NCBI GenBank assembly: GCA_963791045.1
Contig: CAWBQK010000013.1
Coordinates: forward strand, 160,001-224,000
Source of the DNA: Candidatus Latescibacterota bacterium
Lineage (GTDB): Bacteria > Krumholzibacteriota > Krumholzibacteriia > WVZY01
Reading direction: 5' to 3'
Length of the DNA stretch: 64,000 nucleotides
The notes beneath the pieces are model-generated. The model searched no databases. It was not told where the DNA came from and was given only the letters and a program-made list of their open reading frames with translations. Both the position numbers and the translations under genes were made by a program. Below are positions 1 through 64,000 of the stretch, in pieces (positions within the stretch are counted from its first letter, which is position 1; every line of letters begins with the position of its first letter).

Positions 1-2040
1 TTGACCATAAAATGCGGGCTGTCCTTGCGCAGGTACAAGTAAGCTTCGCCATCGGGACGGTTCACCTTCACCTTGAACGTCGCGAACTTCCCGCCCGGGG
101 TTTCGACTTCAACCTCCTCGAGGACCTCCACACTGATGGTCTGGAGTCCGCCGCTCTGGGTGTCGACCACAGGGAAACGAAACTTGGCCTCCATTTCGAG
201 CTGCAAGACATCCAATGCGCATACTCCACCGAACCGTCCAGGAGCGTGCCCTGAACCATCTCGAAGGTCACCTCTTTTGGCTCGGGCGAATCCAGCGACT
301 GGATTGTCCCCGAACAGTTGCATCTTGGTGAAAGCAAATCGGCGTCCATCGATTGCGGTCCCATCTGGAATTTGCGAATGTATGAAACGGGGGAAAGATC
401 CGCCGCCCGAAAGGCCATCTTCTCATCAAGACTGACCATACCAGCCAGATTGGTCGACACTTCAAATATCTCTCTTCGCCCTCTTCTTTTCTCTCCACGC
501 TGACCTCATATCGCCAAGCGCCATGCCCTGCACATTGAGCGCGTAGTAATTTTGACGTTGGAAAGCGCGGACGTGTCGTACTGGTAATCAGCCGGACTCA
601 CCGCAAGCGATCTATACGAGAGGGGCTCGCCTGCGATATCGAAGAGGTCCACCGGAGCAATCACGCTGACACCTTGTCGTAGATCTCCAGCGCGTCACCA
701 ACCAGGACAATGTTGAGCGGCCCGGGGTGAAGGTACTCGCCCATCACCCGCGAGATATCTTCGATCTCAACAGCAGCAAGTTTGTCGCGATATGTTTCCA
801 GCTCCTCCTGACCGAGACCGAGCAGCATGTACTGCGTTACTCGGCCCGCGATCTGATCGGGCGTCTCGATCTGATTCGGAAAATTGCCGACCAGATAATC
901 TTTGGCGTTTTTGAGATCATCCGTCGGTAACCGGCTCGGTTTTGATCCGATCGATTTCTTACATGAATTCAACAACGGCGCTATCGGTCGCCGCGGTTTT
1001 CACCGCCGCATTTGCCATAAAAGTGCCGTAGTCTTTTTCGCGGCTGAAAACGAACTGTACGCGCCATATGTCCAGCCTTGTCTTCACGGAGATTGTCGAA
1101 AAACCGCGCGTCAGATCCTCCACCAAGGATCCGATTGGCCACCGACAACGGCCGCCCAATCCGGGTCATCCGCTTTGAGCCAAGATGTCCGATGAAAATC
1201 TCGGTCTGAACCGCGCCGGGGCGGTGATAGAGATAAATCTGTGTTTCGGCGATTTTGGGCGCCGCCGTCATAGCGATCGGTCGGGTATCCCTGTCGCGAA
1301 TCACCAAAATACTTTTCGCCGGCTTTCTTGACATCCTTCGATTTCACGTCGCCGACAACACTAACGAAAACGTTGTTCGCCGCGTAGTTCTTCTCGTAGA
1401 AAGCAACAACATCTTCGCGAGTGATCGCCTCAACCGATTCGACCGAGTTACTGTTTGCCGTACGGATGGCTCCCATAGACGACGATCGGTGAAATGACTT
1501 CTCGGCCCATGGCGTTCGGCTGGGAAAGCTCGAGCTCGAGCGCCGTCTTGAGACGTTTGCGAATGACTTCCAGTTCGTCTTCCGGGAATATCGGATTCAT
1601 CATGATGTCATGAAGATACTCCCAGGCAACATCGACATACTCGCTGAGAACGGTCACGGTTATCGCCGAATACTCCGTATCGCTATAATCCGCCGGCCTG
1701 ACCGCCGACGGACTCGATCCATTCGGCGAGCTCGAGCGCCGACTTGGTTTTGGTTCCCTTGTTCAGCTGATCGCGGTAAACGCGGCAAGCGATTCCTTGC
1801 CTTTCGGATCGAGGCAGTCGCCGGTTTTTACCACAAAATAAATCGTTACAACCGGCTGCTCGCGGTGTTCAACAACGAGAAATTCCATCCCGTTTTCCAG
1901 CGTGAACTCTTTGAAATCGGGGAACCCGAGTTTTTTCATTTTTCGGGTGCCGGCGGATCCTGTTTTGCCGCGGCGCCACCGACGAGCAACTGCCAGACCG
2001 ACAGCGCAACAGGACCACGAGAATACTTTTCATATGCCAT
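1..2040 (-). pseudogene. M16 (insulinase) family peptidase, probably non-catalytic subunit with C-terminal extension; broken by many frameshifts
   Basis: Fragments across ORFs 1448-1657, 1111-1476, 981-1334 and 661-975 give typical M16 segments (LHDIMMNPIFPEDELE, YGSHPYG, ITREDVVAFYEKNYAANN, RPGAVQTEI, ANRILGGG, ETPDQIA). Start near MAYEKY at ~2040. Minus-strand coding-like sequence continues below 661, so the 3' boundary is uncertain. Frameshifts may be sequencing error. Confidence 0.7.
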
Positions 2041-2104
2041 TTCATATTCCTTTTTCCTCCTTTGATACCGATTCATTATCAGACGGATAGTCGTTCGGAA
2101 ATCA

Positions 2105-3461
2105 TCAACCTTCTTTGGAAGCGGGCATCGCAATAACAACCGTCCGGTTATTTTCAACGAGATACGTGGTTGGCGACACGGATGATGTCTTCCAGATGTC
2201 ACCGCCATGTAGATTGTCGAGATCGGTATTGATTTCGGGCAAGATCGCTTGATTGAAATACACATAGCGCTGGATCGTCTCGGCCTTGCTGAGAACCGTC
2301 TCACGCCCCATGACGAAGTCCCGGACTTGAACTGGACCTTCGCTTTTTCGAGTTCTTCGCCGCTCGAAATTCCCTCAGCCTTGACTTTGTCGATTTCCTC
2401 CATCATCAGCTGACTCGCATGTACCGATTTCCACGCCCACATTCGCCGCGCTGATGAACCTGAAAAGGCCGGGGCCTTTTCGACATCCACACCACCAAAG
2501 ACGACAACGGCCGCCTCTTCTTCTTTCACGAGCCGCCTGTGCATCCTGCTCGCTTCGCCGTCGGTGAGGATCGTGCCAAGAAGCTCCAGCGCCGGCATGT
2601 CCTCGTGGACGACTATTCGGGAGATATAGGCCACGAAAACCGCCGGGACGTTGGCGTTCTGGTCATCGATCATTTTCCGGCGTTCTCCATCGTGCGGCGG
2701 TTCGACGCCCTGAGCGCACAACATCCGCGCCTCGCGGAATATCACCGAAGTACTCTTCTACCATCTTCATCGTTTTCTTGTAGTCGATGTCACCGACAAC
2801 AACCAGAACCGCATTGTTCGGGACTGTAATAGTTGTCGAAAAACGCCTGGACGTCGCGGACTTCCGCCGCGTCGAGATCCACCATTTTGCCGATGACGGT
2901 GTGACTGTAAGGTTCAAAATTATAACGAAAGCGTATCCGATGTCAGAAAGGCAGCGCCGTAAGGCTGGTTATCAACACGTTGTTTGCGCTCTTCTTCTTG
3001 ACAACGTCTCGCTGATTTTCGAAATTCTCCATGGTAATCGCCAACGAACGCATGCGGTCGGCTTCGAGCCACAGCGCGAGGTTCAATCGGTTTGCCGGCA
3101 TCACCTCGTAATAGTTGGTTCGGTCTTCGTGTCGTCGAACCGTTGTTGTTTCCACCCGCCCGTCTGCACGAAATTCGAGTGCTCTCTCTTGTCAACATTT
3201 TCGGACCCCTGGAACATCATGTGTTCGAAGAGATGGGCAAAACCACTCCTCCCTATCTCTTCATAACCACTCCCACGTGATACCACACATCCACCGCCAC
3301 GATCGGCACGGATTTATCTTCGCCAGGATGACGCTGAAGGCCGTTATCCAGCTCGTATTCCTTGTATTTGATATTATCCGGCCTTTTTACCGGCGTATGG
3401 CGACAAGGGCGAGGGACATCACGACGGCGGCAAACACCATAAATGCGACTGCTCTTTTCAT
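2105..3461 (-). pseudogene. M16 family zinc peptidase (catalytic HxxEH subunit), frameshifted
   Basis: Signal-peptide-like MKRAVAFMVFAAVV after GGAGG; GRSGFAHLFEHMMFQGS; RTNYYEVMPANRLNLALWLEADRM; PNNAVLVVVGD; spread over at least 6 ORF fragments. Confidence 0.8.
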
Positions 3462-3779
3462 GAAACCTCCTCGGAACGAAAACGACCTTGGATTAAAATA
3501 GATGTGAACTCGTGCGCGCCACGCGGACCGCGGGCAATTTCCGCGGTTACCGGCTGAACTCGCCACGAGCACCGTCCGGAGACCAACCAATAGACTTAAC
3601 TACGAAGACACGGAAGATATGTTGTCGAAGTCCCGAAAATCATTGCAAAACTTAATGTTCCTGTCAAGAGTGAACGCCGTGAACGCCTCCCTGAGGGCCA
3701 CGAGAAGAGGCGTGACGGTCACACCCGGCAGAGGGCAAACCACTTGAACAATATGGGTTTTTGATCTAATTTCGTTTCT

Positions 3780-5220
3780 ATGATCAGCCGCCATGTGACC
3801 TTCTATTTCGAGGGCCGTCCCCACAGGGGAGTCGAGGGTGAACCCATTGCCAAAGCGTTATTTGCGGCTGGGATCCGCACCCTTTCCTACAGCGTGAAAT
3901 ACAAACGGCCGAGAAGCATCCACTGCGCCAGGGGCCGATGCTCGACCTGCCACATGTCAGTCGACGGAGTTCCCGGCGTTCCAACATGCATTACGCCCCT
4001 CAGAGAAGGAATGCGAGTGGAGCGAGAGCAGTATCAACCTCTCGTGTCGCCGGTGTTAACCACCTTCGCGCGGTTGGTCGAATTCCCCGCCGGTTTTTAT
4101 TACCGGATGTTCACAAAACCCGCGCCCATCCGAAAAATGTTTCTGGGCACACTCCGGAAAATGGCGGGGATCGGCAGAATCGATCCCGACCCGACTTACC
4201 GGTCCAATAAATCTCCCGGAGAAGCGGTGATCATCCGGGCTGCGCGACAGGTATGATGTTACCGTCGTCGGCGCGGGCCTGTCGGGAATGGCCGCCGCGT
4301 TGTTGTCGGCCGAACGCGGAGCCGTCGTTCTTCTCATCGATGAATACGGCCATTTCGGCGGCCACAGTTTTGGATATCAACCTGACGATGATTTGTCCAC
4401 CGCGCGCGACGATCTCACAAAACGTATCGCATCTCACCCGGCAATCGACTATCGACCGCTTACAACCGCGCTGGGTTTCTACCCGCCCGACACACTGCTG
4501 TTGGGCCCTGGCGGATCAACGGGATTCGAACCGTACGGAGGCGAACGAGGTCACACGGCGAATACTCCACCACCACCGGGGATGTACAGGATCACGTCGC
4601 CGACATTCGTTTTCGCCACCGGGACAAACGATTCGATACCGCTTTTTGAAAACAATGACACGCCCGGGATCTTTGGGGGCCGCGCTGTACGGCTTCTCCT
4701 TGAACGGGACGATATTCGGCCCGGGAGGCGCGCCGTTGTCTTTGGATCGGGGCCGGAACTGCGTACCAACGCCCAACTACTTCTCCATCACGATATAAAA
4801 ATCGTCGCGCTAGTCGATCCGACCGACCGGACGGCCACCGATTCGAAACAGCGACGCGTGCTCGACAAAGTCCGGACCATCGCGAGCGCAAGAATCCATT
4901 CGGCCAGGGGCGGGGACTGGCTCAGGTCGATCGACATTGTTCCCCGGACGGGAACAGAGAGAAAAACGAGGCTCTCCTGCGACATGCTTTGTGTTGCGCT
5001 TCCCGGACAGCCCGCATACGAACTACCTTACCAGGCGAACTTCCACTACGCTCTTTCGAGCGCGGAGATCGAAGAAGAGAGAATGATGATTCCGACCTCC
5101 ACGCGGATCGAGAGTAGTGGCGGAGAATCGCCGCGGTTCATCGTAGTGGGAGGAGCCGCCGGCATAAACGGCTGGCAGGAGAAAATTGATAACGGGAGAA
5201 ATGCGGCAGCCTGGATTTAG
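3780..5220 (+). CDS. Sarcosine oxidase/proline dehydrogenase alpha-like subunit (2Fe-2S domain + FAD/NAD(P) Rossmann domain), split by one frameshift near 4240
   Basis: ORF 3780-4256 has RSIHCARGRCSTC...CITPLREGM (Fer2_4-type). In the next frame, 4240-4290 reads LRDRYDVTVVGAGLSGM and continues into ORF 4288-5220 (FATG, FENNDTPGI). Confidence 0.8.
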
Positions 5221-5247
5221 GCTCGATCCACCACCCGAAGGGATGCA

Positions 5248-5568
5248 ATGGGTAAGACGATTCTATGCCACTGCGAAGACGTCGATGTCGAGGAAGTCCA
5301 TTCCGCCATCGCACAAGGCTTTGGCGATCTGGAAACACTGCGGCGATACACGGGTATCGGAACCGGAAAATGCCAGGGCAAGTGTTGTATCGTACAAACT
5401 CTTCGTGTCCTTGCCTCGATCGCCGAAGAGCGGAGCGGCGGAGAGCAAAAAAACGGCAAGAAGGGTCTCACCGGCGATCCCGGCTGTTTGCATCTGCCCA
5501 CGGTACGCCCGCCCATCTTACCCATGCGAGTAGATGACATCATCGAAGCCAGGAAGGAAAACGAGTGA
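5248..5568 (+). CDS. BFD-like (2Fe-2S)-binding protein (sarcosine oxidase alpha C-terminal-like)
   Basis: LCHCEDV...RRYTGIGTGKCQGKCC...TVRPPI. Confidence 0.85.
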   Translation: MGKTILCHCEDVDVEEVHSAIAQGFGDLETLRRYTGIGTGKCQGKCCIVQTLRVLASIAEERSGGEQKNGKKGLTGDPGCLHLPTVRPPILPMRVDDIIEARKENE

Positions 5569-6710
5569 CCACGACGGCCGATATCGTAATCATCGGCGGC
5601 GGCGTAAACGGCCTTGCGTGTGCCTACAATCTCGCCAAAGCCGGGATGAAAAAAATCGTCGTCCTCGAAAAGGGATATCTCGGAGTCGGAGCCACGGGGC
5701 GATGCGGAGCCGGTGTGCGGCAGCAATGGGGCATGGAAGAAAACATAATCCTCGCTCGTGAATCCGTGAAGATATTTGAAACGCTCCCCCAGGAACTCGA
5801 TTTCAACGTGTTCTTCCGTCAGGGCGGGTACCTGGTAATGATCTATGATGAGAACGAATACGATCTCGTCACCCGTTCGATACCCATTCAAAACAAGCTC
5901 GATGTTCCATCGAAACTCCTCGACAAAAAAGAAATCGCCGAACTGGTGCCGGGGATCAATCTCGATGGGGTCCTCGGCGCCGCTTACTGCCCAACCGACG
6001 GGGTTTGTTACCCATATGCGGTTCTTTGGGGGTACGGCGAAGCGGCGAGACGGCTGGGCGTCGACATCCGCACACACACCGAGGTAACCGGGGTCGACAT
6101 CCTTGTCGGACAAAGCTACTCGGTAAAGACAACCGACGGAACCTACAATGCCCCGCTGATCTTGAACGTGGCGGGGGCCAGAACCAGGGACATCGCGGCG
6201 CTGCTCGGGATCGATATCCCCACAGAACCCCACAGGCATGAAATCGCGGTCACCGACGCGCTCAAACCTTTTCTCGACCCCGTCGTCATTTCACCAAAGA
6301 AGGGCTTCTACTTTTCGCAGAGTCTTCGGGGAGAAATCGTGGGAGGAATCGGCGACGAAAACGAACCATCATCGTACTCAACGAAGTCCTCGATTGATTT
6401 TCTCTTTAGATACGCTTCCGCGTTGAGGGAAGTATTTCCCGCCCTCGGCAAGGTGAGGATCATCCGGCAGTGGGCGGGGTTGTACGACATGTCCCCCGAC
6501 GCGCGACCAATACTGGGAACGGTGGATGGTTTTGATGGGTATTTCCATGCGTGCGGTTTTAGCGGGCATGGATTTATGCTGAGCCCTATAACGGCAAAAC
6601 TTCTCACGGAACTCATAACGACAGGGTCGACATCGATCCCGATTGACACGCTCGACCTCAAACGGTTCGCCGCGGGACCGCTCACCAGGGACCCCTACGT
6701 CGTCGGCTGA
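5565..6710 (+). CDS. FAD-dependent oxidoreductase, DAO family (sarcosine oxidase/proline dehydrogenase beta-like)
   Basis: DIVIIGGGVNG, GATGRCGAGVRQQW, RQWAGLYDMSPDARPILG, CGFSGHGFM; GTGA overlap with the upstream gene. Confidence 0.9.
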   Translation: MTTTADIVIIGGGVNGLACAYNLAKAGMKKIVVLEKGYLGVGATGRCGAGVRQQWGMEENIILARESVKIFETLPQELDFNVFFRQGGYLVMIYDENEYDLVTRSIPIQNKLDVPSKLLDKKEIAELVPGINLDGVLGAAYCPTDGVCYPYAVLWGYGEAARRLGVDIRTHTEVTGVDILVGQSYSVKTTDGTYNAPLILNVAGARTRDIAALLGIDIPTEPHRHEIAVTDALKPFLDPVVISPKKGFYFSQSLRGEIVGGIGDENEPSSYSTKSSIDFLFRYASALREVFPALGKVRIIRQWAGLYDMSPDARPILGTVDGFDGYFHACGFSGHGFMLSPITAKLLTELITTGSTSIPIDTLDLKRFAAGPLTRDPYVVG

Positions 6711-6856
6711 CGGTGCCCCACGCAATGCTTCTCAACTCTTTAAAAACGCAAGAAATACAGGGTTGACCCAGGCCGGTATTTTTATCATGATTGGACGAAT
6801 CAAAAGCCTTCATTTTCTTTGTTAATTCCAAGACAAACACATAAAAGGAGGTACTC

Positions 6857-7669
6857 GTGGAAAACGTGTACAACGAAATGGTGTCTTTCGCGACGACCTA
6901 CGGTCTGAAGGTGATCGGCGCGATAGTCATCTTGCTCCTCGGCCGATTCGCCGCGGGGTTTTGCCGCAAGGCACTCAAAAAGGTCCTTACCACCAAGAAT
7001 GTCGACCCCGCCGTCGTATCATTTGCCAGCAGCCTGACTTATTTCCTCGTGCTTACGATCGCCGTGATCGCGTCGCTCTCAAAATTCGGTGTTGAAACAA
7101 CATCTTTTGTCGCGATAATCGGCGCAGCCGGTTTTGCCGTCGGGTTTGCGCTACAGGGATCGCTTGCGAACTTCGCCGCGGGGGTATTGATTCTCGTTCT
7201 TCGCCCGTACCGGGTGGGTGACTACATCGAGGCGGCGGGTGTCGCCGGAGCCGTCAAGGAGGTCCAGCTTTTCACGACGGTACTCGCCACTCCGGACAAC
7301 ATTCGGATTCTTGTCCCCAACGGCAAGGTCTTCGGCGAGGTCATCAAAAACTACTCGGCGAATTCGACCCGCCGCATCGATCTCGTCGTGGGCATCGGGT
7401 ACGGCTCGTCTATTGAAAAGACCTATGAAGTCATCAAAGACATTCTCAATAGCGAAAGCCGGATCCTGAAGGATCCCGAGTACACGATTGCCGTCGCCGA
7501 ACTCGCCGATTCGAGCGTCAATTTTGTGGTTCGTCCGTGGGTCAACAAAGATGATTACTGGCCGACACGGTTTGATCTGACCGAGAAGATCAAACTGCGT
7601 CTCGACGATGCCAATATCGAAATTCCTTTCCCGCAGCGCACGGTCCACATGGTAAACACTGGCTCGTAG
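6857..7669 (+). CDS. mscS: Small-conductance mechanosensitive channel
   Basis: GAAGFAVGFALQGSLANFAAGV, RPYRVGDYIE, EIPFPQR; AGGAGG SD before GTG. Confidence 0.95.
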   Translation: MENVYNEMVSFATTYGLKVIGAIVILLLGRFAAGFCRKALKKVLTTKNVDPAVVSFASSLTYFLVLTIAVIASLSKFGVETTSFVAIIGAAGFAVGFALQGSLANFAAGVLILVLRPYRVGDYIEAAGVAGAVKEVQLFTTVLATPDNIRILVPNGKVFGEVIKNYSANSTRRIDLVVGIGYGSSIEKTYEVIKDILNSESRILKDPEYTIAVAELADSSVNFVVRPWVNKDDYWPTRFDLTEKIKLRLDDANIEIPFPQRTVHMVNTGS

Positions 7670-7697
7670 GCCAAAACAACGCGTTTTCGCAGAATCC

Positions 7698-7735
7698 AAA
7701 AAAACCGGAGGCCTCAAGGCGCCTTCGGTTTTTTT
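7698..7735. terminator. Bidirectional intrinsic terminator between convergent mscS and arsC
   Basis: A7-CCGGAGGC...GCCTTCGG-T7. Confidence 0.85.
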
Positions 7736-7776
7736 CTGCCCGGGAGAACAAACGCGGCCCGTTCGAGACCGCACCT

Positions 7777-8208
7777 TCAATCTGATTTTGCCTGCCAGAT
7801 CTGCCGAAGTAAGTCTTCAACCTTGCCTTCGATGATATCGCGTGCACGCCTGAACCTGTCACGATTCTCCGAAAGCGGATCACTTATGTTCCAGGTGATC
7901 ACTTCGCCGGTCAACGCCGCGGGGAACACGTCATGGTTGGGATACCCGGATATGTTGACGATGTAATCCATCTCCCCAATCGGAACGTCGCTTAAGCCTT
8001 TTGAATGCTGGCCGCGGATATCGATTCCCTTCTCCTGCATGACCGCTATGGCCTGGGGATCGACGAGACCGGAGTGAGCAACCCCGGCGCTAAAAACGGA
8101 CAGAAAGGCGCTCCCGCTATCTCTGGCGAATCCCTCTGCCATCTGGGAACGGATCTGGTTGCCGATGCAGACGAATAGAACTTTTGTTTTTGAATTGTCG
8201 TTGGTCAT
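7777..8208 (-). CDS. arsC: Arsenate reductase / LMW-PTP family
   Basis: VLFVCIGNQIRSQMAEG P-loop and WNISDP. The redox Cys pair of Trx-coupled ArsC is not evident. Confidence 0.7.
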   Translation of the reverse strand: MTNDNSKTKVLFVCIGNQIRSQMAEGFARDSGSAFLSVFSAGVAHSGLVDPQAIAVMQEKGIDIRGQHSKGLSDVPIGEMDYIVNISGYPNHDVFPAALTGEVITWNISDPLSENRDRFRRARDIIEGKVEDLLRQIWQAKSD

Positions 8209-8252
8209 TGTTGTTTTGTCTCCGATGTTGCCGTCTGGCCCGGTACGGGTGC

Positions 8253-9026
8253 CTACTTTTCGCCACGATAAATGTAAGCGACGCCGGCGGCAAGTTTTTT
8301 TGCGAGAAGCGAATCGAGCCCGCCCCTTGCCATCAGTTCGAGCACGCGATCGCGCGGCAAAAACCCGTCGACCGAAGTCGCAAGATACTTGTATGCGACG
8401 TCCGAACCGGAGATGAAGCCGCCGATCGCCGGGATCACTTTCTTGAGATAAAAATTATACCCTTTGAGATAGAGACTCCGTGTCGGCGGGGCGAACTCGA
8501 GGATCACGAGTTTGCCACCAGGTTTGAGAACCCGCACCAGTTCGGCCATTCCCTTTGCGTAGTTGGAAAGATTTCTCACGCCAAACGAGATGGCAACAGC
8601 GTCGAAGGTGTCATCTTCAAACGGCAGGTCGAGGACATCGGCCTCCGTGAACCGCACCTTTCCATCAAGTCTCTTTTTTTCCGCCTTGGCGCTTGCCACA
8701 TCGAGCATACCCGTCGACAGATCTACGCCGACGACACTCGATACACGCCGCGAGCCGGCAAAAACCATCGCGACATCGCCCGTTCCCGTACACGCATCGA
8801 GAACCGTTGCGCCTTCGGGGATCTCGGAAAGCGTCAAAAGATCTTTTCTCCACGACCGGTCGATATTCAAGCTGAAGAAATGATTCAAAAAGTCGTATTG
8901 GCCCGCAATCAACGAAAACATCGCGGGGGTTTCCGATTTGCGCATGGTGTCCATTCTTCGATCCGGCCTTTTTTGGATTGATTCGCTATTTTCGGGATCC
9001 GTCAATGAATCCGAGTTCTTTCTCAT
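8253..9026 (-). CDS. menG: UbiE/MenG-family SAM methyltransferase
   Basis: MFSLIAGQYDFLNHFFSLNIDRSWR, VLDACTGTGD, SFGVRN, YKYLATSV. Start placed at the ATGA overlap (9023-9026); alternative starts at 8954 or 8945. Confidence 0.8.
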   Translation of the reverse strand: MRKNSDSLTDPENSESIQKRPDRRMDTMRKSETPAMFSLIAGQYDFLNHFFSLNIDRSWRKDLLTLSEIPEGATVLDACTGTGDVAMVFAGSRRVSSVVGVDLSTGMLDVASAKAEKKRLDGKVRFTEADVLDLPFEDDTFDAVAISFGVRNLSNYAKGMAELVRVLKPGGKLVILEFAPPTRSLYLKGYNFYLKKVIPAIGGFISGSDVAYKYLATSVDGFLPRDRVLELMARGGLDSLLAKKLAAGVAYIYRGEK

Positions 9027-9724
9027 CGTGACCTGGATTTCAAGTAGCGGGGATACAAACGGAATATCGTTCCTATTATCTTCGCTCCCGCCAGAATCGT
9101 TCCCTTCACCGTCCCCGATATCTTCGATTTGCCGATGCGAGGCCGGTACCTCACCGGAACCTCGAGGATACGAAGCCCGTACTCGATGGCCTTGACCTGC
9201 ATCTCGGCATTCCAACCAAAATTCTTGTCGCGCATCGATAGTCGTTCGAGACTCTCGCGTCGGATGGCTCTGAATGGGCCCATATCGGTGAACCGAACAC
9301 CGTACATGACGCGTATCAACGTACAGGCCAGCGCGTTGCCAAATCGTTGGTTCCACTGGAGCGATCCCTTTTGGGCCTCGCCCGTGACACGAGACCCTAT
9401 CACAAAATCAGCTTCGTTGCGAAGGATTGGATCGAGAAGAAACGGCAGGTCTTCGGGGTAATCGGAATGGTCACCGTCAAGGATTACGACGATCCCCGCG
9501 GAGTCGGCCATTGCCGCGATCCCCGCGAGACACGCGGCGCCGTACCCTTTCTTCGGCTCACTCACAACCCGCGCGCCGTACCGCCGTGCCGCTTCCACGG
9601 TTCCGTCGGTCGATCCGTTGTCCACGACAATGACTTCCGTGACATGGTCCCCCGGGATTTCATCAATCACCAGACCGATCGATTTCTCTTCGTTGAAAGC
9701 GGGGATGATTACGCTTGCTTTCAT
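9023..9724 (-). CDS. GT2 glycosyltransferase (polyprenol-phosphate glycosyltransferase-like)
   Basis: VIIPAFNEE, VVDNGSTDGT, LDGDHSD, TDMGPFRAI, IGKSKISGT. Confidence 0.9.
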   Translation of the reverse strand: MKASVIIPAFNEEKSIGLVIDEIPGDHVTEVIVVDNGSTDGTVEAARRYGARVVSEPKKGYGAACLAGIAAMADSAGIVVILDGDHSDYPEDLPFLLDPILRNEADFVIGSRVTGEAQKGSLQWNQRFGNALACTLIRVMYGVRFTDMGPFRAIRRESLERLSMRDKNFGWNAEMQVKAIEYGLRILEVPVRYRPRIGKSKISGTVKGTILAGAKIIGTIFRLYPRYLKSRSR

Positions 9725-11007
9725 GCGTCAACACTCCTGTTCGAACGCCGTGCACCGAAACCCTCCCACAGCAGGAGGACGAAAAACGGAATGTACTCGA
9801 TCATTATCGTGATGGCACCGGGCTCCCACCGTCCCGTCGTGTTGTATACCACCCAAACCCAGTAGCTTGCTGCGATCGCCCCCGAGAGATACAACCAGGC
9901 CCTGCTCGGATAGAAACACAAAAACGGGATGATCCAGCACAGGTACCACGGATACAGTGTCGGAGTGAGGAGCAGCGCACAGCCAACAATGAGGAACGAG
10001 CATCTCAACAGATCGTTCTGCCTGTACCCCTGTATGATCGAAAACAACGCTACCACGGCGTAGAGTCCATAGCGGATCCAACCCGCGTCCCCGAAAACAG
10101 CGCCGAGCGCCGAATACACGGCCGGGTTGAATTTCCAGTTGTCCCCGTACACCCGCAGGCTCGATATGAGCCCGCCCGACGCGTCAACAAAAGGCAAATA
10201 GGCAATCGCCGTAACAACAACAAAGAGGCCCACACCGAGGGCGGCGCGCCTTTTGAAAAGATAGAACGGCAGCAAAAGTATCGAGAGGTATTTGGAGAGA
10301 AACGAAAAAGTCAACGCGAGAACGCTGGACAGACGTTTCCGTGAATGCCAAAGGTATACGGAGAGAAGAAGAAAGAATATCCCGGCGGAATCAAGATGAC
10401 CCGAATGCGCAAACTCGATGAGGACGAGCGGACTCCAGGCGTACACTACCGAAAACAACGGATTACGTCCCCGCTCTGCAAGGAGAAGCATCAGCACACC
10501 CAGTGTGGCAATGTCAAAAAGCGTAAAGAGAATCTTTTGGGTTGTCACATTGGCCCGAAGGTACGCCCCCACAAAAAACACGGCCTGCGCAAACGGGGGG
10601 TATATCGTCTCGAGGTGGGGATGGTTAATTTGTGCGTAGTTTTCGTCGCGGAGGTGCTCCAGTTCGGAAGACGACGGAGCCAGACCAAACGGGTTCTGCC
10701 CTGCGGCGATCACCCTCCCCTCCCAAAGATACCTGTAAATGTCCGTCGATAGCGTCGGCGCGGCGCCAAGTAAAATCACTCGGCATACAACGGCGATAAG
10801 AAAAACATAGCCAACGAGCCACTTACCCGCAGGGTTCTTCAAAAAAATCACCACGACCGCCACGATGTAGGCGGCAAACATCAATCCAAAAACGAGCAGA
10901 AATCGAGGAATCACCGTCGTCAATCCGCCGAGAGACAAAAGGTAAACGGCGAGGCCGGTCAACACCAGACCGGGGACTATGACGGACAGCCAATGAATCG
11001 ATTTCAT
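9721..11007 (-). CDS. Multi-TM GT-C type glycosyltransferase (DUF2029/GT87-like)
   Basis: LSTDIYRYLWEG, INHP..TIYPP, YAWSPL..EF..SGHLD, TPTLYPWY; about 10 hydrophobic segments. Confidence 0.8.
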   Translation of the reverse strand: MKSIHWLSVIVPGLVLTGLAVYLLSLGGLTTVIPRFLLVFGLMFAAYIVAVVVIFLKNPAGKWLVGYVFLIAVVCRVILLGAAPTLSTDIYRYLWEGRVIAAGQNPFGLAPSSSELEHLRDENYAQINHPHLETIYPPFAQAVFFVGAYLRANVTTQKILFTLFDIATLGVLMLLLAERGRNPLFSVVYAWSPLVLIEFAHSGHLDSAGIFFLLLSVYLWHSRKRLSSVLALTFSFLSKYLSILLLPFYLFKRRAALGVGLFVVVTAIAYLPFVDASGGLISSLRVYGDNWKFNPAVYSALGAVFGDAGWIRYGLYAVVALFSIIQGYRQNDLLRCSFLIVGCALLLTPTLYPWYLCWIIPFLCFYPSRAWLYLSGAIAASYWVWVVYNTTGRWEPGAITIMIEYIPFFVLLLWEGFGARRSNRSVDA

Positions 11008-11022
11008 TCCGTTCCTGCAGGG

Positions 11023-12488
11023 CTAGCGCCTGGAGTGTAAGAGAGAGAGTCCGAGGACATAAACGTACCCAGCGACAAAAAGAAGAAGGTACGGCATTGC
11101 GCCCCAGTTTCCGAGCTTGAAGAGGAGAAGGAATGTCAAAAGCATATAGATGGAGAAGAAGCCCTCAATGAGTATCGATCTTGCGTTGCCCGAACGGTAG
11201 ATCTTCCCCTTCCAGCTATCCGTGATGCTTTCGATTCGATATTTGGCCGTCCGGATAAACGGCGTGTCCCGCGACAGCAACGCTTCCCCGACGGCCCACG
11301 CATTGTTTATACACATTCCGATACCAAGGGTGAGAATAAAGGGGATATCCTTGAGACGCCATTTCCAATCGGGATAAATCTCACGCTGAGACGTGAGATA
11401 AAAAACAAAAACGGATCCCGTCGTAAACAGGAACACGAGGACTTCCCAGAATTCCAGACCGCCGAGCATAAGATGATGTCTCAAGATAAGCGACAGCGGG
11501 AGAAGCCCTGAAAGCAATACGATAGAAAGATAGCAGAGGTTCGCGCTCAAGTGGAATGTCGCTTCGAGCTTGACGCGAACAGGCAGCCGGCTCCGCCATA
11601 TCTGCGGCAGGAGTTTTCTTCCGACCTGGATCGCCCCTTTTGTCCAACGATGTTGTTGGGTCTTGAATCCGTAAATATCAACGGGAAGCTCGCTCTTGCA
11701 TACGAGATCGGGGACAAAAACAAATTTCCAACCCGCCATCTGCGCCCGGTAAGACAAATCGAGATCTTCGGTCAAAGTATCGCCGTCCCAGCCTCCGGCC
11801 TCATCGATCGCCCGCCGCCTGAAGATGCCGCCGGTCCCGTTGAAGTTGAAGAATCTTCCGGAGAACGCTCGCGCAGTTTGCTCAATCATGAAATGGCCGT
11901 CGAGAAGTATCGACTGGAGACGAGTGAGAAGAGAATAATCCCTGTTCAGGTATCCCCACCGCGCCTGGACCATCCCCACTTTCTCGTCCTGGAAGTATGA
12001 AACAACCCGCGAAAGGAATTCCGGAGGTATGACAAAATCGGCATCGAAAATCGCAACCAGTTCATCGGCGCTGTGCTCGAAGACCGGCTTTCAACGCGCC
12101 CGCCTTGAATCCCGTCCTGTCCTTCCTGTGATAATGGTGGACCCGGTAACCGAGGTCCCGGAGTTTGTCACCAGCCGATTTTGTTATCTCCTGGGTCCCG
12201 TCGGTCGAATCGTCAAGGATTTGAACGGTGACAAGCTCCTTCGGATAATCGAGTTCACCGACGCTCTCGATCACCCGTTCCGCCACGTAGAATTCATTGA
12301 ATATCGGAAGCTGTATAGTGACGGTGGGAAGGTTGCGCACGTAAAACCGGCGGCGGTTGGACTCTGTCGCGTTTCTTGTAGTGACGGTAATAAAGATAGA
12401 GAATGAAATACCGGTGAATTCCATAGACCGACAGGAACGTAAGCACGCTCAGATACAGGACTATGGTGATCTTTGTGAGCAGATCCAT
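11023..12488 (-). CDS. Processive GT2 (cellulose-synthase-like/glucomannan synthase-like), frameshifted at ~12370, ~12070 and ~11990
   Basis: Fragments: VTIQLPIFNE, QILDDSTD, RTGFKAGAL, (IFDADF), VQARWG, TLTEDLDLSYRAQ, QQHRWTKG (QxxRW), C-terminal TM helices. Confidence 0.85.
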
Positions 12489-12540
12489 GGTTTTTCTTCA
12501 GAATGATTATCGGGTGCGGCTGTGAATGCTCAAATCAAAT

Positions 12541-13530
12541 CTACCCGTCATCCTCGGTTTCTAGCGCCGGGGCGTCATCGACCAGGACTCCCCCGCATGA
12601 CGAACCGCAACCGGCTGTACACCCAAAGCAATGATTTCCTGTTACGATGCGGCGTTCGGTGTGTATTTTCGGGTCGAAATCACGAATGTGAGTTGGCGCT
12701 CCGTGATCGACGGAAAGTTTTAGAGCAAGATTGAAATCACAGTCGTAAATGTTGCCGTCCCAATCCACATTGATTTGATGCCGGCACATAAGCCCATCGA
12801 TGGTGGCCGGATTGAACCTGTCCCTGAGCAGTTCTACATAGTCGTCGTATCTGTTCTGCTTTTTGAGATCTCCAACATATCGGCCGATCGGCATGTTGGT
12901 AATTGTGATCAAATTGGTGAAATCGATTCCAAATTGTCTTTTGAGTTCACGTTTGTAGTCGCGCTCCAGGCTCGTTTGATCCGGTGGCAGATGCGGTCCT
13001 GTGGGGTTGTAGACGAGGGTGAGCGGGAGATCCACGTCCCGGCCATAGCCGAGATCGTTCAGCATCCGAATAGCCTCGATACTGTCGGCAAACACTCCGC
13101 TCCCACGCTGCCGATCGACATTCTCCTCGAGATAACACGGGAGCGATGCAACGAGTTGGACCCTGTTGTCCCTCATGAACCGCGGCATCGCCTCCATATC
13201 GGGAGTAACAAGAACTGTCAGGTTGGTGCGGACAAGGACCGGAATATCCATTTCCCGAATCGTTTCGACGAAACGACGGAAATGCGGATTGAGTTCGGGC
13301 GCGCCGCCGGTGATATCAACAAGCTGGCAGTCGACCTGTCTTGCCGCTGCAACGATCAGTTCCATCGTCTCCCAGCCCATCGTCTCTTTTCGTTTCGGAG
13401 ACGCGGCCACGTGGCAATGAGCGCACTGGAGGTTGCATTTCAGCCCCACATTGACCTGTATAATCGTAACATCGGCCGAGTGAAGGTCATTGCCGGTTGC
13501 GTGACGTATCTTTGAATCAAATTCGTTCAT
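12541..13530 (-). CDS. arsS: Arsenosugar biosynthesis radical SAM protein (Cys variant)
   Basis: QVNVGLKCNLQCAHCH (CxxxCxxC), DITGGAPE, ASLPCY, YDCDFN, C-terminal HCFGCTAGCGSSCGG typical of ArsS/DUF3641. Confidence 0.9.
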   Translation of the reverse strand: MNEFDSKIRHATGNDLHSADVTIIQVNVGLKCNLQCAHCHVAASPKRKETMGWETMELIVAAARQVDCQLVDITGGAPELNPHFRRFVETIREMDIPVLVRTNLTVLVTPDMEAMPRFMRDNRVQLVASLPCYLEENVDRQRGSGVFADSIEAIRMLNDLGYGRDVDLPLTLVYNPTGPHLPPDQTSLERDYKRELKRQFGIDFTNLITITNMPIGRYVGDLKKQNRYDDYVELLRDRFNPATIDGLMCRHQINVDWDGNIYDCDFNLALKLSVDHGAPTHIRDFDPKIHTERRIVTGNHCFGCTAGCGSSCGGVLVDDAPALETEDDG

Positions 13531-13567
13531 TTTTATTCTTCGACCACGGACCTGCGCCCGATTTCCG

Positions 13568-14629
13568 TCAACAGCAGCCGCCCCCGGATTCCTCGCCGTC
13601 ATCGTCGGACATACCAAATGCACCTTCATCGTCAAACGACCCAAAGTGGTTCGAACGATCACCGGTCACCTTGAAATGCCTTGCGAATCGAGTGCCTTCG
13701 AGCATCGACGCGGTGTTGCCGCACACAAGCTCGGGCCGGTTGGTTTCAAAAATGTGGTGGTCATCGAGAACAAAGAGGTTGGGCGATTCCGGAAGCGTCC
13801 CGAGATACACCGCCGTCTGACCATAGTCCTCGCTTACGTCTTCGAGGTTTTCGATTTTGAAAGCGCGAACGGTAATCGAATAAAAATCGATGAGGCCCGC
13901 CTTCACAGCGACTTCGGGATTGTGAATCTCGAGCGGCTTGCTCTCGAACACACGATGATCGGCAAAACCCGCAGCCTCGAGCATCCGTCTGAAATCCTCG
14001 ATGTACAACGCGCCGCCGAGACACTCGCCATAAAACACAGGATCATTCCTCAAAGATTCCGGGATACGACGTCCGGCAAAAACATCGGAAAAGAACAATT
14101 CGCCCCCAGGCTTCAACACGCGGAAGATCTCCGAGAACACGGCCGGTTTGTCGGGAGATAGATTGATCACGCAGTTCGAAATCACCACATCGACCGAGTT
14201 GTCCTCGATACCGGCCGCGGCGAGGTCTTCAATGTATCCTTGTTTGAATTCCACATTCGGGCTGCTATATCCGAACCTGCCCATTTGATAATCGACATGC
14301 CGCTCGGCAACCTCGAGCTGTTCCGGAGTCATGTCGACCCCGATTACCCGTCCGTTTTCGCCGACAAGTTTTGAAACGATGTAAGAGTCGCGTCCGGTAC
14401 CACAGCCGAGATCGAGAACCGTCCGGCCCTCCAGTTCAAATGGAATCGGCGAGCCACACCCGTAAAAACGCTCGAGAATCTCAGGATGAATCAAATCGAT
14501 AACCGAGCCTGCTTCAGGTACGGGGGCGCTCGACGAACAACAAGCGTTTGTTTTGAGATCATTTCCGCTCTGGAGGATCTTCCCATAATATTCTTTGACC
14601 TGGTCAAATGTGCGTGATGAGTCAGACAC
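13568..14629 (-). CDS. arsM: Arsenite S-adenosylmethionine methyltransferase
   Basis: VKEYYGK..DLKTNACC, RFYGCGSP, LDLGCGTGRD, ISNCVINLSPDK, GECLGGALY; AAGGAG before GTG at 14629. Confidence 0.9.
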   Translation of the reverse strand: MSDSSRTFDQVKEYYGKILQSGNDLKTNACCSSSAPVPEAGSVIDLIHPEILERFYGCGSPIPFELEGRTVLDLGCGTGRDSYIVSKLVGENGRVIGVDMTPEQLEVAERHVDYQMGRFGYSSPNVEFKQGYIEDLAAAGIEDNSVDVVISNCVINLSPDKPAVFSEIFRVLKPGGELFFSDVFAGRRIPESLRNDPVFYGECLGGALYIEDFRRMLEAAGFADHRVFESKPLEIHNPEVAVKAGLIDFYSITVRAFKIENLEDVSEDYGQTAVYLGTLPESPNLFVLDDHHIFETNRPELVCGNTASMLEGTRFARHFKVTGDRSNHFGSFDDEGAFGMSDDDGEESGGGCC

Positions 14630-14796
14630 GTCTGCTCCTTGGTAAGGATCGTTTGTTACGTTTTCCAATTTGTCGTCTGGATGGTGTTTATCTTACAGAT
14701 TATCCGGCGGCTGAATCGACGTCGTGAATATAACGCGCCGGCGTCGCGGACGAAACCAAAATCCCGGTGGGACAACGTCGAATGACGGCCCTGCGG

Positions 14797-15504
14797 TCAC
14801 TTGACGGGATCGGGATAATAGCGTTTAAGAACTAGCGGCGGGACGCCTAAGCGGTAGAGCAACAACAGGATACAGTTTCGCGCCGTGCAATAGAGGATTC
14901 CCTCGTCTTCCCAGCGCCGGACGGATGAGACTACCGGGCTTTTGAGGATTTTGATCTTCTCGCCGTCATTCTTGATCCGGCTCATCAGCTCAACATCCTC
15001 CATCAGCGGAATCTCGCGGTACCCGCCAATCCGGTCGAAGTAGTCACGGCGGACAAAAATCCCCTGATCACCGTAGGGCACGCGCGACAGCCGCGACCTC
15101 GTCGTCGCCACCCAACCAAAAAACCTGAAGACCGCGCGCGGAGAGTCGAACTGGAGATTGAAAGCCCCAGCGACAAAACCGCAACCGTCGACCACCTCGA
15201 CAACCGCGGCGAGCCCACCCTCCGGAATCATTGTGTCAGCATGAAGAAACAAGAGAATCTCTCCTCTGGCCGCTTTCGCCCCGGCATTCATCTGCCGGGC
15301 CCTGCCACGCTCCGAGCGAACGACACGCGCCGCGGACGTGTCGACGACCTCGGCGGTGTCTCCTTCGGGGGCTCCTTCAACGACAATTAGTTCCGCGACG
15401 CGACGCTTGTCCACCCCACGGAGGGATTCCAACAAGGCGCCGATGCGTTCGGCTTCGTGGAATACGGGAATTATGACGGAGATCTTTGGTTGGTCACTGT
15501 TCAT
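14797..15504 (-). CDS. GT2, TIGR04283-like (rSAM/arsenosugar-associated)
   Basis: GRARQMNAGA, LLFLHADT, PYGDQGIF, PLMEDVE, SSVRRW. Confidence 0.85.
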   Translation of the reverse strand: MNSDQPKISVIIPVFHEAERIGALLESLRGVDKRRVAELIVVEGAPEGDTAEVVDTSAARVVRSERGRARQMNAGAKAARGEILLFLHADTMIPEGGLAAVVEVVDGCGFVAGAFNLQFDSPRAVFRFFGWVATTRSRLSRVPYGDQGIFVRRDYFDRIGGYREIPLMEDVELMSRIKNDGEKIKILKSPVVSSVRRWEDEGILYCTARNCILLLLYRLGVPPLVLKRYYPDPVK

Positions 15505-15520
15505 TTGGCCTGATCATAAT

Positions 15521-15560
15521 CAAAAACCGCGGAGCGGGAAAGCATTCCTACTCCGCGGTC
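15521..15560 (-). terminator. Probable intrinsic terminator after the prolyl oligopeptidase
   Basis: CCGCGGAG...CTCCGCGG stem with an A-run on its left (U-tract on the minus strand). Confidence 0.6.
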
Positions 15561-15587
15561 CGGTTCATTTCTTAATGGCGGCTACCG

Positions 15588-17765
15588 CTAATTGTCATAT
15601 TTGGCTTCCATCCCCAGAACCTTGAATGTGAACGCGTAGATATCGGCCGCTTCCTCGATACGTTTGGTCGTGGGTTTCCCCCCACCGTGACCCGCTTTGG
15701 TTTCGATACGGATCAGTATGGGGTTTGTGCCCGCGTCCGCCGCCTGAAGAGTCGCCGCAAATTTCTTGGAATGCATCGGCACGACGCGATCATCCGTATC
15801 CGCCGTCGTTATAAGTGTCGCGGGGTAGGCAACGCCTTTCTTGACGTTGTGCAGTGGCGAGTACTCGTAGAGATACTTGAACTCTTCGGGAATGTCTGCG
15901 TTGCCAAAATCGCTCGTCCAGTACCGCCCCACCGTGAACTTGTGATAGCGGAGCATGTCCGTTACCGGCACACGGCACAAAACAGCGCCGAACAGATCCG
16001 GTCGCTGAATCATGCAGGCGGCGACGAGGAGACCGCCATTGCTTGCGCCTTCAATCGCGAGTTTTGGCGTACTCGTGAATTTGGCGGCGATGAGCCACTC
16101 CGCCGCCGCGATGAAATCGTCGAATGTGTTCTGCTTCCTGTCGAGAATCCCCTGCTGGTGCCATTCCTCACCGTACTCGTCGCCGCCACGGATGTTCGCG
16201 ACAGCGTAAACACCGCCGTTTTCGAGCCAGACAAGCCGGCCGACCGAAAAGTAGGGCGTCATACTCGCGTTGAACCCGCCGTACCCGTAAAGGATAGTCG
16301 GGTTGTTGCCGTCGAGCTCGAGCCCCGACTTGTGAACGATGAACATCGGAACCCGTGTTCCATCTTTGGATTTGTAAAACACCTGTTTTGTTTCGTACTG
16401 CGTGTCGTCGAAGTCGATCTCGGGCTGACGGAAGATCGCGACTTCATCGGTTTTGAAATCGTAACGGAAGGCCGTGGTCGGGTAGAGAAACGACGTCAGA
16501 CTGAAGAACATTTCGGTGTCCTTGCGCTCGCCCGACAAGCCGTAAACCGTACCCATGGTTGGCAGAGTGATCTCGCGCCGAAACTCCCCGCCGATGCGGA
16601 ATATTTTAATATTGTGGTGTGCGTCGTGAAGATACGAGACAACGAGTTCGTTGTTGATCATCCGCACCGACGCCATGACATCCTCGCTTGTGGGGATGAC
16701 TTCCGTCCATTCGGCGCGATCCGGCCTGGTGATGTCGATCGCAACAACGCGGCCGCGCGAAGCATCGAGATCCGTATTAAAATAGAACACCGTACCGATG
16801 TTGTCGACAAACTCGTACTTTGCCACGCCGAGACCAAGAAGCGTCACAAAATCGCCGTCGCTCGCCACTTCGCGGTAGTAGACCCCGCTCTTGGGATCGG
16901 TGCCGTGATAAACGTTCAACAAGAGGTACTTGCCATCGTCGGTGATCGACGGATAAAACCCGTACTCCTTATTAGCCGGGTCCTCGTAGACAAGAACGTC
17001 CTGGGACTGCGGCGTACCAAGTGTATGCCAGTAGACACGGCTAAAATTGTTCTGATCTTCTTCGGCAACCGACCCTTCTTCGGGGAACCGGTTATAATAG
17101 AAACCCGACTGGTCGTGTTTCCACGCGATCGATGAGAACTTACACCACTTCAACACCTCATCGTGGTCATTGCCCGAATCTATATTTCTTATATGTATTT
17201 CCCGCCAGTCGCTTCCGCTCTGCGACAGGCCGTAGGCGAGGAGTTTGCCATCTTTGCTGAATGACGTCCCGGCGAGCGCCACCGTGCCGTCTTCGCTCAA
17301 CGTGTTGGGATCGATGACAACGCTGGACTCGCCGTCAAGAGTCTTTTGCATGTAGAGCACGGACTGGTTCTGAAGCCCATCGTTCTTGGAGAAAAAGTAC
17401 CGTTCACCGTGTTTGTACGGGAGAGAGTACTTCGGGTAGTTCCACAACTTCGTCAACCGTTCCTCGATCTGAACTCGTGATGGATCGCCCTGAATAAACT
17501 TCTGTGTGATCTTGTTCTCCGCCTCGACCCAGGCCGCCGCTTCCTCCGATGCCGGGTCTTCCATCCATCTGTACGGATCTGCCACAATCGTGCCGTGATA
17601 ATCGTCCGTCACATCCGACACCCGGGCCTCCGGATAGACGTAATTAGCCGCCTTATCCTGTGACGCCACCGGCGAAAGAAGTGAAATCACTATCAGCGCC
17701 GCCATCGGGACGATAAGCACGCCCGCGAGACGAGATTTTCCGCTTTTCAAAAAACCTGTGTTCAT
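15588..17765 (-). CDS. Prolyl oligopeptidase (S9A), secreted
   Basis: DPYRWME, YGYGGFN, GASNGG nucleophile, DDRVVP, KAGHGGGK; hydrophobic N-terminus; AGGAGGT SD. Confidence 0.95.
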   Translation of the reverse strand: MNTGFLKSGKSRLAGVLIVPMAALIVISLLSPVASQDKAANYVYPEARVSDVTDDYHGTIVADPYRWMEDPASEEAAAWVEAENKITQKFIQGDPSRVQIEERLTKLWNYPKYSLPYKHGERYFFSKNDGLQNQSVLYMQKTLDGESSVVIDPNTLSEDGTVALAGTSFSKDGKLLAYGLSQSGSDWREIHIRNIDSGNDHDEVLKWCKFSSIAWKHDQSGFYYNRFPEEGSVAEEDQNNFSRVYWHTLGTPQSQDVLVYEDPANKEYGFYPSITDDGKYLLLNVYHGTDPKSGVYYREVASDGDFVTLLGLGVAKYEFVDNIGTVFYFNTDLDASRGRVVAIDITRPDRAEWTEVIPTSEDVMASVRMINNELVVSYLHDAHHNIKIFRIGGEFRREITLPTMGTVYGLSGERKDTEMFFSLTSFLYPTTAFRYDFKTDEVAIFRQPEIDFDDTQYETKQVFYKSKDGTRVPMFIVHKSGLELDGNNPTILYGYGGFNASMTPYFSVGRLVWLENGGVYAVANIRGGDEYGEEWHQQGILDRKQNTFDDFIAAAEWLIAAKFTSTPKLAIEGASNGGLLVAACMIQRPDLFGAVLCRVPVTDMLRYHKFTVGRYWTSDFGNADIPEEFKYLYEYSPLHNVKKGVAYPATLITTADTDDRVVPMHSKKFAATLQAADAGTNPILIRIETKAGHGGGKPTTKRIEEAADIYAFTFKVLGMEAKYDN

Positions 17766-17914
17766 GCCGACCTCCTGTAACAGTTTCCTCAAGAACGACC
17801 TGGGAACGAGTATACCCGATGTCCAGCGATCCGTGCCCCAGAAAGATCGCGGGCTTTCTTCCGCGTACTTGACAACTTCTTGACCTGTGGTATGTTTTTT
17901 TTGATCGCTACTAA

Positions 17915-17998
17915 CAATGCGGGGTGCTCGCCGATGGGCGCGGGCTGAGAACATACCCTTTGAACCTGATCCGGGTAATGCCGGCGCAGGGACTCAGA
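17915..17998 (+). ncRNA. TPP riboswitch aptamer
   Basis: GGGGTGC...GCTGAGA..ATACCCTTTGAACCTGATCCGGGTAATGCCGGCGCAGGGA directly upstream of thi genes. Confidence 0.95.
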
Positions 17999-18009
17999 AG
18001 CTCTCGGCG

Positions 18010-18050
18010 CCGCTGACACCCGTATAAAAGGTCGGATCAGCGGTTTTTTT
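18010..18050 (+). terminator. Riboswitch expression-platform terminator
   Basis: CCGCTGA...TCAGCGG followed by T7, between the aptamer and thiO. Confidence 0.75.
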
Positions 18051-18091
18051 GGCTATACGACCCGCCCACACCAAACTCCAACCCCCGGGAG

Positions 18092-19234
18092 ATGAGCGGT
18101 TTGACACGGAACAACAACCACCCCATCGCCATCATCGGCGGCGGGATCATCGGACTCGCAATCGGGTGGCAGCTCTCGCGCCGATCCGCGCCCGTCGTGC
18201 TCTTTGAGCGCGACGAGATCCCGGGTCGTGGCGCAAGCTGGGTCGCAGCCGGAATGCTCGCCCCGCACTCCGAGGTTGGATTCGAAGAAGAAGATTTTCT
18301 CCGGCTTGGCGTGGAAAGTCTCAACCAGTTCCCCCGCTTTCTCGATGAACTTGCAGAGGACGCCGGTTCGCGTGTCGCTCTCGATGAGCGGGGCACGATG
18401 ATCGTTGGGTTCCACCGCGACGACACCGAGAGGATTCGGCGGCTTTTCGAGTTCAGGGAACAGCTCGGACTCCCCGTGCGCTGGCTCCCCGGACAAGAGG
18501 GCCGCGAAATCGAACCCCTTCTCTCCCCCAGGATCACCGGAGCGATCTGGCTCCCGGATGACAGCCAGGTAAACAACCGCGAGCTGGTTGCGGTTTTGAA
18601 GACAGCACTTGTCGCCCGCGGTGGGATCATCAAAGAAAATACACCGGTAACATCGGTAGAGATCGAAGGCGATCGTGTTGCCGCGGTGCACTGTGAAGAA
18701 GAACGGTTCGAAGTGTCGGCCGCGGTGGTCGCCGCCGGGTGCTGGTCGAACCGAATTGATGGCATACCGGACGCGATCCGGCCGCCCGTTCGCCCCGTCA
18801 AGGGGCAGATCGTCTCGCTTCGCATGGACGGCGAGTTTGATTTCAAACATGTCGTCCGCGCGCCCGATGTCTACCTCCTGCCCAAAGACGACGGACGGCT
18901 TGTCGTCGGCGCAACCCAGGAGGAAATGGGTTTTGATACCACACCGACCGCGGGCCCGGTGATGCGGCTTCTCGAGCGGGGGTGGGAGGCGATCCCGTCG
19001 ATATTCGATCTCGCGATCGACTCGATTGAAGCGGGTCTTAGGCCCGGTAGCCGGGATCACGAACCGCTAATCGGCGGCACCGGCGTCGATGGACTCTATT
19101 ACGCAACGGGACATCACCGTCACGGGGTTCTTCTCGCCCCGATCACCGCGTACGCGATGAGAGATCTCATTGTCGACGGTGAAACGTCCGAGCTTCTCGA
19201 ACCGTTTCATCCGTCGCGATTCTTCCGGTCCTGA
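18092..19234 (+). CDS. thiO: Glycine oxidase
   Basis: IIGGGIIG, ASWVAAGMLAP, RPVKGQ, GHHRHGVLLAP; thi operon context. Confidence 0.92.
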   Translation: MSGLTRNNNHPIAIIGGGIIGLAIGWQLSRRSAPVVLFERDEIPGRGASWVAAGMLAPHSEVGFEEEDFLRLGVESLNQFPRFLDELAEDAGSRVALDERGTMIVGFHRDDTERIRRLFEFREQLGLPVRWLPGQEGREIEPLLSPRITGAIWLPDDSQVNNRELVAVLKTALVARGGIIKENTPVTSVEIEGDRVAAVHCEEERFEVSAAVVAAGCWSNRIDGIPDAIRPPVRPVKGQIVSLRMDGEFDFKHVVRAPDVYLLPKDDGRLVVGATQEEMGFDTTPTAGPVMRLLERGWEAIPSIFDLAIDSIEAGLRPGSRDHEPLIGGTGVDGLYYATGHHRHGVLLAPITAYAMRDLIVDGETSELLEPFHPSRFFRS

Positions 19235-19270
19235 CAAGGAGCCCGATCCGACGATACGTCGAGGTTTATT

Positions 19271-19477
19271 ATGAAACTCATGCTAAACGGCGAAACAATC
19301 GAAACCGATGAGGGGAAGACGCTCGGCGCGCTACTGACGTCCCTGGGGATCCCCGCCGATTCTAAAGGCGTTGCCGTCGCCTTAAACGAGACCGTCATTC
19401 CCAAGAGAAAATGGGATTCGGTCGTGCTCAACGCGGATGATACGATCGAAATCATTCATGCCGTCCAGGGCGGCTGA
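19271..19477 (+). CDS. thiS: Sulfur carrier protein
   Basis: 68 aa, VAVALNE, C-terminal VQGG. Confidence 0.95.
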   Translation: MKLMLNGETIETDEGKTLGALLTSLGIPADSKGVAVALNETVIPKRKWDSVVLNADDTIEIIHAVQGG

Positions 19478-19519
19478 TTTGTTGTTTGCCGGCAATCAAC
19501 ATTTATAGAAGGTGTATTT

Positions 19520-20305
19520 ATGGATCCGCTAAAAATCGCCGATCTTACGCTTGAATCCCGCCTGATCCTGGGGTCGGCCCGGTACCCCAACCCGGACACC
19601 ATGCTCGAAGCGTTGAAGGCAAGCGGGACGGAGATGGTGACCGTCGCTATCCGGCGCGTCAATCTCAAGGATGATTCGTCGGAAAGCCTGATCCAGATGC
19701 TCACGCGTGAAAACTATTTCATCCTCCCCAACACGGCCGGATGTTACACGGCGAAAGAGGCCGTTCTCACCGCGCAGCTCGCACGGGAAGCCCTCGAGAC
19801 AAACTGGATCAAGCTCGAGGTCATCGGCGATGATGACACGCTCTTCCCGGATGTCACCGAACTTCTAAAAGCGACCGGTGAACTTCTCGCCGACGGTTTT
19901 GTTGTGCTTCCCTATTGTAACGATGATCCCATCACATGTAAGAAACTCGCCGACATGGGTTGTCCGGCCGTCATGCCGCTGGGCGCCCCGATCGGGTCGG
20001 GCATGGGAATACGAAACCCATACAATCTTAGAATCATCCGCGAAATTGTCGATGTTCCGGTCATCGTCGACGCCGGAGTTGGAACGGCATCCGATGTGGC
20101 CGTTGCGATGGAGCTTGGCATCGACGGCATTCTAATGAACACCGCCGTCGCCGGCGCCAAACACCCGGTTGAAATGGCGAGGGCGATGCGGCTCGCCGCC
20201 GAGGCGGGGCGTCTCGCATACGGCGCCGGACGGATCCCAAGAAAACTGTATGCAGCGGCATCGAGTCCGCTCGATGGCATTGTCGGATCTGACCCCAATG
20301 GTTGA
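19520..20305 (+). CDS. thiG: Thiazole synthase
   Basis: [37 protein letters not shown]. Confidence 0.97.
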
Positions 20306-20921
20306 TTTTCGTTTGCTTCTCATCACAGACCGAAAACTCGCGGGACGCAACTCTCTCGAATCCATCGTTGACGCCGCGTGCAAGGCCGGTGTGCGCGCCG
20401 TCCAACTGCGCGAAAAGGACCTCGATTCGAGATCGCTTTTTGATCTCGCCGTGCGATTGAGGGAAATCACATCGGCGCACGGAGCACAGCTTCTGGTAAA
20501 CGACCGCGTCGACATTGCGCTCGCCGCGCGCGCGGATGGAATTCACCGGCCCGAGGACGGTTTTCCGGCGCCAACGGCCCGCAGGCTTCTCGGCGAGAAA
20601 TCGATTATCGGAGCAAGTACGCACTCGCTCGAACGCGTGCGGCAGATGCAAACGGCCGGGGTGGATTTCGTCACCTTCGGGCCTGTCTTTGACACGCAGT
20701 CAAAAAACAAATACGGACCACCGCAAGGACTGGAATCGCTTCGGGCAGTCACCGGCGATGTCGACCTTCCGGTGTTCGCCCTTGGAGGCGTTACGCCCAA
20801 ACGAGCCGCCGCATGCATGGAAGCCGGTGCGTCGGGAGTCGCCGTGATCTCCGCTGTCCTGGGAGCGGCTGATGTGCCGGGTGCGGTCAAAGATTTCAGG
20901 GAAGCGTTGGGAACGTTATGA
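20298..20921 (+). CDS. ThiE/TenI-family protein (possible thiazole tautomerase)
   Basis: [40 protein letters not shown]. Confidence 0.85.
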
Positions 20922-21571
20922 AAAAGAGTGTGGGGCATCTTCACGTTATAACCGACGAGTCGATCCAGAGCCGCTATTCGCATGTCGAAATCGCCGAAGC
21001 CGCCATCGCGGGCGGCGCGGACACAATACAATTCCGGGACAAATCGCTGTCGACGCGGAAGCTCATCGAGACAGCCGAAGCGCTTCGCGCCGTGTGCGCA
21101 CCGAGTGGTGTGCCGCTCATCATAAATGACCGAGCCGATGTCGCGCTCGCCGTCGACGCCGACGGCGTTCATCTGGGAAGGAGCGACCTTCCCGTCGCGG
21201 CGGCACGCAATCTACTCGGCCCGGAAAAAATTGTCGGAGGCACGGCGGGCACGCTCGAAGAGGCCATTGAAGCGGAAAGGGCCGGCGCCGATTACGTGGG
21301 ATTCGGTCACATCTACCCGACATCGTCCAAGGACAAACCCGGCGGCGCAAAAGGCCCGGAGAGTCTTCTTGACATCTGCAACACGCTTTCGATCCCGATT
21401 ATTGCGATCGGCGGGATCGACCACGGAAACTTCGCTCCGGTGATCGACGCGGGCGCCTGGGGGATTGCAGTCATCGGCGCCGTGTGCGCGAGCGAAGACC
21501 CCGAAGCGGCGGCGGCACTGTTGAAGAACGGCATCGATGCCAGAATAAGAAAAAGGAGCGGCGGCAAATGA
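20918..21571 (+). CDS. thiE: Thiamine-phosphate synthase
   Basis: [32 protein letters not shown]. Confidence 0.88.
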
Positions 21572-22410
21572 AGCAGGCACTGACGATAGCGGGGTCCGAT
21601 TCCGGAGGCGGAGCTGGAGTCCAGGCGGATCTGAAAACCTTTCACGCCCACGGCGTTTTTGGAACCTCCGTTCTCACCGCAATCACCGCGCAGAACACAG
21701 TGACCGTCGCCCGCGCGGACGATCTTCCCCTCGATCTTATCGATGCGCAGCTCAACGCCGTGTTTGACGACTTTGACATTTCCGCCGCGAAGACGGGAAT
21801 GCTTTCGTCGGCCGAGATCGTGGAAACGGTGGCGAACGGTTTGTCGAGGCGGGGTTTTTCGCGACTCGTTGTCGACCCCGTGATGATCTCCAAGAGCGGT
21901 TACAAACTTCTCAAGGACGATGCGATCGAGAATTTGAAAAAGTTGATTCTCCCGCTTGCGCTCGTCGTCACGCCAAACATTCATGAAGCGCAGCTCATCG
22001 CAGGCGTCGAAATCGATTCAGTCGAATCGATGCGGGATGCCGCGCGTAAAATCCTCGATTTCGGCCCGCAAAACGTGCTCGTTAAGGGCGGGCACGCCAA
22101 TTTTGACGCGGCCACGGATATCCTTTTCGACGGCGATGAGTTTCACGTTTTCAAATCGGAATTCTTCGATACAAAAAATACACACGGGACGGGATGCACA
22201 TATTCGGCGGCGATCACCGCGCGACTCGCGCTGGGTGAGCCACTGGCAACCGCGGTCAAGAACGCGAAAACGTATATTTCCCGCGCCATAAAAAATTCCC
22301 TCTCTATAGGAAAAGGCCACGGGCCGACCAATCATTTCTATTTTGTAAATCGGATGATTTCCTGGAGGAGTAACGGGGCGGGTACGGACTACCAGTACCG
22401 TTCAAGATGA
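21568..22410 (+). CDS. thiD: Hydroxymethylpyrimidine/phosphomethylpyrimidine kinase
   Basis: [36 protein letters not shown]. Confidence 0.95.
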
Positions 22411-23252
22411 ATCTGCCCGGGCGTTGTCCGTGTATGTTCGATGAACCCGTCCTTCCCGAGCGCGCCGACGAGCGAGTCGATCATACCGGGACTTCCGCAG
22501 AGATAAACGTGTGTGTTTTCGGGTGTCGGGTCGAAACCCCACCGATCGTTCAAGACACGTGACTCCCAGATTTCCTGAACGTAGCCGGTCTGTCCGTGCC
22601 AGGGGACAATTTCGTTCTTTGGACGGCTGACGGTCGGGACATATGTGAAGTTTGTGGACACGCGCTCCATCGCGAGGATCTCTTTCATGTACCCGAGATC
22701 CTGTGAATTTCGAACCCCGTGAAAAAGCGCGACCTTTTGTTTTGTATCCGGTCTCAGGATTGTGCGGAGCATGCTTACGTACGGTGCGACGCCGGTACCG
22801 GTGGCGACAAACACGAGATTGGCATCTTCAGGCACTTTTGAAAGCACGAAGGTGCCGGTGATCTTCGGCGACAACCACACACGATCCCCCGGCCAAAGAT
22901 TGAATAGCCTGGGCGTGAGCGCGCCGTCCTCGATCAAGACGAGGTAGAACTCGAGGTGACCCTTTTCGATCGGGCTCGAAACAATCGAGTATGCACGCTT
23001 GATGATCCTCTCGGGTTTTTTCAACGGTTCTTCTTCGGCGGAGCCGGGACACCGCGGCGCGGTCCCGGGTAGTCCGAGGGTCGTATACTGGCCCGACTCG
23101 TAATCGGCCAGATTCCACCCATCGGGGGTAACGTACATGACCCAGACTCCTCGTCCGAGATCATGCCGCTGAGTGACAGTGGCATTTAGCTGCGAAGAAG
23201 ACACGTCAACCTTTCCAGCACCTGGCTGATTATCGTAAACCGAAACGACCAT
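22389..23252 (-). CDS. fpr: Ferredoxin/flavodoxin-NADP+ reductase
   Basis: RAYSIVS, GALTPRL, ATGTGVAPY, YLCGSPGM, C-terminal ERYW. Confidence 0.9.
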   Translation of the reverse strand: MVVSVYDNQPGAGKVDVSSSQLNATVTQRHDLGRGVWVMYVTPDGWNLADYESGQYTTLGLPGTAPRCPGSAEEEPLKKPERIIKRAYSIVSSPIEKGHLEFYLVLIEDGALTPRLFNLWPGDRVWLSPKITGTFVLSKVPEDANLVFVATGTGVAPYVSMLRTILRPDTKQKVALFHGVRNSQDLGYMKEILAMERVSTNFTYVPTVSRPKNEIVPWHGQTGYVQEIWESRVLNDRWGFDPTPENTHVYLCGSPGMIDSLVGALGKDGFIEHTRTTPGQIHLERYW

Positions 23253-23350
23253 ATGATTTGAATTTCACCGGAAGCGACCGGTGTCGTTGGACACTCCAAT
23301 TGGAATGCCAGTATAGCGTTATTTTTATTTTCGTCAACCAGCGACGGGAC

Positions 23351-23434
23351 GGCACGGGTCCTGTCATCGGATACCCCGCGCGTGCTCACTATCGTTCCGC
23401 TCGCGCCGGGGGCCCCACCGATGCCACCCGTGCC
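23351..23434. repeat. Structured intergenic element, copy A (REP/MITE-like or small RNA)
   Basis: Terminal stem GGCACGGGT/ACCCGTGCC; the 5' ~50 nt align with 61972-62020. Confidence 0.65.
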
Positions 23435-23569
23435 TTGCAATCGGCGGCGACTGCGGTTGGCGATAAGCGTATGTTTCGAATCCGGTTGACACTCTGTGCC
23501 GGTCAAAAGATACTGTAACCTAACAATCCAGGGCTTCCTCCGCAACTCTTAAGCTACCCGGCGGTGACC

Positions 23570-25348
23570 ATGTCCCAAGAAACAATCCCGAGTATCTTTC
23601 TCCATGCGGCAAAAACATACGACAAAACGGATGCGTTCCGCTACAAGAGAGGAAAGAAGTGGATTGACGTGTCCCACAGAGAAGTCGTGGAGGCCGTCGA
23701 CAACCTCTCGCGCGGTTTGATCGCCCTTGGGTACGGGGCCCGCGACCGTATCGCGATCTTGTCGGAAAACCGTCTCGAGTGGGCCATTTCTGATTTCGCC
23801 ATACTCTCGTCCGGGTGCGTCGACGTGCCCCTGTATTCGACCCTCCCAGCCAACCAGGTGGCGTATATTCTCGATCACTCCGAGGCCCGGGCGTTGTTCG
23901 TGTCGACGCGCGGTCAGCTCGAGAAGATCATGCAGGTTCGCGACAAGCTTCCCCACCTCCGCAAAATATATTCGTTCGAACCCATCGATGATGTCGAAGG
24001 TGTCGAATCGTTCGAAACACTTATCGAGGCCGGCAAATCGGCCGGGAACATAAAGAGTCTTGACGAGAGAGCGGCTGAAATCACCCCGGACGACTGGGCC
24101 AGTATCATATACACTTCCGGCACCACCGGAGACCCCAAGGGGGTCATCCTCTCTCACCGCAACATAGCGGCGAATGTGATAAGCGCGGTGATCGCTTTCG
24201 AAATCGGCCCGGACGACACGGCCTTGTCATTCCTTCCGATGAGCCATGTTCTCGAACGCACGGGCGGGTTCTACGCGCCGTATTATCGCGGCGCGACGAT
24301 CGCTTTTGCCGAGAGTCTCGAGACCGTTTCCGAAAATCTCCTCGAAGTACGCCCGACCATGATGGTGAGCGTCCCCCGTTTTTTCGAGAAAATCTACGCC
24401 CGGGTGTTCGACACGGCGACCGCCGGCTCGGTCGTAAAAAGAAACATATTCTTCTGGGCGTTGAATGTCGGCAAGATCCACACAAAACAAGCTTTCGATA
24501 AAAGAGTGTCACGGGTCACTTGTATGAAGTACGCGGTGGCCAGGAAGCTGGTGTTTTCAAAGTTGAATGCAAAAACCGGCGGCCGCATCCGGTTCTTCGT
24601 CTCCGGAGGCGCGCCGCTATCGAGAGAGATCGCCGAGTTCTTTCACGCGGCGGGGCTCCCGATTCTCGAGGGGTACGGCACGACCGAAACAGCGCCGGTC
24701 ATATCGATCAACACATTCGGCAACACCAAGCTCGGAACCGTCGGACGGCCCATAGAAAACGTCGACGTCAAAATTGCCGAAGACGGCGAGATTCTCGCAC
24801 GCGGACCAAACGTGATGGTCGGGTATTACAAGGACACGTACCTGACCACCGAGGCAATCAAGGATGGCTGGTACTATACCGGAGACATCGGGTATGTCGA
24901 CGGCGACGGTTATATTGTCATCACCGACAGAAAAAAAGACCTCATCGTCACCGCCGGCGGCAAGAATGTCGCCCCGCAACCCATTGAAAACCTGCTGAAA
25001 ACCAACAAGTACGTGACACAAGCCATCATCATCGGCAACAACCGCAGATTTATCTCGGCTCTGATCGTTCCTAATTTCGAGAACATCCGCGCCTTTGCGG
25101 ACGCAATAGAAATCGAATACGCAAACGACACTGATCTCACAACCCACCCGCGGGTAATCAGTAAAATCGAGGACGAAATCACACGAAAGAGCGTCCACCT
25201 CGCCGGGTTCGAGCGGGTAAAAAAATTCGTTCTTCTCGATAAGGATTTTTCAATCGAGGACAACGAACTCACACCCACTCTCAAATTCAAACGGCGGAAA
25301 ATCGAGGAGAAACACAAAGCGCAAATCGACGCCCTCTATGACGGGTGA
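23570..25348 (+). CDS. fadD: Long-chain fatty acid-CoA ligase
   Basis: IIYTSGTTGDPKGV, EGYGTTE, TGDIG, DRKKDLI, LTPTLK. Confidence 0.92.
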   Translation: MSQETIPSIFLHAAKTYDKTDAFRYKRGKKWIDVSHREVVEAVDNLSRGLIALGYGARDRIAILSENRLEWAISDFAILSSGCVDVPLYSTLPANQVAYILDHSEARALFVSTRGQLEKIMQVRDKLPHLRKIYSFEPIDDVEGVESFETLIEAGKSAGNIKSLDERAAEITPDDWASIIYTSGTTGDPKGVILSHRNIAANVISAVIAFEIGPDDTALSFLPMSHVLERTGGFYAPYYRGATIAFAESLETVSENLLEVRPTMMVSVPRFFEKIYARVFDTATAGSVVKRNIFFWALNVGKIHTKQAFDKRVSRVTCMKYAVARKLVFSKLNAKTGGRIRFFVSGGAPLSREIAEFFHAAGLPILEGYGTTETAPVISINTFGNTKLGTVGRPIENVDVKIAEDGEILARGPNVMVGYYKDTYLTTEAIKDGWYYTGDIGYVDGDGYIVITDRKKDLIVTAGGKNVAPQPIENLLKTNKYVTQAIIIGNNRRFISALIVPNFENIRAFADAIEIEYANDTDLTTHPRVISKIEDEITRKSVHLAGFERVKKFVLLDKDFSIEDNELTPTLKFKRRKIEEKHKAQIDALYDG

Positions 25349-25455
25349 CGCGTGGGCGGAACGGTCCATACTCAGACTCGTTACCACCTTGCCGGCAACA
25401 ACTTCGCTCATCGGCCCCCCCCTCCACGATCGATCCTTACCCCATTCGATTTGGC

Positions 25456-25484
25456 TTGAAAATAAGCGTAACTTGTGCTATAAT
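25456..25484 (+). promoter_or_regulatory. sigma70 promoter of paralog 1
   Basis: TTGAAA-17-TATAAT with an extended -10 TG. Confidence 0.7.
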
Positions 25485-25551
25485 TGTGCCTTACCGAGCC
25501 GACCTGCCAAATAATTGCGGTGCATCCGCCCCAACCAGTGGAGGTCCCACG

Positions 25552-28500
25552 ATGAAACGGATCGTGTTTGTTACGTTGTGTGCACTCGTTGTCCTCGGCG
25601 TGGTGGCGGGTGACACATGGTCAAAAACGACACAGGACGGCAAGCTGTCCGGATATCGTTTCAAAGAGCTTCCGCATGGGGGCGCCAATACACCCGCGTT
25701 TGCGCAGGGGTCTTTGTATCAAGCCGCCGCGGTTGGTTCCACCTTGCTCGGGTGGTGGCAGTTCGATACGGCGGCAGGGCAACCTGATGAGCAGGGGTGG
25801 ACCAAACACGATATCACCGGGCCACCGGATGTGAACTTTCATGTCGACGGATCGGTCGCCGGGGGCGCCGGGTGTTGTCCGATCGTGCCGGTGACCGGCG
25901 TAAAATCGATGTGGTGCGGCGCGTGTCCGAGTGCGGACGAAATCTACTGCGGGTACTCCTCACTGCCCGGCTACGGAAACAGCTGGTATCAATCATTGAT
26001 AACACAGACGCTCGCGTGTACCACGCTTTCACTCACCTATACCGCCGTATGGGATTCCGAGCCGGCCTACGATTTTACGTATGTTCAGTACTGGGATGGA
26101 ACGAGTGAAGCATGGGTTGACCTCCCCGTCGATGGAGGCGCAGGGAAATACGACGGCATCGGCGGCCCACTCGTCGAGAATTTCGTTATCAACCCGCCGG
26201 ACTATTCGACAGTCGTTCGGTTCTTTTTTGTGTCGGATGGGGCGTGGAGTGACGAGGACGGCTTGTGGCCGACAAACGAGGGTGCGTTCAAAGTCGACGA
26301 CATCACACTCGCCTGCACCGATCAGGGATCCGGTTTTTCCTACTCGGAAGACTGGGAGGATGAGGTTTGCGGTCAGAAGGGATCCAACGACGGCGTGTGG
26401 CACTCGGCGAGCACGCCGGGATTTGGGGTTTACGCGGCACTCCGTAACGGTGCGGGGGTTATCCAGGAAGACCCGTGCCGCCGGTTGATCTCAAATTTGT
26501 GGGGTTTCTTCGATGACCCCGTCGTCACCAACTATTCGTGCGGTGGCTGGCCGCTCCAGGGAGCGGTGCCCTACGGCCCCGATGCCAACGGGCTATATAT
26601 GAACAACGAGATATGGTCACCGAAAGTCGACTACGTCGGATCGGGTAACGAGGTGCGGTTTCGGTTCGCATCGTACAGAGATCTCTCCCTCGACGGGCTT
26701 GTGTTCTATGTCTGGCATGTCAGGTCGTGGGTGGCGGACTGCCCTCAGAACTGGGAGGACTACACGTTTGTCTACTACGGCGGGCAGAGAGACTGGTTGT
26801 ATACGACATTCGATATCGGTCCGTTGATTGATGCCGGAGCCACTCATCTTCAACTGGCTCTTGGCGCCGTCGACATGTGCGGTTATTGGTGTGGCATCTA
26901 CGGAACCGGCTCTTGCCACAGTCACGCCCCATTGTTCGACCAGGTTCGCCTCGTTCGTATTGACAACCAGGGACCACAGTGGAACGTGCGGCACATCGAC
27001 ATCTGGCAGGATAACTTCCCCGAGGAAGGTGGTGTCGATCCGGCGACGAGTTATGCGCGCTGCGACATGGCGCAGGATATTTTACCCAACAACAATCCCA
27101 TCCTCCCCGGTGACTCGCTTTCGGTCGGGGTCAACGACCCGGCTGGTTTCGCCGATGACAACACAGGCGGCCGCCCCGGCAAAGCGATCTATGCATTTGT
27201 AAGGGTCACCGATCGGTTTGGCAATGCGAAGGCGGGCAAGTCGGGCCTGGCCATCCAATCCCCCGACGACCAGGCCTACTCCGGCGACCCAAATGCGGGT
27301 CTCGTGAGATACCCATGGGTCGGCAATGTGCTGATCGGCGGAGAGACGTGGAGCCAATACCGGATGGACTACAATTATACATCCTCCGGCGGCCAGGTCA
27401 GCGGTCGTTACAACTGCGACCTGATGGATCTTGGCGCCGGCGCCACAGGCCCACACTACAATCACGCCAACGAGAACACCGCAGCGAACACGGGCGTGTT
27501 CACGCCTGGGGACGTCGTCAATTATTTCCTCGGCGCGCAGAATTCACTCGGTACGTGGAGCTACTGGCACCGCACACTCGACGGGCAGGGCGTCAGCCGC
27601 TCGACACTCAATATCACCGAGGCGGCGGCCGACCCATGCGAGTGGTCGGTTCTCCCCGACGCGGGTCTTCTTGCCGGTGACATTCTCTATGTGGATGATG
27701 CCGACGACCGTGGCGGACCCGCACAACTCTATTTCGACTGGGCGTTCAAGTACCTCAATATCGAAGACGGTGTTGACCGTTTTGATGTGTTGGGTCCTTC
27801 GTCGGCGGTCGGCAACAGTCTCGCATCGCGTGTGAAGGACTTGTCCACGCAGATGATCGGAGATCCCGGAGAGGTTTATCAGAAGGTGCTGTGGAACTCG
27901 AGTGATCTGAGCAGCGGCCTGATGGGGGACGGCGGCTATACGGCTGGCGGGGGCAGCTCTGAAAAATCAAACGACTACGCGTTGTGCGAATACTTCCTCA
28001 CCAACCACCCGGGGAATCCCGGCTGGTATGCGGCGGGCGATGACTTCCCGTCAGACTGGAATCAGTTGACGGGAGCGGCGGCGGTGAACGTCCGCAGCTT
28101 CTATATGAATTACAACCTCGTTGGTTACGATCACAAGTTAGTCGGCGAACCGGTGTCGCCGCTCGTCGTCCGGAGTGGTGACTATCCGATCGGGCCGGCG
28201 GCGATGTACGCATACGGTGGATGTCCGGTACTCAACGACTTCGATGTGATTCAAGCCATCGGCTCATCCAACTACGCGATGGAGTACTCCTCGCAGGGGA
28301 GTGGAAACGGAGCGGTGATTCGCCAGGCCACACCCAACGCGGCGGGTTCGACGGCGCGTTTCGTTCTGTCCGGGTTTGGTTACAACTTTATCCGCGATGA
28401 CGACGTGATCGGCATATGGCCGGACCGGGTGACGCACCTGCGGGACATACTCATCTATTTCCAGAATATCCTGGATGAGCCGATAGGGATCGACCCCGTC

Positions 28501-28788
28501 GCATATGCGAACAGTCTTGACAACGCATATCCGAATCCTTTCAACCCGACAACGACGATCAAGTACTCGATTGCCGAGCGCGGCCACGTGACACTCAAAG
28601 TGTACAATGCCGCGGGGCAACTCGTGCGAACACTTGTCGACGAGATGCAGTCGCCGGCCGCGACGGGGTTGTCGAAAACCTGGCACGGGATGAACGACCA
28701 TGGGCAACCCGTTTCGAGCGGTGTGTACTTCTACAGACTGTCAACCAATAGGTTTACACACACCAAAAAGATGGTGCTGTTGAAGTAA
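25552..28788 (+). CDS. Large secreted Cys/Trp-rich protein with C-terminal T9SS-type/FlgD-Ig sorting domain, paralog 1
   Basis: GGAGG then MKRIVFVTLC signal peptide; WDSEPAYD...FVSDGAWSDEDG (InhA/MAM-like beta-sandwich motif, inferred); CGYWCG..GSCHSHAP; YPNPFNPTTTI...VSSGVYFY...KKMVLLK. Confidence 0.85.
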   Translation: MKRIVFVTLCALVVLGVVAGDTWSKTTQDGKLSGYRFKELPHGGANTPAFAQGSLYQAAAVGSTLLGWWQFDTAAGQPDEQGWTKHDITGPPDVNFHVDGSVAGGAGCCPIVPVTGVKSMWCGACPSADEIYCGYSSLPGYGNSWYQSLITQTLACTTLSLTYTAVWDSEPAYDFTYVQYWDGTSEAWVDLPVDGGAGKYDGIGGPLVENFVINPPDYSTVVRFFFVSDGAWSDEDGLWPTNEGAFKVDDITLACTDQGSGFSYSEDWEDEVCGQKGSNDGVWHSASTPGFGVYAALRNGAGVIQEDPCRRLISNLWGFFDDPVVTNYSCGGWPLQGAVPYGPDANGLYMNNEIWSPKVDYVGSGNEVRFRFASYRDLSLDGLVFYVWHVRSWVADCPQNWEDYTFVYYGGQRDWLYTTFDIGPLIDAGATHLQLALGAVDMCGYWCGIYGTGSCHSHAPLFDQVRLVRIDNQGPQWNVRHIDIWQDNFPEEGGVDPATSYARCDMAQDILPNNNPILPGDSLSVGVNDPAGFADDNTGGRPGKAIYAFVRVTDRFGNAKAGKSGLAIQSPDDQAYSGDPNAGLVRYPWVGNVLIGGETWSQYRMDYNYTSSGGQVSGRYNCDLMDLGAGATGPHYNHANENTAANTGVFTPGDVVNYFLGAQNSLGTWSYWHRTLDGQGVSRSTLNITEAAADPCEWSVLPDAGLLAGDILYVDDADDRGGPAQLYFDWAFKYLNIEDGVDRFDVLGPSSAVGNSLASRVKDLSTQMIGDPGEVYQKVLWNSSDLSSGLMGDGGYTAGGGSSEKSNDYALCEYFLTNHPGNPGWYAAGDDFPSDWNQLTGAAAVNVRSFYMNYNLVGYDHKLVGEPVSPLVVRSGDYPIGPAAMYAYGGCPVLNDFDVIQAIGSSNYAMEYSSQGSGNGAVIRQATPNAAGSTARFVLSGFGYNFIRDDDVIGIWPDRVTHLRDILIYFQNILDEPIGIDPVAYANSLDNAYPNPFNPTTTIKYSIAERGHVTLKVYNAAGQLVRTLVDEMQSPAATGLSKTWHGMNDHGQPVSSGVYFYRLSTNRFTHTKKMVLLK

Positions 28789-28807
28789 CCTTCGTTTGCA
28801 TGACTCT

Positions 28808-28846
28808 AAAAGAAACCGGCGCCGACGCGTGCCGGTTTCTTTTTTT
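28808..28846 (+). terminator. Intrinsic terminator after paralog 1
   Basis: AGAAACCGGCGC...GTGCCGGTTTCT followed by a T-run. Confidence 0.85.
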
Positions 28847-28908
28847 GCATTGAGAAATACGATAACCGGGTATCGATATAAAGTGTAGTGGTTTTTCACG
28901 TTGCACTA

Positions 28909-28937
28909 TTGACGATCAGAAGCCACTTGCCTATATT
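28909..28937 (+). promoter_or_regulatory. sigma70 promoter of leader/paralog 2
   Basis: TTGACG-17-TATATT; both boxes are conserved at 32742-32770 while the spacer diverges. Confidence 0.8.
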
Positions 28938-28939
28938 GT

Positions 28940-29372
28940 AAGTGGCGAGTAATCCAAAACGGGCTTGGGGCTACACGCCGAAGATTCACTTTCCGGCCTG
29001 CCAGTGCATTCAGGAGAGGAGGTGGAATCTCATCGAGGCGCACTGGCTACTGTCTCCTGTTGTCTCATCACCCAGCTCGAGCCGACCAGGCATATCCCCC
29101 ATCAGGTCAGTCTAAATAGACGATGACGCAGGTGCGTTGCATCGTGTCGTCGAAGTGCGGGTAATTTTACCCTCGGAGGTCATCATCGTGTGCGCTGTTC
29201 CCTCAGCACGCGTTGAGGGTAATATGGCGGGGGCCATCTGCAACACATGCAACACGTGTCGCGGCGGACGCCGTTTTATTCCCGTACCGCTTAAGACTGA
29301 TACTTTTCCCTCCTTGTCGGTAGGCCACTTGTGGCTTACCGATTCTCACTTCTGCAACGATGGAGGAACGAC
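28940..29372 (+). ncRNA. Putative large structured 5' leader RNA, copy 1
   Basis: Collinear homolog at 32773-33206 with multiple compensatory base-pair changes; no convincing conserved ORF. Confidence 0.75.
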
Positions 29373-32300
29373 ATGAGGAAATCATTAGTGGTCGCGCTGT
29401 GCATCCTCATCGCCATGTCCAGTTTGGCCATGGCGAAGAAGATGCCGAACAAGCGGGCGGACATGAAGTTCAGGGAGTCAATCCCAATGCCGGCGAATCC
29501 GCCTGAAATTGGCGGTTCCTTGTTCCAGGCAGCCGCGGCAAATACCACGGTTCTCGGATGGTGGCAGTTTGATACGCCCACCGGCCAACCAGACGTACAG
29601 GGTTGGACGGTCGTCGACAAAACTTCCCAGGAAACCGAGTACTTTCACGTCGACGGCGGCATTGGGGGTGGTCCCAACTGTAGCGGGATCACACCAATCA
29701 ACGGATTGAAGTCGATGTGGTGCGGCCAGTACCCGACACTGGCAGCTCCCTGGTGCGGTTGGGGCACGCTGCCCGGCTACGGCAACAACTGGGATCAAAG
29801 TCTCGTTTCCGAGGTCATAAATTGTGACACGCTCACGTGGTCGTGGGTGGCCGTGTGGGATTCGGAGCCCGGCTTTGACTTCACGTACGCCGAATACTAC
29901 GACAACACCACGATGTCGTGGGTAGAATTGAACGTCAATGCCGGAGCGGGTTATTACGACGGATCCGGCGGACCGCTCGGCGAAACCTTCCAGGTACTCA
30001 CGACCGGCGGGTCCACGCAGCTTCGATTCCATCACGTTTCCGACGGCGGCTGGTCCGATGAAGACAGCGGCTGGCCGACAAACGAAGGCGCGTTCAAGGT
30101 CGATGACATTGGCGTAATGGCGACAGGTTTTTCGAACGGCCCCCAGACGTTCGAAACCGAGGCATGTTTGTCCAAAACCTCGGGCGACGGTTTCTGGTCG
30201 GCGCAAGCGGCACCCGACTTCGGAGCTTTTGGCGACCTGTACTCGGCGGCGGCGATTGTACAGGAAGACCCCTGTCTGCGCCCCTTGTCGAACATGTGGG
30301 GATTCTTCGACGATCCCCTGGTAACCAACTACGCGTGCGGCGGGTGGCCGCTTCAGGGCGCCATGCCCTACGGTCCCGATGATAGCGGGTTTTACATGTG
30401 GAACGAGATCTGGTCACCATGGGTGCCGAACACCGGCTCCGGCAGTGACTACCAGATTCAGTTCCTCACCTATCGGGATCTCCCTCTGGACAACCTTCAG
30501 TTCTACATCTGGGAAGTCCGAGGTAAAGGCGCCGACGGTTGTCCGACGCCCTGGGCTACCGATTTCTGGGTCTTCTACGGCGACCAGAAGGACTGGTTCC
30601 CGGAGCTGTTCCAGATCGGCGCGTTCATCCCGCCCGGATCGGTCGAACTCCAGATCGCGATCGGCGCGGTCGACCAGTGCGGCGCGTGGTGTGGCGTGTA
30701 CGGCTCTGGCGCCTGTCACAGTCACGCCCCGATACTCGACCAGATGTACTTCTACAAGGTCGACTTCGTGGGGCCGCAATGGGACGTTCGTGATATCGAC
30801 ACGTTCCAGGACAACTTCCCCGAGAATGGAGAGATTGTCGGGTATGCACGCTGCGACATGCCGCAGGATATATTGCCCGGCACCAACGGGTCGATCCTGC
30901 CAGGCGACTCGTTGCTCGTCCAGGTTGTCGATCCAAACGGAATCGGCACCGACCCGACCGTGGGTGGTCCATCGGTCTACCTGTTCGTAAATGTCACCGA
31001 CAGGCACGGAACTCCGATTGCCGGAAAAAGCGGTCTTGCGATCCAGTCACCGGACAACGTCAGGTACGTCGGCGACCCCAACGCGGGGACGCTGCGATAT
31101 CCGTTTGTCGGGCCCGCATCGGCACCGGCCGGCCTGCCCGCTGGATGGTCGCAGTACAGGATGGATGACGCGTACACCTCGGCAGGTGGCGCGCAGCCGG
31201 ACGCGTACTGCTGCGATCTCATGGATATCGCCAACGGTACTCACGTGAACGAGAACGCGGTGGCCAACGTCGGTGTCTTCGAGCCCGGAGATGTCATCAA
31301 CTACTTCCTCGGGGCGAAGAACTCGTTGGGCCAGTGGAGCTACTTCCACAGAACGTTCGGCGGTCAGGGCAGACAACACACAACGGCCGATATCAATGAG
31401 GCCGTGCAAGGCGCGATGGAGTGGTCTGTTCTCCCCGATGTTGGACGTGAGCCCGGTGACATTGGCGACATCCTCTTTGTGGATGACGCCGACGACCGCG
31501 GCGGGCCCGCTCAGCTTTACTTTGACTGGGCGTTCCAGTACATGGGAATTGAAGATCGCGTCGACCGTTACGATGTGATCGGACCATCCTCGGGCGTGGG
31601 CAACGGCCTCGCCTCGCGTGTTAAGAATGTGTTTACGCAGATCATCGGCGATCCGGTTGAGATCTATCAGAAGATTCTCTGGAACTCGAGCAATCTTTCG
31701 ACAGCTCTGATCGGGGACGGCGGCTCCGCCAACGGAGGAAGCGGATCCGAGAAAACGGATTCCTATAGTCTGCTCTTCACATTCTTGAATCACCACCCGG
31801 ACAACCCGGGCGTCTACACCGCCGGCGACGACATCGCCCAGGAGTGGGTTACGCTGACCGGCGCCGGCGCGGTAAACGTGAAGTCGACGTTCTTGACACA
31901 CTCATTGATAAGCGGCAACCACACGACGACGGGCGAACCGGTGTCACCTCTGACAACCCAGTCTGCGGGTTCGCCGATCGGCCCGGCATCGATGTACGCA
32001 TACGGTGGATGTCCGCTGATCAATGATTTCGATGTGCTCATGCCCACAGGCTCCGCCTTCTATGCGATGGAGTACGAGATTCCCGGGCACGGCGGTGTGA
32101 TCGCACAAGCAACGCCGAATGCCGCCGGAACGACCGCGCGGTATGTCATGTCCGGTTTCGCGTACAACTACATTCGCGATGACGGCATCGGTACCACGGC
32201 ACCCGACCGGGTCACGCACCTTCGCGATATCCTCGTCTGGTTCCAGAACATCATCGACGAGCCAATCGGCATCGATCCGGTGGCGTTCGAGAACCGGCTG

Positions 32301-32573
32301 GACAACGCGTACCCGAACCCGTTCAACCCGACCACGACGATCAAGTACTCGATCGCCGAACGGGCACACGTCACGTTGAATATCTACAACGCGGCGGGGC
32401 AGCTGGTACGCACGCTGGTGGATGAGGCACAGGCACCTAATCCCCAGGGATTCTCGATGGTCTGGAACGGTCTGAGCGACCAGGGGCAGCCGGTTTCAAG
32501 CGGTGTTTATTTCTACAAACTCACCGTATCAAATGGCTTCAGTATGACCAAGAAGATGGTCCTTCTGAAGTAA
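29373..32573 (+). CDS. Large secreted Cys/Trp-rich protein with sorting domain, paralog 2
   Basis: GGAGG then MRKSLVVALC..AMA signal peptide; same motifs as paralog 1. Confidence 0.88.
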   Translation: MRKSLVVALCILIAMSSLAMAKKMPNKRADMKFRESIPMPANPPEIGGSLFQAAAANTTVLGWWQFDTPTGQPDVQGWTVVDKTSQETEYFHVDGGIGGGPNCSGITPINGLKSMWCGQYPTLAAPWCGWGTLPGYGNNWDQSLVSEVINCDTLTWSWVAVWDSEPGFDFTYAEYYDNTTMSWVELNVNAGAGYYDGSGGPLGETFQVLTTGGSTQLRFHHVSDGGWSDEDSGWPTNEGAFKVDDIGVMATGFSNGPQTFETEACLSKTSGDGFWSAQAAPDFGAFGDLYSAAAIVQEDPCLRPLSNMWGFFDDPLVTNYACGGWPLQGAMPYGPDDSGFYMWNEIWSPWVPNTGSGSDYQIQFLTYRDLPLDNLQFYIWEVRGKGADGCPTPWATDFWVFYGDQKDWFPELFQIGAFIPPGSVELQIAIGAVDQCGAWCGVYGSGACHSHAPILDQMYFYKVDFVGPQWDVRDIDTFQDNFPENGEIVGYARCDMPQDILPGTNGSILPGDSLLVQVVDPNGIGTDPTVGGPSVYLFVNVTDRHGTPIAGKSGLAIQSPDNVRYVGDPNAGTLRYPFVGPASAPAGLPAGWSQYRMDDAYTSAGGAQPDAYCCDLMDIANGTHVNENAVANVGVFEPGDVINYFLGAKNSLGQWSYFHRTFGGQGRQHTTADINEAVQGAMEWSVLPDVGREPGDIGDILFVDDADDRGGPAQLYFDWAFQYMGIEDRVDRYDVIGPSSGVGNGLASRVKNVFTQIIGDPVEIYQKILWNSSNLSTALIGDGGSANGGSGSEKTDSYSLLFTFLNHHPDNPGVYTAGDDIAQEWVTLTGAGAVNVKSTFLTHSLISGNHTTTGEPVSPLTTQSAGSPIGPASMYAYGGCPLINDFDVLMPTGSAFYAMEYEIPGHGGVIAQATPNAAGTTARYVMSGFAYNYIRDDGIGTTAPDRVTHLRDILVWFQNIIDEPIGIDPVAFENRLDNAYPNPFNPTTTIKYSIAERAHVTLNIYNAAGQLVRTLVDEAQAPNPQGFSMVWNGLSDQGQPVSSGVYFYKLTVSNGFSMTKKMVLLK

Positions 32574-32600
32574 TGAATACGCGGAAACCATAGGCCCTTA

Positions 32601-32653
32601 CGGGTGCCGCTTTCTAATGGAGTTGAGCCACAAGAAAGCGGCACCCGTTTTTT
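32601..32653 (+). terminator. Intrinsic terminator after paralog 2
   Basis: CGGGTGCCGCTTTCT...AGAAAGCGGCACCCG-T6. Confidence 0.85.
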
Positions 32654-32741
32654 GTGTTTGCCGTCCCGACGGAGCAGCCCGACTCGTCAACTCACCAGTT
32701 TACAATACACATATAGGCGTCTGATTTTCGCTTCCGCGCTA

Positions 32742-32770
32742 TTGACGCTCAACGACCTCTCACCTATACT
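32742..32770 (+). promoter_or_regulatory. sigma70 promoter of leader/paralog 3
   Basis: TTGACG-17-TATACT. Confidence 0.8.
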
Positions 32771-32772
32771 GT

Positions 32773-33206
32773 GAGTGGTGAGTAGCCCAGTAAGGGCATG
32801 GGGCTACAGCCAAACGATTCACCATCCGTCTCGCCAGCGTCATTCGGGAAAGGAGGTGAAAACGAATCAAAGCACGCTGGCAACTTGCTCCTGATTTCTC
32901 ACCGGAAAGCTCTAGCCGACCAAACATATCCGCCAAAAGGTCAGTCTGAATGGACGATGACGCAGATGTAGTACATCGTGTCGTCGGAGTATGGCTAGTT
33001 CTACCCTCGGGGGTTATCATCGTGTGCTTCGTTCCCTCGGCACGCGTTGAGGGTGTTTCGCACCGGGGTGTCTGCAGAATTTGTAAGACGAGTCTCGGCA
33101 GGCGTCGTTCTATATTCATACGTTCAACGACTGACCTTATTCCCTCCTTCTCGGCAAGCCGCTTGTGGCTTGCCGATTCTCACTTCTGCAACGATGGAGG
33201 AACGAT
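32773..33206 (+). ncRNA. Putative large structured 5' leader RNA, copy 2
   Basis: Homolog of 28940-29372 with covarying stems. Confidence 0.75.
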
Positions 33207-36200
33207 ATGAGGAAAACACTTGTGGTTACGCTGTGCATTTTGGTCGCCATGTCCACCCTGACCATGGCGAAGAAAATGCCAAACAAACTCGACAACGCGA
33301 AGTTCCGGGAGGCGATTCTCTCTCCGGCGAATCCGCCTGAAATCGGCGGCTCGATGTTCCACGCCGCGGCCGCAGGTACCACGGTGCTTGGGTGGTGGCA
33401 ATTCGATTCATCTACCGGCCAACCGGACTCAGCGGGGTGGACGGTGGTGGACAAGTATGCCCAGGTGACCGAGTATTTTCACGTCGATGGCAACGCCGGG
33501 GGTGACCCAGCTTGTAACGGGATCACGCCCGTGAACGGTGCAAAGTCGATGTGGTGCGGCCAGTGGCAAACAACCGCCACCCCCTGGTGCAGTTGGGCCA
33601 CTCTTCCCGGCTACGGCAATAGCTGGGAACAACGCCTCGTTTCCGAGGTCATAGACTGCGACACGCTCACATGGGCGTGGACGGCCGTGTGGGACTCCGA
33701 ATCGGGTTATGACTACACGTACGCGGAGTACTACGACAATTTGACAATGTCGTGGTTGGCGCTTCCGATAAACGCCGGAGCAGAGGCTTATGACGGCGTG
33801 GGCGGACCGCTCTCCGAAGCCCATCAGGTCATCACGTCCGGCGGGTCGACACAGCTGCGGTTCCATTTCGTTTCCGACGAAGCCTATTCGGATCAAGACG
33901 GCGGATGGCCGTCCGTTGAAGGCGCGTTCAAGGTTGACGACATTGGCATCGTGGCGACAAACGGTTTCTCGAACGGACCCCAGACGTTCGAAACCGAAAC
34001 CTGTCAGTCCAAATCTTCCGGTGATGGATTCTGGACGGCCCAGTCCGCACCGGGTTATGGTCTCTACGGCGCGCTCCACTCCGCCACGGGGCTCGTCCAG
34101 GAAGACCCCTGCCTGCATCCGTTGTCGAACATGTGGGGGTTCTTCGACGACCCCCTGACAACCAACTATGCGTGCGGCGGGTGGCCGCTTCAGGGCGCCA
34201 TGCCCTACGGTCCCGACGCAAACGACCTTTATATGTGGAACGAGATCTGGTCGCCGTGGGTGCAGAACCAAGGCTCAGGCAGTGACTATCAGATCCAGTT
34301 CCTCTCCTACCGCGACCTCCCCCTGGACAATCTTCAGTTCTACCTCTGGGAAGTCCGCGGCAAGGACGTCAGTGGATGTCCATCGGAATGGGATACCGAC
34401 TGGTGGGTCTGGATGGGCGGCCAGAAGGACTGGATTCGAGGCGTATTCCAGATCGGCGCATTCGTTCCACCGGGATCGGTCGAACTCCAGGTCGCAATCG
34501 GCGCGATCGACATGTGCTATTTGTGGTGCGGCGTCTATGGCACCGGCGCATGCCACAGTCACGCTCCGATTCTCGATCAGATGTACTTTTACCGGGTTGA
34601 TTTCACGGGACCGCAGTGGGACGTTCGCGACATCGAACTCTTCCAGGACAACTTCCCCGAAAATGGCGAAGTTGTCGGATTTGCACGCTGTGACATGCCG
34701 CGGGATATGTTGCCCGGGGACAACGGGACGATCCTTCCCGGCGACTCGCTACTCATCCAGGTGATCGATCCGGATGGAATCGGCACGGATCCGACCGTGG
34801 GTGGCCCTTCGGTCTATCTTTTCGCGAAGGTGACCGACAGGCACGGGACTCCGATTGCCGGAAAGAGCGGTGTTGCGATCCAGTCTCCGGATAACATCCG
34901 GTTTACCGGCGATCCCAATGCGGGGACGCTACGGTATCCGTTTGTCGGACCTGCATCGGCGCCGGCCGGCCTTCCCGCCGGATGGTCGCAGTACCGGATG
35001 GACGACGCATATTCACGGATTGGCGGTCTGCAGCCGGACCAGTACTGCTGCGATCTCATGGACATCGCCAACGGCAACTATGTGAACGAGAACGCGCCGG
35101 CCAACGTCGGGATCTTTACACCGGGGGATGTCATCAACTACTTCCTCGGCGCCAAGAACTCGCTGGGCCAGTGGAGTTACTTCCACAGAACGTATGGCGG
35201 TCAAGGCGCGGCAAACACAACGGCCGATATCAATGAGGCCGTGCAAGGCGCGATGGAGTGGTCGGTACTTCCCGACGCGGGCCGCGAGCCCGGCGATCTC
35301 GGCGACATTCTGTTCGTGGATGATGCCGACGACCGCGGCGGACCGGCCCAGCTCTACTTCGACTGGGCGTTCCGGTACATGGGAATTGAAGATCGCGTCG
35401 ATCGTTTTGATGTCATTGGTCCATCCTCGTCGGTCGGCAACGGCCTGGCGTCGAGGGTAAAAAACGTGTTCGCGCAGATCATCGGCGATCCGGTCGAGAT
35501 CTATCAAAAGATTCTCTGGAACTCGAGCGATCTCAGATCGGGTTTGATCGGAGATGGTGGTACAGCAAACGGCGGGAGCGGGCCCGAGAAAACAGACTCT
35601 TACGACTTGCTCTTCACGTTTCTGAACCACCACCCGGACAACCCGGGCGTCTACGTGGCCGGCGATAATATCGCTGAGGAATGGGCCGGTCTTATCGGCG
35701 CAGGCGCGGTCAATCTCAAGTCGACATTCATGACGCACGCATTGACAAATGGTAGTCATACGGCGGCCGGTGAGCCGGTGTCGCCTCTGACGACCCAGTC
35801 GATCGGCTCCCCGATCGGCCCGGCGTCGATGTATGCGTACGGTGGATGTCCGGTGATCAATGATTTCGATGTGCTCATGCCGACAGGCTCTGCCTTCTAT
35901 GCGATGGAGTACGAGATTCCCGGGCACGGCGGTGTAATCGCGCAGGCGACGCCAAATGCCGCCGAGACGACCGCACGCTATGTCATGTCCGGATTCGCGT
36001 ACAACTACATTCGCGACGACGGGCTCGGCGCTACGATGCCCGACCGTGTCGCGCATTTGAGAGACATCCTCATCTGGTTCCAGAACATCATCGACGATCC
36101 GATCGGCATCGATCCGGTGGCGTTCGAGAACCGGCTGGACAATGCGTACCCGAACCCGTTCAACCCGACGACGACGATCAAGTACTCGATCGCCGAACGG

Positions 36201-36410
36201 GCGCACGTCACGTTGAAGGTTTACAACGCGGCGGGGCAGCTGGTACATACGCTTGTGGATGAAGCACAGGCTCCCAGCGCCGAAGGATTCTCCAAGGGTT
36301 GGAACGGTCTGAACGACAAAGGGCAATCGGTTTCAAGCGGTGTGTATTTCTACAAACTCACCGTATCAAATGGCTTCAGTATGACCAAAAAAATGGTCCT
36401 TCTGAAGTAA
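33207..36410 (+). CDS. Large secreted Cys/Trp-rich protein with sorting domain, paralog 3
   Basis: Closely collinear with paralog 2 at protein and DNA level, extending into the 3' UTR (TAATGAATACGCGGAAACCA). Confidence 0.88.
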   Translation: MRKTLVVTLCILVAMSTLTMAKKMPNKLDNAKFREAILSPANPPEIGGSMFHAAAAGTTVLGWWQFDSSTGQPDSAGWTVVDKYAQVTEYFHVDGNAGGDPACNGITPVNGAKSMWCGQWQTTATPWCSWATLPGYGNSWEQRLVSEVIDCDTLTWAWTAVWDSESGYDYTYAEYYDNLTMSWLALPINAGAEAYDGVGGPLSEAHQVITSGGSTQLRFHFVSDEAYSDQDGGWPSVEGAFKVDDIGIVATNGFSNGPQTFETETCQSKSSGDGFWTAQSAPGYGLYGALHSATGLVQEDPCLHPLSNMWGFFDDPLTTNYACGGWPLQGAMPYGPDANDLYMWNEIWSPWVQNQGSGSDYQIQFLSYRDLPLDNLQFYLWEVRGKDVSGCPSEWDTDWWVWMGGQKDWIRGVFQIGAFVPPGSVELQVAIGAIDMCYLWCGVYGTGACHSHAPILDQMYFYRVDFTGPQWDVRDIELFQDNFPENGEVVGFARCDMPRDMLPGDNGTILPGDSLLIQVIDPDGIGTDPTVGGPSVYLFAKVTDRHGTPIAGKSGVAIQSPDNIRFTGDPNAGTLRYPFVGPASAPAGLPAGWSQYRMDDAYSRIGGLQPDQYCCDLMDIANGNYVNENAPANVGIFTPGDVINYFLGAKNSLGQWSYFHRTYGGQGAANTTADINEAVQGAMEWSVLPDAGREPGDLGDILFVDDADDRGGPAQLYFDWAFRYMGIEDRVDRFDVIGPSSSVGNGLASRVKNVFAQIIGDPVEIYQKILWNSSDLRSGLIGDGGTANGGSGPEKTDSYDLLFTFLNHHPDNPGVYVAGDNIAEEWAGLIGAGAVNLKSTFMTHALTNGSHTAAGEPVSPLTTQSIGSPIGPASMYAYGGCPVINDFDVLMPTGSAFYAMEYEIPGHGGVIAQATPNAAETTARYVMSGFAYNYIRDDGLGATMPDRVAHLRDILIWFQNIIDDPIGIDPVAFENRLDNAYPNPFNPTTTIKYSIAERAHVTLKVYNAAGQLVHTLVDEAQAPSAEGFSKGWNGLNDKGQSVSSGVYFYKLTVSNGFSMTKKMVLLK

Positions 36411-36440
36411 TGAATACGCGGAAACCACAGACCCCTTAAT

Positions 36441-36492
36441 GGGTGCCGCTTTCTCATGAAGTCGAGGCAGGAGAGAGCGGCACCTGTTTTTT
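36441..36492 (+). terminator. Intrinsic terminator after paralog 3
   Basis: GGTGCCGCTTTCTC...GAGAGAGCGGCACC followed by a T-run; homologous to 32601-32653. Confidence 0.8.
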
Positions 36493-36539
36493 TAGTTGTT
36501 TGTGGTGGTTTGCACTCTTTTCGGTGTCCCCGGTTTCGA

Positions 36540-36569
36540 TTGACAAACACCTTAAAAATATGTTATAAT
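36540..36569 (+). promoter_or_regulatory. Consensus sigma70 promoter of paralog 4
   Basis: TTGACA-18-TATAAT with an extended TG. Confidence 0.75.
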
Positions 36570-36621
36570 AACAAGTTACAAAGATTGACAATTCAAGGTC
36601 GCGCAGCGACAGAGGACAATA

Positions 36622-39600
36622 ATGAGATCTCTCCTGAACTCTCTCTCGTGTGTTCTCGTCGCGGTTTGTCTCACTGCAACTCCAGCTCTCGCCAAAAAGA
36701 CACCCGACGAAAACAAACCGGCAATAATAGAACTCCAAAACAGACCCACCCTTCTGTTCGCGCCCGGCGCGCACACGCGCCCGGAATGACGGCAGCTGCC
36801 GTGGATACGACCGTACTCGGGTGGTGGCAATTCGACGATCCTTACTCCGGCGGTTGCGATCCGCAAGGATGGACCAGCACCGATCTCACCGCACAACTTG
36901 CGACCTATTTTCATATCGATGGTAATGCCGCCGAGACCGGATGCAACGGAATCACTCCCGTGAGCGGCGAGAAATCGATGTGGTGCGGCCAGTGGCCCTC
37001 GTCCGCCGATCCGTGGTGTGGATGGACAACCCTCCCTGGTTACGGCAACAACTGGAATCAGCACCTGGTGTCCGACACTTTGACCTGCGATACGCTCACC
37101 TGGACGTGGACCGCCGCGTGGGATACCGAGCCAGGATATGATTATGGTTACGCTGAGTACTGGGACGCATCACTATCACGATGGTCGCGCGTCCCTATCC
37201 TGACTGGTTACGGCAAGTACGAGGGCAGCGGCGGGCCGGCTGTGGATTCGCACGAGATCGTACCGCCCAACGGGTGGACGATCTTGCGGTATCGGTTCAC
37301 ATCGGACAGCGCATGGGATGACGAAGACGGGCTGTGGCCGTCGACGGAGGGCGCTATCAAAGTGGACGATATTACCGTCGCGTGTTCGGGAGGAATCACC
37401 TACCACCACGATTTCGAAGACGACGAATGTGGCAACACTGAAACAGCAGATGATTTCTGGCGTGCAAGAAAACAGGAACCCTTTGGCAACTACGCCCAGC
37501 TCGTTCACGGTACGAGGGTTGTCCAAGAGGACCCGTGCCGTGCGGTGCTTTCATGTTTGTGGGGGTTCTTTGACGATCCCGCTGTGACCAGCTATGCATG
37601 CGGTGGGTGGCCGGCACAGGGGGCTGTTCCCTACCTCAGATGGATCGACGGAGAATGCACGGGAATTAATAACCAGATCTGGTCGCCGTGGGTTCCGGTC
37701 ACAGGGTCGGGATCAGAGTATCGATTGAGTTTTCTTACCTACCGGGATCTTGTCCTTGACGATATGGTTTTCTACACATGGTGGGTGAGAACAAAAGACG
37801 CCAGTGGATGCCCGAGCTCCTGGAAGAATCCCAACTTCGTTTACTACGGGGGACAAAAGGAGTGGTATCGGACGGACTTTTCTATTGGTAGTTTCATTCC
37901 CCCGGACGCCGAGGAGATTCAGATCGCGTTGGGCGCCATTGATAACTACTGCATGTGGGGCATGGATGGGTCGTGCCACAGTCACGCTCCGCTCTTCGGC
38001 CAGGTGAAACTTGTTCGTGTCACCTCAGACGGACCCCAGTGGGTCGTCCGTCATATCGATCTCTGGCAGGACAACTTCCCCGAGGAAGGCGGCGTCGATC
38101 CGGTATCGAGCTTCGCCCGATGCGACATGGCACAGGACATCCTGCCAAGTTACAATGGGAACATCCTTCCCGGCGACTCACTCGTCGTAACTGTGAGCGA
38201 TCCGAACGGACTCGCCGATGACAACTCCGGCGGCCGCCCGGGGAAAGCGGTCTACGTGTTCGTCCGCGTCACCGACGCTACGGAAATGCAAAAGCCGGCA
38301 AAAACGGTACTGGCGATCCAGTCTCCCGATAACCAGGCGTACAGTGGCGATCCCAACGCGGGGCTTCTCCGGTGGCCGCATGTCGGCGCGGCATCGCGCC
38401 GGCAGCGCTGCTGGGATGCAATTCAGGATGGACCAGTGTTTACACCTCAAGCGGCGGCCTGATCGCCGACAAATATCTGCTGCGATCTAATGGATCTTGG
38501 GGTCGGGACCGACGGGCCCCCACTACAACCACGCGAATGAAAATACGGCGGCGCAACACCGGTGTCTTTACACCCGGTGATGTCATCAACTATTTCTTTG
38601 GAGCGCGGAACGCAGAGGGGCAATGGAGCTATTGGCACCGCAAATATCACGGTCAGGGACTGGACAATCGGACATCGAGCATCGACGTGGCTGCAACCGA
38701 TCCATGCGAGTGGTCGGTGCTTCCCGACGCAGGGCTCGAGCCGGGTGACGACGGGGACATCCTCTACGTCGACGATGCCGATGACCGCATGATTATTGAC
38801 GACTGGAAGCTCCGTGGCGACCCAGTCCAGGCACACCTCGACTGGGCGTTCGGGTACATCACTTGGGGCGCGCGTGGATCGTTTCGACATTCTCGGGCCC
38901 TCGTCGATTGTGGGCAACAGCCTCGCCTCGCGTGTGAAGAACGTCTCCAACCAGATGGTCGGCACATCGACCGAGATCTATCAGCAAATCATCTGGAACT
39001 CGAGCAATCTGAGCCGCGGCCTTGTTGGTGACGGAGGACCGGCATATGGGGGGTGCGGGTGACGAGAAATCGGATGACTTTGCGCTCTTTGAAACGTTTC
39101 TCGATACACACCCAAACAACCCCGGCATCTATTTGGCCGGCGACGATGTCGCCGAGGAATGGGCGTCGCTCTTAGGCGCCGCTGCGGTCAGTGTCCGCAG
39201 CACGTACATGGATTTCATTTTCGCCCGCGGAAACCACGTTACTTTTGGTGAACCGATCTCCCCGCTCGTCCGGGCGGGTGTGCCCGGATCTTACGGCGTT
39301 TTTGACGGCGGGCTTCACACGTTCGACTTCTTCGCATATGGCGGATGCCCCGCGATCAACGATTTCGACGTCATGTTCGCCGGTGCGAATTCGAGGGTTG
39401 AGATCACGTACCCCAACGGCTTCCCTACGAGCGGAGCCGTGCTTGCTCAGGCGACACCCAATTCCGCTGGTACAACGGCCCGGTTTGTTCTCGGTGGGTT
39501 TGGTTATGATTTCATCCGTGACGACATCGTCGGCGGGCAACTCGAACGATGCCGGTTCCTTGCCCACGTTCTCACGTGGTTCGGCAACTTATTGCCCATG

Positions 39601-39912
39601 GCCATCGGCATCAATCCGGTCGTCTATGAAAACGCACTCGAGAACGCATATCCCAACCCATTCAATCCAACGACCACGATCGGGTATTCGATCGCGGAGC
39701 GCTCGCACGTGTCGTTGAAGATCTACAATGTTGCTGGGCAGTTGATAAAAACGCTGGTCGATGAGATTCAGTCACCGCGAGCGGAAGAGTCTGCAGAGTG
39801 ACATGGGATGGGACAAGCGATACGGGGCAAGAGGTTTCGAGCGGTGTTTATTTTTACAAGATCACGACGAAAGGATTTTCGAGAGACGAGGAAGATGGTG
39901 CTGCTAAAATAA
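36622..39912 (+). pseudogene. Paralog 4 of the secreted protein family, interrupted by several frameshifts (possibly assembly errors)
   Basis: MRSLLNSLSCVLVAVCLTATPALA signal peptide at 36622; homologous segments in ORFs 36456-38462, 38372-39031, 38796-39062, 39022-39801 and 39798-; ends AAG ATG GTG CTG CTA AAA TAA (KMVLLK*). Confidence 0.8.
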
Positions 39913-40155
39913 GTTTTGTTTTCGAAACGAGCACTCCCTTTCGAGAGGGCCGATGGAGTTCGACGCACGAATTCGGGCGGCGACCCAGGATGCCGGCGGA
40001 TATCCAACAAGGTTGCAACTCGACTGGGCAAGGAGAACACCGTCGGCTCTCTCTTTTCTTGGCGCCGACGGCCCTTTGGCCAAACTGTCCGCCGGAGGCA
40101 CGGGAATTGCCAAAATAGACGATTATGGTGTAGGCTGGATATAGAGGAAAAAACC

Positions 40156-40686
40156 ATGATCCGTCACAATCAAACGACACTATCGCGTAACAGGTCCGTT
40201 AACATCAAGTGGCTTTGGCTCTTTGGAGTCCTCACGCTGGTCCTGTTGGCGTCGTGTACCAGCGCGCCGCGGTATCGCTCGGGCTCAATGGACGCCAGCA
40301 AGGGCAGCGGCGACCGGCAAGAGATCATCCATTATGCAAAATCGTTTCTTGGAACGCCGTACCGCTACGGCGGGACAACCCGGAACGGAGTCGACTGCTC
40401 GGGTCTGGTAACGGCCGTGTACCGGGAGTTCGATATCAGCTTGCCGCGATCTTCAGCCGACCAGAGCCGGGTGGGTGACGGTGTGAACCGGTCGAATCTA
40501 GAGCCGGCGGATCTCGTGTTCTTCAAGACTTCGGGAAGCGGGACGATATCACACGTCGGAATCTATATCGGTGACGGCAAGTTTATCCATGCGTCGACGA
40601 GCGCGCGCAAGGTCAGGATCGATTACCTCGACGACGACTATTTCAGACGCCGTTTCAGAGCCGCCCGCCGCGTAGTCTCGAGTTGA
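40156..40686 (+). CDS. NlpC/P60 (C40) lipoprotein peptidase
   Basis: LASC lipobox; LGTPYRYGG, DCSGL, DLVFF, HVGIYIG..FIHAS. Confidence 0.93.
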   Translation: MIRHNQTTLSRNRSVNIKWLWLFGVLTLVLLASCTSAPRYRSGSMDASKGSGDRQEIIHYAKSFLGTPYRYGGTTRNGVDCSGLVTAVYREFDISLPRSSADQSRVGDGVNRSNLEPADLVFFKTSGSGTISHVGIYIGDGKFIHASTSARKVRIDYLDDDYFRRRFRAARRVVSS

Positions 40687-40703
40687 GATCCGCGCGGTCA
40701 GCC

Positions 40704-41561
40704 TTACGGCGCCTTGATTTCTTCCAAAGTCTCCGACAGAAGCTTGTTGAACCCGCCCGGATCTTCGAGCATCAAAAAATGTCCGTACCCCGGCATTAGC
40801 TTCACCTCAAAGGTCTTTGCCTGACGCTTCCCCGCCTCGACATTCGTCGGCCACAGATCCGCGTTAATCGCGTACACCGGTATGTCGAGTCCCTCGAGCT
40901 TTCCCTTTGGGTTGTAGCTCAATACGCTCCGCATCACCGCGATGGCGATTTTCTTCGGCGAGGATGCCATGTCGGCGGTGACCTCTTCCACGAGTGCCGA
41001 GTCCGCGCCCGCCGGAAACATCATGGCGACAAAAGACCTCGTCGTACCCTCAAAGTCAGCTTTGAACGCTCCCAAGAACTGGTCGCGTTCCATCTCCGGG
41101 ACGGCCAATTCGAGATCGTGATAGGTGTCGCCGCCGACGAGCCCAACCACACGCTCGGGCATCAACCGCGCCGCTTCGATGTTCACCGAACCTCCCATCG
41201 AATGCCCTACGAGAACCACTTTTTCGAGACCGAGTTTGTTGACCACGGCGGCGACATCGGCGCCATACGCCTCCATCGTCCAATTGGTTCTCTTTGTGCC
41301 CGATTCGCCGTGTCCCGGAAGATCAATGGCAACCACCTGATACTGTTCACGAAAAAACGCCATCTGCGCGTTCCAGTATGAGCGGTCGCAAGACCACCCG
41401 TGGACAAAAACAACGGCGACGTCCCCGATGCCATCCGTTGTAAACGCGATTTTGACTTCATCCGCGGACATCACCTCTCGCTGCGGCGTCTCCGCATAAA
41501 AAGACAAACTGACGAGAAACATCGACAACACCGCCAACCCAATCACCGTAAAAACTCTCAT
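40704..41561 (-). CDS. Alpha/beta hydrolase, exported
   Basis: FVHGW, DLPGHGES, GHSMGG, GHFLMLE; GGAGGT SD. Confidence 0.9.
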   Translation of the reverse strand: MRVFTVIGLAVLSMFLVSLSFYAETPQREVMSADEVKIAFTTDGIGDVAVVFVHGWSCDRSYWNAQMAFFREQYQVVAIDLPGHGESGTKRTNWTMEAYGADVAAVVNKLGLEKVVLVGHSMGGSVNIEAARLMPERVVGLVGGDTYHDLELAVPEMERDQFLGAFKADFEGTTRSFVAMMFPAGADSALVEEVTADMASSPKKIAIAVMRSVLSYNPKGKLEGLDIPVYAINADLWPTNVEAGKRQAKTFEVKLMPGYGHFLMLEDPGGFNKLLSETLEEIKAP

Positions 41562-41619
41562 TCCAGACCTCCAATCCGCTTTTGATTCCACAAACCAGAT
41601 CAACATCATTACCCGCGGA

Positions 41620-41817
41620 CTAGTTCGTCCGCCGGAAGTAAATCATTGCCCCCACTTTTGCCGTGGCCATCGCACACATGATCACAAAAAGATCCCAGCG
41701 CATCTCGCCGGTCTTGAAATACCCATACGTGAACGACGCGAGCATCAGAACCACGCCGACAAGCAACGACAAACGCGTTGCCTTGTAACGGTGCATGACA
41801 AATCGTTCATCAACCAT
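41620..41817 (-). CDS. Small 2-TM membrane protein
   Basis: MVDERFVMHR followed by two hydrophobic segments; overlaps the XRE gene stop. Confidence 0.7.
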   Translation of the reverse strand: MVDERFVMHRYKATRLSLLVGVVLMLASFTYGYFKTGEMRWDLFVIMCAMATAKVGAMIYFRRTN

Positions 41818-42031
41818 TTCCCTCGCCCTCCTCAAGCTTGAACATCTCGTCGGCCGAACAATCGAAGTAACGAGCCAGTTTGAGTGCGAGCGGAAGGCTC
41901 GGGACATACCGGCCCCGCTCAATCGAAATGATGGTTTGTCTCGACACACCCATGGCCCGGGCCAGGTCCTCCTGGGTCAGACCGGCCCTTTTTCGGTAAT
42001 CCCTGACAGTGTTCAGGATGTTTTCACTCAT
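41810..42031 (-). CDS. XRE-family HTH regulator
   Basis: LTQEDLARAMGVSRQTIISIERGRYVPSL. Confidence 0.92.
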   Translation of the reverse strand: MSENILNTVRDYRKRAGLTQEDLARAMGVSRQTIISIERGRYVPSLPLALKLARYFDCSADEMFKLEEGEGNG

Positions 42032-42215
42032 GCGTATCGGTCAGCGCCTGCGTGATGAGACGGAATACGCTCAAAGCAAACGCGAACCCAAGAAGAAGCC
42101 CCTCAAGAAAAACAAGGCCTCCGACATTTCCGTAGTCCATGCGCGTAAGGAAAAGCGACAGACACAAACTCACCATCGCTATCGGGAGCAGTAGATTTCC
42201 CTTTTTTCCGAGCAT
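42024..42215 (-). CDS. Small 2-TM membrane protein
   Basis: GGAGG then MLGKKGNLLLPIAMV; two hydrophobic helices. Confidence 0.65.
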   Translation of the reverse strand: MLGKKGNLLLPIAMVSLCLSLFLTRMDYGNVGGLVFLEGLLLGFAFALSVFRLITQALTDTHE

Positions 42216-42308
42216 GGCGACCTCCCTGTTGTTCCGGCTTGATATCCTGCCGTCGCCGGTATCCCTTCCCCGCCGGTGGACGGCGGAGCAGTTTTTCACT
42301 TGCATTTT

Positions 42309-42420
42309 ATGTAAAGCATGCTTTACATTTGAGATCCAGTCCGAGCCCTTCACAATGTCAAGCTGACTTTACATTCTAGAATAACCCCCCCACCCAAAAT
42401 TGTCAAGCTGACTTTACATT
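42309..42420 (-). promoter_or_regulatory. Three palindromic operators plus minus-strand sigma70 promoter of the XRE operon
   Basis: TGT(A/C)AAG-N4-CTTTACA at 42310, 42356 and 42401; minus-strand TTGACA (42401-42406)-17-TATTCT. Confidence 0.8.
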
Positions 42421-42566
42421 TTTTGAGACTGCCGTTGATTCGAACGGAGCTCGCCCACGCTCCACGGGTCGAGATTCCCCGATAGGCAAATTTTCTTGAC
42501 ACCCCTCCGGGCCATATGTTCTACTCATTCAGCACGTTCAGAAACATTTGTAATTAGCTTATTATT

Positions 42567-43106
42567 ATGGAGATATACGTGACAAGGCTCAAGCAGCAAA
42601 CGGAAGACCCGCTTGACATCTTCATAAAGGGATGGGGACGGATGGGAATCTACTGGGGAGTCGGCAAAATGATGGCCGAGATCCAGGCCCTTCTCTATAT
42701 GAGCCAGGATCCTCTGGGTCTCGACGAAATGTCCGAGCGGCTAAAGACCAGTCGAAGCAACATCAGCCTCAACGTGCGCGCCCTCCAGGATCTTGGCGTC
42801 GTGCGGAAGATCATACTTCCCGGTGACCGCAAGGATTATTACACCGCGGAGACCGACCTCGAGAAGGTCGCGCGGAAACTCGCGGCGGTTAAGAAAAAAC
42901 GGGAGCTCGACCCGGCGCTTGAAATCGTCAACCGCACTTTGAGCGCGGCCGATGGAAACAACGGTGGGATGAATCCTGTCGGCAACGCCGTCGACACGCG
43001 CCGGCTCCAAGAGCTGGGAAATCTCATGCAAAAAATCGGCAGTGTTTTTGAAATGTTTATTGAAGACGACGAAACGGATAGCGATACAAAAACCCATAAC
43101 ATGTAA
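42567..43106 (+). CDS. GbsR/MarR-family transcriptional regulator
   Basis: WGRMGIYWG..AEIQALLY, SRSNIS, GDRKDYY, KKRELDP. Confidence 0.85.
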   Translation: MEIYVTRLKQQTEDPLDIFIKGWGRMGIYWGVGKMMAEIQALLYMSQDPLGLDEMSERLKTSRSNISLNVRALQDLGVVRKIILPGDRKDYYTAETDLEKVARKLAAVKKKRELDPALEIVNRTLSAADGNNGGMNPVGNAVDTRRLQELGNLMQKIGSVFEMFIEDDETDSDTKTHNM

Positions 43107-43121
43107 AGGGTCATCTTAGAC

Positions 43122-44144
43122 ATGTTGAACGCGATGAAAAAATACGAGGCTATGGGTTCGGTAATCGATCGCTGCAACGCCAGAGTGCTCGAGATCCTCC
43201 AGTCGAGCGACGTTCGCGAGGCGAAAATTGCCGCCGAGAGTTTCAAGAACGGCGGTAAACGCCTCCGGCCCGCTTTGATGATTTTGTCATCGCTCGCACC
43301 GACAAACGAACCCCTCGACGTCGTCGATCCGCCGCTCATCGATCTCGCCGCCGCGGTCGAACTCGTCCATTTGGCGACTCTCTTTCATGATGATGTTATT
43401 GATGAGGTTGAGACCCGCCGTTCCCAGCTGAGCGCGCGAGTCAAGTACGGCAATCATGCATCGGTTCTGGCCGGTGATTATGTTCTCGCCGAATCCCTGC
43501 TCCTCGTCCAGAAAAGCGAGCTCGCGCATACGATGCCCGAGTTCTTGAGGACTATCAGCGTCCTCGTCCAGGGCGAAAGCCGCGAGACAACCCACAAATT
43601 TGATTTCGATATCAACGAAGCCGCGTACTACGAGATAATTTCCGAAAAAAGCGCTTCCCTCTTCGCGTTGAGCTGCAAAGTCGGAGGGATGAGCCGTGAC
43701 TCGGAGTACGCCGATTTGCTGGGCCATTTTGGGTGGAATCTCGGGATGGCATTCCAGATGATCGACGATCTCGACGACATGCTCGACCTGCCGCGGGGGA
43801 TGGATGACTGCGACCTGAAGAACGGGTACCTTGCCCTTCCCCTGATTCGGACACTCAACTCGCTTCACGACGGACACCGGGAAGAACTCGTGGATATCAT
43901 TCGCGCGGGCGCGTTCACACCTGAAAACGAAAGACGGATCGTCTCGTTGTGCCGGGAACACGGCGGGTTCGAAGTTACGGCCAACGCGATCCACAAACAT
44001 CTCGACAGGGCCGGAGAAGCGATCGGCCGGTTCGAATCCGAGGGCGAGGCGCGGGTGCTTCTCGAGAATGTAGTGCTCGACCTCAAAACCTATGCGGACA
44101 TGCAGATAACAGAGCTTGCCGAGTTCACCAAAACAGGCAATTAG
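43122..44144 (+). CDS. Polyprenyl diphosphate synthase
   Basis: GGKRLRP, HDDVID (FARM), VLAGD, AFQMIDDLDD (SARM). Confidence 0.92.
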   Translation: MLNAMKKYEAMGSVIDRCNARVLEILQSSDVREAKIAAESFKNGGKRLRPALMILSSLAPTNEPLDVVDPPLIDLAAAVELVHLATLFHDDVIDEVETRRSQLSARVKYGNHASVLAGDYVLAESLLLVQKSELAHTMPEFLRTISVLVQGESRETTHKFDFDINEAAYYEIISEKSASLFALSCKVGGMSRDSEYADLLGHFGWNLGMAFQMIDDLDDMLDLPRGMDDCDLKNGYLALPLIRTLNSLHDGHREELVDIIRAGAFTPENERRIVSLCREHGGFEVTANAIHKHLDRAGEAIGRFESEGEARVLLENVVLDLKTYADMQITELAEFTKTGN

Positions 44145-44208
44145 ATATTTTTCATCCAGCCGCTTGCGCCAACAAAATCAAAGAAGAACGCTTAAGGGGG
44201 TACCTGTC

Positions 44209-46560
44209 TTGTCGACAAAGAAAGATGTGGGACAGCTGTTCAACGATCTCGAATCGAACTTCGAAACGTGGGAAAAGGTCAAGGACTGCGCGGACCAGTT
44301 TATCGATATAATTCTCAACTATCGACAAAGCGGTCATCCGGGCGGCTCCCGATCGAAGGTCCACGCCTTTGTCGCGACACTTCTCGGCGGCATCATGCGG
44401 TGGGATATCCGCCACCCCGAGAAAACATTCGGCGACCGTTTCATCCTCGTTGCCGGCCACACGGTCCCTCTTGTATATGGAACACTCCCCGTTCTCTTCG
44501 AAGCCATGCGAACAAAACACCAGCAAACGGGCGACGACAGGTATCTCGTGGCCGACGCGAAAGACAGGGGCTTGTACTGGGAGGATCTCGTCGAGTTCCG
44601 CCGGAACAAGGGCCTGCCCGGTCACGCCGAGATGGAAGGCAAGACGCTCTTCCTGAAATTCAACACCGGCCCTTCGGGTCACGGCTCCCCGGCCGCCGCC
44701 GGCCAGGCGTTTGCGCTCAAGAGGGCGGGGGCTGGAGACGTCAACGTTTTTGCTTTTGAGGGAGAAGGCGGACTCACACCGGGCGCGGCACACGAAACAA
44801 TGAACTCTGCGTGGGGGCTCGGCCTCAGCAATATGATTTACGTGATCGACTGGAACGATTACGGCATCGACGCTCACAAGTACAGTTCCGTCATCGACAA
44901 GAGCCCGCGCGAGTGGTTCGACGCGCACGGGTGGCGGGTTCGCGAGTCCGAAGACGGCAACAACTGGGAATCCATCACGCGCTCCCTCGTCGATATCGTC
45001 CACGGGGACAATCCCGACAACCGCCCAAACGCGGTGTTTATGAAGACCCGCAAAGGCCGCGGCTACCTCAAGTATGACTACGCCTCTCACGGGGCTCCGC
45101 ACAAGATGAACTCGGATCTTTTCTGGCAGACGAAACAGCCCTTCATGGAAAAATACGGAGTCGAGTTCGAAGGATACAACCAGCCCGCCCCGGATGACGC
45201 GGACGCACAGCGCGAGCAGATGAAAAACAACCTGCAGGTTGTTGCCGACGTCATACGAAACGATCAGGCGATGGTCGACTCTCTCGCCGACACGCTCGTG
45301 ATGCTGGGGGATTCGGTCCCCGATAAACCCAGTGCCTTGAAAATCGATCTTTCCCGCAGTCCGCTGGAAGATCCGCGGTTGTTTGATTTCAAAAACTATC
45401 CGGAAAAGATGTTCGCCAAACCCGGCGACAAAAAACCCAATCGTGCGGGACTGGAAGCATTTGGCTCCTGGGTGAATTCCTGGTGCGGAAAAGAATACAA
45501 CCGGCCTCTCTTTATCGCGATGAGCGCGGATCTCGCCGAGTCGACGAACATTGCCGGGTTTGCCAAAGATTTCGACGGGCAAAAGGGATACGGGTGGTAC
45601 GAGCGCGACGAGAATCCGGACGGAACGCTCCTTCCCCAGGCGATCACCGAATTCGCGAACTCGGGAATCTCGGTGGGTCTTGCCTCCGTGAATTTCTCGC
45701 CAAAACCATTCGAGACATTCGATGGATTTCTCTCGGCGTGTTCAACGTATGGCTCGTTCTCGTATCTCAAGTACGGAATGATGCGGCTCTTCAGCCAACT
45801 CGCGCAGGACTCGCCGATAAAAGTGGGGCAGGTGCTCTGGGTGGTCGGACATAGCGGACCCGAAACGGCGGACGACTCGAGGACTCATTTCGGCGTGTTC
45901 TCCCCGGGCGTGACACAGCTCTTCCCCGAAGGCCAGGTGATCGACGTCCATCCATGGGAGTACAACGAGGTTCCCGTGGTGATCGCCGCCGCGCTAAAGA
46001 CCGGCACACCGATTGTCGCGCTTCATCTCACGAGGCCCCCGATCACCATCCCCGACCGTAAGGGACTTGGCATGCCATCGCATTTCGAAGCGGCCAGGGG
46101 CGCCTACGTGATGAGACCCTACAAGGACGGCGAGCCGCGAATGGGCACCGTAGTGGTCCAGGGAACGTCGACCACGAACAACGTCACAAAGATCCTGCCG
46201 GCTCTCGACAAAGAGAACCTCAACGTGAAAATTGTCGCGGCAATCAGCCCACAGCTTTTTGCCGCGCAAAGTGCGGAGTATCGTGAATCCGTGTATTCTC
46301 CACAAGATCGCATGGACGCGATGGCCGTCACGAACCGCTCCCGGCGTTTGATGGCGGACTGGATCGATCCTTCAATATCGGCGGATTTCACCCTCAGTTC
46401 GGATTGGGATGACAGGTGGAGAACCGGTGGAACACTCGATGAAGTAATCGAAGAAGCGAGACTGTCAGCCGACCACATATTGGACGGTATACGCCGCTTT
46501 GCAAACGCGCGCGCCGAACGGCTGGCCCGGATCGAACGGATCCTCAACGGTATCCGTTGA
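44209..46560 (+). CDS. tkt: Transketolase (divergent long type)
   Basis: SGHPGGS, DRFILVAGH, PGHAE, TGPSGHG, SADLAES, HSGPETADDSRTH; TTG start inferred. Confidence 0.85.
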   Translation: MSTKKDVGQLFNDLESNFETWEKVKDCADQFIDIILNYRQSGHPGGSRSKVHAFVATLLGGIMRWDIRHPEKTFGDRFILVAGHTVPLVYGTLPVLFEAMRTKHQQTGDDRYLVADAKDRGLYWEDLVEFRRNKGLPGHAEMEGKTLFLKFNTGPSGHGSPAAAGQAFALKRAGAGDVNVFAFEGEGGLTPGAAHETMNSAWGLGLSNMIYVIDWNDYGIDAHKYSSVIDKSPREWFDAHGWRVRESEDGNNWESITRSLVDIVHGDNPDNRPNAVFMKTRKGRGYLKYDYASHGAPHKMNSDLFWQTKQPFMEKYGVEFEGYNQPAPDDADAQREQMKNNLQVVADVIRNDQAMVDSLADTLVMLGDSVPDKPSALKIDLSRSPLEDPRLFDFKNYPEKMFAKPGDKKPNRAGLEAFGSWVNSWCGKEYNRPLFIAMSADLAESTNIAGFAKDFDGQKGYGWYERDENPDGTLLPQAITEFANSGISVGLASVNFSPKPFETFDGFLSACSTYGSFSYLKYGMMRLFSQLAQDSPIKVGQVLWVVGHSGPETADDSRTHFGVFSPGVTQLFPEGQVIDVHPWEYNEVPVVIAAALKTGTPIVALHLTRPPITIPDRKGLGMPSHFEAARGAYVMRPYKDGEPRMGTVVVQGTSTTNNVTKILPALDKENLNVKIVAAISPQLFAAQSAEYRESVYSPQDRMDAMAVTNRSRRLMADWIDPSISADFTLSSDWDDRWRTGGTLDEVIEEARLSADHILDGIRRFANARAERLARIERILNGIR

Positions 46561-46595
46561 GGCCATCACTCAGAAGCAGGCGCCAAATCCCCTGC

Positions 46596-47165
46596 TCAGC
46601 TCTCCGGAGGTGGGGTTGATTTTGGCGCGACAGGCGCGGCCCCAGCCGGAACCGCATCGAGACGTTCGCGCTTCGCCCGACTGTAGACAAGCCAACCCGC
46701 GACAATCAGCACCAGCGGCCACAACCGGATTAGCGGTGTCAAGACACGTGATCCTGACGAACCGCGGACAGCCCAGAAACAAACCACCGCTGCGATCACG
46801 GCGGCGAGACCGACAACCAGCGCGGCCCCCGGACGGTCCCCCGTCGCGCCGAGTGCGAGGAGTCCGATTCCCGCGATCAGCGGAAAGAACGGCCACAAAA
46901 TTCTCATCTCCCCCCACGGGAGCATTCCCGTGGAAAAAACAAAGAAAAACGCGCCCAGACCGGACATTACCAATCCGGCAAACAACTGCTCGGGCGCCCT
47001 GCCGCTCGCATAGACCTTCAGCAAAAACACACCGCCGATCAGTGGAAACAACGGCCAGATGGCTTCCCATCCGAACCACAGGAGCCCGTTGTTGACCAGA
47101 AGGAAGAGAAGCCCGAGACCGGCGAGGAAAATGCCGAGAATTTCCCTGTTTCTACTCTTTATCAT
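46596..47165 (-). CDS. Membrane protein with repeated LiaF/DUF5668-like WP motifs
   Basis: IWPLFPLI, LWPFFPLI and LWPLVLI repeats within TM helices. Confidence 0.7.
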   Translation of the reverse strand: MIKSRNREILGIFLAGLGLLFLLVNNGLLWFGWEAIWPLFPLIGGVFLLKVYASGRAPEQLFAGLVMSGLGAFFFVFSTGMLPWGEMRILWPFFPLIAGIGLLALGATGDRPGAALVVGLAAVIAAVVCFWAVRGSSGSRVLTPLIRLWPLVLIVAGWLVYSRAKRERLDAVPAGAAPVAPKSTPPPES

Positions 47166-47343
47166 TGTTCGTCCTCTTATGGTTTGGCGACGGTAGATTC
47201 TTGAACGCCCGTGGAAAAAAGTCAATGAAATGTGAATTGCCAGCATCCGGCAAATCCAATATACTGCGTTTGCTCGAAAAAGGTGTATCGACCGCGGCGT
47301 GACAATCCCGTCACGTCGAAATCCCAAAAGAGAGTCAAACATC

Positions 47344-47988
47344 ATGATCGGAGACAAGGTCGTTCCAAAACCTCACCACACGGCGGCGGCGGAAGCCATT
47401 TTTGTCCACCTCAAAAAGAGAATGGAGAAAAAAAGGACGGCAATCACCGTCGCAGGCGAGTCAGGCAGCGGCAAATCAGAGATAGCCGTCGAGCTCGAAA
47501 GACTCCTGGCGGGCCAGGGGGCTAAGCCCATCATTTTTCAGCAGGATGACTACTTTTTTCTTCCCCCCGAAACCAACGCTCAAACCAGGAAGAAAGACAT
47601 CAAACATGTGGGGCTCGGAGAGGTAAACCTCGCGCTGCTCGACGAGCACGTCCGACTGTTCAAATTCTCACCGGCGGACGAGATCGAAAAACCGCTCGTC
47701 ATCTTCGCCGAAGACCGCGTGACAAAAGAGAAGACTGCCCCGGCAGACTTTGATGTCCTGATCGCGGAGGGCACTTACACCACGCTTCTCAACCACGCCG
47801 ATTTCCACGTCTTTATTGACAGAAGCTTCGAGGAAACGCTCGAACATCGCAGGGAACGCGCCCGCGATCCACTTGACGAGTTTTCGGAACGTATACTTGA
47901 GATCGAACACAACATTATTTCAAAACACAAGAGCCTGGCCGAAATCGTTGTAAACAACGACTACACGGTCACATGGGCCGGCGATTGA
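47344..47988 (+). CDS. P-loop kinase, uridine-kinase/PRK-like
   Basis: ITVAGESGSGKS, QDDYF, LIAEGTY. Confidence 0.8.
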   Translation: MIGDKVVPKPHHTAAAEAIFVHLKKRMEKKRTAITVAGESGSGKSEIAVELERLLAGQGAKPIIFQQDDYFFLPPETNAQTRKKDIKHVGLGEVNLALLDEHVRLFKFSPADEIEKPLVIFAEDRVTKEKTAPADFDVLIAEGTYTTLLNHADFHVFIDRSFEETLEHRRERARDPLDEFSERILEIEHNIISKHKSLAEIVVNNDYTVTWAGD

Positions 47989-48012
47989 CACCAAGGGAGA
48001 AGCGAGACAACA

Positions 48013-49251
48013 ATGGCAAAGATCAAGAGCATTTGCATGCTGAGTGTTCACGGTTATTTCGACCCGGAACCCGTTCTCGGCGCCACCGATACCGGCGGTC
48101 AGGTGGTGTATGTCATCGAACTGTCGAAGGCTCTAGCCGAACTGGGGATAAAAGTCGATATCTACACGCGTCAATTCGGCGGTCGCTCCCAGATCGACCC
48201 GATCAACGATGACGTCCGTGTCATTCGCATACCCTGCGGCAACGACGAGTTCATCCGCAAAGAAGATCTCTTCCCCCACCTCGACGAATTCGTCGACAAC
48301 ATGGAAGCCTTTATTAAGGACAACGGGCTTGGTTACGACCTCTTCCACTCACACTACTGGGATGCGGGGTACTCGGGCATGAATCTCGCGGAGAGATTCC
48401 GGCTGCCGTTTATATACACGGCACATTCATTGGGGGCGTGGAAAAAAGAACAGATGGGCGGAGACCCGCAGGAGATGGAAACACTCTTCAAGTTCAGCGA
48501 GAGGATCCATTGGGAAAACATCATCTTCCGCCGCGCCACGGCGCAGACGGTCACCACGTTGGACGGCGAGGAGACTTACGAGCGGCTTTATGATTTCAAA
48601 AGTGACAACATGATCATCATACCGCCTGGCGTCGATGTCTACCGGTTCCGGCCGGAACCACACACGGACACGCCGCCGGTCGAAACGCCCGAAGATTTTG
48701 TGTTCGCGCTGAGCCGGATCGATTCAAATAAGGGGATCGACTTTCTCATCAAGGCCTTCGATCATGTCAGCAAGCAAAGCGACACACAGCTTGTTGTCGG
48801 CGGCGGTTCCAAAAATCCAAAACAACACGAGATCGATGTCATGAAGGGCCTCACGGACCTGGTCGACTCGCTCAACCTCAATGACCGGGTGACATTCACC
48901 GGTTATGTGCCCGACGAACACCTCGACACTTACTACAGGAACGCCCGCGTATTCGTGCTCCCATCGAAATATGAACCATTCGGCATGACGGTGCTGGAAG
49001 CCATGGGATGCGGGACCCCGGTCGTTGCCACCGGTTTTGGAGGGCTCCGGCACGTGCTGACCAATCGTAAAGACAGCCTCCTCGTCGACCCCTCGAACTC
49101 CGAGGAACTCGGCTCCGCGATTGGCGAGATTCTGACAGACGAGTCACTCGCCGCGGATCTTCGAAAGACCGGCCTGAAACTGATCGAGAAGAAGTTCTCC
49201 TGGCAGAGTATTGCAAGGCAACACGTTGATTTTTATGTAAATTACGTGTGA
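48013..49251 (+). CDS. GT4 glycosyltransferase, sucrose-phosphate/mannosylfructose-phosphate synthase-like (GT domain only)
   Basis: LSVHGY..LGATDTGGQVVYV, HSHYWDAG, TAHSLG, SRIDSNKG, YEPFGMTVLEAM. Confidence 0.85.
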   Translation: MAKIKSICMLSVHGYFDPEPVLGATDTGGQVVYVIELSKALAELGIKVDIYTRQFGGRSQIDPINDDVRVIRIPCGNDEFIRKEDLFPHLDEFVDNMEAFIKDNGLGYDLFHSHYWDAGYSGMNLAERFRLPFIYTAHSLGAWKKEQMGGDPQEMETLFKFSERIHWENIIFRRATAQTVTTLDGEETYERLYDFKSDNMIIIPPGVDVYRFRPEPHTDTPPVETPEDFVFALSRIDSNKGIDFLIKAFDHVSKQSDTQLVVGGGSKNPKQHEIDVMKGLTDLVDSLNLNDRVTFTGYVPDEHLDTYYRNARVFVLPSKYEPFGMTVLEAMGCGTPVVATGFGGLRHVLTNRKDSLLVDPSNSEELGSAIGEILTDESLAADLRKTGLKLIEKKFSWQSIARQHVDFYVNYV

Positions 49252-49425
49252 GGCGCGGGAAAAAGCTTTTGACCCAAAGCGGTTTTTCTATTAAATTTTA
49301 CCGGTCGGGACGAACACCTGAAAGAACTTCGCTCCGACCCAAACGCAATTTCTGGAATCAATAAGCGTTACTACCAGGGATCAATCCGCAACCACGAAAT
49401 CGTCCCCCTGAGACGAGGAGGTAAC

Positions 49426-50055
49426 ATGCGAGACTTACTGTCGATAGCTATCCTGATACTGGTCGCGCTCGGCCTGATGACATCGAGCTTCGGACCATCA
49501 TTTGCGGCCAAGGGTGAGAACCCGGTTGTTTGTCTGACGACAACATCCGGTGACATCGTGATCGAACTCTTCGCCGACAAGGCGCCGGAGACCGTCGACA
49601 ACTTCATGACCTATGTCGACGCGAAGTTCTACAATGGCCTGATCTTTCACCGTGTTATTTCCGGTTTCATGATCCAGGGCGGTGGGTTCACCGAGTCAAT
49701 GTCCCGCAAAGAGGGCAACGCCCCGATCAAGAACGAAGCGGACAACGGCCTGTCGAACGAAAATGGTACCGTCGCCATGGCCCGAACCGGCGAACCGCAC
49801 AGCGCATCATCACAGTTCTTCATCAATGTCAAAGACAACAAGATGCTCGACTTCAAACAGAAAACCGCGCAGGGATGGGGTTACTGTGTGTTCGGCAAGG
49901 TAATCGGCGGCATGGATGTCGTGGAAAAGATCAAGGCCGTCAAGACGACGAGCAGAGACGGTTACGACGACGTTCCCGTCGAGCCCGTCGTAATCGAGAA
50001 GGCCTACCAGATGGGTCAGGACGAGGTCAAAGCAATCAAAGCCAAGAATAAATAA
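49426..50055 (+). CDS. Cyclophilin-type peptidyl-prolyl isomerase, exported
   Basis: FHRVISGFMIQGGG, AMART, SQFFIN, GYCVFGKV; signal peptide. Confidence 0.95.
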   Translation: MRDLLSIAILILVALGLMTSSFGPSFAAKGENPVVCLTTTSGDIVIELFADKAPETVDNFMTYVDAKFYNGLIFHRVISGFMIQGGGFTESMSRKEGNAPIKNEADNGLSNENGTVAMARTGEPHSASSQFFINVKDNKMLDFKQKTAQGWGYCVFGKVIGGMDVVEKIKAVKTTSRDGYDDVPVEPVVIEKAYQMGQDEVKAIKAKNK

Positions 50056-50085
50056 CGTCCGAACCTTGCAAAGACAGAGAAACAG

Positions 50086-50120
50086 AAACCGCCGGATCCT
50101 GGTATCCGGCGGTTTTTTTT
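50086..50120 (+). terminator. Intrinsic terminator
   Basis: AAACCGCCGGAT...ATCCGGCGG-T8. Confidence 0.9.
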
Positions 50121-50188
50121 CGCATCAAAAATTGATCTGAGATTCATTATAAAGAAGGGGCTATCCAGATCGAAGGCGCCGCGGCGGG

Positions 50189-52243
<2,055 letters not shown>

Positions 52244-52511
52244 TCAACAGCCCGTATCGTCGTTCACTCTTTTCGAGCATACCAAAATCACACGGGCCTG
52301 TGTAGGCGAATCACCCCTAATCGGTTGCTTGCCCTTGATTTAGGCATCATCGGGGAAATTCGAGTCACCACAACCCGCATTGGTATGCGTATTGATGCTT
52401 GAAATGGTTCGAGGATTCTGATACCAAAGGTGTTACGTGTGGAACGGAGGCTGCTCACCCTCGGCGATGACACTCTCTGGGGCGCGGGCACAAACTAACG
52501 ACCGTAATTAC

Positions 52512-54533
52512 ATGACAAACGACAACACCATCAACCGGCGTGAGCCGGCGGCATTCCGCAAAGTGGGAGAGCTCGAACGGCTCGGCCCCGGCGGCAGGGA
52601 AATTCTGGTCCTCGGCGTCGACGCGCCCGGCTTCGAGCATCTTTCCGCCGACCGGAAAGTGTTTGCCTACTATCTCTACCGCGCAGCTATCGCTGGAAAC
52701 GACATCCTTTACAGTCAGAATCATCGGAATGCTCTCGAGATCAAACAGCTTCTCGAAACGATCTATCTTCATTCCGACGGGATGCCGGCCGACCTTTTAC
52801 GTTCCGTGCACGAGTACCTCAAGTGTGTATGGATCCATCATGGACAGTACAATCACTACACTCACACAAAGTATCTCCCCATCTCTCTGACAAGAGAGTC
52901 ACTGCTTCAAGCCGCGCGTTACGCGGCACAAAATGGCGCGGTGATAGAATGCGGCGACGGGGAAACGCTGGAGGAGAAACTCAAACGACTCGACCGATCG
53001 ATCTTCGACCCCGAGTTCGAGCCGATACAAACGAACCAGTCGGACAACAAAGATATCGTCGCGACGAGCGCCGTGAATTTCTGGGACGAGGGAGTGACCG
53101 AAAAGGACATTTCCGCGCTGCCGGAATCGCTTCAACACAAACTGAACGTTCGCTTCGCTCGCAAGAACGGAAAGATCGTCCCCGAGGAATTCAAGATCGG
53201 CGGGCTCTACAGCCAGGAGCTTGAAACGATTTCACATTTTTTGAGTCTTGCCGCACCGCTTTCCGAAGGAGAAAACCAGCGCCGTTCGATCGAACTTCTC
53301 CTCGACTTCTTCAAAACCGGAGACGAAGAAACGTTTCGCGAGCACAGCGTATTCTGGCTCAAGTCGGACCCAACGGTCGATTATCTCAACGGGTTCATCG
53401 AGCAGTATACCGATCCACGCGGCATTATCGGCTCCTTCGAGGGAAACGTGAGCTACAAATCCGATGCGCAGCTCGTAACGCGGATCGCGGAAAACGCCCT
53501 CTATTTCGAACACAAAATGCCGTGGCCAGACAGATTCAAGAGGTCGAACATCGAGCCGCCCGTGGCCAAAGTTGTCGATGTCCTTGTCGAAACCGGGGAC
53601 GCCGGCCCCGTGTCACCAGCCGCCTACAATCTGCCAAACTACAACGACCTTCGCCGCGACCACGGCAGCAAGAACGTCATCCTTCATAACGTTGAGAATA
53701 CGCGGTCGGCGAATCTACTCGAGAAGATGGTCAACGAATTTTATCTGCCCGAATACCGGGACAAGGTGTTTCGTTATTTCCACACAAAGGCGAGACCGCT
53801 CAAAGTTTATTTGCACGAAATCATCGGGCACGGCTCGGGCCAGCCCGACCCGGATCTGGATTCGGATCCACGGACGGCATTGGGGCGGGTGTACGCGGCG
53901 TTGGAGGAGAGCCGCGCGGACCTCGTCGCGTTGTACCATATATCCGATCCGAAGCTTGTCGAGCTTGGCGCGTTCAGCGCGGACGAGCAACACGACGTGG
54001 TGGAAACCGCCTATATCACGCAGGCTCAGGGCTGGCTCACGCGATATGACCACGTCGTCGGCATGCAGGTTCGCGAGGCGCACAACAAAGGAAATCAACT
54101 CATCCTTATGTATGTCGTCGAGAACGGCGGAGATCCGAACAAGGATTTCGGGATGGACGTCATCGAATCCGACGGCAAGTTCTTCGCAAGAATTCGCGAT
54201 ATGGAGAAAGTGAGGACCGGCTGGGCGGAACTCCTGGGCAAACTCCAGACAATGAAATCAACGGGCGACTACAAGGCCGCCGCGGCGCTTTTCGATCAAT
54301 TCGGCACGCATGTCAACCCGGACTGGTACAGGGACATCGTGGGCCGGCTCGAGGCGTTGAATGTTCCAAAAATGAAAGCGTTTGTGTTTCCCAGACTCGA
54401 GCCCGTTCTCGACGGCAACCAGGTTGTCGATGTGCAAATCCACCACGACGAGGACCTCACCACACAACAACTGAGATTCAGCAGAATCCAGAACGTCACC
54501 GACATCACCCCAAACGACACCATTCTTCCATGA
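52512..54533 (+). CDS. Dipeptidyl-peptidase III (M49)
   Basis: LHEIIGHGSG, LEESRADL, NGFIEQY.DP.G, NLPN. Confidence 0.9.
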   Translation: MTNDNTINRREPAAFRKVGELERLGPGGREILVLGVDAPGFEHLSADRKVFAYYLYRAAIAGNDILYSQNHRNALEIKQLLETIYLHSDGMPADLLRSVHEYLKCVWIHHGQYNHYTHTKYLPISLTRESLLQAARYAAQNGAVIECGDGETLEEKLKRLDRSIFDPEFEPIQTNQSDNKDIVATSAVNFWDEGVTEKDISALPESLQHKLNVRFARKNGKIVPEEFKIGGLYSQELETISHFLSLAAPLSEGENQRRSIELLLDFFKTGDEETFREHSVFWLKSDPTVDYLNGFIEQYTDPRGIIGSFEGNVSYKSDAQLVTRIAENALYFEHKMPWPDRFKRSNIEPPVAKVVDVLVETGDAGPVSPAAYNLPNYNDLRRDHGSKNVILHNVENTRSANLLEKMVNEFYLPEYRDKVFRYFHTKARPLKVYLHEIIGHGSGQPDPDLDSDPRTALGRVYAALEESRADLVALYHISDPKLVELGAFSADEQHDVVETAYITQAQGWLTRYDHVVGMQVREAHNKGNQLILMYVVENGGDPNKDFGMDVIESDGKFFARIRDMEKVRTGWAELLGKLQTMKSTGDYKAAAALFDQFGTHVNPDWYRDIVGRLEALNVPKMKAFVFPRLEPVLDGNQVVDVQIHHDEDLTTQQLRFSRIQNVTDITPNDTILP

Positions 54534-55171
54534 TTTTTTATCAAATCGACGCCGGCGGAGACAGAAACTTTTCGTATTTGATGGCGGATCGCGACGGCGG
54601 ACGCGCGGCGCTCTTTGATCCCGCTGCGAACCCGGGCCGCTATCTTCCCCTGGTTGAAAAGCACAGGCTCACCGTAGCGTACATCGTCGCGACACACGGT
54701 CATTCGGATCACACATGTGGACTCGCTGAAGCAAAAAGAGTTACGGACGGAGAAATTGTCGCGTCCCGGCACAGCCATATTGGCGCCGATATATCCGTCG
54801 ACGATGGCGACACTATCTCCGTTGACTGCATCACACTCCGTTTCATCCATACGCCGGGACACACCGATGATTCGATCTGTATTCTCGGCGGGCGAAAACT
54901 CGTTACCGGCGACACCCTTTTTGTCGGCAAGGTGGGCGGCACCGATTTCGGGGAAGGCGCGCGCAAAGAGTACGACAGCCTCCACAAAAAGATCATGACG
55001 CTCGAAGATGACGTCGAGGTCTACCCCGGACACAACTACGGCGCATCGCCGACATCGACGATCGGTCACGAAAAAGGCACCAACCCGTTCATTCTTTGCG
55101 AATCGTTCGAGTCATTCGTCGATCTGAAAAGAAACTGGCTCCAGTATAAAGAGGAACACGGCATCTCCTGA
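54530..55171 (+). CDS. Metallo-beta-lactamase-fold hydrolase (glyoxalase II-like)
   Basis: THGHSDH, TPGHT, TGDTLF, YPGHNY. Confidence 0.92.
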   Translation: MIFYQIDAGGDRNFSYLMADRDGGRAALFDPAANPGRYLPLVEKHRLTVAYIVATHGHSDHTCGLAEAKRVTDGEIVASRHSHIGADISVDDGDTISVDCITLRFIHTPGHTDDSICILGGRKLVTGDTLFVGKVGGTDFGEGARKEYDSLHKKIMTLEDDVEVYPGHNYGASPTSTIGHEKGTNPFILCESFESFVDLKRNWLQYKEEHGIS

Positions 55172-55288
55172 GCCGCCGGTTTCGACCATCCGCCCCTCCC
55201 ACCCTGCCCGATCGACCTTCGGGGCACGCATTTTGCATTTTCCGACCCAGAATATTCTTAGCCCATTAATAGCAATCACTTAAGACGG

Positions 55289-56947
55289 ATGGTGAGTCGG
55301 ATGACCGGTCAATTCTCGCCCAATACGGATAAAATCCGTACACTCCGGACCTCCCTTGTCACGCTTATCGAATCGACTCGGGAGAACGGCGTTCCCACCG
55401 ATCGGCTCAATGAGACCAGAACGCTCCTGACCGAAGAATTTCAAAAGCTTCTCAATGAAGGGGCCAAGATTCTCCTCAAGGAAGATTTCGCGGGGTCCGA
55501 GCAAGTGGTTCGTACCGTCGAGGAGGCCTACGATGACTGGCGGTCGATCGAGAATGTTTTCAACGAAACACTTGCGCTTGCCTATGAGGGATCGATCTCC
55601 CGGCAGAACCTTCTTCTCGACGATTCCCTCACCGAAATGCGCCGGAGAATTGGCGACCCGGTCGCGGCGCTTTATACCCGTCTCTATGTTTTGTGGACCA
55701 GTCATCTCGATGGGCATCCCTGGGATGCGCACCTTGCGGAGAGCGTCAAGCACAGCGACTCCGACCAACTCGACAAAAATCTCCACAGTCTCGCACACGG
55801 CGATCATCTCGACGTCGAAGACGCCATGACAAATCTCACCGGTCCGCTTCGTTACTCGTTCGCCGACTACATCGAACGCCGGAGCGAACAGCTCGATGTT
55901 CTTGAGGAAAGCCTTTTGATGCGTCCCGAGATCATTCTCATCAACGACTTTTGGCAGTATCACCCGCAGGTTCGTTTGCTCGACCTGATCCGGCGAAAAA
56001 GCCGGAAGAAATACGCTCAGACATTCGAGAAGATCCGGGATTACTTTTCCGACGACAATCTCTCGATTGCCGAGGGTACAGCCGAACGGATCGTCGCCGA
56101 TGTCAGATCGGCACGCCCAGAGACACGGGATACGTTCCTCCGCTGTCTCATGCTTCACCCAAACCAGGAGATCCGCCGTTACGCCGTCACCAATGTCGAC
56201 ATCGACAGCTTCTGGAAAACGATCACACCCGAAGCCGTGCCGTTGGGGACCATTCTAAGCATGCTCGAAACCATCTCAGGATCGAACCGTTATGACGAGG
56301 ATTTCCAGAAGGTTTTCTATCGCGCCATTCACAAGCGGCTTCTCAATGTCGGCTCGAGGTCGGAACTCCTCTATGCGCGCGGAATTATCCGCATTCTCAT
56401 ACAAATGCCCTTCTTTATGGAGGATTCGTATTTCGAAAAGCTCATGATCGTGGTGGACTACCTCGGGGCGAAAGAGGAACGCTTTGGCGTGGAGGATGGC
56501 GTGCTTACCAACTACGTCAATAAACTCCAAAACGAAAAAGAAAAAACGGGAACACTCGAGGTCGACACACCGAATATCGCCAACGTCCCTTCGATAATTC
56601 TCCGAAAACTCGCCCGCGACGGTCACTTCTGGTTCGACCTGTCGATGCATCCGCTGTTCAAGATCGCGAGAGAGACCATTCCTCATATCAACTCTTCCGA
56701 ACGCGCCATTCGAGTGGCGAACAACAGAGTTGTCAACCAGGATGTGCTCCGCGCAATCGGCAAAAAGCGCGGGTTGTTCGGAACCCGCACCGCAAGAATT
56801 GCTCTTTTGAGCAACCCGCGGACGCCGCCGGCCGTGTCGCTGAACTACATCTCGGATCTGAGCAAACTGGACAAGGAACAACTCCTCAGACGGGCAACGC
56901 TCCATCCGGAGTTGCGACACCGGCTGATAGAACATTCGCGTCTTTAG
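55289..56947 (+). CDS. Hypothetical alpha-helical protein
   Basis: 552-aa open frame with typical codon usage; C-terminal ALLSNPRTPPAVSL helical-repeat-like motif. Confidence 0.75.
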   Translation: MVSRMTGQFSPNTDKIRTLRTSLVTLIESTRENGVPTDRLNETRTLLTEEFQKLLNEGAKILLKEDFAGSEQVVRTVEEAYDDWRSIENVFNETLALAYEGSISRQNLLLDDSLTEMRRRIGDPVAALYTRLYVLWTSHLDGHPWDAHLAESVKHSDSDQLDKNLHSLAHGDHLDVEDAMTNLTGPLRYSFADYIERRSEQLDVLEESLLMRPEIILINDFWQYHPQVRLLDLIRRKSRKKYAQTFEKIRDYFSDDNLSIAEGTAERIVADVRSARPETRDTFLRCLMLHPNQEIRRYAVTNVDIDSFWKTITPEAVPLGTILSMLETISGSNRYDEDFQKVFYRAIHKRLLNVGSRSELLYARGIIRILIQMPFFMEDSYFEKLMIVVDYLGAKEERFGVEDGVLTNYVNKLQNEKEKTGTLEVDTPNIANVPSIILRKLARDGHFWFDLSMHPLFKIARETIPHINSSERAIRVANNRVVNQDVLRAIGKKRGLFGTRTARIALLSNPRTPPAVSLNYISDLSKLDKEQLLRRATLHPELRHRLIEHSRL

Positions 56948-57121
56948 CCATTCGAACAACCCGAGAGAGGGTCCCGCGGGGTGATCCATAGCGGCAGATT
57001 CTCCGCTGGAAAAAATTCGGCATCCTGGAAAAAACACGCTTGCCCTTCAAATTCTTTTGGAGTAGTCTCGTCCCTCAATTTGGCGTATGGGAACGGACCA
57101 CTCTTTCTTTTGTATTATATT

Positions 57122-58558
57122 ATGACACCACGACTTACAGCACTCATCCTAATGGTGATCGTCATCTTATCGATTGGCGGAATCGCCCTCGCCGAAACCG
57201 GGCACGAAGCCACGCACGCGACCGAGTCGATTGGCGAGCTACTCCCGATCTGGTCGGTGATTCCTTTTATCGGGATTCTCCTTTCGATAGCGCTTTTTCC
57301 GTTGTTTGCCCCTGGTTGGTGGCATCATCACTTTCCGAAAGTGTCGGCATTCTGGGCGCTGCTGCTCGCCATTCCGCTCCTCATCGTCTTCAAAGGGCTT
57401 GCCGTCCACGAAATCCTTCACGTGTACATACTCGAATATATTCCGTTTATAATTCTTCTGTGGGCACTCTTCACTGTGTCGGGAGGAATCCACGTCAAGG
57501 GATCGCTTACAGGATCTCCCGTACTTAACGTCGTGCTACTCATCATAGGAACCCTCCTGGCGTCATGGATGGGAACGACGGGCGCTTCGATGATTTTGAT
57601 TCGCACCATTTTGCGGGCGAACTCGTGGCGCAAAAACAAGGTCCATGTCATTATTTTCTTTATCTTCCTTGTCAGCAATATTGGCGGCTCACTCACACCG
57701 CTTGGCGATCCTCCGCTCTTTCTCGGGTTCCTTCTCGGCGTACCGTTTTTCTGGACAATGAAGATTCTTCCTCATATGCTTTTTTTATCGGTGCCTCTGT
57801 TCATTATTTTCTTTTTGATAGATACCTATTACTACCGCAAAGAAGACAAACCCGAGGCGAAAGAACATATACCTCTTCGAATCGAAGGTCTCCACAATCT
57901 CATTTTTCTTGGGGGAATCGTGGGAGCGGTGCTGGTCAGCGGGGTTTGGCGGCCCGGGGAAGTCACCGTCCTCGGCATCCACCAGGGTCTCCAGCATTTT
58001 GTTCGTGATCTCTTCCTCATTTTGATGGGTGTCGCGTCGCTCGCCGCCACAAAAAAATCGATACGCACCGACAACGAGTTTTCCTGGTTCCCCATAAAAG
58101 AAGTGGCAATCCTCTTCGCCGGGATTTTTATGACCATCGTACCGGCGATTGCCATCCTGAAGGCGGGAGACAAAGGACAGCTTGGTTTCGTCATGGCGAC
58201 AATGGAGACTCCGGCCCACTATTTCTGGGTAACAGGATCCCTTTCGAGCTTTTTGGATAACGCACCGTCGTACCTCACGTTTTTCAACTCACTGCTGGGC
58301 AAGTTCTTCACCGACCTTCCCCACCACGAGGGGGTGCAGGGTCTTCTAACCAACAAAGCAGCCTACCTCAAGGCCATCTCGGCAGGTTCGGTTTTCTTTG
58401 GCGCGGCGACATATATCGGAAACGCGCCGAACTTCATGGTCAAGAGTATTTCGGAAGAGGCGGGTGTGCGGATGCCGACGTTCTTTGGCTACCTGTTCAA
58501 GTGGGCGATTCCAATTCTCGTCCCCTTGTTCATTCTCGTAACCCTGGTGTTTTTCTAG
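57122..58558 (+). CDS. Ion-transporter (IT) superfamily membrane protein, putative Na+/H+ antiporter
   Basis: GTTGASM, NIGGSLTPLGDPPLFLG, SSFLDNAP, YIGNAPNFM; many TM helices. Confidence 0.85.
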   Translation: MTPRLTALILMVIVILSIGGIALAETGHEATHATESIGELLPIWSVIPFIGILLSIALFPLFAPGWWHHHFPKVSAFWALLLAIPLLIVFKGLAVHEILHVYILEYIPFIILLWALFTVSGGIHVKGSLTGSPVLNVVLLIIGTLLASWMGTTGASMILIRTILRANSWRKNKVHVIIFFIFLVSNIGGSLTPLGDPPLFLGFLLGVPFFWTMKILPHMLFLSVPLFIIFFLIDTYYYRKEDKPEAKEHIPLRIEGLHNLIFLGGIVGAVLVSGVWRPGEVTVLGIHQGLQHFVRDLFLILMGVASLAATKKSIRTDNEFSWFPIKEVAILFAGIFMTIVPAIAILKAGDKGQLGFVMATMETPAHYFWVTGSLSSFLDNAPSYLTFFNSLLGKFFTDLPHHEGVQGLLTNKAAYLKAISAGSVFFGAATYIGNAPNFMVKSISEEAGVRMPTFFGYLFKWAIPILVPLFILVTLVFF

Positions 58559-58579
58559 GATACAATTCCGGAGGGAATC

Positions 58580-59137
58580 ATGGCGGTCACATATTATGAG
58601 CTGGTGATAAAAGGCGACGGAAAGCTTCTCAGGGGTTTTATCCGCGGCTACCAGATCGGAAGAGACATCAAGAGCGAGTTGTACTTTTGCAAGGACCACC
58701 CGATCAAGGCGCACCACCTCAAAGAGATTTTCACCTTTCGCGGCGACCACATTCATTTGATCTGTACCGCGCGAACCCGCAGAGGAATCGTTTCCGCCGT
58801 CCGCAAGGCCAACGATCTCGAGTTCGAACTGATCACCGACGAGCGCCTGGGAAAAATCTTTTTTGAATTCAATTTTGAAACGGCGAGCCGGAAAGTCGCG
58901 GGTGAGATCAAACGAATTTTCTCGACTCTCCGGTACGACCTGAAGCTGAAAGAATACAAACCCCGCGAAACTATCGATGAAAAGGCAAAGGGCGTCGAGT
59001 TCTATACGCCGGCCCACGAATACCGATTCGAAGGCAAAGGGCGCGTCGAGGGCGATGTGGACAGCCTTCTCATCTTCCACAAAAAGCTCGACAACCATGA
59101 CTTCATCGAAGTGGAAGATATCGTCATCGATGGGTAA
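58580..59137 (+). CDS. Hypothetical protein
   Basis: GGAGG SD, 185 aa, directly downstream of the antiporter. Confidence 0.75.
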   Translation: MAVTYYELVIKGDGKLLRGFIRGYQIGRDIKSELYFCKDHPIKAHHLKEIFTFRGDHIHLICTARTRRGIVSAVRKANDLEFELITDERLGKIFFEFNFETASRKVAGEIKRIFSTLRYDLKLKEYKPRETIDEKAKGVEFYTPAHEYRFEGKGRVEGDVDSLLIFHKKLDNHDFIEVEDIVIDG

Positions 59138-59143
59138 TTGCCG

Positions 59144-60148
59144 CTATTCCGGCGGCGCCACCGACAGGATCTGATCGAGCTGCCCTTCGTCGTTGAGTAG
59201 CAGTCCGGCGGCGGGGAGTCTCCGCGTAACTTCGATCCAAACCGGTTCCCTCTGGAAAACATCGCGAAATATTTTAAGAGCCTCTGTTTCCATCCCGTCC
59301 GCGAACATCGTCAGTGCCGCCCAGTACTTGATTTCCGTCACGTTCGGCGCGAGCTCCATCGCGTGCGCGTAGGCTTCCATGGCACCGCGTGTATCACGCT
59401 CGACCATCTTCGCGTCACCTTCATTCATCATCAAATACGCGCGGTTGAGAGTAACCAGACGGCGAAGTTCCCTCAGCGGATCGGGGTGATCCTCGATTCG
59501 CAAATCGATAAGTTTGTCACGGTAGTCGACACCCGTCGGTTCGCCTTTAACAATGATCATCGCGGCGGATTGCCGGCCGCGGATATCTCCCCCTTCGTGC
59601 TGGGCCGCCTCGAGCGCGGCGAGCATCCGCTCGGCAAGATCTCCGTTGGATGTTCTGAAAGCATCCGCCATCGCTTCCCACACGGTATGATTCTCCATCA
59701 GGTTCGCCATCACGACGAAATCCTCACCGATGACATGCCCGGCCTCCCGGATACAATACTTGCCTGTGTGAACGGCACGGTTTCCGTTCGCGTCAATCAT
59801 GCCCACCTGGCGCCATTCGGGGTTGGCGTCCGTCGCCAGAAGACCGTTGAGCGCCTGCTCCGCCGTCCTTCCCGCCCGCATCAACTCGAGCCCAAGCGGC
59901 CCGTAGGTGACATCTGTCAGCGACTGCGTCGCAACCGCGCCCACACCTGCTTTCACCCACGGAACATCGGAGCCGACCGAAAACCAATGCGATTGAACGG
60001 CCACACCCAGCTGTCCCGTCTCGGGGTCCCTCGCCACGATCGAATAGGTGGTAACCGGCCGCAGGGCCTGACCATCGATGACCACAGCACCGGCGAAAGA
60101 CGCGGTTACTGCGACAAGAAAAGCAACGAGGATCGTGGTTCGCATCAT
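59144..60148 (-). CDS. DUF1028 (Ntn-hydrolase-like) protein with C-terminal TPR, exported
   Basis: TYSIVARD, GAVATQ, GGDIRGRQSAA, LRIEDH. Confidence 0.88.
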   Translation of the reverse strand: MMRTTILVAFLVAVTASFAGAVVIDGQALRPVTTYSIVARDPETGQLGVAVQSHWFSVGSDVPWVKAGVGAVATQSLTDVTYGPLGLELMRAGRTAEQALNGLLATDANPEWRQVGMIDANGNRAVHTGKYCIREAGHVIGEDFVVMANLMENHTVWEAMADAFRTSNGDLAERMLAALEAAQHEGGDIRGRQSAAMIIVKGEPTGVDYRDKLIDLRIEDHPDPLRELRRLVTLNRAYLMMNEGDAKMVERDTRGAMEAYAHAMELAPNVTEIKYWAALTMFADGMETEALKIFRDVFQREPVWIEVTRRLPAAGLLLNDEGQLDQILSVAPPE

Positions 60149-60298
60149 TCCTGGACCTCCGTTACAAACGCGTTGAGGTGTTTGATATTGACGATTTGAC
60201 CGGCCGAATCTATCATAGTAACCCCGCTAAAGAAGTATCGGTCTATCATACAGGAAATTTACATCAAAACCTAGTCCGCATCAACTCGAGGAGACCTC

Positions 60299-61564
60299 AT
60301 GAAATTCAAACCACCAAAAGAAAGTGTGAAGGGCCGCTTTCTCCGATACGTCAAAATCGACACACAATCGAAGGAAGACGTCGAGAATTACCCGAGCACC
60401 GAGAAACAGTTTGATCTGTTGCGGCCGCTCGTCGAAGAGCTCAAAGAACTCGGTGTCGCCGACGCGGCCATAGACCAGTACGGCTATGTCACCGCCACGA
60501 TTCCATCGAATCTCTCACCGGAGGAATCAAAGGGGGTCGCCACCATCGGGTTTATCGCCCACGTCGACACATCTCCGGCAGTCAGCGGCAAGAACGTCAA
60601 ACCCATCGTCCACGAGAACTACCAGGGGGGCGACATTGTCCTTCCCGGAGATCCCGAACAGGTGATCCGGACGAACGAATATCCAAATCTGGAAAAACGG
60701 TACATGGGGATGGACATCATCACCGGCGACGGCACCACGCTTTTGGGCTCGGATGACAAATCCGGGGTCGCCGAAATAATGACGGCTGTCGACGTTCTCG
60801 CGCAGAATCCCGATATCAAGCACGGTCCAATAAAGATCGGTTTCACGCCCGATGAAGAAGTCGGAAACGGAACAAAATATTTTGACGTGAAGAAGTTCGG
60901 CGCCGATTTCGCGTATACAATGGACGGCGGCCCGCTTGGTGAAATCGAATTCGAGACGTTTAACGCGTTTGCCGCGACGGTCAAGATCAAGGGCGTCGGC
61001 GTTCACCCCGGTTACGCCAAGGACAAGCTGGTAAACGCGATAAGGGTATTCGCCGACATCATCGCGCGTCTCCCCAAGAATATGGCGCCCGAAACCACCG
61101 AGGGCCGGGAAGGGTACATTCATCCTTATGATTTCGATGGGCAGGCTGAGGAAGTCACCATCAAGATGCTCATCCGTGATTTCGATATGGATGGCGTCGA
61201 GGAAAAGAAAGTAATTATCGCGAACGCCGTCGACGAGGTCCGGGCGCTCTACCCGAAGGCCAAGATCGAACTCGAGTTCAAGGAGCAGTATCTCAACATG
61301 CGGTACCCGATCGAAAAAGAGCCGCGTGTGCTCGAATATGCCGAGGAAGCGATCCGGCGGACAGGCGTCGATCCTCACTTTACATTAATTCGCGGCGGCA
61401 CCGATGGTGCGCGGCTCACGTACGAGGATCTTCTTACGCCCAACTTGTTCGCGGGCGGCGAGGCGTTTCACAGCAAGATCGAGTGGGTTCCCGTTCAGGT
61501 GATGGAAAAATCGGTCGAGACGATCGTTAATCTCGCCGTCGTTTGGGCCGAGAACCCCGCTTAG
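60299..61564 (+). CDS. pepT: Peptidase T
   Basis: RFLRYVKIDTQS, AHVDT, LGSDDKSG, FTPDEEVG, RGGTDGA. Confidence 0.96.
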   Translation: MKFKPPKESVKGRFLRYVKIDTQSKEDVENYPSTEKQFDLLRPLVEELKELGVADAAIDQYGYVTATIPSNLSPEESKGVATIGFIAHVDTSPAVSGKNVKPIVHENYQGGDIVLPGDPEQVIRTNEYPNLEKRYMGMDIITGDGTTLLGSDDKSGVAEIMTAVDVLAQNPDIKHGPIKIGFTPDEEVGNGTKYFDVKKFGADFAYTMDGGPLGEIEFETFNAFAATVKIKGVGVHPGYAKDKLVNAIRVFADIIARLPKNMAPETTEGREGYIHPYDFDGQAEEVTIKMLIRDFDMDGVEEKKVIIANAVDEVRALYPKAKIELEFKEQYLNMRYPIEKEPRVLEYAEEAIRRTGVDPHFTLIRGGTDGARLTYEDLLTPNLFAGGEAFHSKIEWVPVQVMEKSVETIVNLAVVWAENPA

Positions 61565-61898
61565 TTTTCCGTGTGGGCGCGCGTTTGCCGACGTCGATCG
61601 ACTCGCGCGCCCATTCGGCCAACCGTTCGTCATCCTCGAGAATATCGACGGGGACCTCGAAGTAGTTCTTGAGCACCTGTCCGGGTGCGGGTGTGAACGG
61701 GCCCATGCCGAGCTCTTTGTAAGGCGGCGACGTGGCATCATCGGTTTTGAAGTAGAGCCGGCCTTCATCGACAATCGCGAAGAATATCTCCCCGCAATAG
61801 AGTCCGAAGGCGCCGAACATCCGCCGGCGCCGGATATCCTTGATCCGGTGCAGCTGATCGATCACGAAATCCACAAACGCATCGTCTTTCATTTTCAT
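61527..61898 (-). CDS. TfoX/Sxy N-terminal domain protein
   Basis: RRMFGAFGLY, FAIV..LYFK, YFEVP..LED. Confidence 0.85.
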   Translation of the reverse strand: MKMKDDAFVDFVIDQLHRIKDIRRRRMFGAFGLYCGEIFFAIVDEGRLYFKTDDATSPPYKELGMGPFTPAPGQVLKNYFEVPVDILEDDERLAEWARESIDVGKRAPTRKTKRGSRPKRRRD

Positions 61899-61971
61899 TT
61901 CCTTCTTCTCAATCCCCGGTACGGATCGGGCGATGCGGTCTTTCTCTGGCCCTCGCTCCGCTTGGATCAAC

Positions 61972-62150
61972 GGCGCGGGTACCTGTCACCGATTTCCCCA
62001 CGCGTGCTCGCTTACGCTTCGTGCGGTTGGCCATTCGCCGACAAGAGCAATTTGCACTGCCCCCGCAGATGCGCCAATAGGAGCGCTGAGGTCGCTCCCG
62101 CACTCCGCGACGCTGCGCCGCGGTGGGGGCGCATCGGCGCCACCCGCGCC
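61972..62150. repeat. Structured intergenic element, copy B (with expanded internal region)
   Basis: Terminal stem GGCGCGGGT/ACCCGCGCC; homologous ends to 23351-23434. Confidence 0.65.
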
Positions 62151-62425
62151 GACTCCTTGGCAGGGCAAGTGTATGATTTCAAATAAGGTGCGTCTGGTGG
62201 GATTTCCAGAAAAGGCTTGAAATCCCGGTATAATTGAGGCATAGTGATTCGGTATTGTGAAACTCATCACGACCGCTTCGGGCCCGGCAACAAGCCCCTG
62301 CCTCCAGACGCGGCCATCAATCTTAGCACGCTATAAAAATTGATTTTTGTCAACTTTTTGAATATATTGCCCGTGCTGATACTGTAACGATATCAAAATT
62401 ATAAGCCCAAATAAATGAGAAGGTT

Positions 62426-63874
62426 ATGAGCAGCGGCTCCGATCCAATTAGCAAAATCACCGATCAGGAATACCAGTACGGCTTTGTCACCGACGTCGAG
62501 CAGGAGAAAATCCCAAAAGGGCTCGATGAGGATGTCGTTCGCCTCATTTCGTCAAAGAAGGGCGAACCCGCTTGGCTGCTTGAATGGCGGCTTCAGGCGT
62601 ACCGGCACTGGTTGACACTGACGGAGCCGACTTGGCCCAAGGTCAATTACGCCAAGATCGACTATCAGGACATTCACTACTACGCGGCACCCAAATCAAA
62701 AGACGACGGCCCGAAAAGTCTCGACGAAGTCGACCCCGAGATCCGGAGTACTTTCGACAAGCTGGGGATTCCGCTGGAGGAACAGCTGGTCCTTGCCGGC
62801 GTCGCCGTCGATGCGGTCTTTGACAGCGTTTCCGTGGCAACGACATTTAAGGACAAGCTTGCCGAAAAAGGAATTATTTTCTGCGCGTTCTCGGACGCGG
62901 TTAAAAACCACCCCGACCTCGTCCGAGAGCACCTCGGTTCGGTGGTTCCCTACAGCGACAATTATTTCGCCGCATTGAACTCGGCTGTTTTTAGCGACGG
63001 GTCATTTTGTTTTATTCCAAAGGGCGTACGCTGCCCCATGGAGCTTTCGACCTACTTCCGGATCAACGCCGCGCAAACCGGCCAGTTCGAACGGACACTG
63101 ATCGTGGCGGAAGAAGGCGCGTACGTCAGCTACCTGGAAGGCTGCACGGCGCCGATGCGCGATGAAAACCAGCTTCACGCCGCAGTGGTCGAGATCGTCG
63201 CGCTCGACGACGCACAGGTCAAATATTCGACAGTCCAGAACTGGTATCCGGGGGACAAAGAAGGCAAGGGCGGCATCTATAATTTTGTCACCAAGCGCGG
63301 CCACTGCCGCGGAGCGCGTTCGAAAATCTCGTGGACCCAGGTCGAGACCGGCTCCGCCATCACGTGGAAATACCCAAGCTGCGTACTTCTCGGAGATGAG
63401 TCGGTCGGCGAATTCTACTCGGTCGCGATGACAAACAATTATCAACAAGCCGACACGGGGACCAAGATGATCCATGTCGGAAAAAACACGTCGAGCACAA
63501 TCGTCTCCAAGGGTATCTCGGCGGGGCGGGGTCAGAACAGTTATCGCGGACTCGTCCAGGTTCAGAAAAACGCCGCGAACGCCCGTAACTATACGCAATG
63601 CGACTCGATGCTCATCGGGGACAGGTGTGGAGCCCACACATTCCCGTACATCGAAGTCAAAAACACATCGTCGATGATTGAGCACGAAGCATCGACATCA
63701 AAGATCGGTGAGGACCAGATCTTTTACTGCCAGCAACGCGGAATGAAGGCTGAAGACGCGGTCAACATGATCGTAAACGGTTTTTGCAAAGAGGTTTTCC
63801 GTGAACTCCCGATGGAATTCGCGGTCGAAGCCCAGCGTCTTCTCGAAGTAAGTCTCGAAGGCAGTGTCGGTTAG
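62426..63874 (+). CDS. sufB: Fe-S cluster assembly scaffold
   Basis: [48 protein letters not shown]. Confidence 0.98.
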
Positions 63875-63912
63875 ACTCCCGTTCATTCATATTCTAGAAG
63901 GACTAACTTGAA

Positions 63913-64000
63913 ATGATCGAGATCAAGGATCTGCACGCGAGTGTCGACGGCAAAGAAATTCTCAGGGGCGTCAATCTCAAGGTCAACGCCGGCGAAGTGC
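63913..64000 (+). CDS. sufC: Fe-S assembly ATPase, partial (runs off the window)
   Basis: MIEIKDLHASVDGKEILRGVNLKVNAGEV directly after sufB. Confidence 0.9.
   Translation, partial: MIEIKDLHASVDGKEILRGVNLKVNAGEV

What the first reader, a model, noticed from the sequence alone, without database searches (positions are those of the whole stretch)
28940..33206. Duplicated ~430-nt structured leader RNA with extensive compensatory changes (28940-29372 and 32773-33206)
Seen: two long intergenic regions align end to end, from a conserved promoter to the ATG. Their differences repeatedly preserve pairing: (a) GCCAGTGC/GCACTGGC (29000-07/29040-47) becomes GCCAGCGT/ACGCTGGC (32833-40/32874-81); (b) GGTGC-gtt-GCATC becomes GATGT-agt-ACATC inside a GACGA..TCGTC stem; (c) GTGCGGG/CCCGTAC becomes GTATGG/TCATAC; (d) TCGGTAGGCCAC/GTGGCTTACCGA (29317-42) becomes TCGGCAAGCCGC/GTGGCTTGCCGA (33151-76); (e) a long-range stem TCAGTCT/AGACTGA (29107-13/29294-300) corresponds to AAGGTCAGTC/GACTGACCTT (32937-46/33129-38) and closes a ~180-nt multibranch domain. 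Candidate pseudoknots or alternative pairings: loop CAGGAGA (29011-17) with TCTCCTG (29053-59), and CGTGTGC with the GCACGCG of the CCCTC..GAGGG hairpin. Inference: a large cis-regulatory RNA under structural selection that controls giant secreted proteins. I do not recognise it as a T-box, cobalamin, c-di-GMP or other known riboswitch.
Basis: partly seen in the sequence, partly recalled or inferred. Interest (0 to 1): 0.9.

Follow-up and report, generated by a model that had tools for sequence, protein, structure and literature searches.

The report
New structured leader RNA family
Two ~430-base untranslated leaders in front of twin secreted-protein genes belong to a previously undescribed family of structured mRNA leaders that hides the real ribosome-binding site and displays a much stronger decoy site far upstream.

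Summary
Two ~430-nt leaders (28944-29372, 32777-33206) align end to end: 322 of 427 positions are identical, against 279 of 441 four-fold sites in their genes. Each starts at a near-consensus sigma-70 promoter. Neither shows a coding signal or any Rfam match.

They are not an isolated pair. About 49 related leaders precede orthologues of one type IX secretion (T9SS)-sorted protein family, in one order of Latescibacterota-like genomes. A covariance model of the fuller form hit 30 of 35 genomes in that order and 0 of 115 elsewhere in the class.

Shared parts:
- a G-run motif at the 5' end
- a hairpin with unrelated, covarying stems, whose loop carries an 8-12-nt exact complement of the 16S rRNA 3' tail
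- a sense-only GCCGACC box
- a helix predicted to pair the weak true Shine-Dalgarno (SD) site

The ~190-nt multibranch domain is an insertion found only in this genome's two copies and one ~92%-identical relative. It rests on those sequences alone.

Metatranscriptome contigs begin near the predicted transcription start and run through the leader into the gene.

Best reading: a translational or mRNA-stability leader with a 30S-docking decoy SD and a sequestered SD. The effector is unknown, and a riboswitch is not shown.

The parts
28909..28937 (+). Promoter of copy A: TTGACG, 17-nt spacer, TATATT. Predicted transcription start is about 28944.
   Evidence: 10 of 12 consensus matches. Conserved in copy B and in the G012 orthologue L012. 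RNA-library contigs start at about 28935-28959.
28944..29372 (+). Leader A (5' UTR of gene 2)
28961..28974 (+). 5' G-run motif GGGCTTGGGGCTAC, counterpart of GGGGCAAAGGG(TTAT) in the other leaders
   Evidence: A possible pairing of GGGGC with GCC..CC of the GCCGACC box was predicted, but it is invariant and so untested.
29000..29047 (+). Decoy-SD hairpin. Stem is 29000-29007 with 29040-29047. The loop holds AGGAGGTG (29017-29024), an exact complement of the 16S 3' tail.
   Evidence: The stem is kept through changes in copy B and in the RNA-contig relative.
29053..29059 (+). TCTCCTG, a candidate partner of the loop (pseudoknot), comparable to GCCTCT in the other leaders. Unresolved.
   Evidence: Read. 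Only 5 of 7 pairs are kept in copy B.
29081..29087 (+). GCCGACC box
   Evidence: 41 sense and 0 antisense occurrences in 33 long leaders. Also found in the short leaders of other paralogues.
29107..29300 (+). Multibranch insertion specific to this lineage, closed by TCAGTCT/AGACTGA.
   Evidence: Absent from related leaders. Supported only by copies A and B and partial data from one ~92%-identical relative.
29306..29315 (+). TTCCCTCCTT, an anti-SD element that resembles the 16S tail
   Evidence: Invariant between the two copies. It pairs with the SD in the fold of copy B.
29317..29342 (+). Hairpin d (TCGGTAGGCCA..TGGCTTACCGA)
   Evidence: one compensatory change and two one-sided changes. T29321C with A29338G in the relative.
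29343..29375 (+). Translation initiation region: TTCTC..CTGCAAC loop, SD GGAGG at 29362-29366, ATG at 29373
   Evidence: The SD is predicted to be paired (unpaired probability 0.07 in A, 0.00 in B). The CAGCAAC/CTGCAAC block is conserved across the family.
29373..32573 (+). Gene 2: 1066-aa protein with a signal peptide and a T9SS C-terminal sorting domain
32742..32770 (+). Promoter of copy B: TTGACG, 17-nt spacer, TATACT
32777..33206 (+). Leader B. Its parts are: decoy-SD hairpin 32833-32881 with loop GAAAGGAGGTGA at 32848-32859; GCCGACC at 32915-32921; insertion at 32937-33138; anti-SD at 33140-33149; hairpin d at 33151-33176; SD at 33196-33200.
33207..36410 (+). Gene 3: 1067-aa paralogue, 82% amino-acid identity to gene 2

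Best explanation
WHAT IT IS. The two stretches are diverged copies of a long 5' untranslated leader, transcribed from its own strong promoter together with the gene behind it. They belong to an undescribed family of structured leaders. That family precedes one subfamily of T9SS-sorted ~1060-aa proteins in one order of Latescibacterota-like bacteria. I put this part at about 0.85.

HOW IT MOST LIKELY WORKS (inferred, about 0.4).
- The true Shine-Dalgarno site is weak. It is held in a conserved helix with a pyrimidine anti-SD element (UUCCCUCCUU / UUCUC here; UUCCUUCUC in relatives). Translation therefore starts poorly by default.
- Far upstream, a hairpin loop displays an 8-12-nt perfect complement of the 16S rRNA 3' tail with no usable start codon behind it.
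- This loop docks a 30S subunit. That could act as a standby site that feeds the closed initiation region, as a shield that stabilises the long mRNA, or as both. The loop could also compete with the true SD for the anti-SD element.
- The sense-only GCCGACC box, shared with short-leader paralogues, is probably a site for an unidentified trans-acting factor.

The 190-nt multibranch insertion adds a lineage-specific module of unknown role.
For: SHOWN: selection on the leader
- Identity is 322 of 427 in the leader against 279 of 441 at four-fold sites (Fisher p = 1.3e-4).
- A relative ~92% identical overall shows 12 listed differences in 29077-29372. Its coding contigs differ at 127 of 1481 and 278 of 3303 positions (the list of differences may be incomplete).

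SHOWN: transcription
- An RNA-library contig of 3337 nt aligns to 28968-32270 from its position 34. A second aligns from 28968 at its position 12.
- Two of the three RNA runs have zero depth over 28761-28921, the terminator-promoter gap.

SHOWN: a family
- Leaders with the same ordered motifs stand before 22 of 28 assessable best-hit genes in other genomes, and before 10 of 60 lower-ranked paralogues.
- Covariance model R2, built from 30 group-I 5' domains, found 7 group-II leaders that were not used to build it.
- R2 hit 11 of 12 and 19 of 23 genomes in the order's two families, and 0 of 115 in the rest of the class.

SHOWN: the decoy hairpin
- 26 of 49 leaders have a perfect 8-bp stem around the motif, against 4.7 expected after shuffling the flanks.
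- These stems use six unrelated arm sequences.
- The loop matches the genome's own 16S tail over 8 or more nt in 37 of 49 leaders, against 1 of 52 control upstream regions. The true SD matches over 0-6 nt.

SHOWN: SD pairing
- Median unpaired probability is 0.17 in 33 leaders against 0.24 in 55 other paralogues (p = 0.004; relatives are not independent).
- Both window copies fold with the SD paired (z = -2.6 and -4.4).

SHOWN: GCCGACC box
- 41 sense and 0 antisense in long leaders; 15 against 1 in positions -100..0 of other paralogues.
- Not enriched in intergenic DNA across the genome.

ESTABLISHED KNOWLEDGE: a distal SD-like element that stabilises mRNA by binding the 30S subunit is described for cry3Aa (STAB-SD; passages read in PMC12970973).
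Against: - No experiment bears on function. 30S docking, standby action and stabilisation are all inferred.
- The local hairpin energies are no better than shuffles (z = +0.5 and +0.3). Support for the hairpin is comparative only.
- 23 of 49 leaders lack a perfect 8-bp stem; they have bulged stems or none was found. 12 of 49 have a decoy match under 8 nt, as in the GGGAGATGA variants.
- RNase J, the enzyme blocked in the STAB-SD model, was not found above its cut-off in this 81%-complete genome. RNase E/G is present.
- The relative carries T29351A inside the anti-SD stretch CTTCT.
- The RNA contigs come from one study and are assemblies. They cannot fix a 5' end, and DNA carry-over is not excluded.
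- The two-sequence consensus fold conflicts with the family-supported hairpin in the 29000-29047 region.
Confidence: 0.45

Rival explanations
1. It is a riboswitch. A small molecule binds a conserved aptamer: the 5' domain in the fuller leaders, or the multibranch insertion in the window copies. Binding shifts the anti-SD element between the decoy and the true SD.
For: - Covarying helices interleave with invariant unpaired blocks in the 5' domain: 8 of 25 predicted pairs show compensatory change.
- An SD-sequestering platform is predicted.
- The family shows the order-wide conservation typical of orphan riboswitch candidates.
Against: - The window copies lack the 5' domain altogether, yet they keep the decoy, the GCCGACC box and the initiation-region helix.
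- The insertion is known from only 2-3 sequences.
- The genes give no metabolic clue: the protein family is uncharacterised, with only a weak InhA-like MAM lead.
- No Rfam aptamer matches, even at E up to 10.
Confidence: 0.15
2. It is a protein-controlled leader. An RNA-binding protein recognises the GCCGACC box and other invariant blocks and sets translation or decay for the whole gene family. The protein could be a dedicated regulator or the secreted protein's own product, as recalled for the Thermus S-layer gene slpA (recalled, not checked here).
For: - The GCCGACC box is strictly sense-oriented (41 against 0).
- It recurs at -20 to -60 in the short leaders of other paralogues.
- Invariant blocks such as GGACUAGGGGCAAAGGG and CAGCAAC are more conserved than a helix would require.
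Against: - No candidate protein has been identified.
- CsrA is not found in the genome (81% complete).
- The box could instead pair within the RNA: GGGGC with GCC..CC was predicted, and L120 carries GGTCGGTCGG downstream.
- This reading can coexist with the best explanation rather than replace it.
Confidence: 0.2
3. It is the by-product of a recent tandem duplication: spacer DNA that has not yet diverged and has no function of its own.
For: The leader lies inside a 3.83-kb duplicated unit. Its identity (75%) falls between that of third and first codon positions.
Against: - The leader is more conserved than four-fold sites (p = 1.3e-4).
- In the ~92% relative, about 4% of leader positions differ (12 listed in 296 nt; the list may be incomplete), against about 8.5% in the coding contigs.
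- Homologous leaders occur in other genera and families.
- All 38 differing columns that fall within the RNAalifold consensus pairs keep the pair.
Confidence: 0.03
4. It is a separate small RNA gene, or a leader usually ended by attenuation, so that the leader accumulates on its own.
For: - In run X1, contigs cover 28959-29334 but little of the gene, at low depth of 3-5.
- A weak terminator-like hairpin lies at 29261-29274 in copy A.
Against: - That hairpin is not kept in copy B (read).
- No canonical terminator stands before the ATG.
- Contigs of 1508 and 3337 nt join the leader to the gene.
- X1 is flagged as probably DNA.
Confidence: 0.07

Closest known systems
STAB-SD element of the Bacillus thuringiensis cry3Aa leader (Agaisse and Lereclus 1996; passages citing it read in PMC12970973)
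   Same: Both have a Shine-Dalgarno-like sequence far upstream of the start codon, inside a long 5' UTR of a highly expressed exported or accumulated protein. It is not used for initiation and is proposed to bind the 30S subunit.
   Different: - Here the element sits in the loop of a conserved, covarying hairpin.
- Its complementarity to the 16S tail extends to 8-12 nt.
- It is combined with a sequestered weak true SD, a GCCGACC box and further domains.
- The host is not a Firmicute, and RNase J was not found above its cut-off.
- No stabilising effect has been measured.
Ribosome standby sites and SD-sequestering expression platforms (tisB standby model, RNA thermometers, translational riboswitches; recalled, not checked here)
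   Same: A closed initiation region is paired with an accessible upstream ribosome-binding region. An anti-SD element can choose between two partners.
   Different: Known standby sites are unstructured stretches, not perfect SD sequences displayed in a hairpin loop 100-350 nt upstream. No trigger (temperature, ligand or sRNA) has been identified here.
Long stabilising 5' UTRs of surface and S-layer protein mRNAs, and the ompA 5' UTR (recalled, not checked here)
   Same: A long structured leader precedes an abundant envelope or secreted protein and is driven by a strong promoter.
   Different: Those leaders rely mainly on a 5'-terminal hairpin. No sequence or Rfam relationship was found.

Membership tests
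Any Rfam 15 family | Covariance-model match at the gathering score | tested here: not met
   Whole window: only a TPP riboswitch at 17910-18009. Leaders at E up to 10: nothing inside them. Seventeen related loci: one tRNA only. Four group-I leaders at E up to 10: two chance-level hits.
STAB-SD-type 5' stabiliser | An SD-like sequence in the 5' UTR, far from the start codon, with no start codon at working distance | tested here: met
   An 8-12-nt match to the 16S tail complement lies at -104 to -359 in 37 of 49 leaders. No conserved ORF or 3-base periodicity. The ATG in the GGAGGTGATG variants lies 2 nt after the core (read).
STAB-SD-type 5' stabiliser | The element lies close to the 5' end of the mature transcript | tested here: inconclusive
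   The element is about 73 nt from the predicted start in the window copies and about 150-200 nt in group I. Processing sites are unknown.
STAB-SD-type 5' stabiliser | The host has the 5'-3' exonuclease RNase J, which a bound 30S subunit blocks | tested here: not met
   The best TIGR00649 match scores 24 bits against a cut-off of 400. The genome is 81% complete. RNase E/G is present.
STAB-SD-type 5' stabiliser | The element lengthens mRNA half-life | not testable with these tools
   This needs a decay assay.
Riboswitch | A conserved aptamer with covarying helices and invariant junction nucleotides | tested here: inconclusive
   The group-I/II 5' domain fits this description, but the window copies lack it. 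Their insertion domain rests on 2-3 sequences.
Riboswitch | Specific ligand binding that changes the fold | not testable with these tools
   This needs in-line probing or SHAPE with ligands.
Riboswitch | An expression platform that controls the SD or a terminator | tested here: met
   The SD is predicted to be paired. No conserved intrinsic terminator.
CsrA/RsmA-controlled leader | A CsrA protein encoded in the genome | tested here: not met
   PF02599 gave no match in the own genome, which is 81% complete. The same search hit 3 control genomes.
Leader-peptide attenuator | A conserved short ORF with its own start codon in the leader | tested here: not met
   Stop-free segments differ between the two copies, and the 109 mismatches show no phase bias. 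The weak Thr/Leu-leader hits at 28730-28845 fall on the terminator of gene 1.

The most novel reading that the evidence does not exclude
The hairpin loop is a dedicated docking site for the 16S rRNA 3' tail. A structured leader would capture a 30S subunit 100-350 nt upstream and hand it to a weak, closed start site. This would be a bacterial counterpart of internal or standby ribosome recruitment. It could make output of a whole secreted-protein family depend on the pool of free ribosomes, with the GCCGACC box marking the family's mRNAs for a still unknown factor.
Probability: 0.2. Interest if true: 0.8.

Novelty: new variant of a known kind. Interest (0 to 1): 0.66.

Why it matters
Structured mRNA leaders from uncultured phyla are almost unexplored. 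This one is large and conserved across an order, and it is tied to the most expanded secreted-protein family of these genomes (up to 12 or more paralogues scored per genome).

Its architecture is unusual. The best ribosome-binding sequence of the mRNA lies in a distant hairpin loop, while the true site is weak and paired. That gives a concrete, testable case of long-range ribosome recruitment or mRNA shielding outside the Firmicutes.

It also supplies a ready covariance model and a sequence box (GCCGACC) for finding the regulator. If the 5' domain or the insertion binds a ligand, this would be a new riboswitch class.

Tried and rejected
SEARCHES THAT GAVE NOTHING USEFUL
- The search for related loci on genome contigs with a whole-protein alignment keyed on the C-terminal sorting domain. 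It returned 77 unrelated T9SS proteins.
- The search for related loci on metagenome contigs with the first 900 aa returned one locus with no upstream DNA. More close relatives of the window copies could therefore not be fetched.
- blastn of leader A over 60 relatives: no hit.
- nhmmer with the two-copy profile saw only the last ~35 nt in other loci.
- Notes of earlier scans: nothing.

MODELS AND ALIGNMENTS THAT DID NOT UNIFY THE GROUPS
- Covariance model R1 of the decoy-hairpin module, built from group I only, recovered just L015 convincingly. It did not unify the groups.
- MAFFT did not keep the hairpin arms of different groups in register. No column-wise covariation count across groups was possible, so arm pairs were scored per sequence instead.
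- An automatic column-pair helix finder was confounded by misalignment of the variable hairpins.

WEAK OR INCONSISTENT TESTS
- Constrained local folding with shuffled flanks gave only a weak signal: mean z = -1.3, with 14 of 41 below -2.
- Pairing of the loop with downstream GCCUCU/UCUCCUG (pseudoknot): the variants do not covary consistently (read). Left open.
- A neutral baseline from the spacers upstream of the promoters is invalid. Those spacers derive from different genes' 3' flanks.

ALTERNATIVES REJECTED
- A coding explanation, an ORF on the opposite strand (119 aa in copy B only) and a mobile-element origin (no other copies).

PROTEIN FUNCTION
- PDB profile search: sorting domain only.
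- Atlas: a weak InhA-like MAM lead at 0.90.

RNA RUNS
- Parts of the window without contig cover (32625-33400 in all four runs) say nothing about copy B.

NOT USED
- No structure prediction or complex prediction was run.

Full report
1. THE OBSERVATION

The window holds four tandem paralogous genes for ~1060-aa proteins. Each has a signal peptide and a T9SS C-terminal sorting domain (PF18962 / FlgD_ig). They are gene 1 (about 25555-28788), gene 2 (29373-32573), gene 3 (33207-36410) and gene 4 (from about 36636, split over several frames).

The two spacers align from promoter to ATG. Identity from the predicted start to the ATG is 322 of 427. Each begins just after a near-consensus promoter: TTGACG-17-TATATT at 28909-28937 and TTGACG-17-TATACT at 32742-32770. 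The assembly holds no further copy.

2. IS IT MORE THAN A YOUNG DUPLICATION?

- Genes 2 and 3 are 82% identical in protein. Their four-fold degenerate sites are 279 of 441 identical. The leader is more conserved than that (Fisher p = 1.3e-4).
- The 109 mismatches show no three-base phase, and stop-free stretches differ between the copies. No coding signal explains the conservation.
- I could not obtain a cleaner neutral baseline. The DNA upstream of the two promoters derives from different 3' flanks and is not homologous.

3. COMPENSATORY CHANGES BETWEEN THE TWO COPIES

- With a structure predicted from copy A alone, 6 pairs change on both sides and stay paired. Slid partners give 0-2, and shuffles give 2.9 +/- 1.2. 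Several helices of that fold fail in copy B.
- The RNAalifold consensus has 114 pairs with none broken. Eleven change on both sides and 16 on one side, against 0-2 double changes when slid. That structure was selected using covariation, so the figure is generous.
Stem e varies on one side only.
- CGTGTGC/GCACGCG is nested, not a pseudoknot, and is invariant.

4. RELATIVES

Protein searches place the genes in Candidatus Latescibacterota/Krumholzibacteria-like genomes. They show a hugely expanded family: 47 of 61 related genomes have a match, and up to 12 or more paralogues are scored per genome.

blastn and nhmmer with the window leader found nothing beyond the last ~35 nt. Reading the upstream regions of the best protein hits changed the picture. 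Most carry a promoter 280-410 nt before the ATG and the same ordered motifs:
- GGGGCAAAGGG near the 5' end (GGGCTTGGGGCTAC in the window)
- GCCGACC
- a hairpin with GGAGGTG(A) in its loop
- CAGCAAC followed by the SD

Such leaders stand before 22 of 28 assessable best-hit genes. One further locus was cut by a contig end. They also stand before 10 of 60 lower-ranked paralogues that I fetched.

Three forms are apparent:
- Group I: 30 sequences, one per genome across both families of the order, including the window's own genome at contig 10.
- Group II: 10 sequences, in one family.
- Group III: the window copies, the orthologues in G010/G012, and a few others.

5. DISTRIBUTION

- blastn with a group-I leader over 208 genomes of the phylum hit 10 of 12 and 19 of 23 genomes of the order's two families. 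It gave one chance-level hit among 172 others.
- Covariance model R2, built from the 30 group-I 5' domains, recovered 7 group-II leaders that were not used to build it (E 1e-7 to 2e-3). It recovered none of the window copies.
- In 151 genomes of the class, R2 hit 11 of 12 and 19 of 23 genomes of the two families and 0 of 115 in the other seven families.
- These genomes are samples and many are incomplete, so the family was 'not found' rather than shown absent elsewhere.
- Rfam has no matching family.
- Full-text searches for Latescibacter* with riboswitch, structured RNA or type IX secretion returned nothing relevant (listings only).

6. ANATOMY

The group-I alignment shows the following:
- invariant blocks (GGACUAGGGGCAAAGGGUUAU, GCCGACCACCGUUGG, ACCCGAC, UUUCGCGUAUUCAC, UUCCUUCUCAGCAACGAUGGGGGAAUACG)
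- hairpins between them whose sequences differ completely between clades, for example UUUGCGG/CCGCAAA against UCGGGGUGG/CCACCCGA
- 8 of 25 RNAalifold pairs with compensatory changes

The window copies lack this 5' domain. They share the 5' G-run, the decoy hairpin, a CU-rich stretch, GCCGACC, CUAAAU and the initiation-region helix.

Compared with the nearest leader (L013), the window copies carry a ~190-nt insertion (29107-29300; 32937-33138) between CUGAAU and the last hairpin. No other genome searched has it.

7. THE DECOY HAIRPIN

- In 26 of 49 leaders a perfect 8-bp stem (G.U allowed) brackets the motif within a loop of 36 nt or less. Shuffling the flanks gives 4.7 expected.
- The arms fall into six unrelated sequences: CUGAAACG, GCCAG(U/C)G(C/U), GGUGCCCG, CCUGGGGC, UUUUCCGA and CCGGCCGU. 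The other leaders have bulged stems, or none was found.
- The genome's own 16S rRNA ends in GGAUCACCUCCUUUCU.
- The loop is an exact complement of that tail over 8 or more nt in 37 of 49 leaders (12 nt in copy B, 8 in copy A). Only 1 of 52 control upstream regions reaches that.
- The true SD next to the AUG matches over only 0-6 nt.
- No usable start codon follows the loop. Where ATG occurs (GGAGGTGATG) it lies 2 nt after the core and forms part of the 16S complement.

8. THE INITIATION REGION

- The SD is predicted to be mostly paired: median unpaired probability is 0.17 in 33 leaders against 0.24 in 55 other paralogues (Mann-Whitney p = 0.004; relatives are not independent).
- In copy B, CCUCC of the invariant UUCCCUCCUU pairs with GGAGG around hairpin d (z = -4.4). 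In copy A, UUCUC pairs with the SD (z = -2.6).

9. THE GCCGACC BOX

- It occurs 41 times in sense and never in antisense across 33 long leaders.
- In paralogues with short leaders it sits between the promoter and the SD: 15 sense against 1 antisense in positions -100..0 of 55 regions.
- It is not enriched in intergenic DNA of the genome (0.11 against 0.15 per kb in coding DNA).
- It may be a recognition site. Alternatively it may pair with the 5' GGGGC, as predicted, but both partners are invariant, so this is untested.

10. RNA EVIDENCE

Three marine-sediment metatranscriptome runs from one study hold contigs ~92% identical to the window.
- One contig of 3337 nt aligns to 28968-32270 from its position 34. 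One of 1508 nt aligns from 28968 at its position 12.
- A fourth run, flagged as probably DNA, has a contig that starts at 28959.
- Two of the three RNA runs have no depth over 28761-28921.

This fits a start near 28944 and a single leader-plus-gene transcript. But contigs cannot fix ends, and DNA carry-over is not excluded.

The relative's listed differences in 29077-29372 number 12, about 4%. Its coding contigs differ by about 8.5%. The list may be incomplete.
- Differences that keep or improve stems: an inserted T after 29006 with G29040A (GCCAGUGU/ACACUGGC), T29321C with A29338G, T29285C, and T29301C.
- One difference against: T29351A falls in the anti-SD stretch.

11. MECHANISM

Shown:
- a transcribed, selected, structured leader family
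- a distal perfect SD in a conserved hairpin loop
- a weak, paired true SD
- a strand-specific box

Inferred:
- The loop docks 30S subunits, as standby site, mRNA shield or both.
- The loop and the true SD compete for the anti-SD element.
- The GCCGACC box binds an unknown factor.

The closest described precedent is STAB-SD of cry3Aa (passages). However, RNase J was not found here, RNase E/G is present, and CsrA is not found. The genome is 81% complete.

Ligand sensing, protein control and attenuation remain open rivals. Neutral duplication is contradicted.

12. VERDICT

Its conserved core, however, is the decoy-SD hairpin, the GCCGACC box and the SD-sequestering helix. The multibranch domain is a local insertion supported by very few sequences.

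Noticed in passing
window 17910-18009 (+): TPP riboswitch: 63.1 bits against a gathering score of 54.3. It lies upstream of the + strand ORF 18092-19234.
   Followed up: no
window about 36636-40686 (+): The fourth paralogue is split over at least four overlapping frames (36456-38462, 38372-39031, 39022-39801, 39916-40686), and the genome search reports an internal TGA. It is either a decaying gene or contains assembly errors. It has a short leader with its own promoter and no GCCGACC box.
   Followed up: partly
window 32574-32660 and 36411-36500: The 3' flanks of genes 2 and 3 are strongly conserved: the stop codon, TGAATACGCGGAAACCA, and the terminator hairpin. Homology ends abruptly after the terminator. 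This may be a conserved 3' UTR element.
   Followed up: no
G000 contig 10, 71533-71888 (-) (locus L190): The window's own genome carries one full group-I leader, with the 5' domain that the window copies lack, before another paralogue. Every genome of the order that matched had exactly one strong group-I hit.
   Followed up: partly
loci L140, L146, L148, L166, L139, L162, L169, L160, L032; window 25513-25519 before gene 1: Paralogues without the long leader carry one or two sense GCCGACC boxes between a TATAAT-type -10 element and the SD, often directly abutting the SD.
   Followed up: partly
window 28959-29334: In run X1 (soil; labelled metatranscriptomic but flagged as probably DNA), contigs nearly identical to the window cover the leader but only small pieces of the gene. 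If the run is RNA, the leader may accumulate on its own. Depth is only 3-5.
   Followed up: no
loci L029-L191 (group-I leaders): Group-I promoters have an extended -10 element (TTGACA, about 14 nt, TRTGGTAnnnT) that is conserved across both families.
   Followed up: no
locus L121, about 700-760: The G010 paralogue leader has its own small inserted hairpin (UUCCCUCU..AGAGGGAA) just before CAGCAAC. The initiation-region helix therefore seems to be a hot spot for lineage-specific insertions.
   Followed up: no

Follow-up and report, generated by a model that had tools for sequence, protein, structure and literature searches.

A long structured leader of T9SS cargo genes in Krumholzibacteriia combines an extended upstream Shine-Dalgarno sequence with a ribosome-binding site predicted to be masked

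Introduction

In de Smit and van Duin's standby model, a sequestered ribosome-binding site (RBS) depends on a ribosome-binding region far upstream. In the tisB mRNA of Escherichia coli, this region is reportedly an unstructured stretch that is read via protein S1, and not an extended Shine-Dalgarno (SD) sequence. A second kind of far-upstream element is the STAB-SD, which is located close to a processed 5' end and, in Firmicutes, counteracts 5'-to-3' decay of the RNase J1 type; the STAB-SD of cry3Aa is said to go back to Agaisse and Lereclus in 1996. According to the passages on tisB in two papers, this mRNA has a sequestered RBS with a standby site ~100 nt upstream (PMC7708055), and a 5' pseudoknot is likewise essential (PMC7708055, PMC5934652). 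The part of a further paper that deals with cry3Aa of Bacillus thuringiensis describes an SD-like site in a long 5' UTR, where binding of the 30S subunit is proposed to prolong the life of the mRNA (PMC12970973).

Here we report a non-coding leader of ~430 nt that lies 5' of each of two neighbouring, tandem paralogous genes for large secreted proteins (~1066 aa with a T9SS sorting tail) in the window, that is, the whole 64,000-nt stretch of DNA analysed. The two leaders are divergent members of an undescribed leader family. In this family the true SD is weak and, by prediction, masked by a strand of pyrimidines that looks like the 16S 3' tail, and an extended SD lies far upstream.

As in tisB mRNA, the RBS is predicted to be sequestered in a stable structure, and the upstream site takes part in a possible pseudoknot. 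The distance between the two sites differs, being ~100 nt in tisB, ~100-150 nt in the canonical leaders of the family and ~350 nt to the start codon in the window. In addition, the upstream site described here has a possible pairing partner inside the leader, a strand similar to the 16S tail; the whole picture at this locus is drawn from sequence and structure prediction. The likeness to a STAB-SD is that an SD-like site complementary to the 16S 3' end lies in a long 5' UTR, far from start codons and with none behind it, whereas here the true RBS is predicted to be masked as well. RNA thermometers (ROSE, fourU) and translational riboswitches share with this leader a cis-acting anti-SD that closes the SD in a hairpin, the opening of which would switch translation on. 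Unlike these elements, the leader is far longer, carries a strong additional SD upstream and contains no known aptamer, and Rfam 15 gives no match to it (window at the gathering threshold; 28000-34000 at E up to 1).

Results

The proteins encoded by gene 1 and gene 2 (Table 1) are identical at 874 of 1066 residues and are recent paralogs. The intrinsic terminator of another paralog lies upstream of gene 1, so the leader of copy 1 opens a separate transcription unit. Similarity between the two copies starts at the promoter of copy 1. Contigs from RNA libraries contain the leader continuous with the coding sequence; they come from one study of a relative, and the libraries may contain DNA. These contigs cover ~28957 onward and nothing upstream, and none spans 28800-28947 in four runs, a gap that is compatible with a transcription start near the promoter and proves nothing. 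The only Rfam match at the gathering threshold in the whole window is a TPP riboswitch at 17910-18009, outside the leaders. A sub-threshold match to Thr_leader (region 28000-34000, E up to 1) is the terminator hairpin.

Table 1 Features of the two gene copies and their leaders, in window coordinates
Feature	Coordinates	Strand	Description
Intrinsic terminator of paralog upstream of gene 1	28808..28843	+	15-pair stem, then T run
Copy 1 promoter	28909..28937	+	TTGACG, 17-nt spacer, TATATT; 10/12 consensus matches
5' anchor GGGCTTGGGGCTAC	28961..28974	+	common to canonical leaders (there GGGGCAAAGGGTT)
Upstream pyrimidine strand TTCACTTTCC	28985..28994	+	16S-tail look-alike; predicted to pair with upstream SD (RNAalifold columns 46-55 with 80-88)
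Stem GCCAGTG (29000-06) / CACTGGC (29041-47)	29000..29047	+	encloses upstream SD
Upstream extended SD ('decoy') AGGAGGTG	29017..29024	+	without start codon behind
AGCCGACCA	29080..29088	+	motif invariant across canonical leader family
Hairpin GACGATGACGCAGGTGC-GTT-GCATCGTGTCGTC	29119..29151	+	first element of central domain
Anti-SD CCCTCCTT	29308..29315	+	CCUCC predicted to pair with true SD (RNAalifold columns 371-375 with 424-428)
CUUG-capped 10-bp hairpin CGGTAGGCCA-CTTG-TGGCTTACCG	29318..29341	+	between anti-SD and SD
3' block ATTCTCACTTCTGCAACGATGGAGGAACGAC	29342..29372	+	pyrimidine strand CACTTCT 29347-53 and true SD GGAGGAA 29362-68
Gene 1	29373..32573	+	1066-aa secreted protein; signal peptide and T9SS C-terminal sorting domain; start ATG 29373
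Copy 2 promoter	32742..32770	+	TTGACG, 17-nt spacer, TATACT
Upstream extended SD, copy 2	32851..32858	+	AAAGGAGGTGA: 11 exact complements to 16S tail
Anti-SD of copy 2 CCCTCCTT	33142..33149	+	pairs with SD in minimum-energy fold
CUUG-capped hairpin, copy 2	33152..33175	+	counterpart of 29318-29341
3' block of copy 2	33176..33206	+	true SD GGAGGAA at 33196-33202
Gene 2	33207..36410	+	1067-aa paralog, 82% identical to gene 1; start ATG 33207

The leaders of the two copies are identical at 329 of 437 aligned columns with a single indel, compared with 279 of 441 fourfold-degenerate sites in the genes (z ~3.9, computed from those counts). Differences between the copies are spread evenly over the codon positions (20/21/20 in 29116-29373 and 13/16/16 in 28940-29115), which argues that no reading frame in the leader is under selection. 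Of the 107 pairs predicted by RNAalifold, 11 are altered on both sides and still paired, and a third natural sequence, a variant with ~93% identity, has compensatory or compatible changes at 29321/29338, 29285 and 29042. Constraint acts on the leader, and hairpins in it covary.

The stem that encloses the upstream SD reads GCCAGCG with CGCTGGC in copy 2, a compensatory change of U-A to C-G, and 29042 A>G in the natural variant gives a U.G pair. The first hairpin of the central domain has U-A in copy 2 where copy 1 has C-G (columns 197/201). In the CUUG-capped hairpin, the copies differ by one pair changed from U-A to C-G and by two changes on one side only (RNAalifold), and the natural variant carries the identical compensatory pair, 29321 T>C with 29338 A>G. 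The central domain (~29105-29300) was found only in the two window copies and their close variant in searches that covered this genome, 40 relatives and 50 loci. The 3' region (29329-29375) is identical between the copies at 45 of 47 positions. Both copies contain open frames whose final ATGA overlaps the start codon (29137-29376 and 32950-33210); a coding upstream ORF, a leader-peptide attenuator and translational coupling were nevertheless rejected, because start codons are not conserved and codon-position bias is absent. Attenuation via a terminator-like hairpin at 29261-29274 was also rejected, since its U run is lost in copy 2.

The original prediction had listed, for both copies, an extended upstream SD with no start codon after it, an anti-SD, a CUUG-capped hairpin and the real SD before the ATG, and reading the sequence directly confirmed each of them. 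AGGAGGTG is followed by no ATG, GTG or TTG within 14 nt in either copy, the anti-SD CCTCCTT lies at 29309-29315 and 33143-33149, and the hairpin and GGAGGAA stand at their places in Table 1. The further claim that the upstream SD sits in a hairpin loop is right in that GCCAGTG/CACTGGC closes such a loop, but this is only one of two supported pairings, the alternative being with TTCACTTTCC (RNAalifold). The TTCACTTTCC strand is the analogue of a covarying helix between CUUCAUCUCYC and the decoy (helix 3) in canonical leaders. Taken together, the enclosing stem and the predicted helix between TTCACTTTCC and the upstream SD have the topology of a possible H-type pseudoknot. Another local pseudoknot, which had been proposed for CAGGAGA just 5' of the decoy, did not hold up: the complement UCUCCUG (29011-17 with 29053-59) exists in copy 1 only, and the variant breaks 3 of its 7 pairs.

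To the 16S tail of this same genome (GGAUCACCUCCUUUCU), the upstream site is predicted to bind at -21.1 (copy 1) and -21.9 kcal/mol (copy 2), and the true SD at -9.7. The upstream extended SD matches 8-11 nt of the tail and the true SD 5 bp, and the upstream match extends past the SD core into GUGA(U), as predicted from the 16S tail. Dinucleotide shuffles (mean -12.9, sd 2.2) reached the energy of the upstream site in 0 of 200 trials for copy 1 and 1 of 200 for copy 2. In each of 43 leaders, the upstream site binds more strongly than the true SD (median difference -8.7), a comparison that sets the best of many windows against one window. An SD-like site of at least 8 exact bases is present at the equivalent relative position in 18 of 29 homologous leaders, which had been chosen by another motif, while 1.7% of mononucleotide shuffles give at least 8 SD-like bases. 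The genome-wide rarity of 8- to 10-mers was rejected as an argument because such words are frequent within genes; 9-nt complements of the 16S tail occur at 152 sites in the genome, 104 of them with no start codon and open frame after.

The upstream motif is degenerate as an SD in 11 of the 29 canonical leaders (GGGAGAUGA, GAGAGAUGA, GGUGGUGA, CGAGACGA). In three leaders (L056, L058 and L059), the changes in the degenerate motif are compensated in the internal partner strand, and helix 3, in which 82.5% of cells are paired across the canonical leaders, shows UG, UA and CG types at one pair. Compensation in the partner strand, seen for several degenerate motifs, points to selection on the intramolecular helix rather than on 16S binding. 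The upstream SD has a predicted unpaired probability of 0.47 in copy 1 and 0.20 in copy 2. In canonical leaders it ranges from 0.33 to 0.94 in 10 of 11 f1 rows (L071, 0.04) and from 0.02 to 0.28 in f2. All accessibilities come from nested-structure predictions, and pseudoknots carry no energies in them.

For copy 1 the true SD has a predicted unpaired probability of 0.19, and for copy 2 of 0.01, when the full leader is folded; folded locally, each gives 0.00. Forcing it free costs 5.0 to 6.3 kcal/mol. Values no higher than 0.05 were obtained for 24 of 25 canonical leaders and no higher than 0.10 for 5 of 7 type B leaders, and the G010 relative gives 0.00. Across leader types, the SD and its predicted partner shift jointly (GGGGG/UUCCUUC, GGGAG/CUCCC, GGAGG/CCUCC). 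Within a leader type, 6 of 7 pairs of the anti-SD:SD helix are invariant, and thus within-type covariation is uninformative for this helix. The weak true SD is placed, by prediction, in a helix closed by an internal pyrimidine strand.

The protein gene family has matches in 41 of 41 genomes, with many paralogs per genome. Of 36 genomes of the order (Candidatus Krumholzibacteriia), 33 were found to contain the canonical leader module, once or twice per genome and always before this gene family. The motifs are conserved in homologous leaders across an order, the outcome on which the original prediction had staked itself. Like canonical (type A) leaders, those of the window lie upstream of a member of the ~1060-aa T9SS-tail protein family, have near their 5' end the anchor GGGC(N3)GGG(Y)U (at -412 and -413; GGGC..GGGGCUA), contain AGCCGACCA and the upstream extended SD, and carry GCAACGAUGG at -19 or -20 in the 3' block beside an SD predicted to be masked. 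GCAACGATGG is found at -19 or -20 in the leaders of at least 9 other genomes, and GCAACGAT, CAACGATG and AACGATGG stand at equal offset in the window and in L010, L021, L022, L028 and L030-L032. The pyrimidine run UUCCUUCUC in the 3' block of canonical leaders corresponds to CACUUCU in the window.

However, the window copies lack the canonical central module, GCCGACC-ACCGUUGG..ACCCGAC..CCGACGGU followed by an SD-like hairpin (model R1). Only short matches to R1 were found in the window (the SD-like motif at 29015-29029 and 32849-32863, and GCCGACC at 32913-24; E >0.9), with the order of upstream SD and GCCGACC reversed; R1 scores sequence only, and RNAalifold found no consensus pairs for its alignment A6. 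Instead, the window leaders have a private central domain of ~200 nt and an additional anti-SD with the CUUG hairpin. Profile searches do not link the two forms: with the canonical profile, nhmmer finds C10:71540-71888 of the same genome and not the window copies, and a two-copy profile returns only self matches among 50 loci. No matches were obtained by blastn of the window leader against 40 relatives or by Rfam searches of 11 homologous loci at E up to 0.1. Metagenome contigs scanned with the protein yielded none, and two matches to a 20-mer of the 3' block in metagenome contigs were rejected, both being unrelated sequence. Close kin of the window type found in this way comprise one variant from RNA-library contigs and two distant forms in G010 and G012.

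In 27 canonical leaders, the invariant motifs GCCGACC, ACCCGAC, UAAAU and CAGCAACGAU appear single-stranded between covarying helices, and the 3' block is nearly invariant in two families. Candidate pseudoknotted pairs in canonical leaders may form among the SD-like loop, CUUCAUCUCYC and UUCACNUUCCUUC. The upstream SD is also retained in leader types C and E, which have no adjacent anti-SD block.

Discussion

Our preferred explanation, held tentatively and at somewhat less than an even chance, is that the ~430-nt leader controls translation initiation, with a masked RBS served by an upstream docking site for the 30S subunit that acts in standby, in protection or in both. We infer this role from the predicted binding of the upstream site to the 16S tail, which is far stronger than that of the true SD, so that of the options in the original prediction a ribosome standby site appears to fit best. 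A docked 30S subunit would wait and take the masked RBS once the short anti-SD:SD helix opens, and it may also shield the long leader against 5'-end-dependent decay. The helix or pseudoknot holding the upstream SD would set its availability, and as a result an envelope protein would be made in a gated manner, potentially at a high level.

The docking explanation is supported by retention of the upstream SD in leader types without the adjacent anti-SD block. It is weakened by the degenerate motifs in 11 of 29 leaders, by the limited accessibility of the upstream SD (0.47/0.20 unpaired) and by a distance to the start codon that exceeds those of known standby sites. As to protection, no RNase J above the cut-off (24 bits against 400) and no RNase Y match were found in this genome, which is 81% complete, whereas RNase E/G is present (493 bits); thus the Bacillus-type STAB-SD mechanism is not directly transferable. 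The leader contains a sequence near-perfectly complementary to the 16S tail and also internal look-alikes of that tail, so one could also imagine that it senses ribosomes: free 30S subunits would compete with leader strands, and across a whole order of Krumholzibacteriia the translation and lifetime of the mRNA for a major surface protein exported by the T9SS would depend on ribosome supply, or on whether the 16S tail is modified or occluded. We regard this as improbable.

The original prediction favoured a three-element translational switch, in which the anti-SD has two alternative partners, the true SD (off) and the upstream SD (on), and a signal selects the fold. Its complementarities are real: CCUCCUU can pair with GAGGAGG in copy 1 (one G.U) and AAGGAGG in copy 2 (A-U) as well as with the true SD, which is masked by prediction; CACUUCU (29347-53) can pair with GGAGGUG (29018-24) over 7 to 8 bp; and canonical GAAGGAGGUGAA complements UUCAC-N-UUCCUUC over 12 bp with a bulge, intact in 8 of 10 f1-family sequences. 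In addition, the upstream SD of L058 has A for G and its block has U for C, and the order of elements lets the upstream SD meet the anti-SD before the true SD is transcribed. Neither energies nor covariation support the pairing between decoy and anti-SD, however. The fold that contains it lies 11.5 (copy 1) and 5.0 (copy 2) kcal/mol above the minimum-energy fold, which speaks against mutually exclusive folds, and the corresponding decoy:block state lies 16.4 and 10.3 kcal/mol above it. Predicted accessibility of the SD does not respond when the decoy is blocked (28 of 29 rows, at most 0.02; L071 goes from 0.14 to 0.02). The only variable canonical pair shows one compensatory change, one wobble and ~10 mismatches among 27 sequences, and 29351 T>A falls at the centre of CACUUCU in a natural variant. 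In types C and E the upstream SD persists with no adjacent anti-SD block as a partner, and no sensing element or signal was identified. We consider the switch unlikely.

Somewhat less unlikely, though still doubtful, is that the upstream 'SD' serves chiefly as a strand in the structure of a folded sensor domain, with its SD likeness arising from pairing with pyrimidine-rich partners, and that a ligand, protein or small RNA gates the masked RBS as in a riboswitch or a protein-binding leader. The invariant, apparently single-stranded motifs between covarying helices, the near-invariance of the 3' block across two families and the co-variation of degenerate upstream motifs with their internal partner would all suit such a domain, and the presence of one or two canonical leaders per genome among many paralogs suggests specific control of particular genes. 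Yet there is no Rfam family match and no candidate ligand or protein; control by CsrA was rejected, as no CsrA gene was found in the 81% complete genome. The window leaders lack the canonical central module and their R1 matches are tiny (E >0.9), so a shared sensor is not evident, and a sensor leaves the 16S-tail match beyond the SD core unexplained. A leader with no present function, alike in both copies through recent tandem duplication and with SD-like and anti-SD motifs arising by chance in purine- or pyrimidine-rich runs, is very improbable in our judgement. The genes are indeed recent paralogs, the genome holds only two such copies and complements of the 16S tail occur at many other genomic sites, but the leader is conserved beyond fourfold-degenerate sites, several hairpins carry compensatory changes, the motifs recur at matching positions in other genera and families, and the shuffle controls oppose chance.

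If the docking explanation is true, a large, clade-wide structured leader would join the few cases of working SD-like sites far from start codons, namely standby and STAB-SD, and would do so in a candidate phylum from which no model has been cultured. Together, the super-SD, the strands inside the leader that look like the 16S tail and the weak SD with its predicted mask would form a compact system for testing how the 30S subunit finds structured starts, and since 16S tails are conserved, its parts could be transferred to reporter constructs. Each genome has dozens of paralogous T9SS cargo genes, and the leader would single out the one or two among them that are under special control.

The two long leaders are constrained, folded and non-coding

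The source genome (3.66 Mb, 81% complete) contributes the window as positions 160001-224000 of its contig 13. Four T9SS-tail paralogs lie there in a tandem array, and a long leader precedes only the second and third (genes 1 and 2). The paralog directly 5' of gene 1 has a short leader without the triad elements. The fourth aligns in several pieces and contains an internal TGA, and thus may be broken or mis-assembled. The gene 1 and gene 2 products share 874 of 1066 residues (82%), and their Pfam matches are confined to the C-terminal sorting region (FlgD_ig, Por_Secre_tail, CHU_C).

Features of the window discussed here
Feature	Position	Strand	Remarks
TPP riboswitch	17910-18009	+	RF00059, 63.1 bits, above gathering score; the window's only Rfam match
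First paralog	25552-28788		
Terminator	28808-28843	+	5' boundary of the region with the triad (3' boundary, ATG 29373)
Promoter-like site, copy 1	28909-28937	+	TTGACG-17-TATATT, 10/12 consensus positions
Upstream SD, copy 1	29017-29024		
Private domain, copy 1	29105-29300		~200 nt
Open frame, copy 1	29137-29376	+	ends in ATGA
Terminator-like 5-bp hairpin	29261-29274	+	followed by UUUUAUU; U run lost in copy 2
Anti-SD, copy 1	29308-29315		
True SD, copy 1	29362-29368		
Gene 1	29373-32573	+	1066 aa, signal peptide
Promoter-like site, copy 2	32742-32770	+	TTGACG-17-TATACT, 10/12 consensus positions
Upstream SD, copy 2	32851-32858		
Open frame, copy 2	32950-33210	+	ends in ATGA
Anti-SD, copy 2	33142-33149		
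True SD, copy 2	33196-33202		
Gene 2	33207-36410	+	1067 aa, signal peptide
Fourth paralog	36456 onward		

The leader is a constrained, non-coding and folded element. Similarity between the copies begins at the promoter; of the 437 columns between 28940 and the ATG, 329 match and there is a single indel, and the 3' end (29329-29375) agrees at 45 of 47 positions. At fourfold-degenerate sites, the two genes agree in 279 of 441 cases. An open frame overlaps each gene start, like translational coupling. A coding upstream frame was rejected because the start codons differ between the copies and the differences spread evenly over codon positions (20/21/20; 13/16/16 in the 5' half); neither strand looks coding. 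RNAalifold yielded 107 pairs, 11 of them changed on both sides and still paired, in a structure derived from these same two copies. Independent single-sequence folds recovered main hairpins common to both, with modest z-scores (-1.5 and -2.3). A Thr_leader candidate at 28730-28845 (+) scored 40 bits (gathering score 55) and was dismissed, since it consists of the tail of the upstream gene and the terminator hairpin and is no leader.

Direct reading of both copies bore out every motif of the original prediction: an upstream SD proposed as a decoy, an anti-SD, a CUUG-capped hairpin and the true SD. No ATG, GTG or TTG lies within 14 nt behind the upstream AGGAGGTG in either copy. The genome's own 16S rRNA ends in GGAUCACCUCCUUUCU, which the upstream site matches over 8 (copy 1) and 11 (copy 2) exact bases. 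The predicted binding is -21.1 and -21.9 kcal/mol, respectively, compared with -9.7 for the true SD window, and was equalled by 0/200 and 1/200 dinucleotide shuffles of the leader. The upstream site is predicted to be by far the best 16S partner within the leader. The triad is correctly observed and is not due to chance.

A relative with 27 differences and one insertion in the leader is present in contigs from three RNA libraries of one study. These contigs start at about 28957-28968 and continue into the CDS, with nothing 5' of there. Being from a relative, and from libraries that may contain DNA, they hint no more than weakly that the mRNA includes the leader. The paired changes 29321 T>C and 29338 A>G keep a CUUG hairpin pair and recur in copy 2; 29285 T>C converts G.U to G-C (A-U in copy 2), 29042 A>G leaves the stem GCCAGUG:CACUGGC with a U.G pair, and 29351 T>A changes CACUUCU near its centre. 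Changes at 29015, 29016, 29058 and 29059 break three of the seven pairs of the local CAGGAGA:UCUCCUG pseudoknot proposed earlier. This pseudoknot, which also has no counterpart in copy 2, was discarded.

An undescribed family of leaders spans the clade

No relative of the leader turned up outside the source genome in direct DNA or profile searches. All 41 related genomes that were searched have members of the T9SS-tail gene family, each of them many paralogs, and examination of the regions 5' of these genes revealed a canonical leader of 290-350 nt. Many of these regions share with the window leader the words AGGAGGTG(A), AGCCGACC and TCCTTCTC at matching offsets, and GCAACGATGG at -19 or -20. 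From 5' to 3', the canonical leader comprises GGACUAGGGGCAAAGGGUU; a covarying hairpin; GCCGACC-ACCGUUGG..ACCCGAC..CCGACGGU; CUGAAACG[..GAAGGAGGUGAA..]CGUUUCAG; UUGCCUCU; a second covarying hairpin; and UAAAU followed by the 3' block UGGKUUUCGCGUAUUCACNUUCCUUCUCAGCAACGAUGGGGGAAUACG(U)AUG.

R1, a model of the central module that scores sequence alone, detected this module in 33 of 36 genomes from the order, at 43 places in all with one or two copies per genome. By family, excluding the window's genome, these were 11/12 in f1 and 21/23 in f2. Among a sample of 151 phylum genomes, the module was found in 9/9 of f1 and 16/17 of f2, as weak matches in 5/33 of f5 and 3/60 of f3, and in 0/31 genomes from the remaining four families. 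Among GTDB species genomes, there are 29 occurrences of the exact 3' block. No Rfam family matches the window's leaders or 11 homologous loci, and a non-exhaustive search of the literature on precedents and on the phylum with T9SS found no such leader. The layout is conserved across an order, and the leader is a member of an undescribed, clade-wide family.

The source genome has a single canonical copy (C10:71540-71888, minus strand, locus L051; E = 3.5e-39). Alignment of the gene that follows with the family spans several reading frames, and reading from the ATG meets a stop after 15 codons, which reflects a frameshift, a pseudogene or faulty assembly. At locus L007 (G005:C12), a ~30-nt inverted copy of the 3' block lies directly upstream of the block, about 90-30 nt 5' of the ATG, and pairing of the two would cover the anti-SD region with a long hairpin. 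Locus L034 (G012, minus strand) carries four tandem GCCGACC repeats spaced by 12-20 nt, about 190-130 nt 5' of the ATG, where other leaders have one or two.

The window copies share with the canonical leader the gene family, the 5' anchor, AGCCGACCA, the upstream extended SD and the 3' block. They lack the central module, have the upstream SD and GCCGACC in reversed positions, and add the private domain, an extra anti-SD and the CUUG hairpin. Since profile methods gave no connection, yet two intermediate forms precede the closest orthologs in genomes G010 (62% protein identity) and G012 (71%), we treat the window leaders as a divergent subtype whose middle-part homology is putative.

The upstream SD can pair internally and the true SD is predicted to be masked

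Among 29 loci chosen by the 3' block alone, 18 have 8-10 exact 16S-tail complements 86-140 nt before the block; mononucleotide shuffles reached at least 8 bases in 1.7% of trials. Of the 11 without such a complement, one is an inverted block copy in another leader and the rest have degenerate upstream forms, e.g. GGGAGAUGA. In f2, the element pairs with a strand further upstream, CUUCAUCUCYC, which itself resembles the 16S tail, and, on reading the alignment, changes in one strand are matched in the other: GGGAG-CUCCC (L056), GAGAG-CUCUC (L059) and UUCUC (L058). In the canonical leader alignment A7, 82.5% of the cells for this helix are paired, and at one of its pairs UG occurs 12, UA 7 and CG 3 times. 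For the tested structure as a whole, the covariation score (0.101) exceeded all 500 shuffles but fell below that of a version slid by -1 (0.105), so the statistical support is moderate. The window helix 28985-28994:29018-29027 is the counterpart of this pairing.

Folding predicts that the true SD is closed. In 24 of 25 canonical leaders its unpaired probability is at most 0.05, the partners lying at -24 to -34. This count omits two more leaders, in which the motif pattern missed the degenerate upstream site. For type B, 5 of 7 leaders have values of at most 0.10; the value is 0.00 for G010, 0.17 for G012, 0.28 for another paralog from that genome and 0.08 for L007. Among four type C leaders, three have an SD masked by distant partners only and the fourth has an open one (0.8). 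Between types, the SD and its partner vary in step (GGGGG-UUCCUUC, GGGAG-CUCCC, GGAGG-CCUCC). Within a type, 6 of 7 pairs are invariant, which is uninformative for or against pairing. Opening the true SD would cost a predicted 5.0 to 6.3 kcal/mol.

Discussion

We propose that 30S subunits dock at the upstream site and thereby gain use of a weak, masked RBS. Such standby action is described for tisB (PMC7708055) and for the MS2 coat gene. Shielding of the long 5' region against decay may be a further role of the site, as proposed for STAB-SD (PMC12970973). The availability of the site would be set by its own pairing, either in the helix or in an H-type pseudoknot with 29000-29006:29041-29047. 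Against docking, about 10 canonical leaders have degenerate, helix-compensated upstream motifs, the site is partly paired by prediction (unpaired 0.47 in copy 1, 0.20 in copy 2), and in the window it lies 350 nt from the start codon. RNase J and RNase Y were not found in the 81% complete genome, which also counts against docking or protection; nor was CsrA, a possible alternative reader of GGA motifs.

The original prediction offered standby as one option and, as the other, alternative pairing of the upstream SD with the anti-SD block in mutually exclusive folds. The two blocks are indeed complementary, but this switch is poorly supported and fits less well than ribosome standby.

A masked RBS with a distant SD-like site is a known kind of system; its combination with internal 16S-tail look-alikes is a new arrangement. 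Elsewhere in the source genome, another paralog at C11:178238 (locus L042, 1059-1068) has CGAGGAGGTGATG 146 nt 5' of its start in a leader of ~290 nt, which keeps GCAACGATGGAGGAA and has AAGGAAA in place of the pyrimidine anti-SD run. On the minus strand of C15, near reverse-strand offsets 218205 and 218296, two strong SD-like sites lie 265 and 174 nt 5' of the ATG of a gene whose 420-aa product resembles an outer-membrane protein, having a signal peptide and ending in ...ATYRY. Far-upstream SDs may be a wider habit of this organism's envelope genes.
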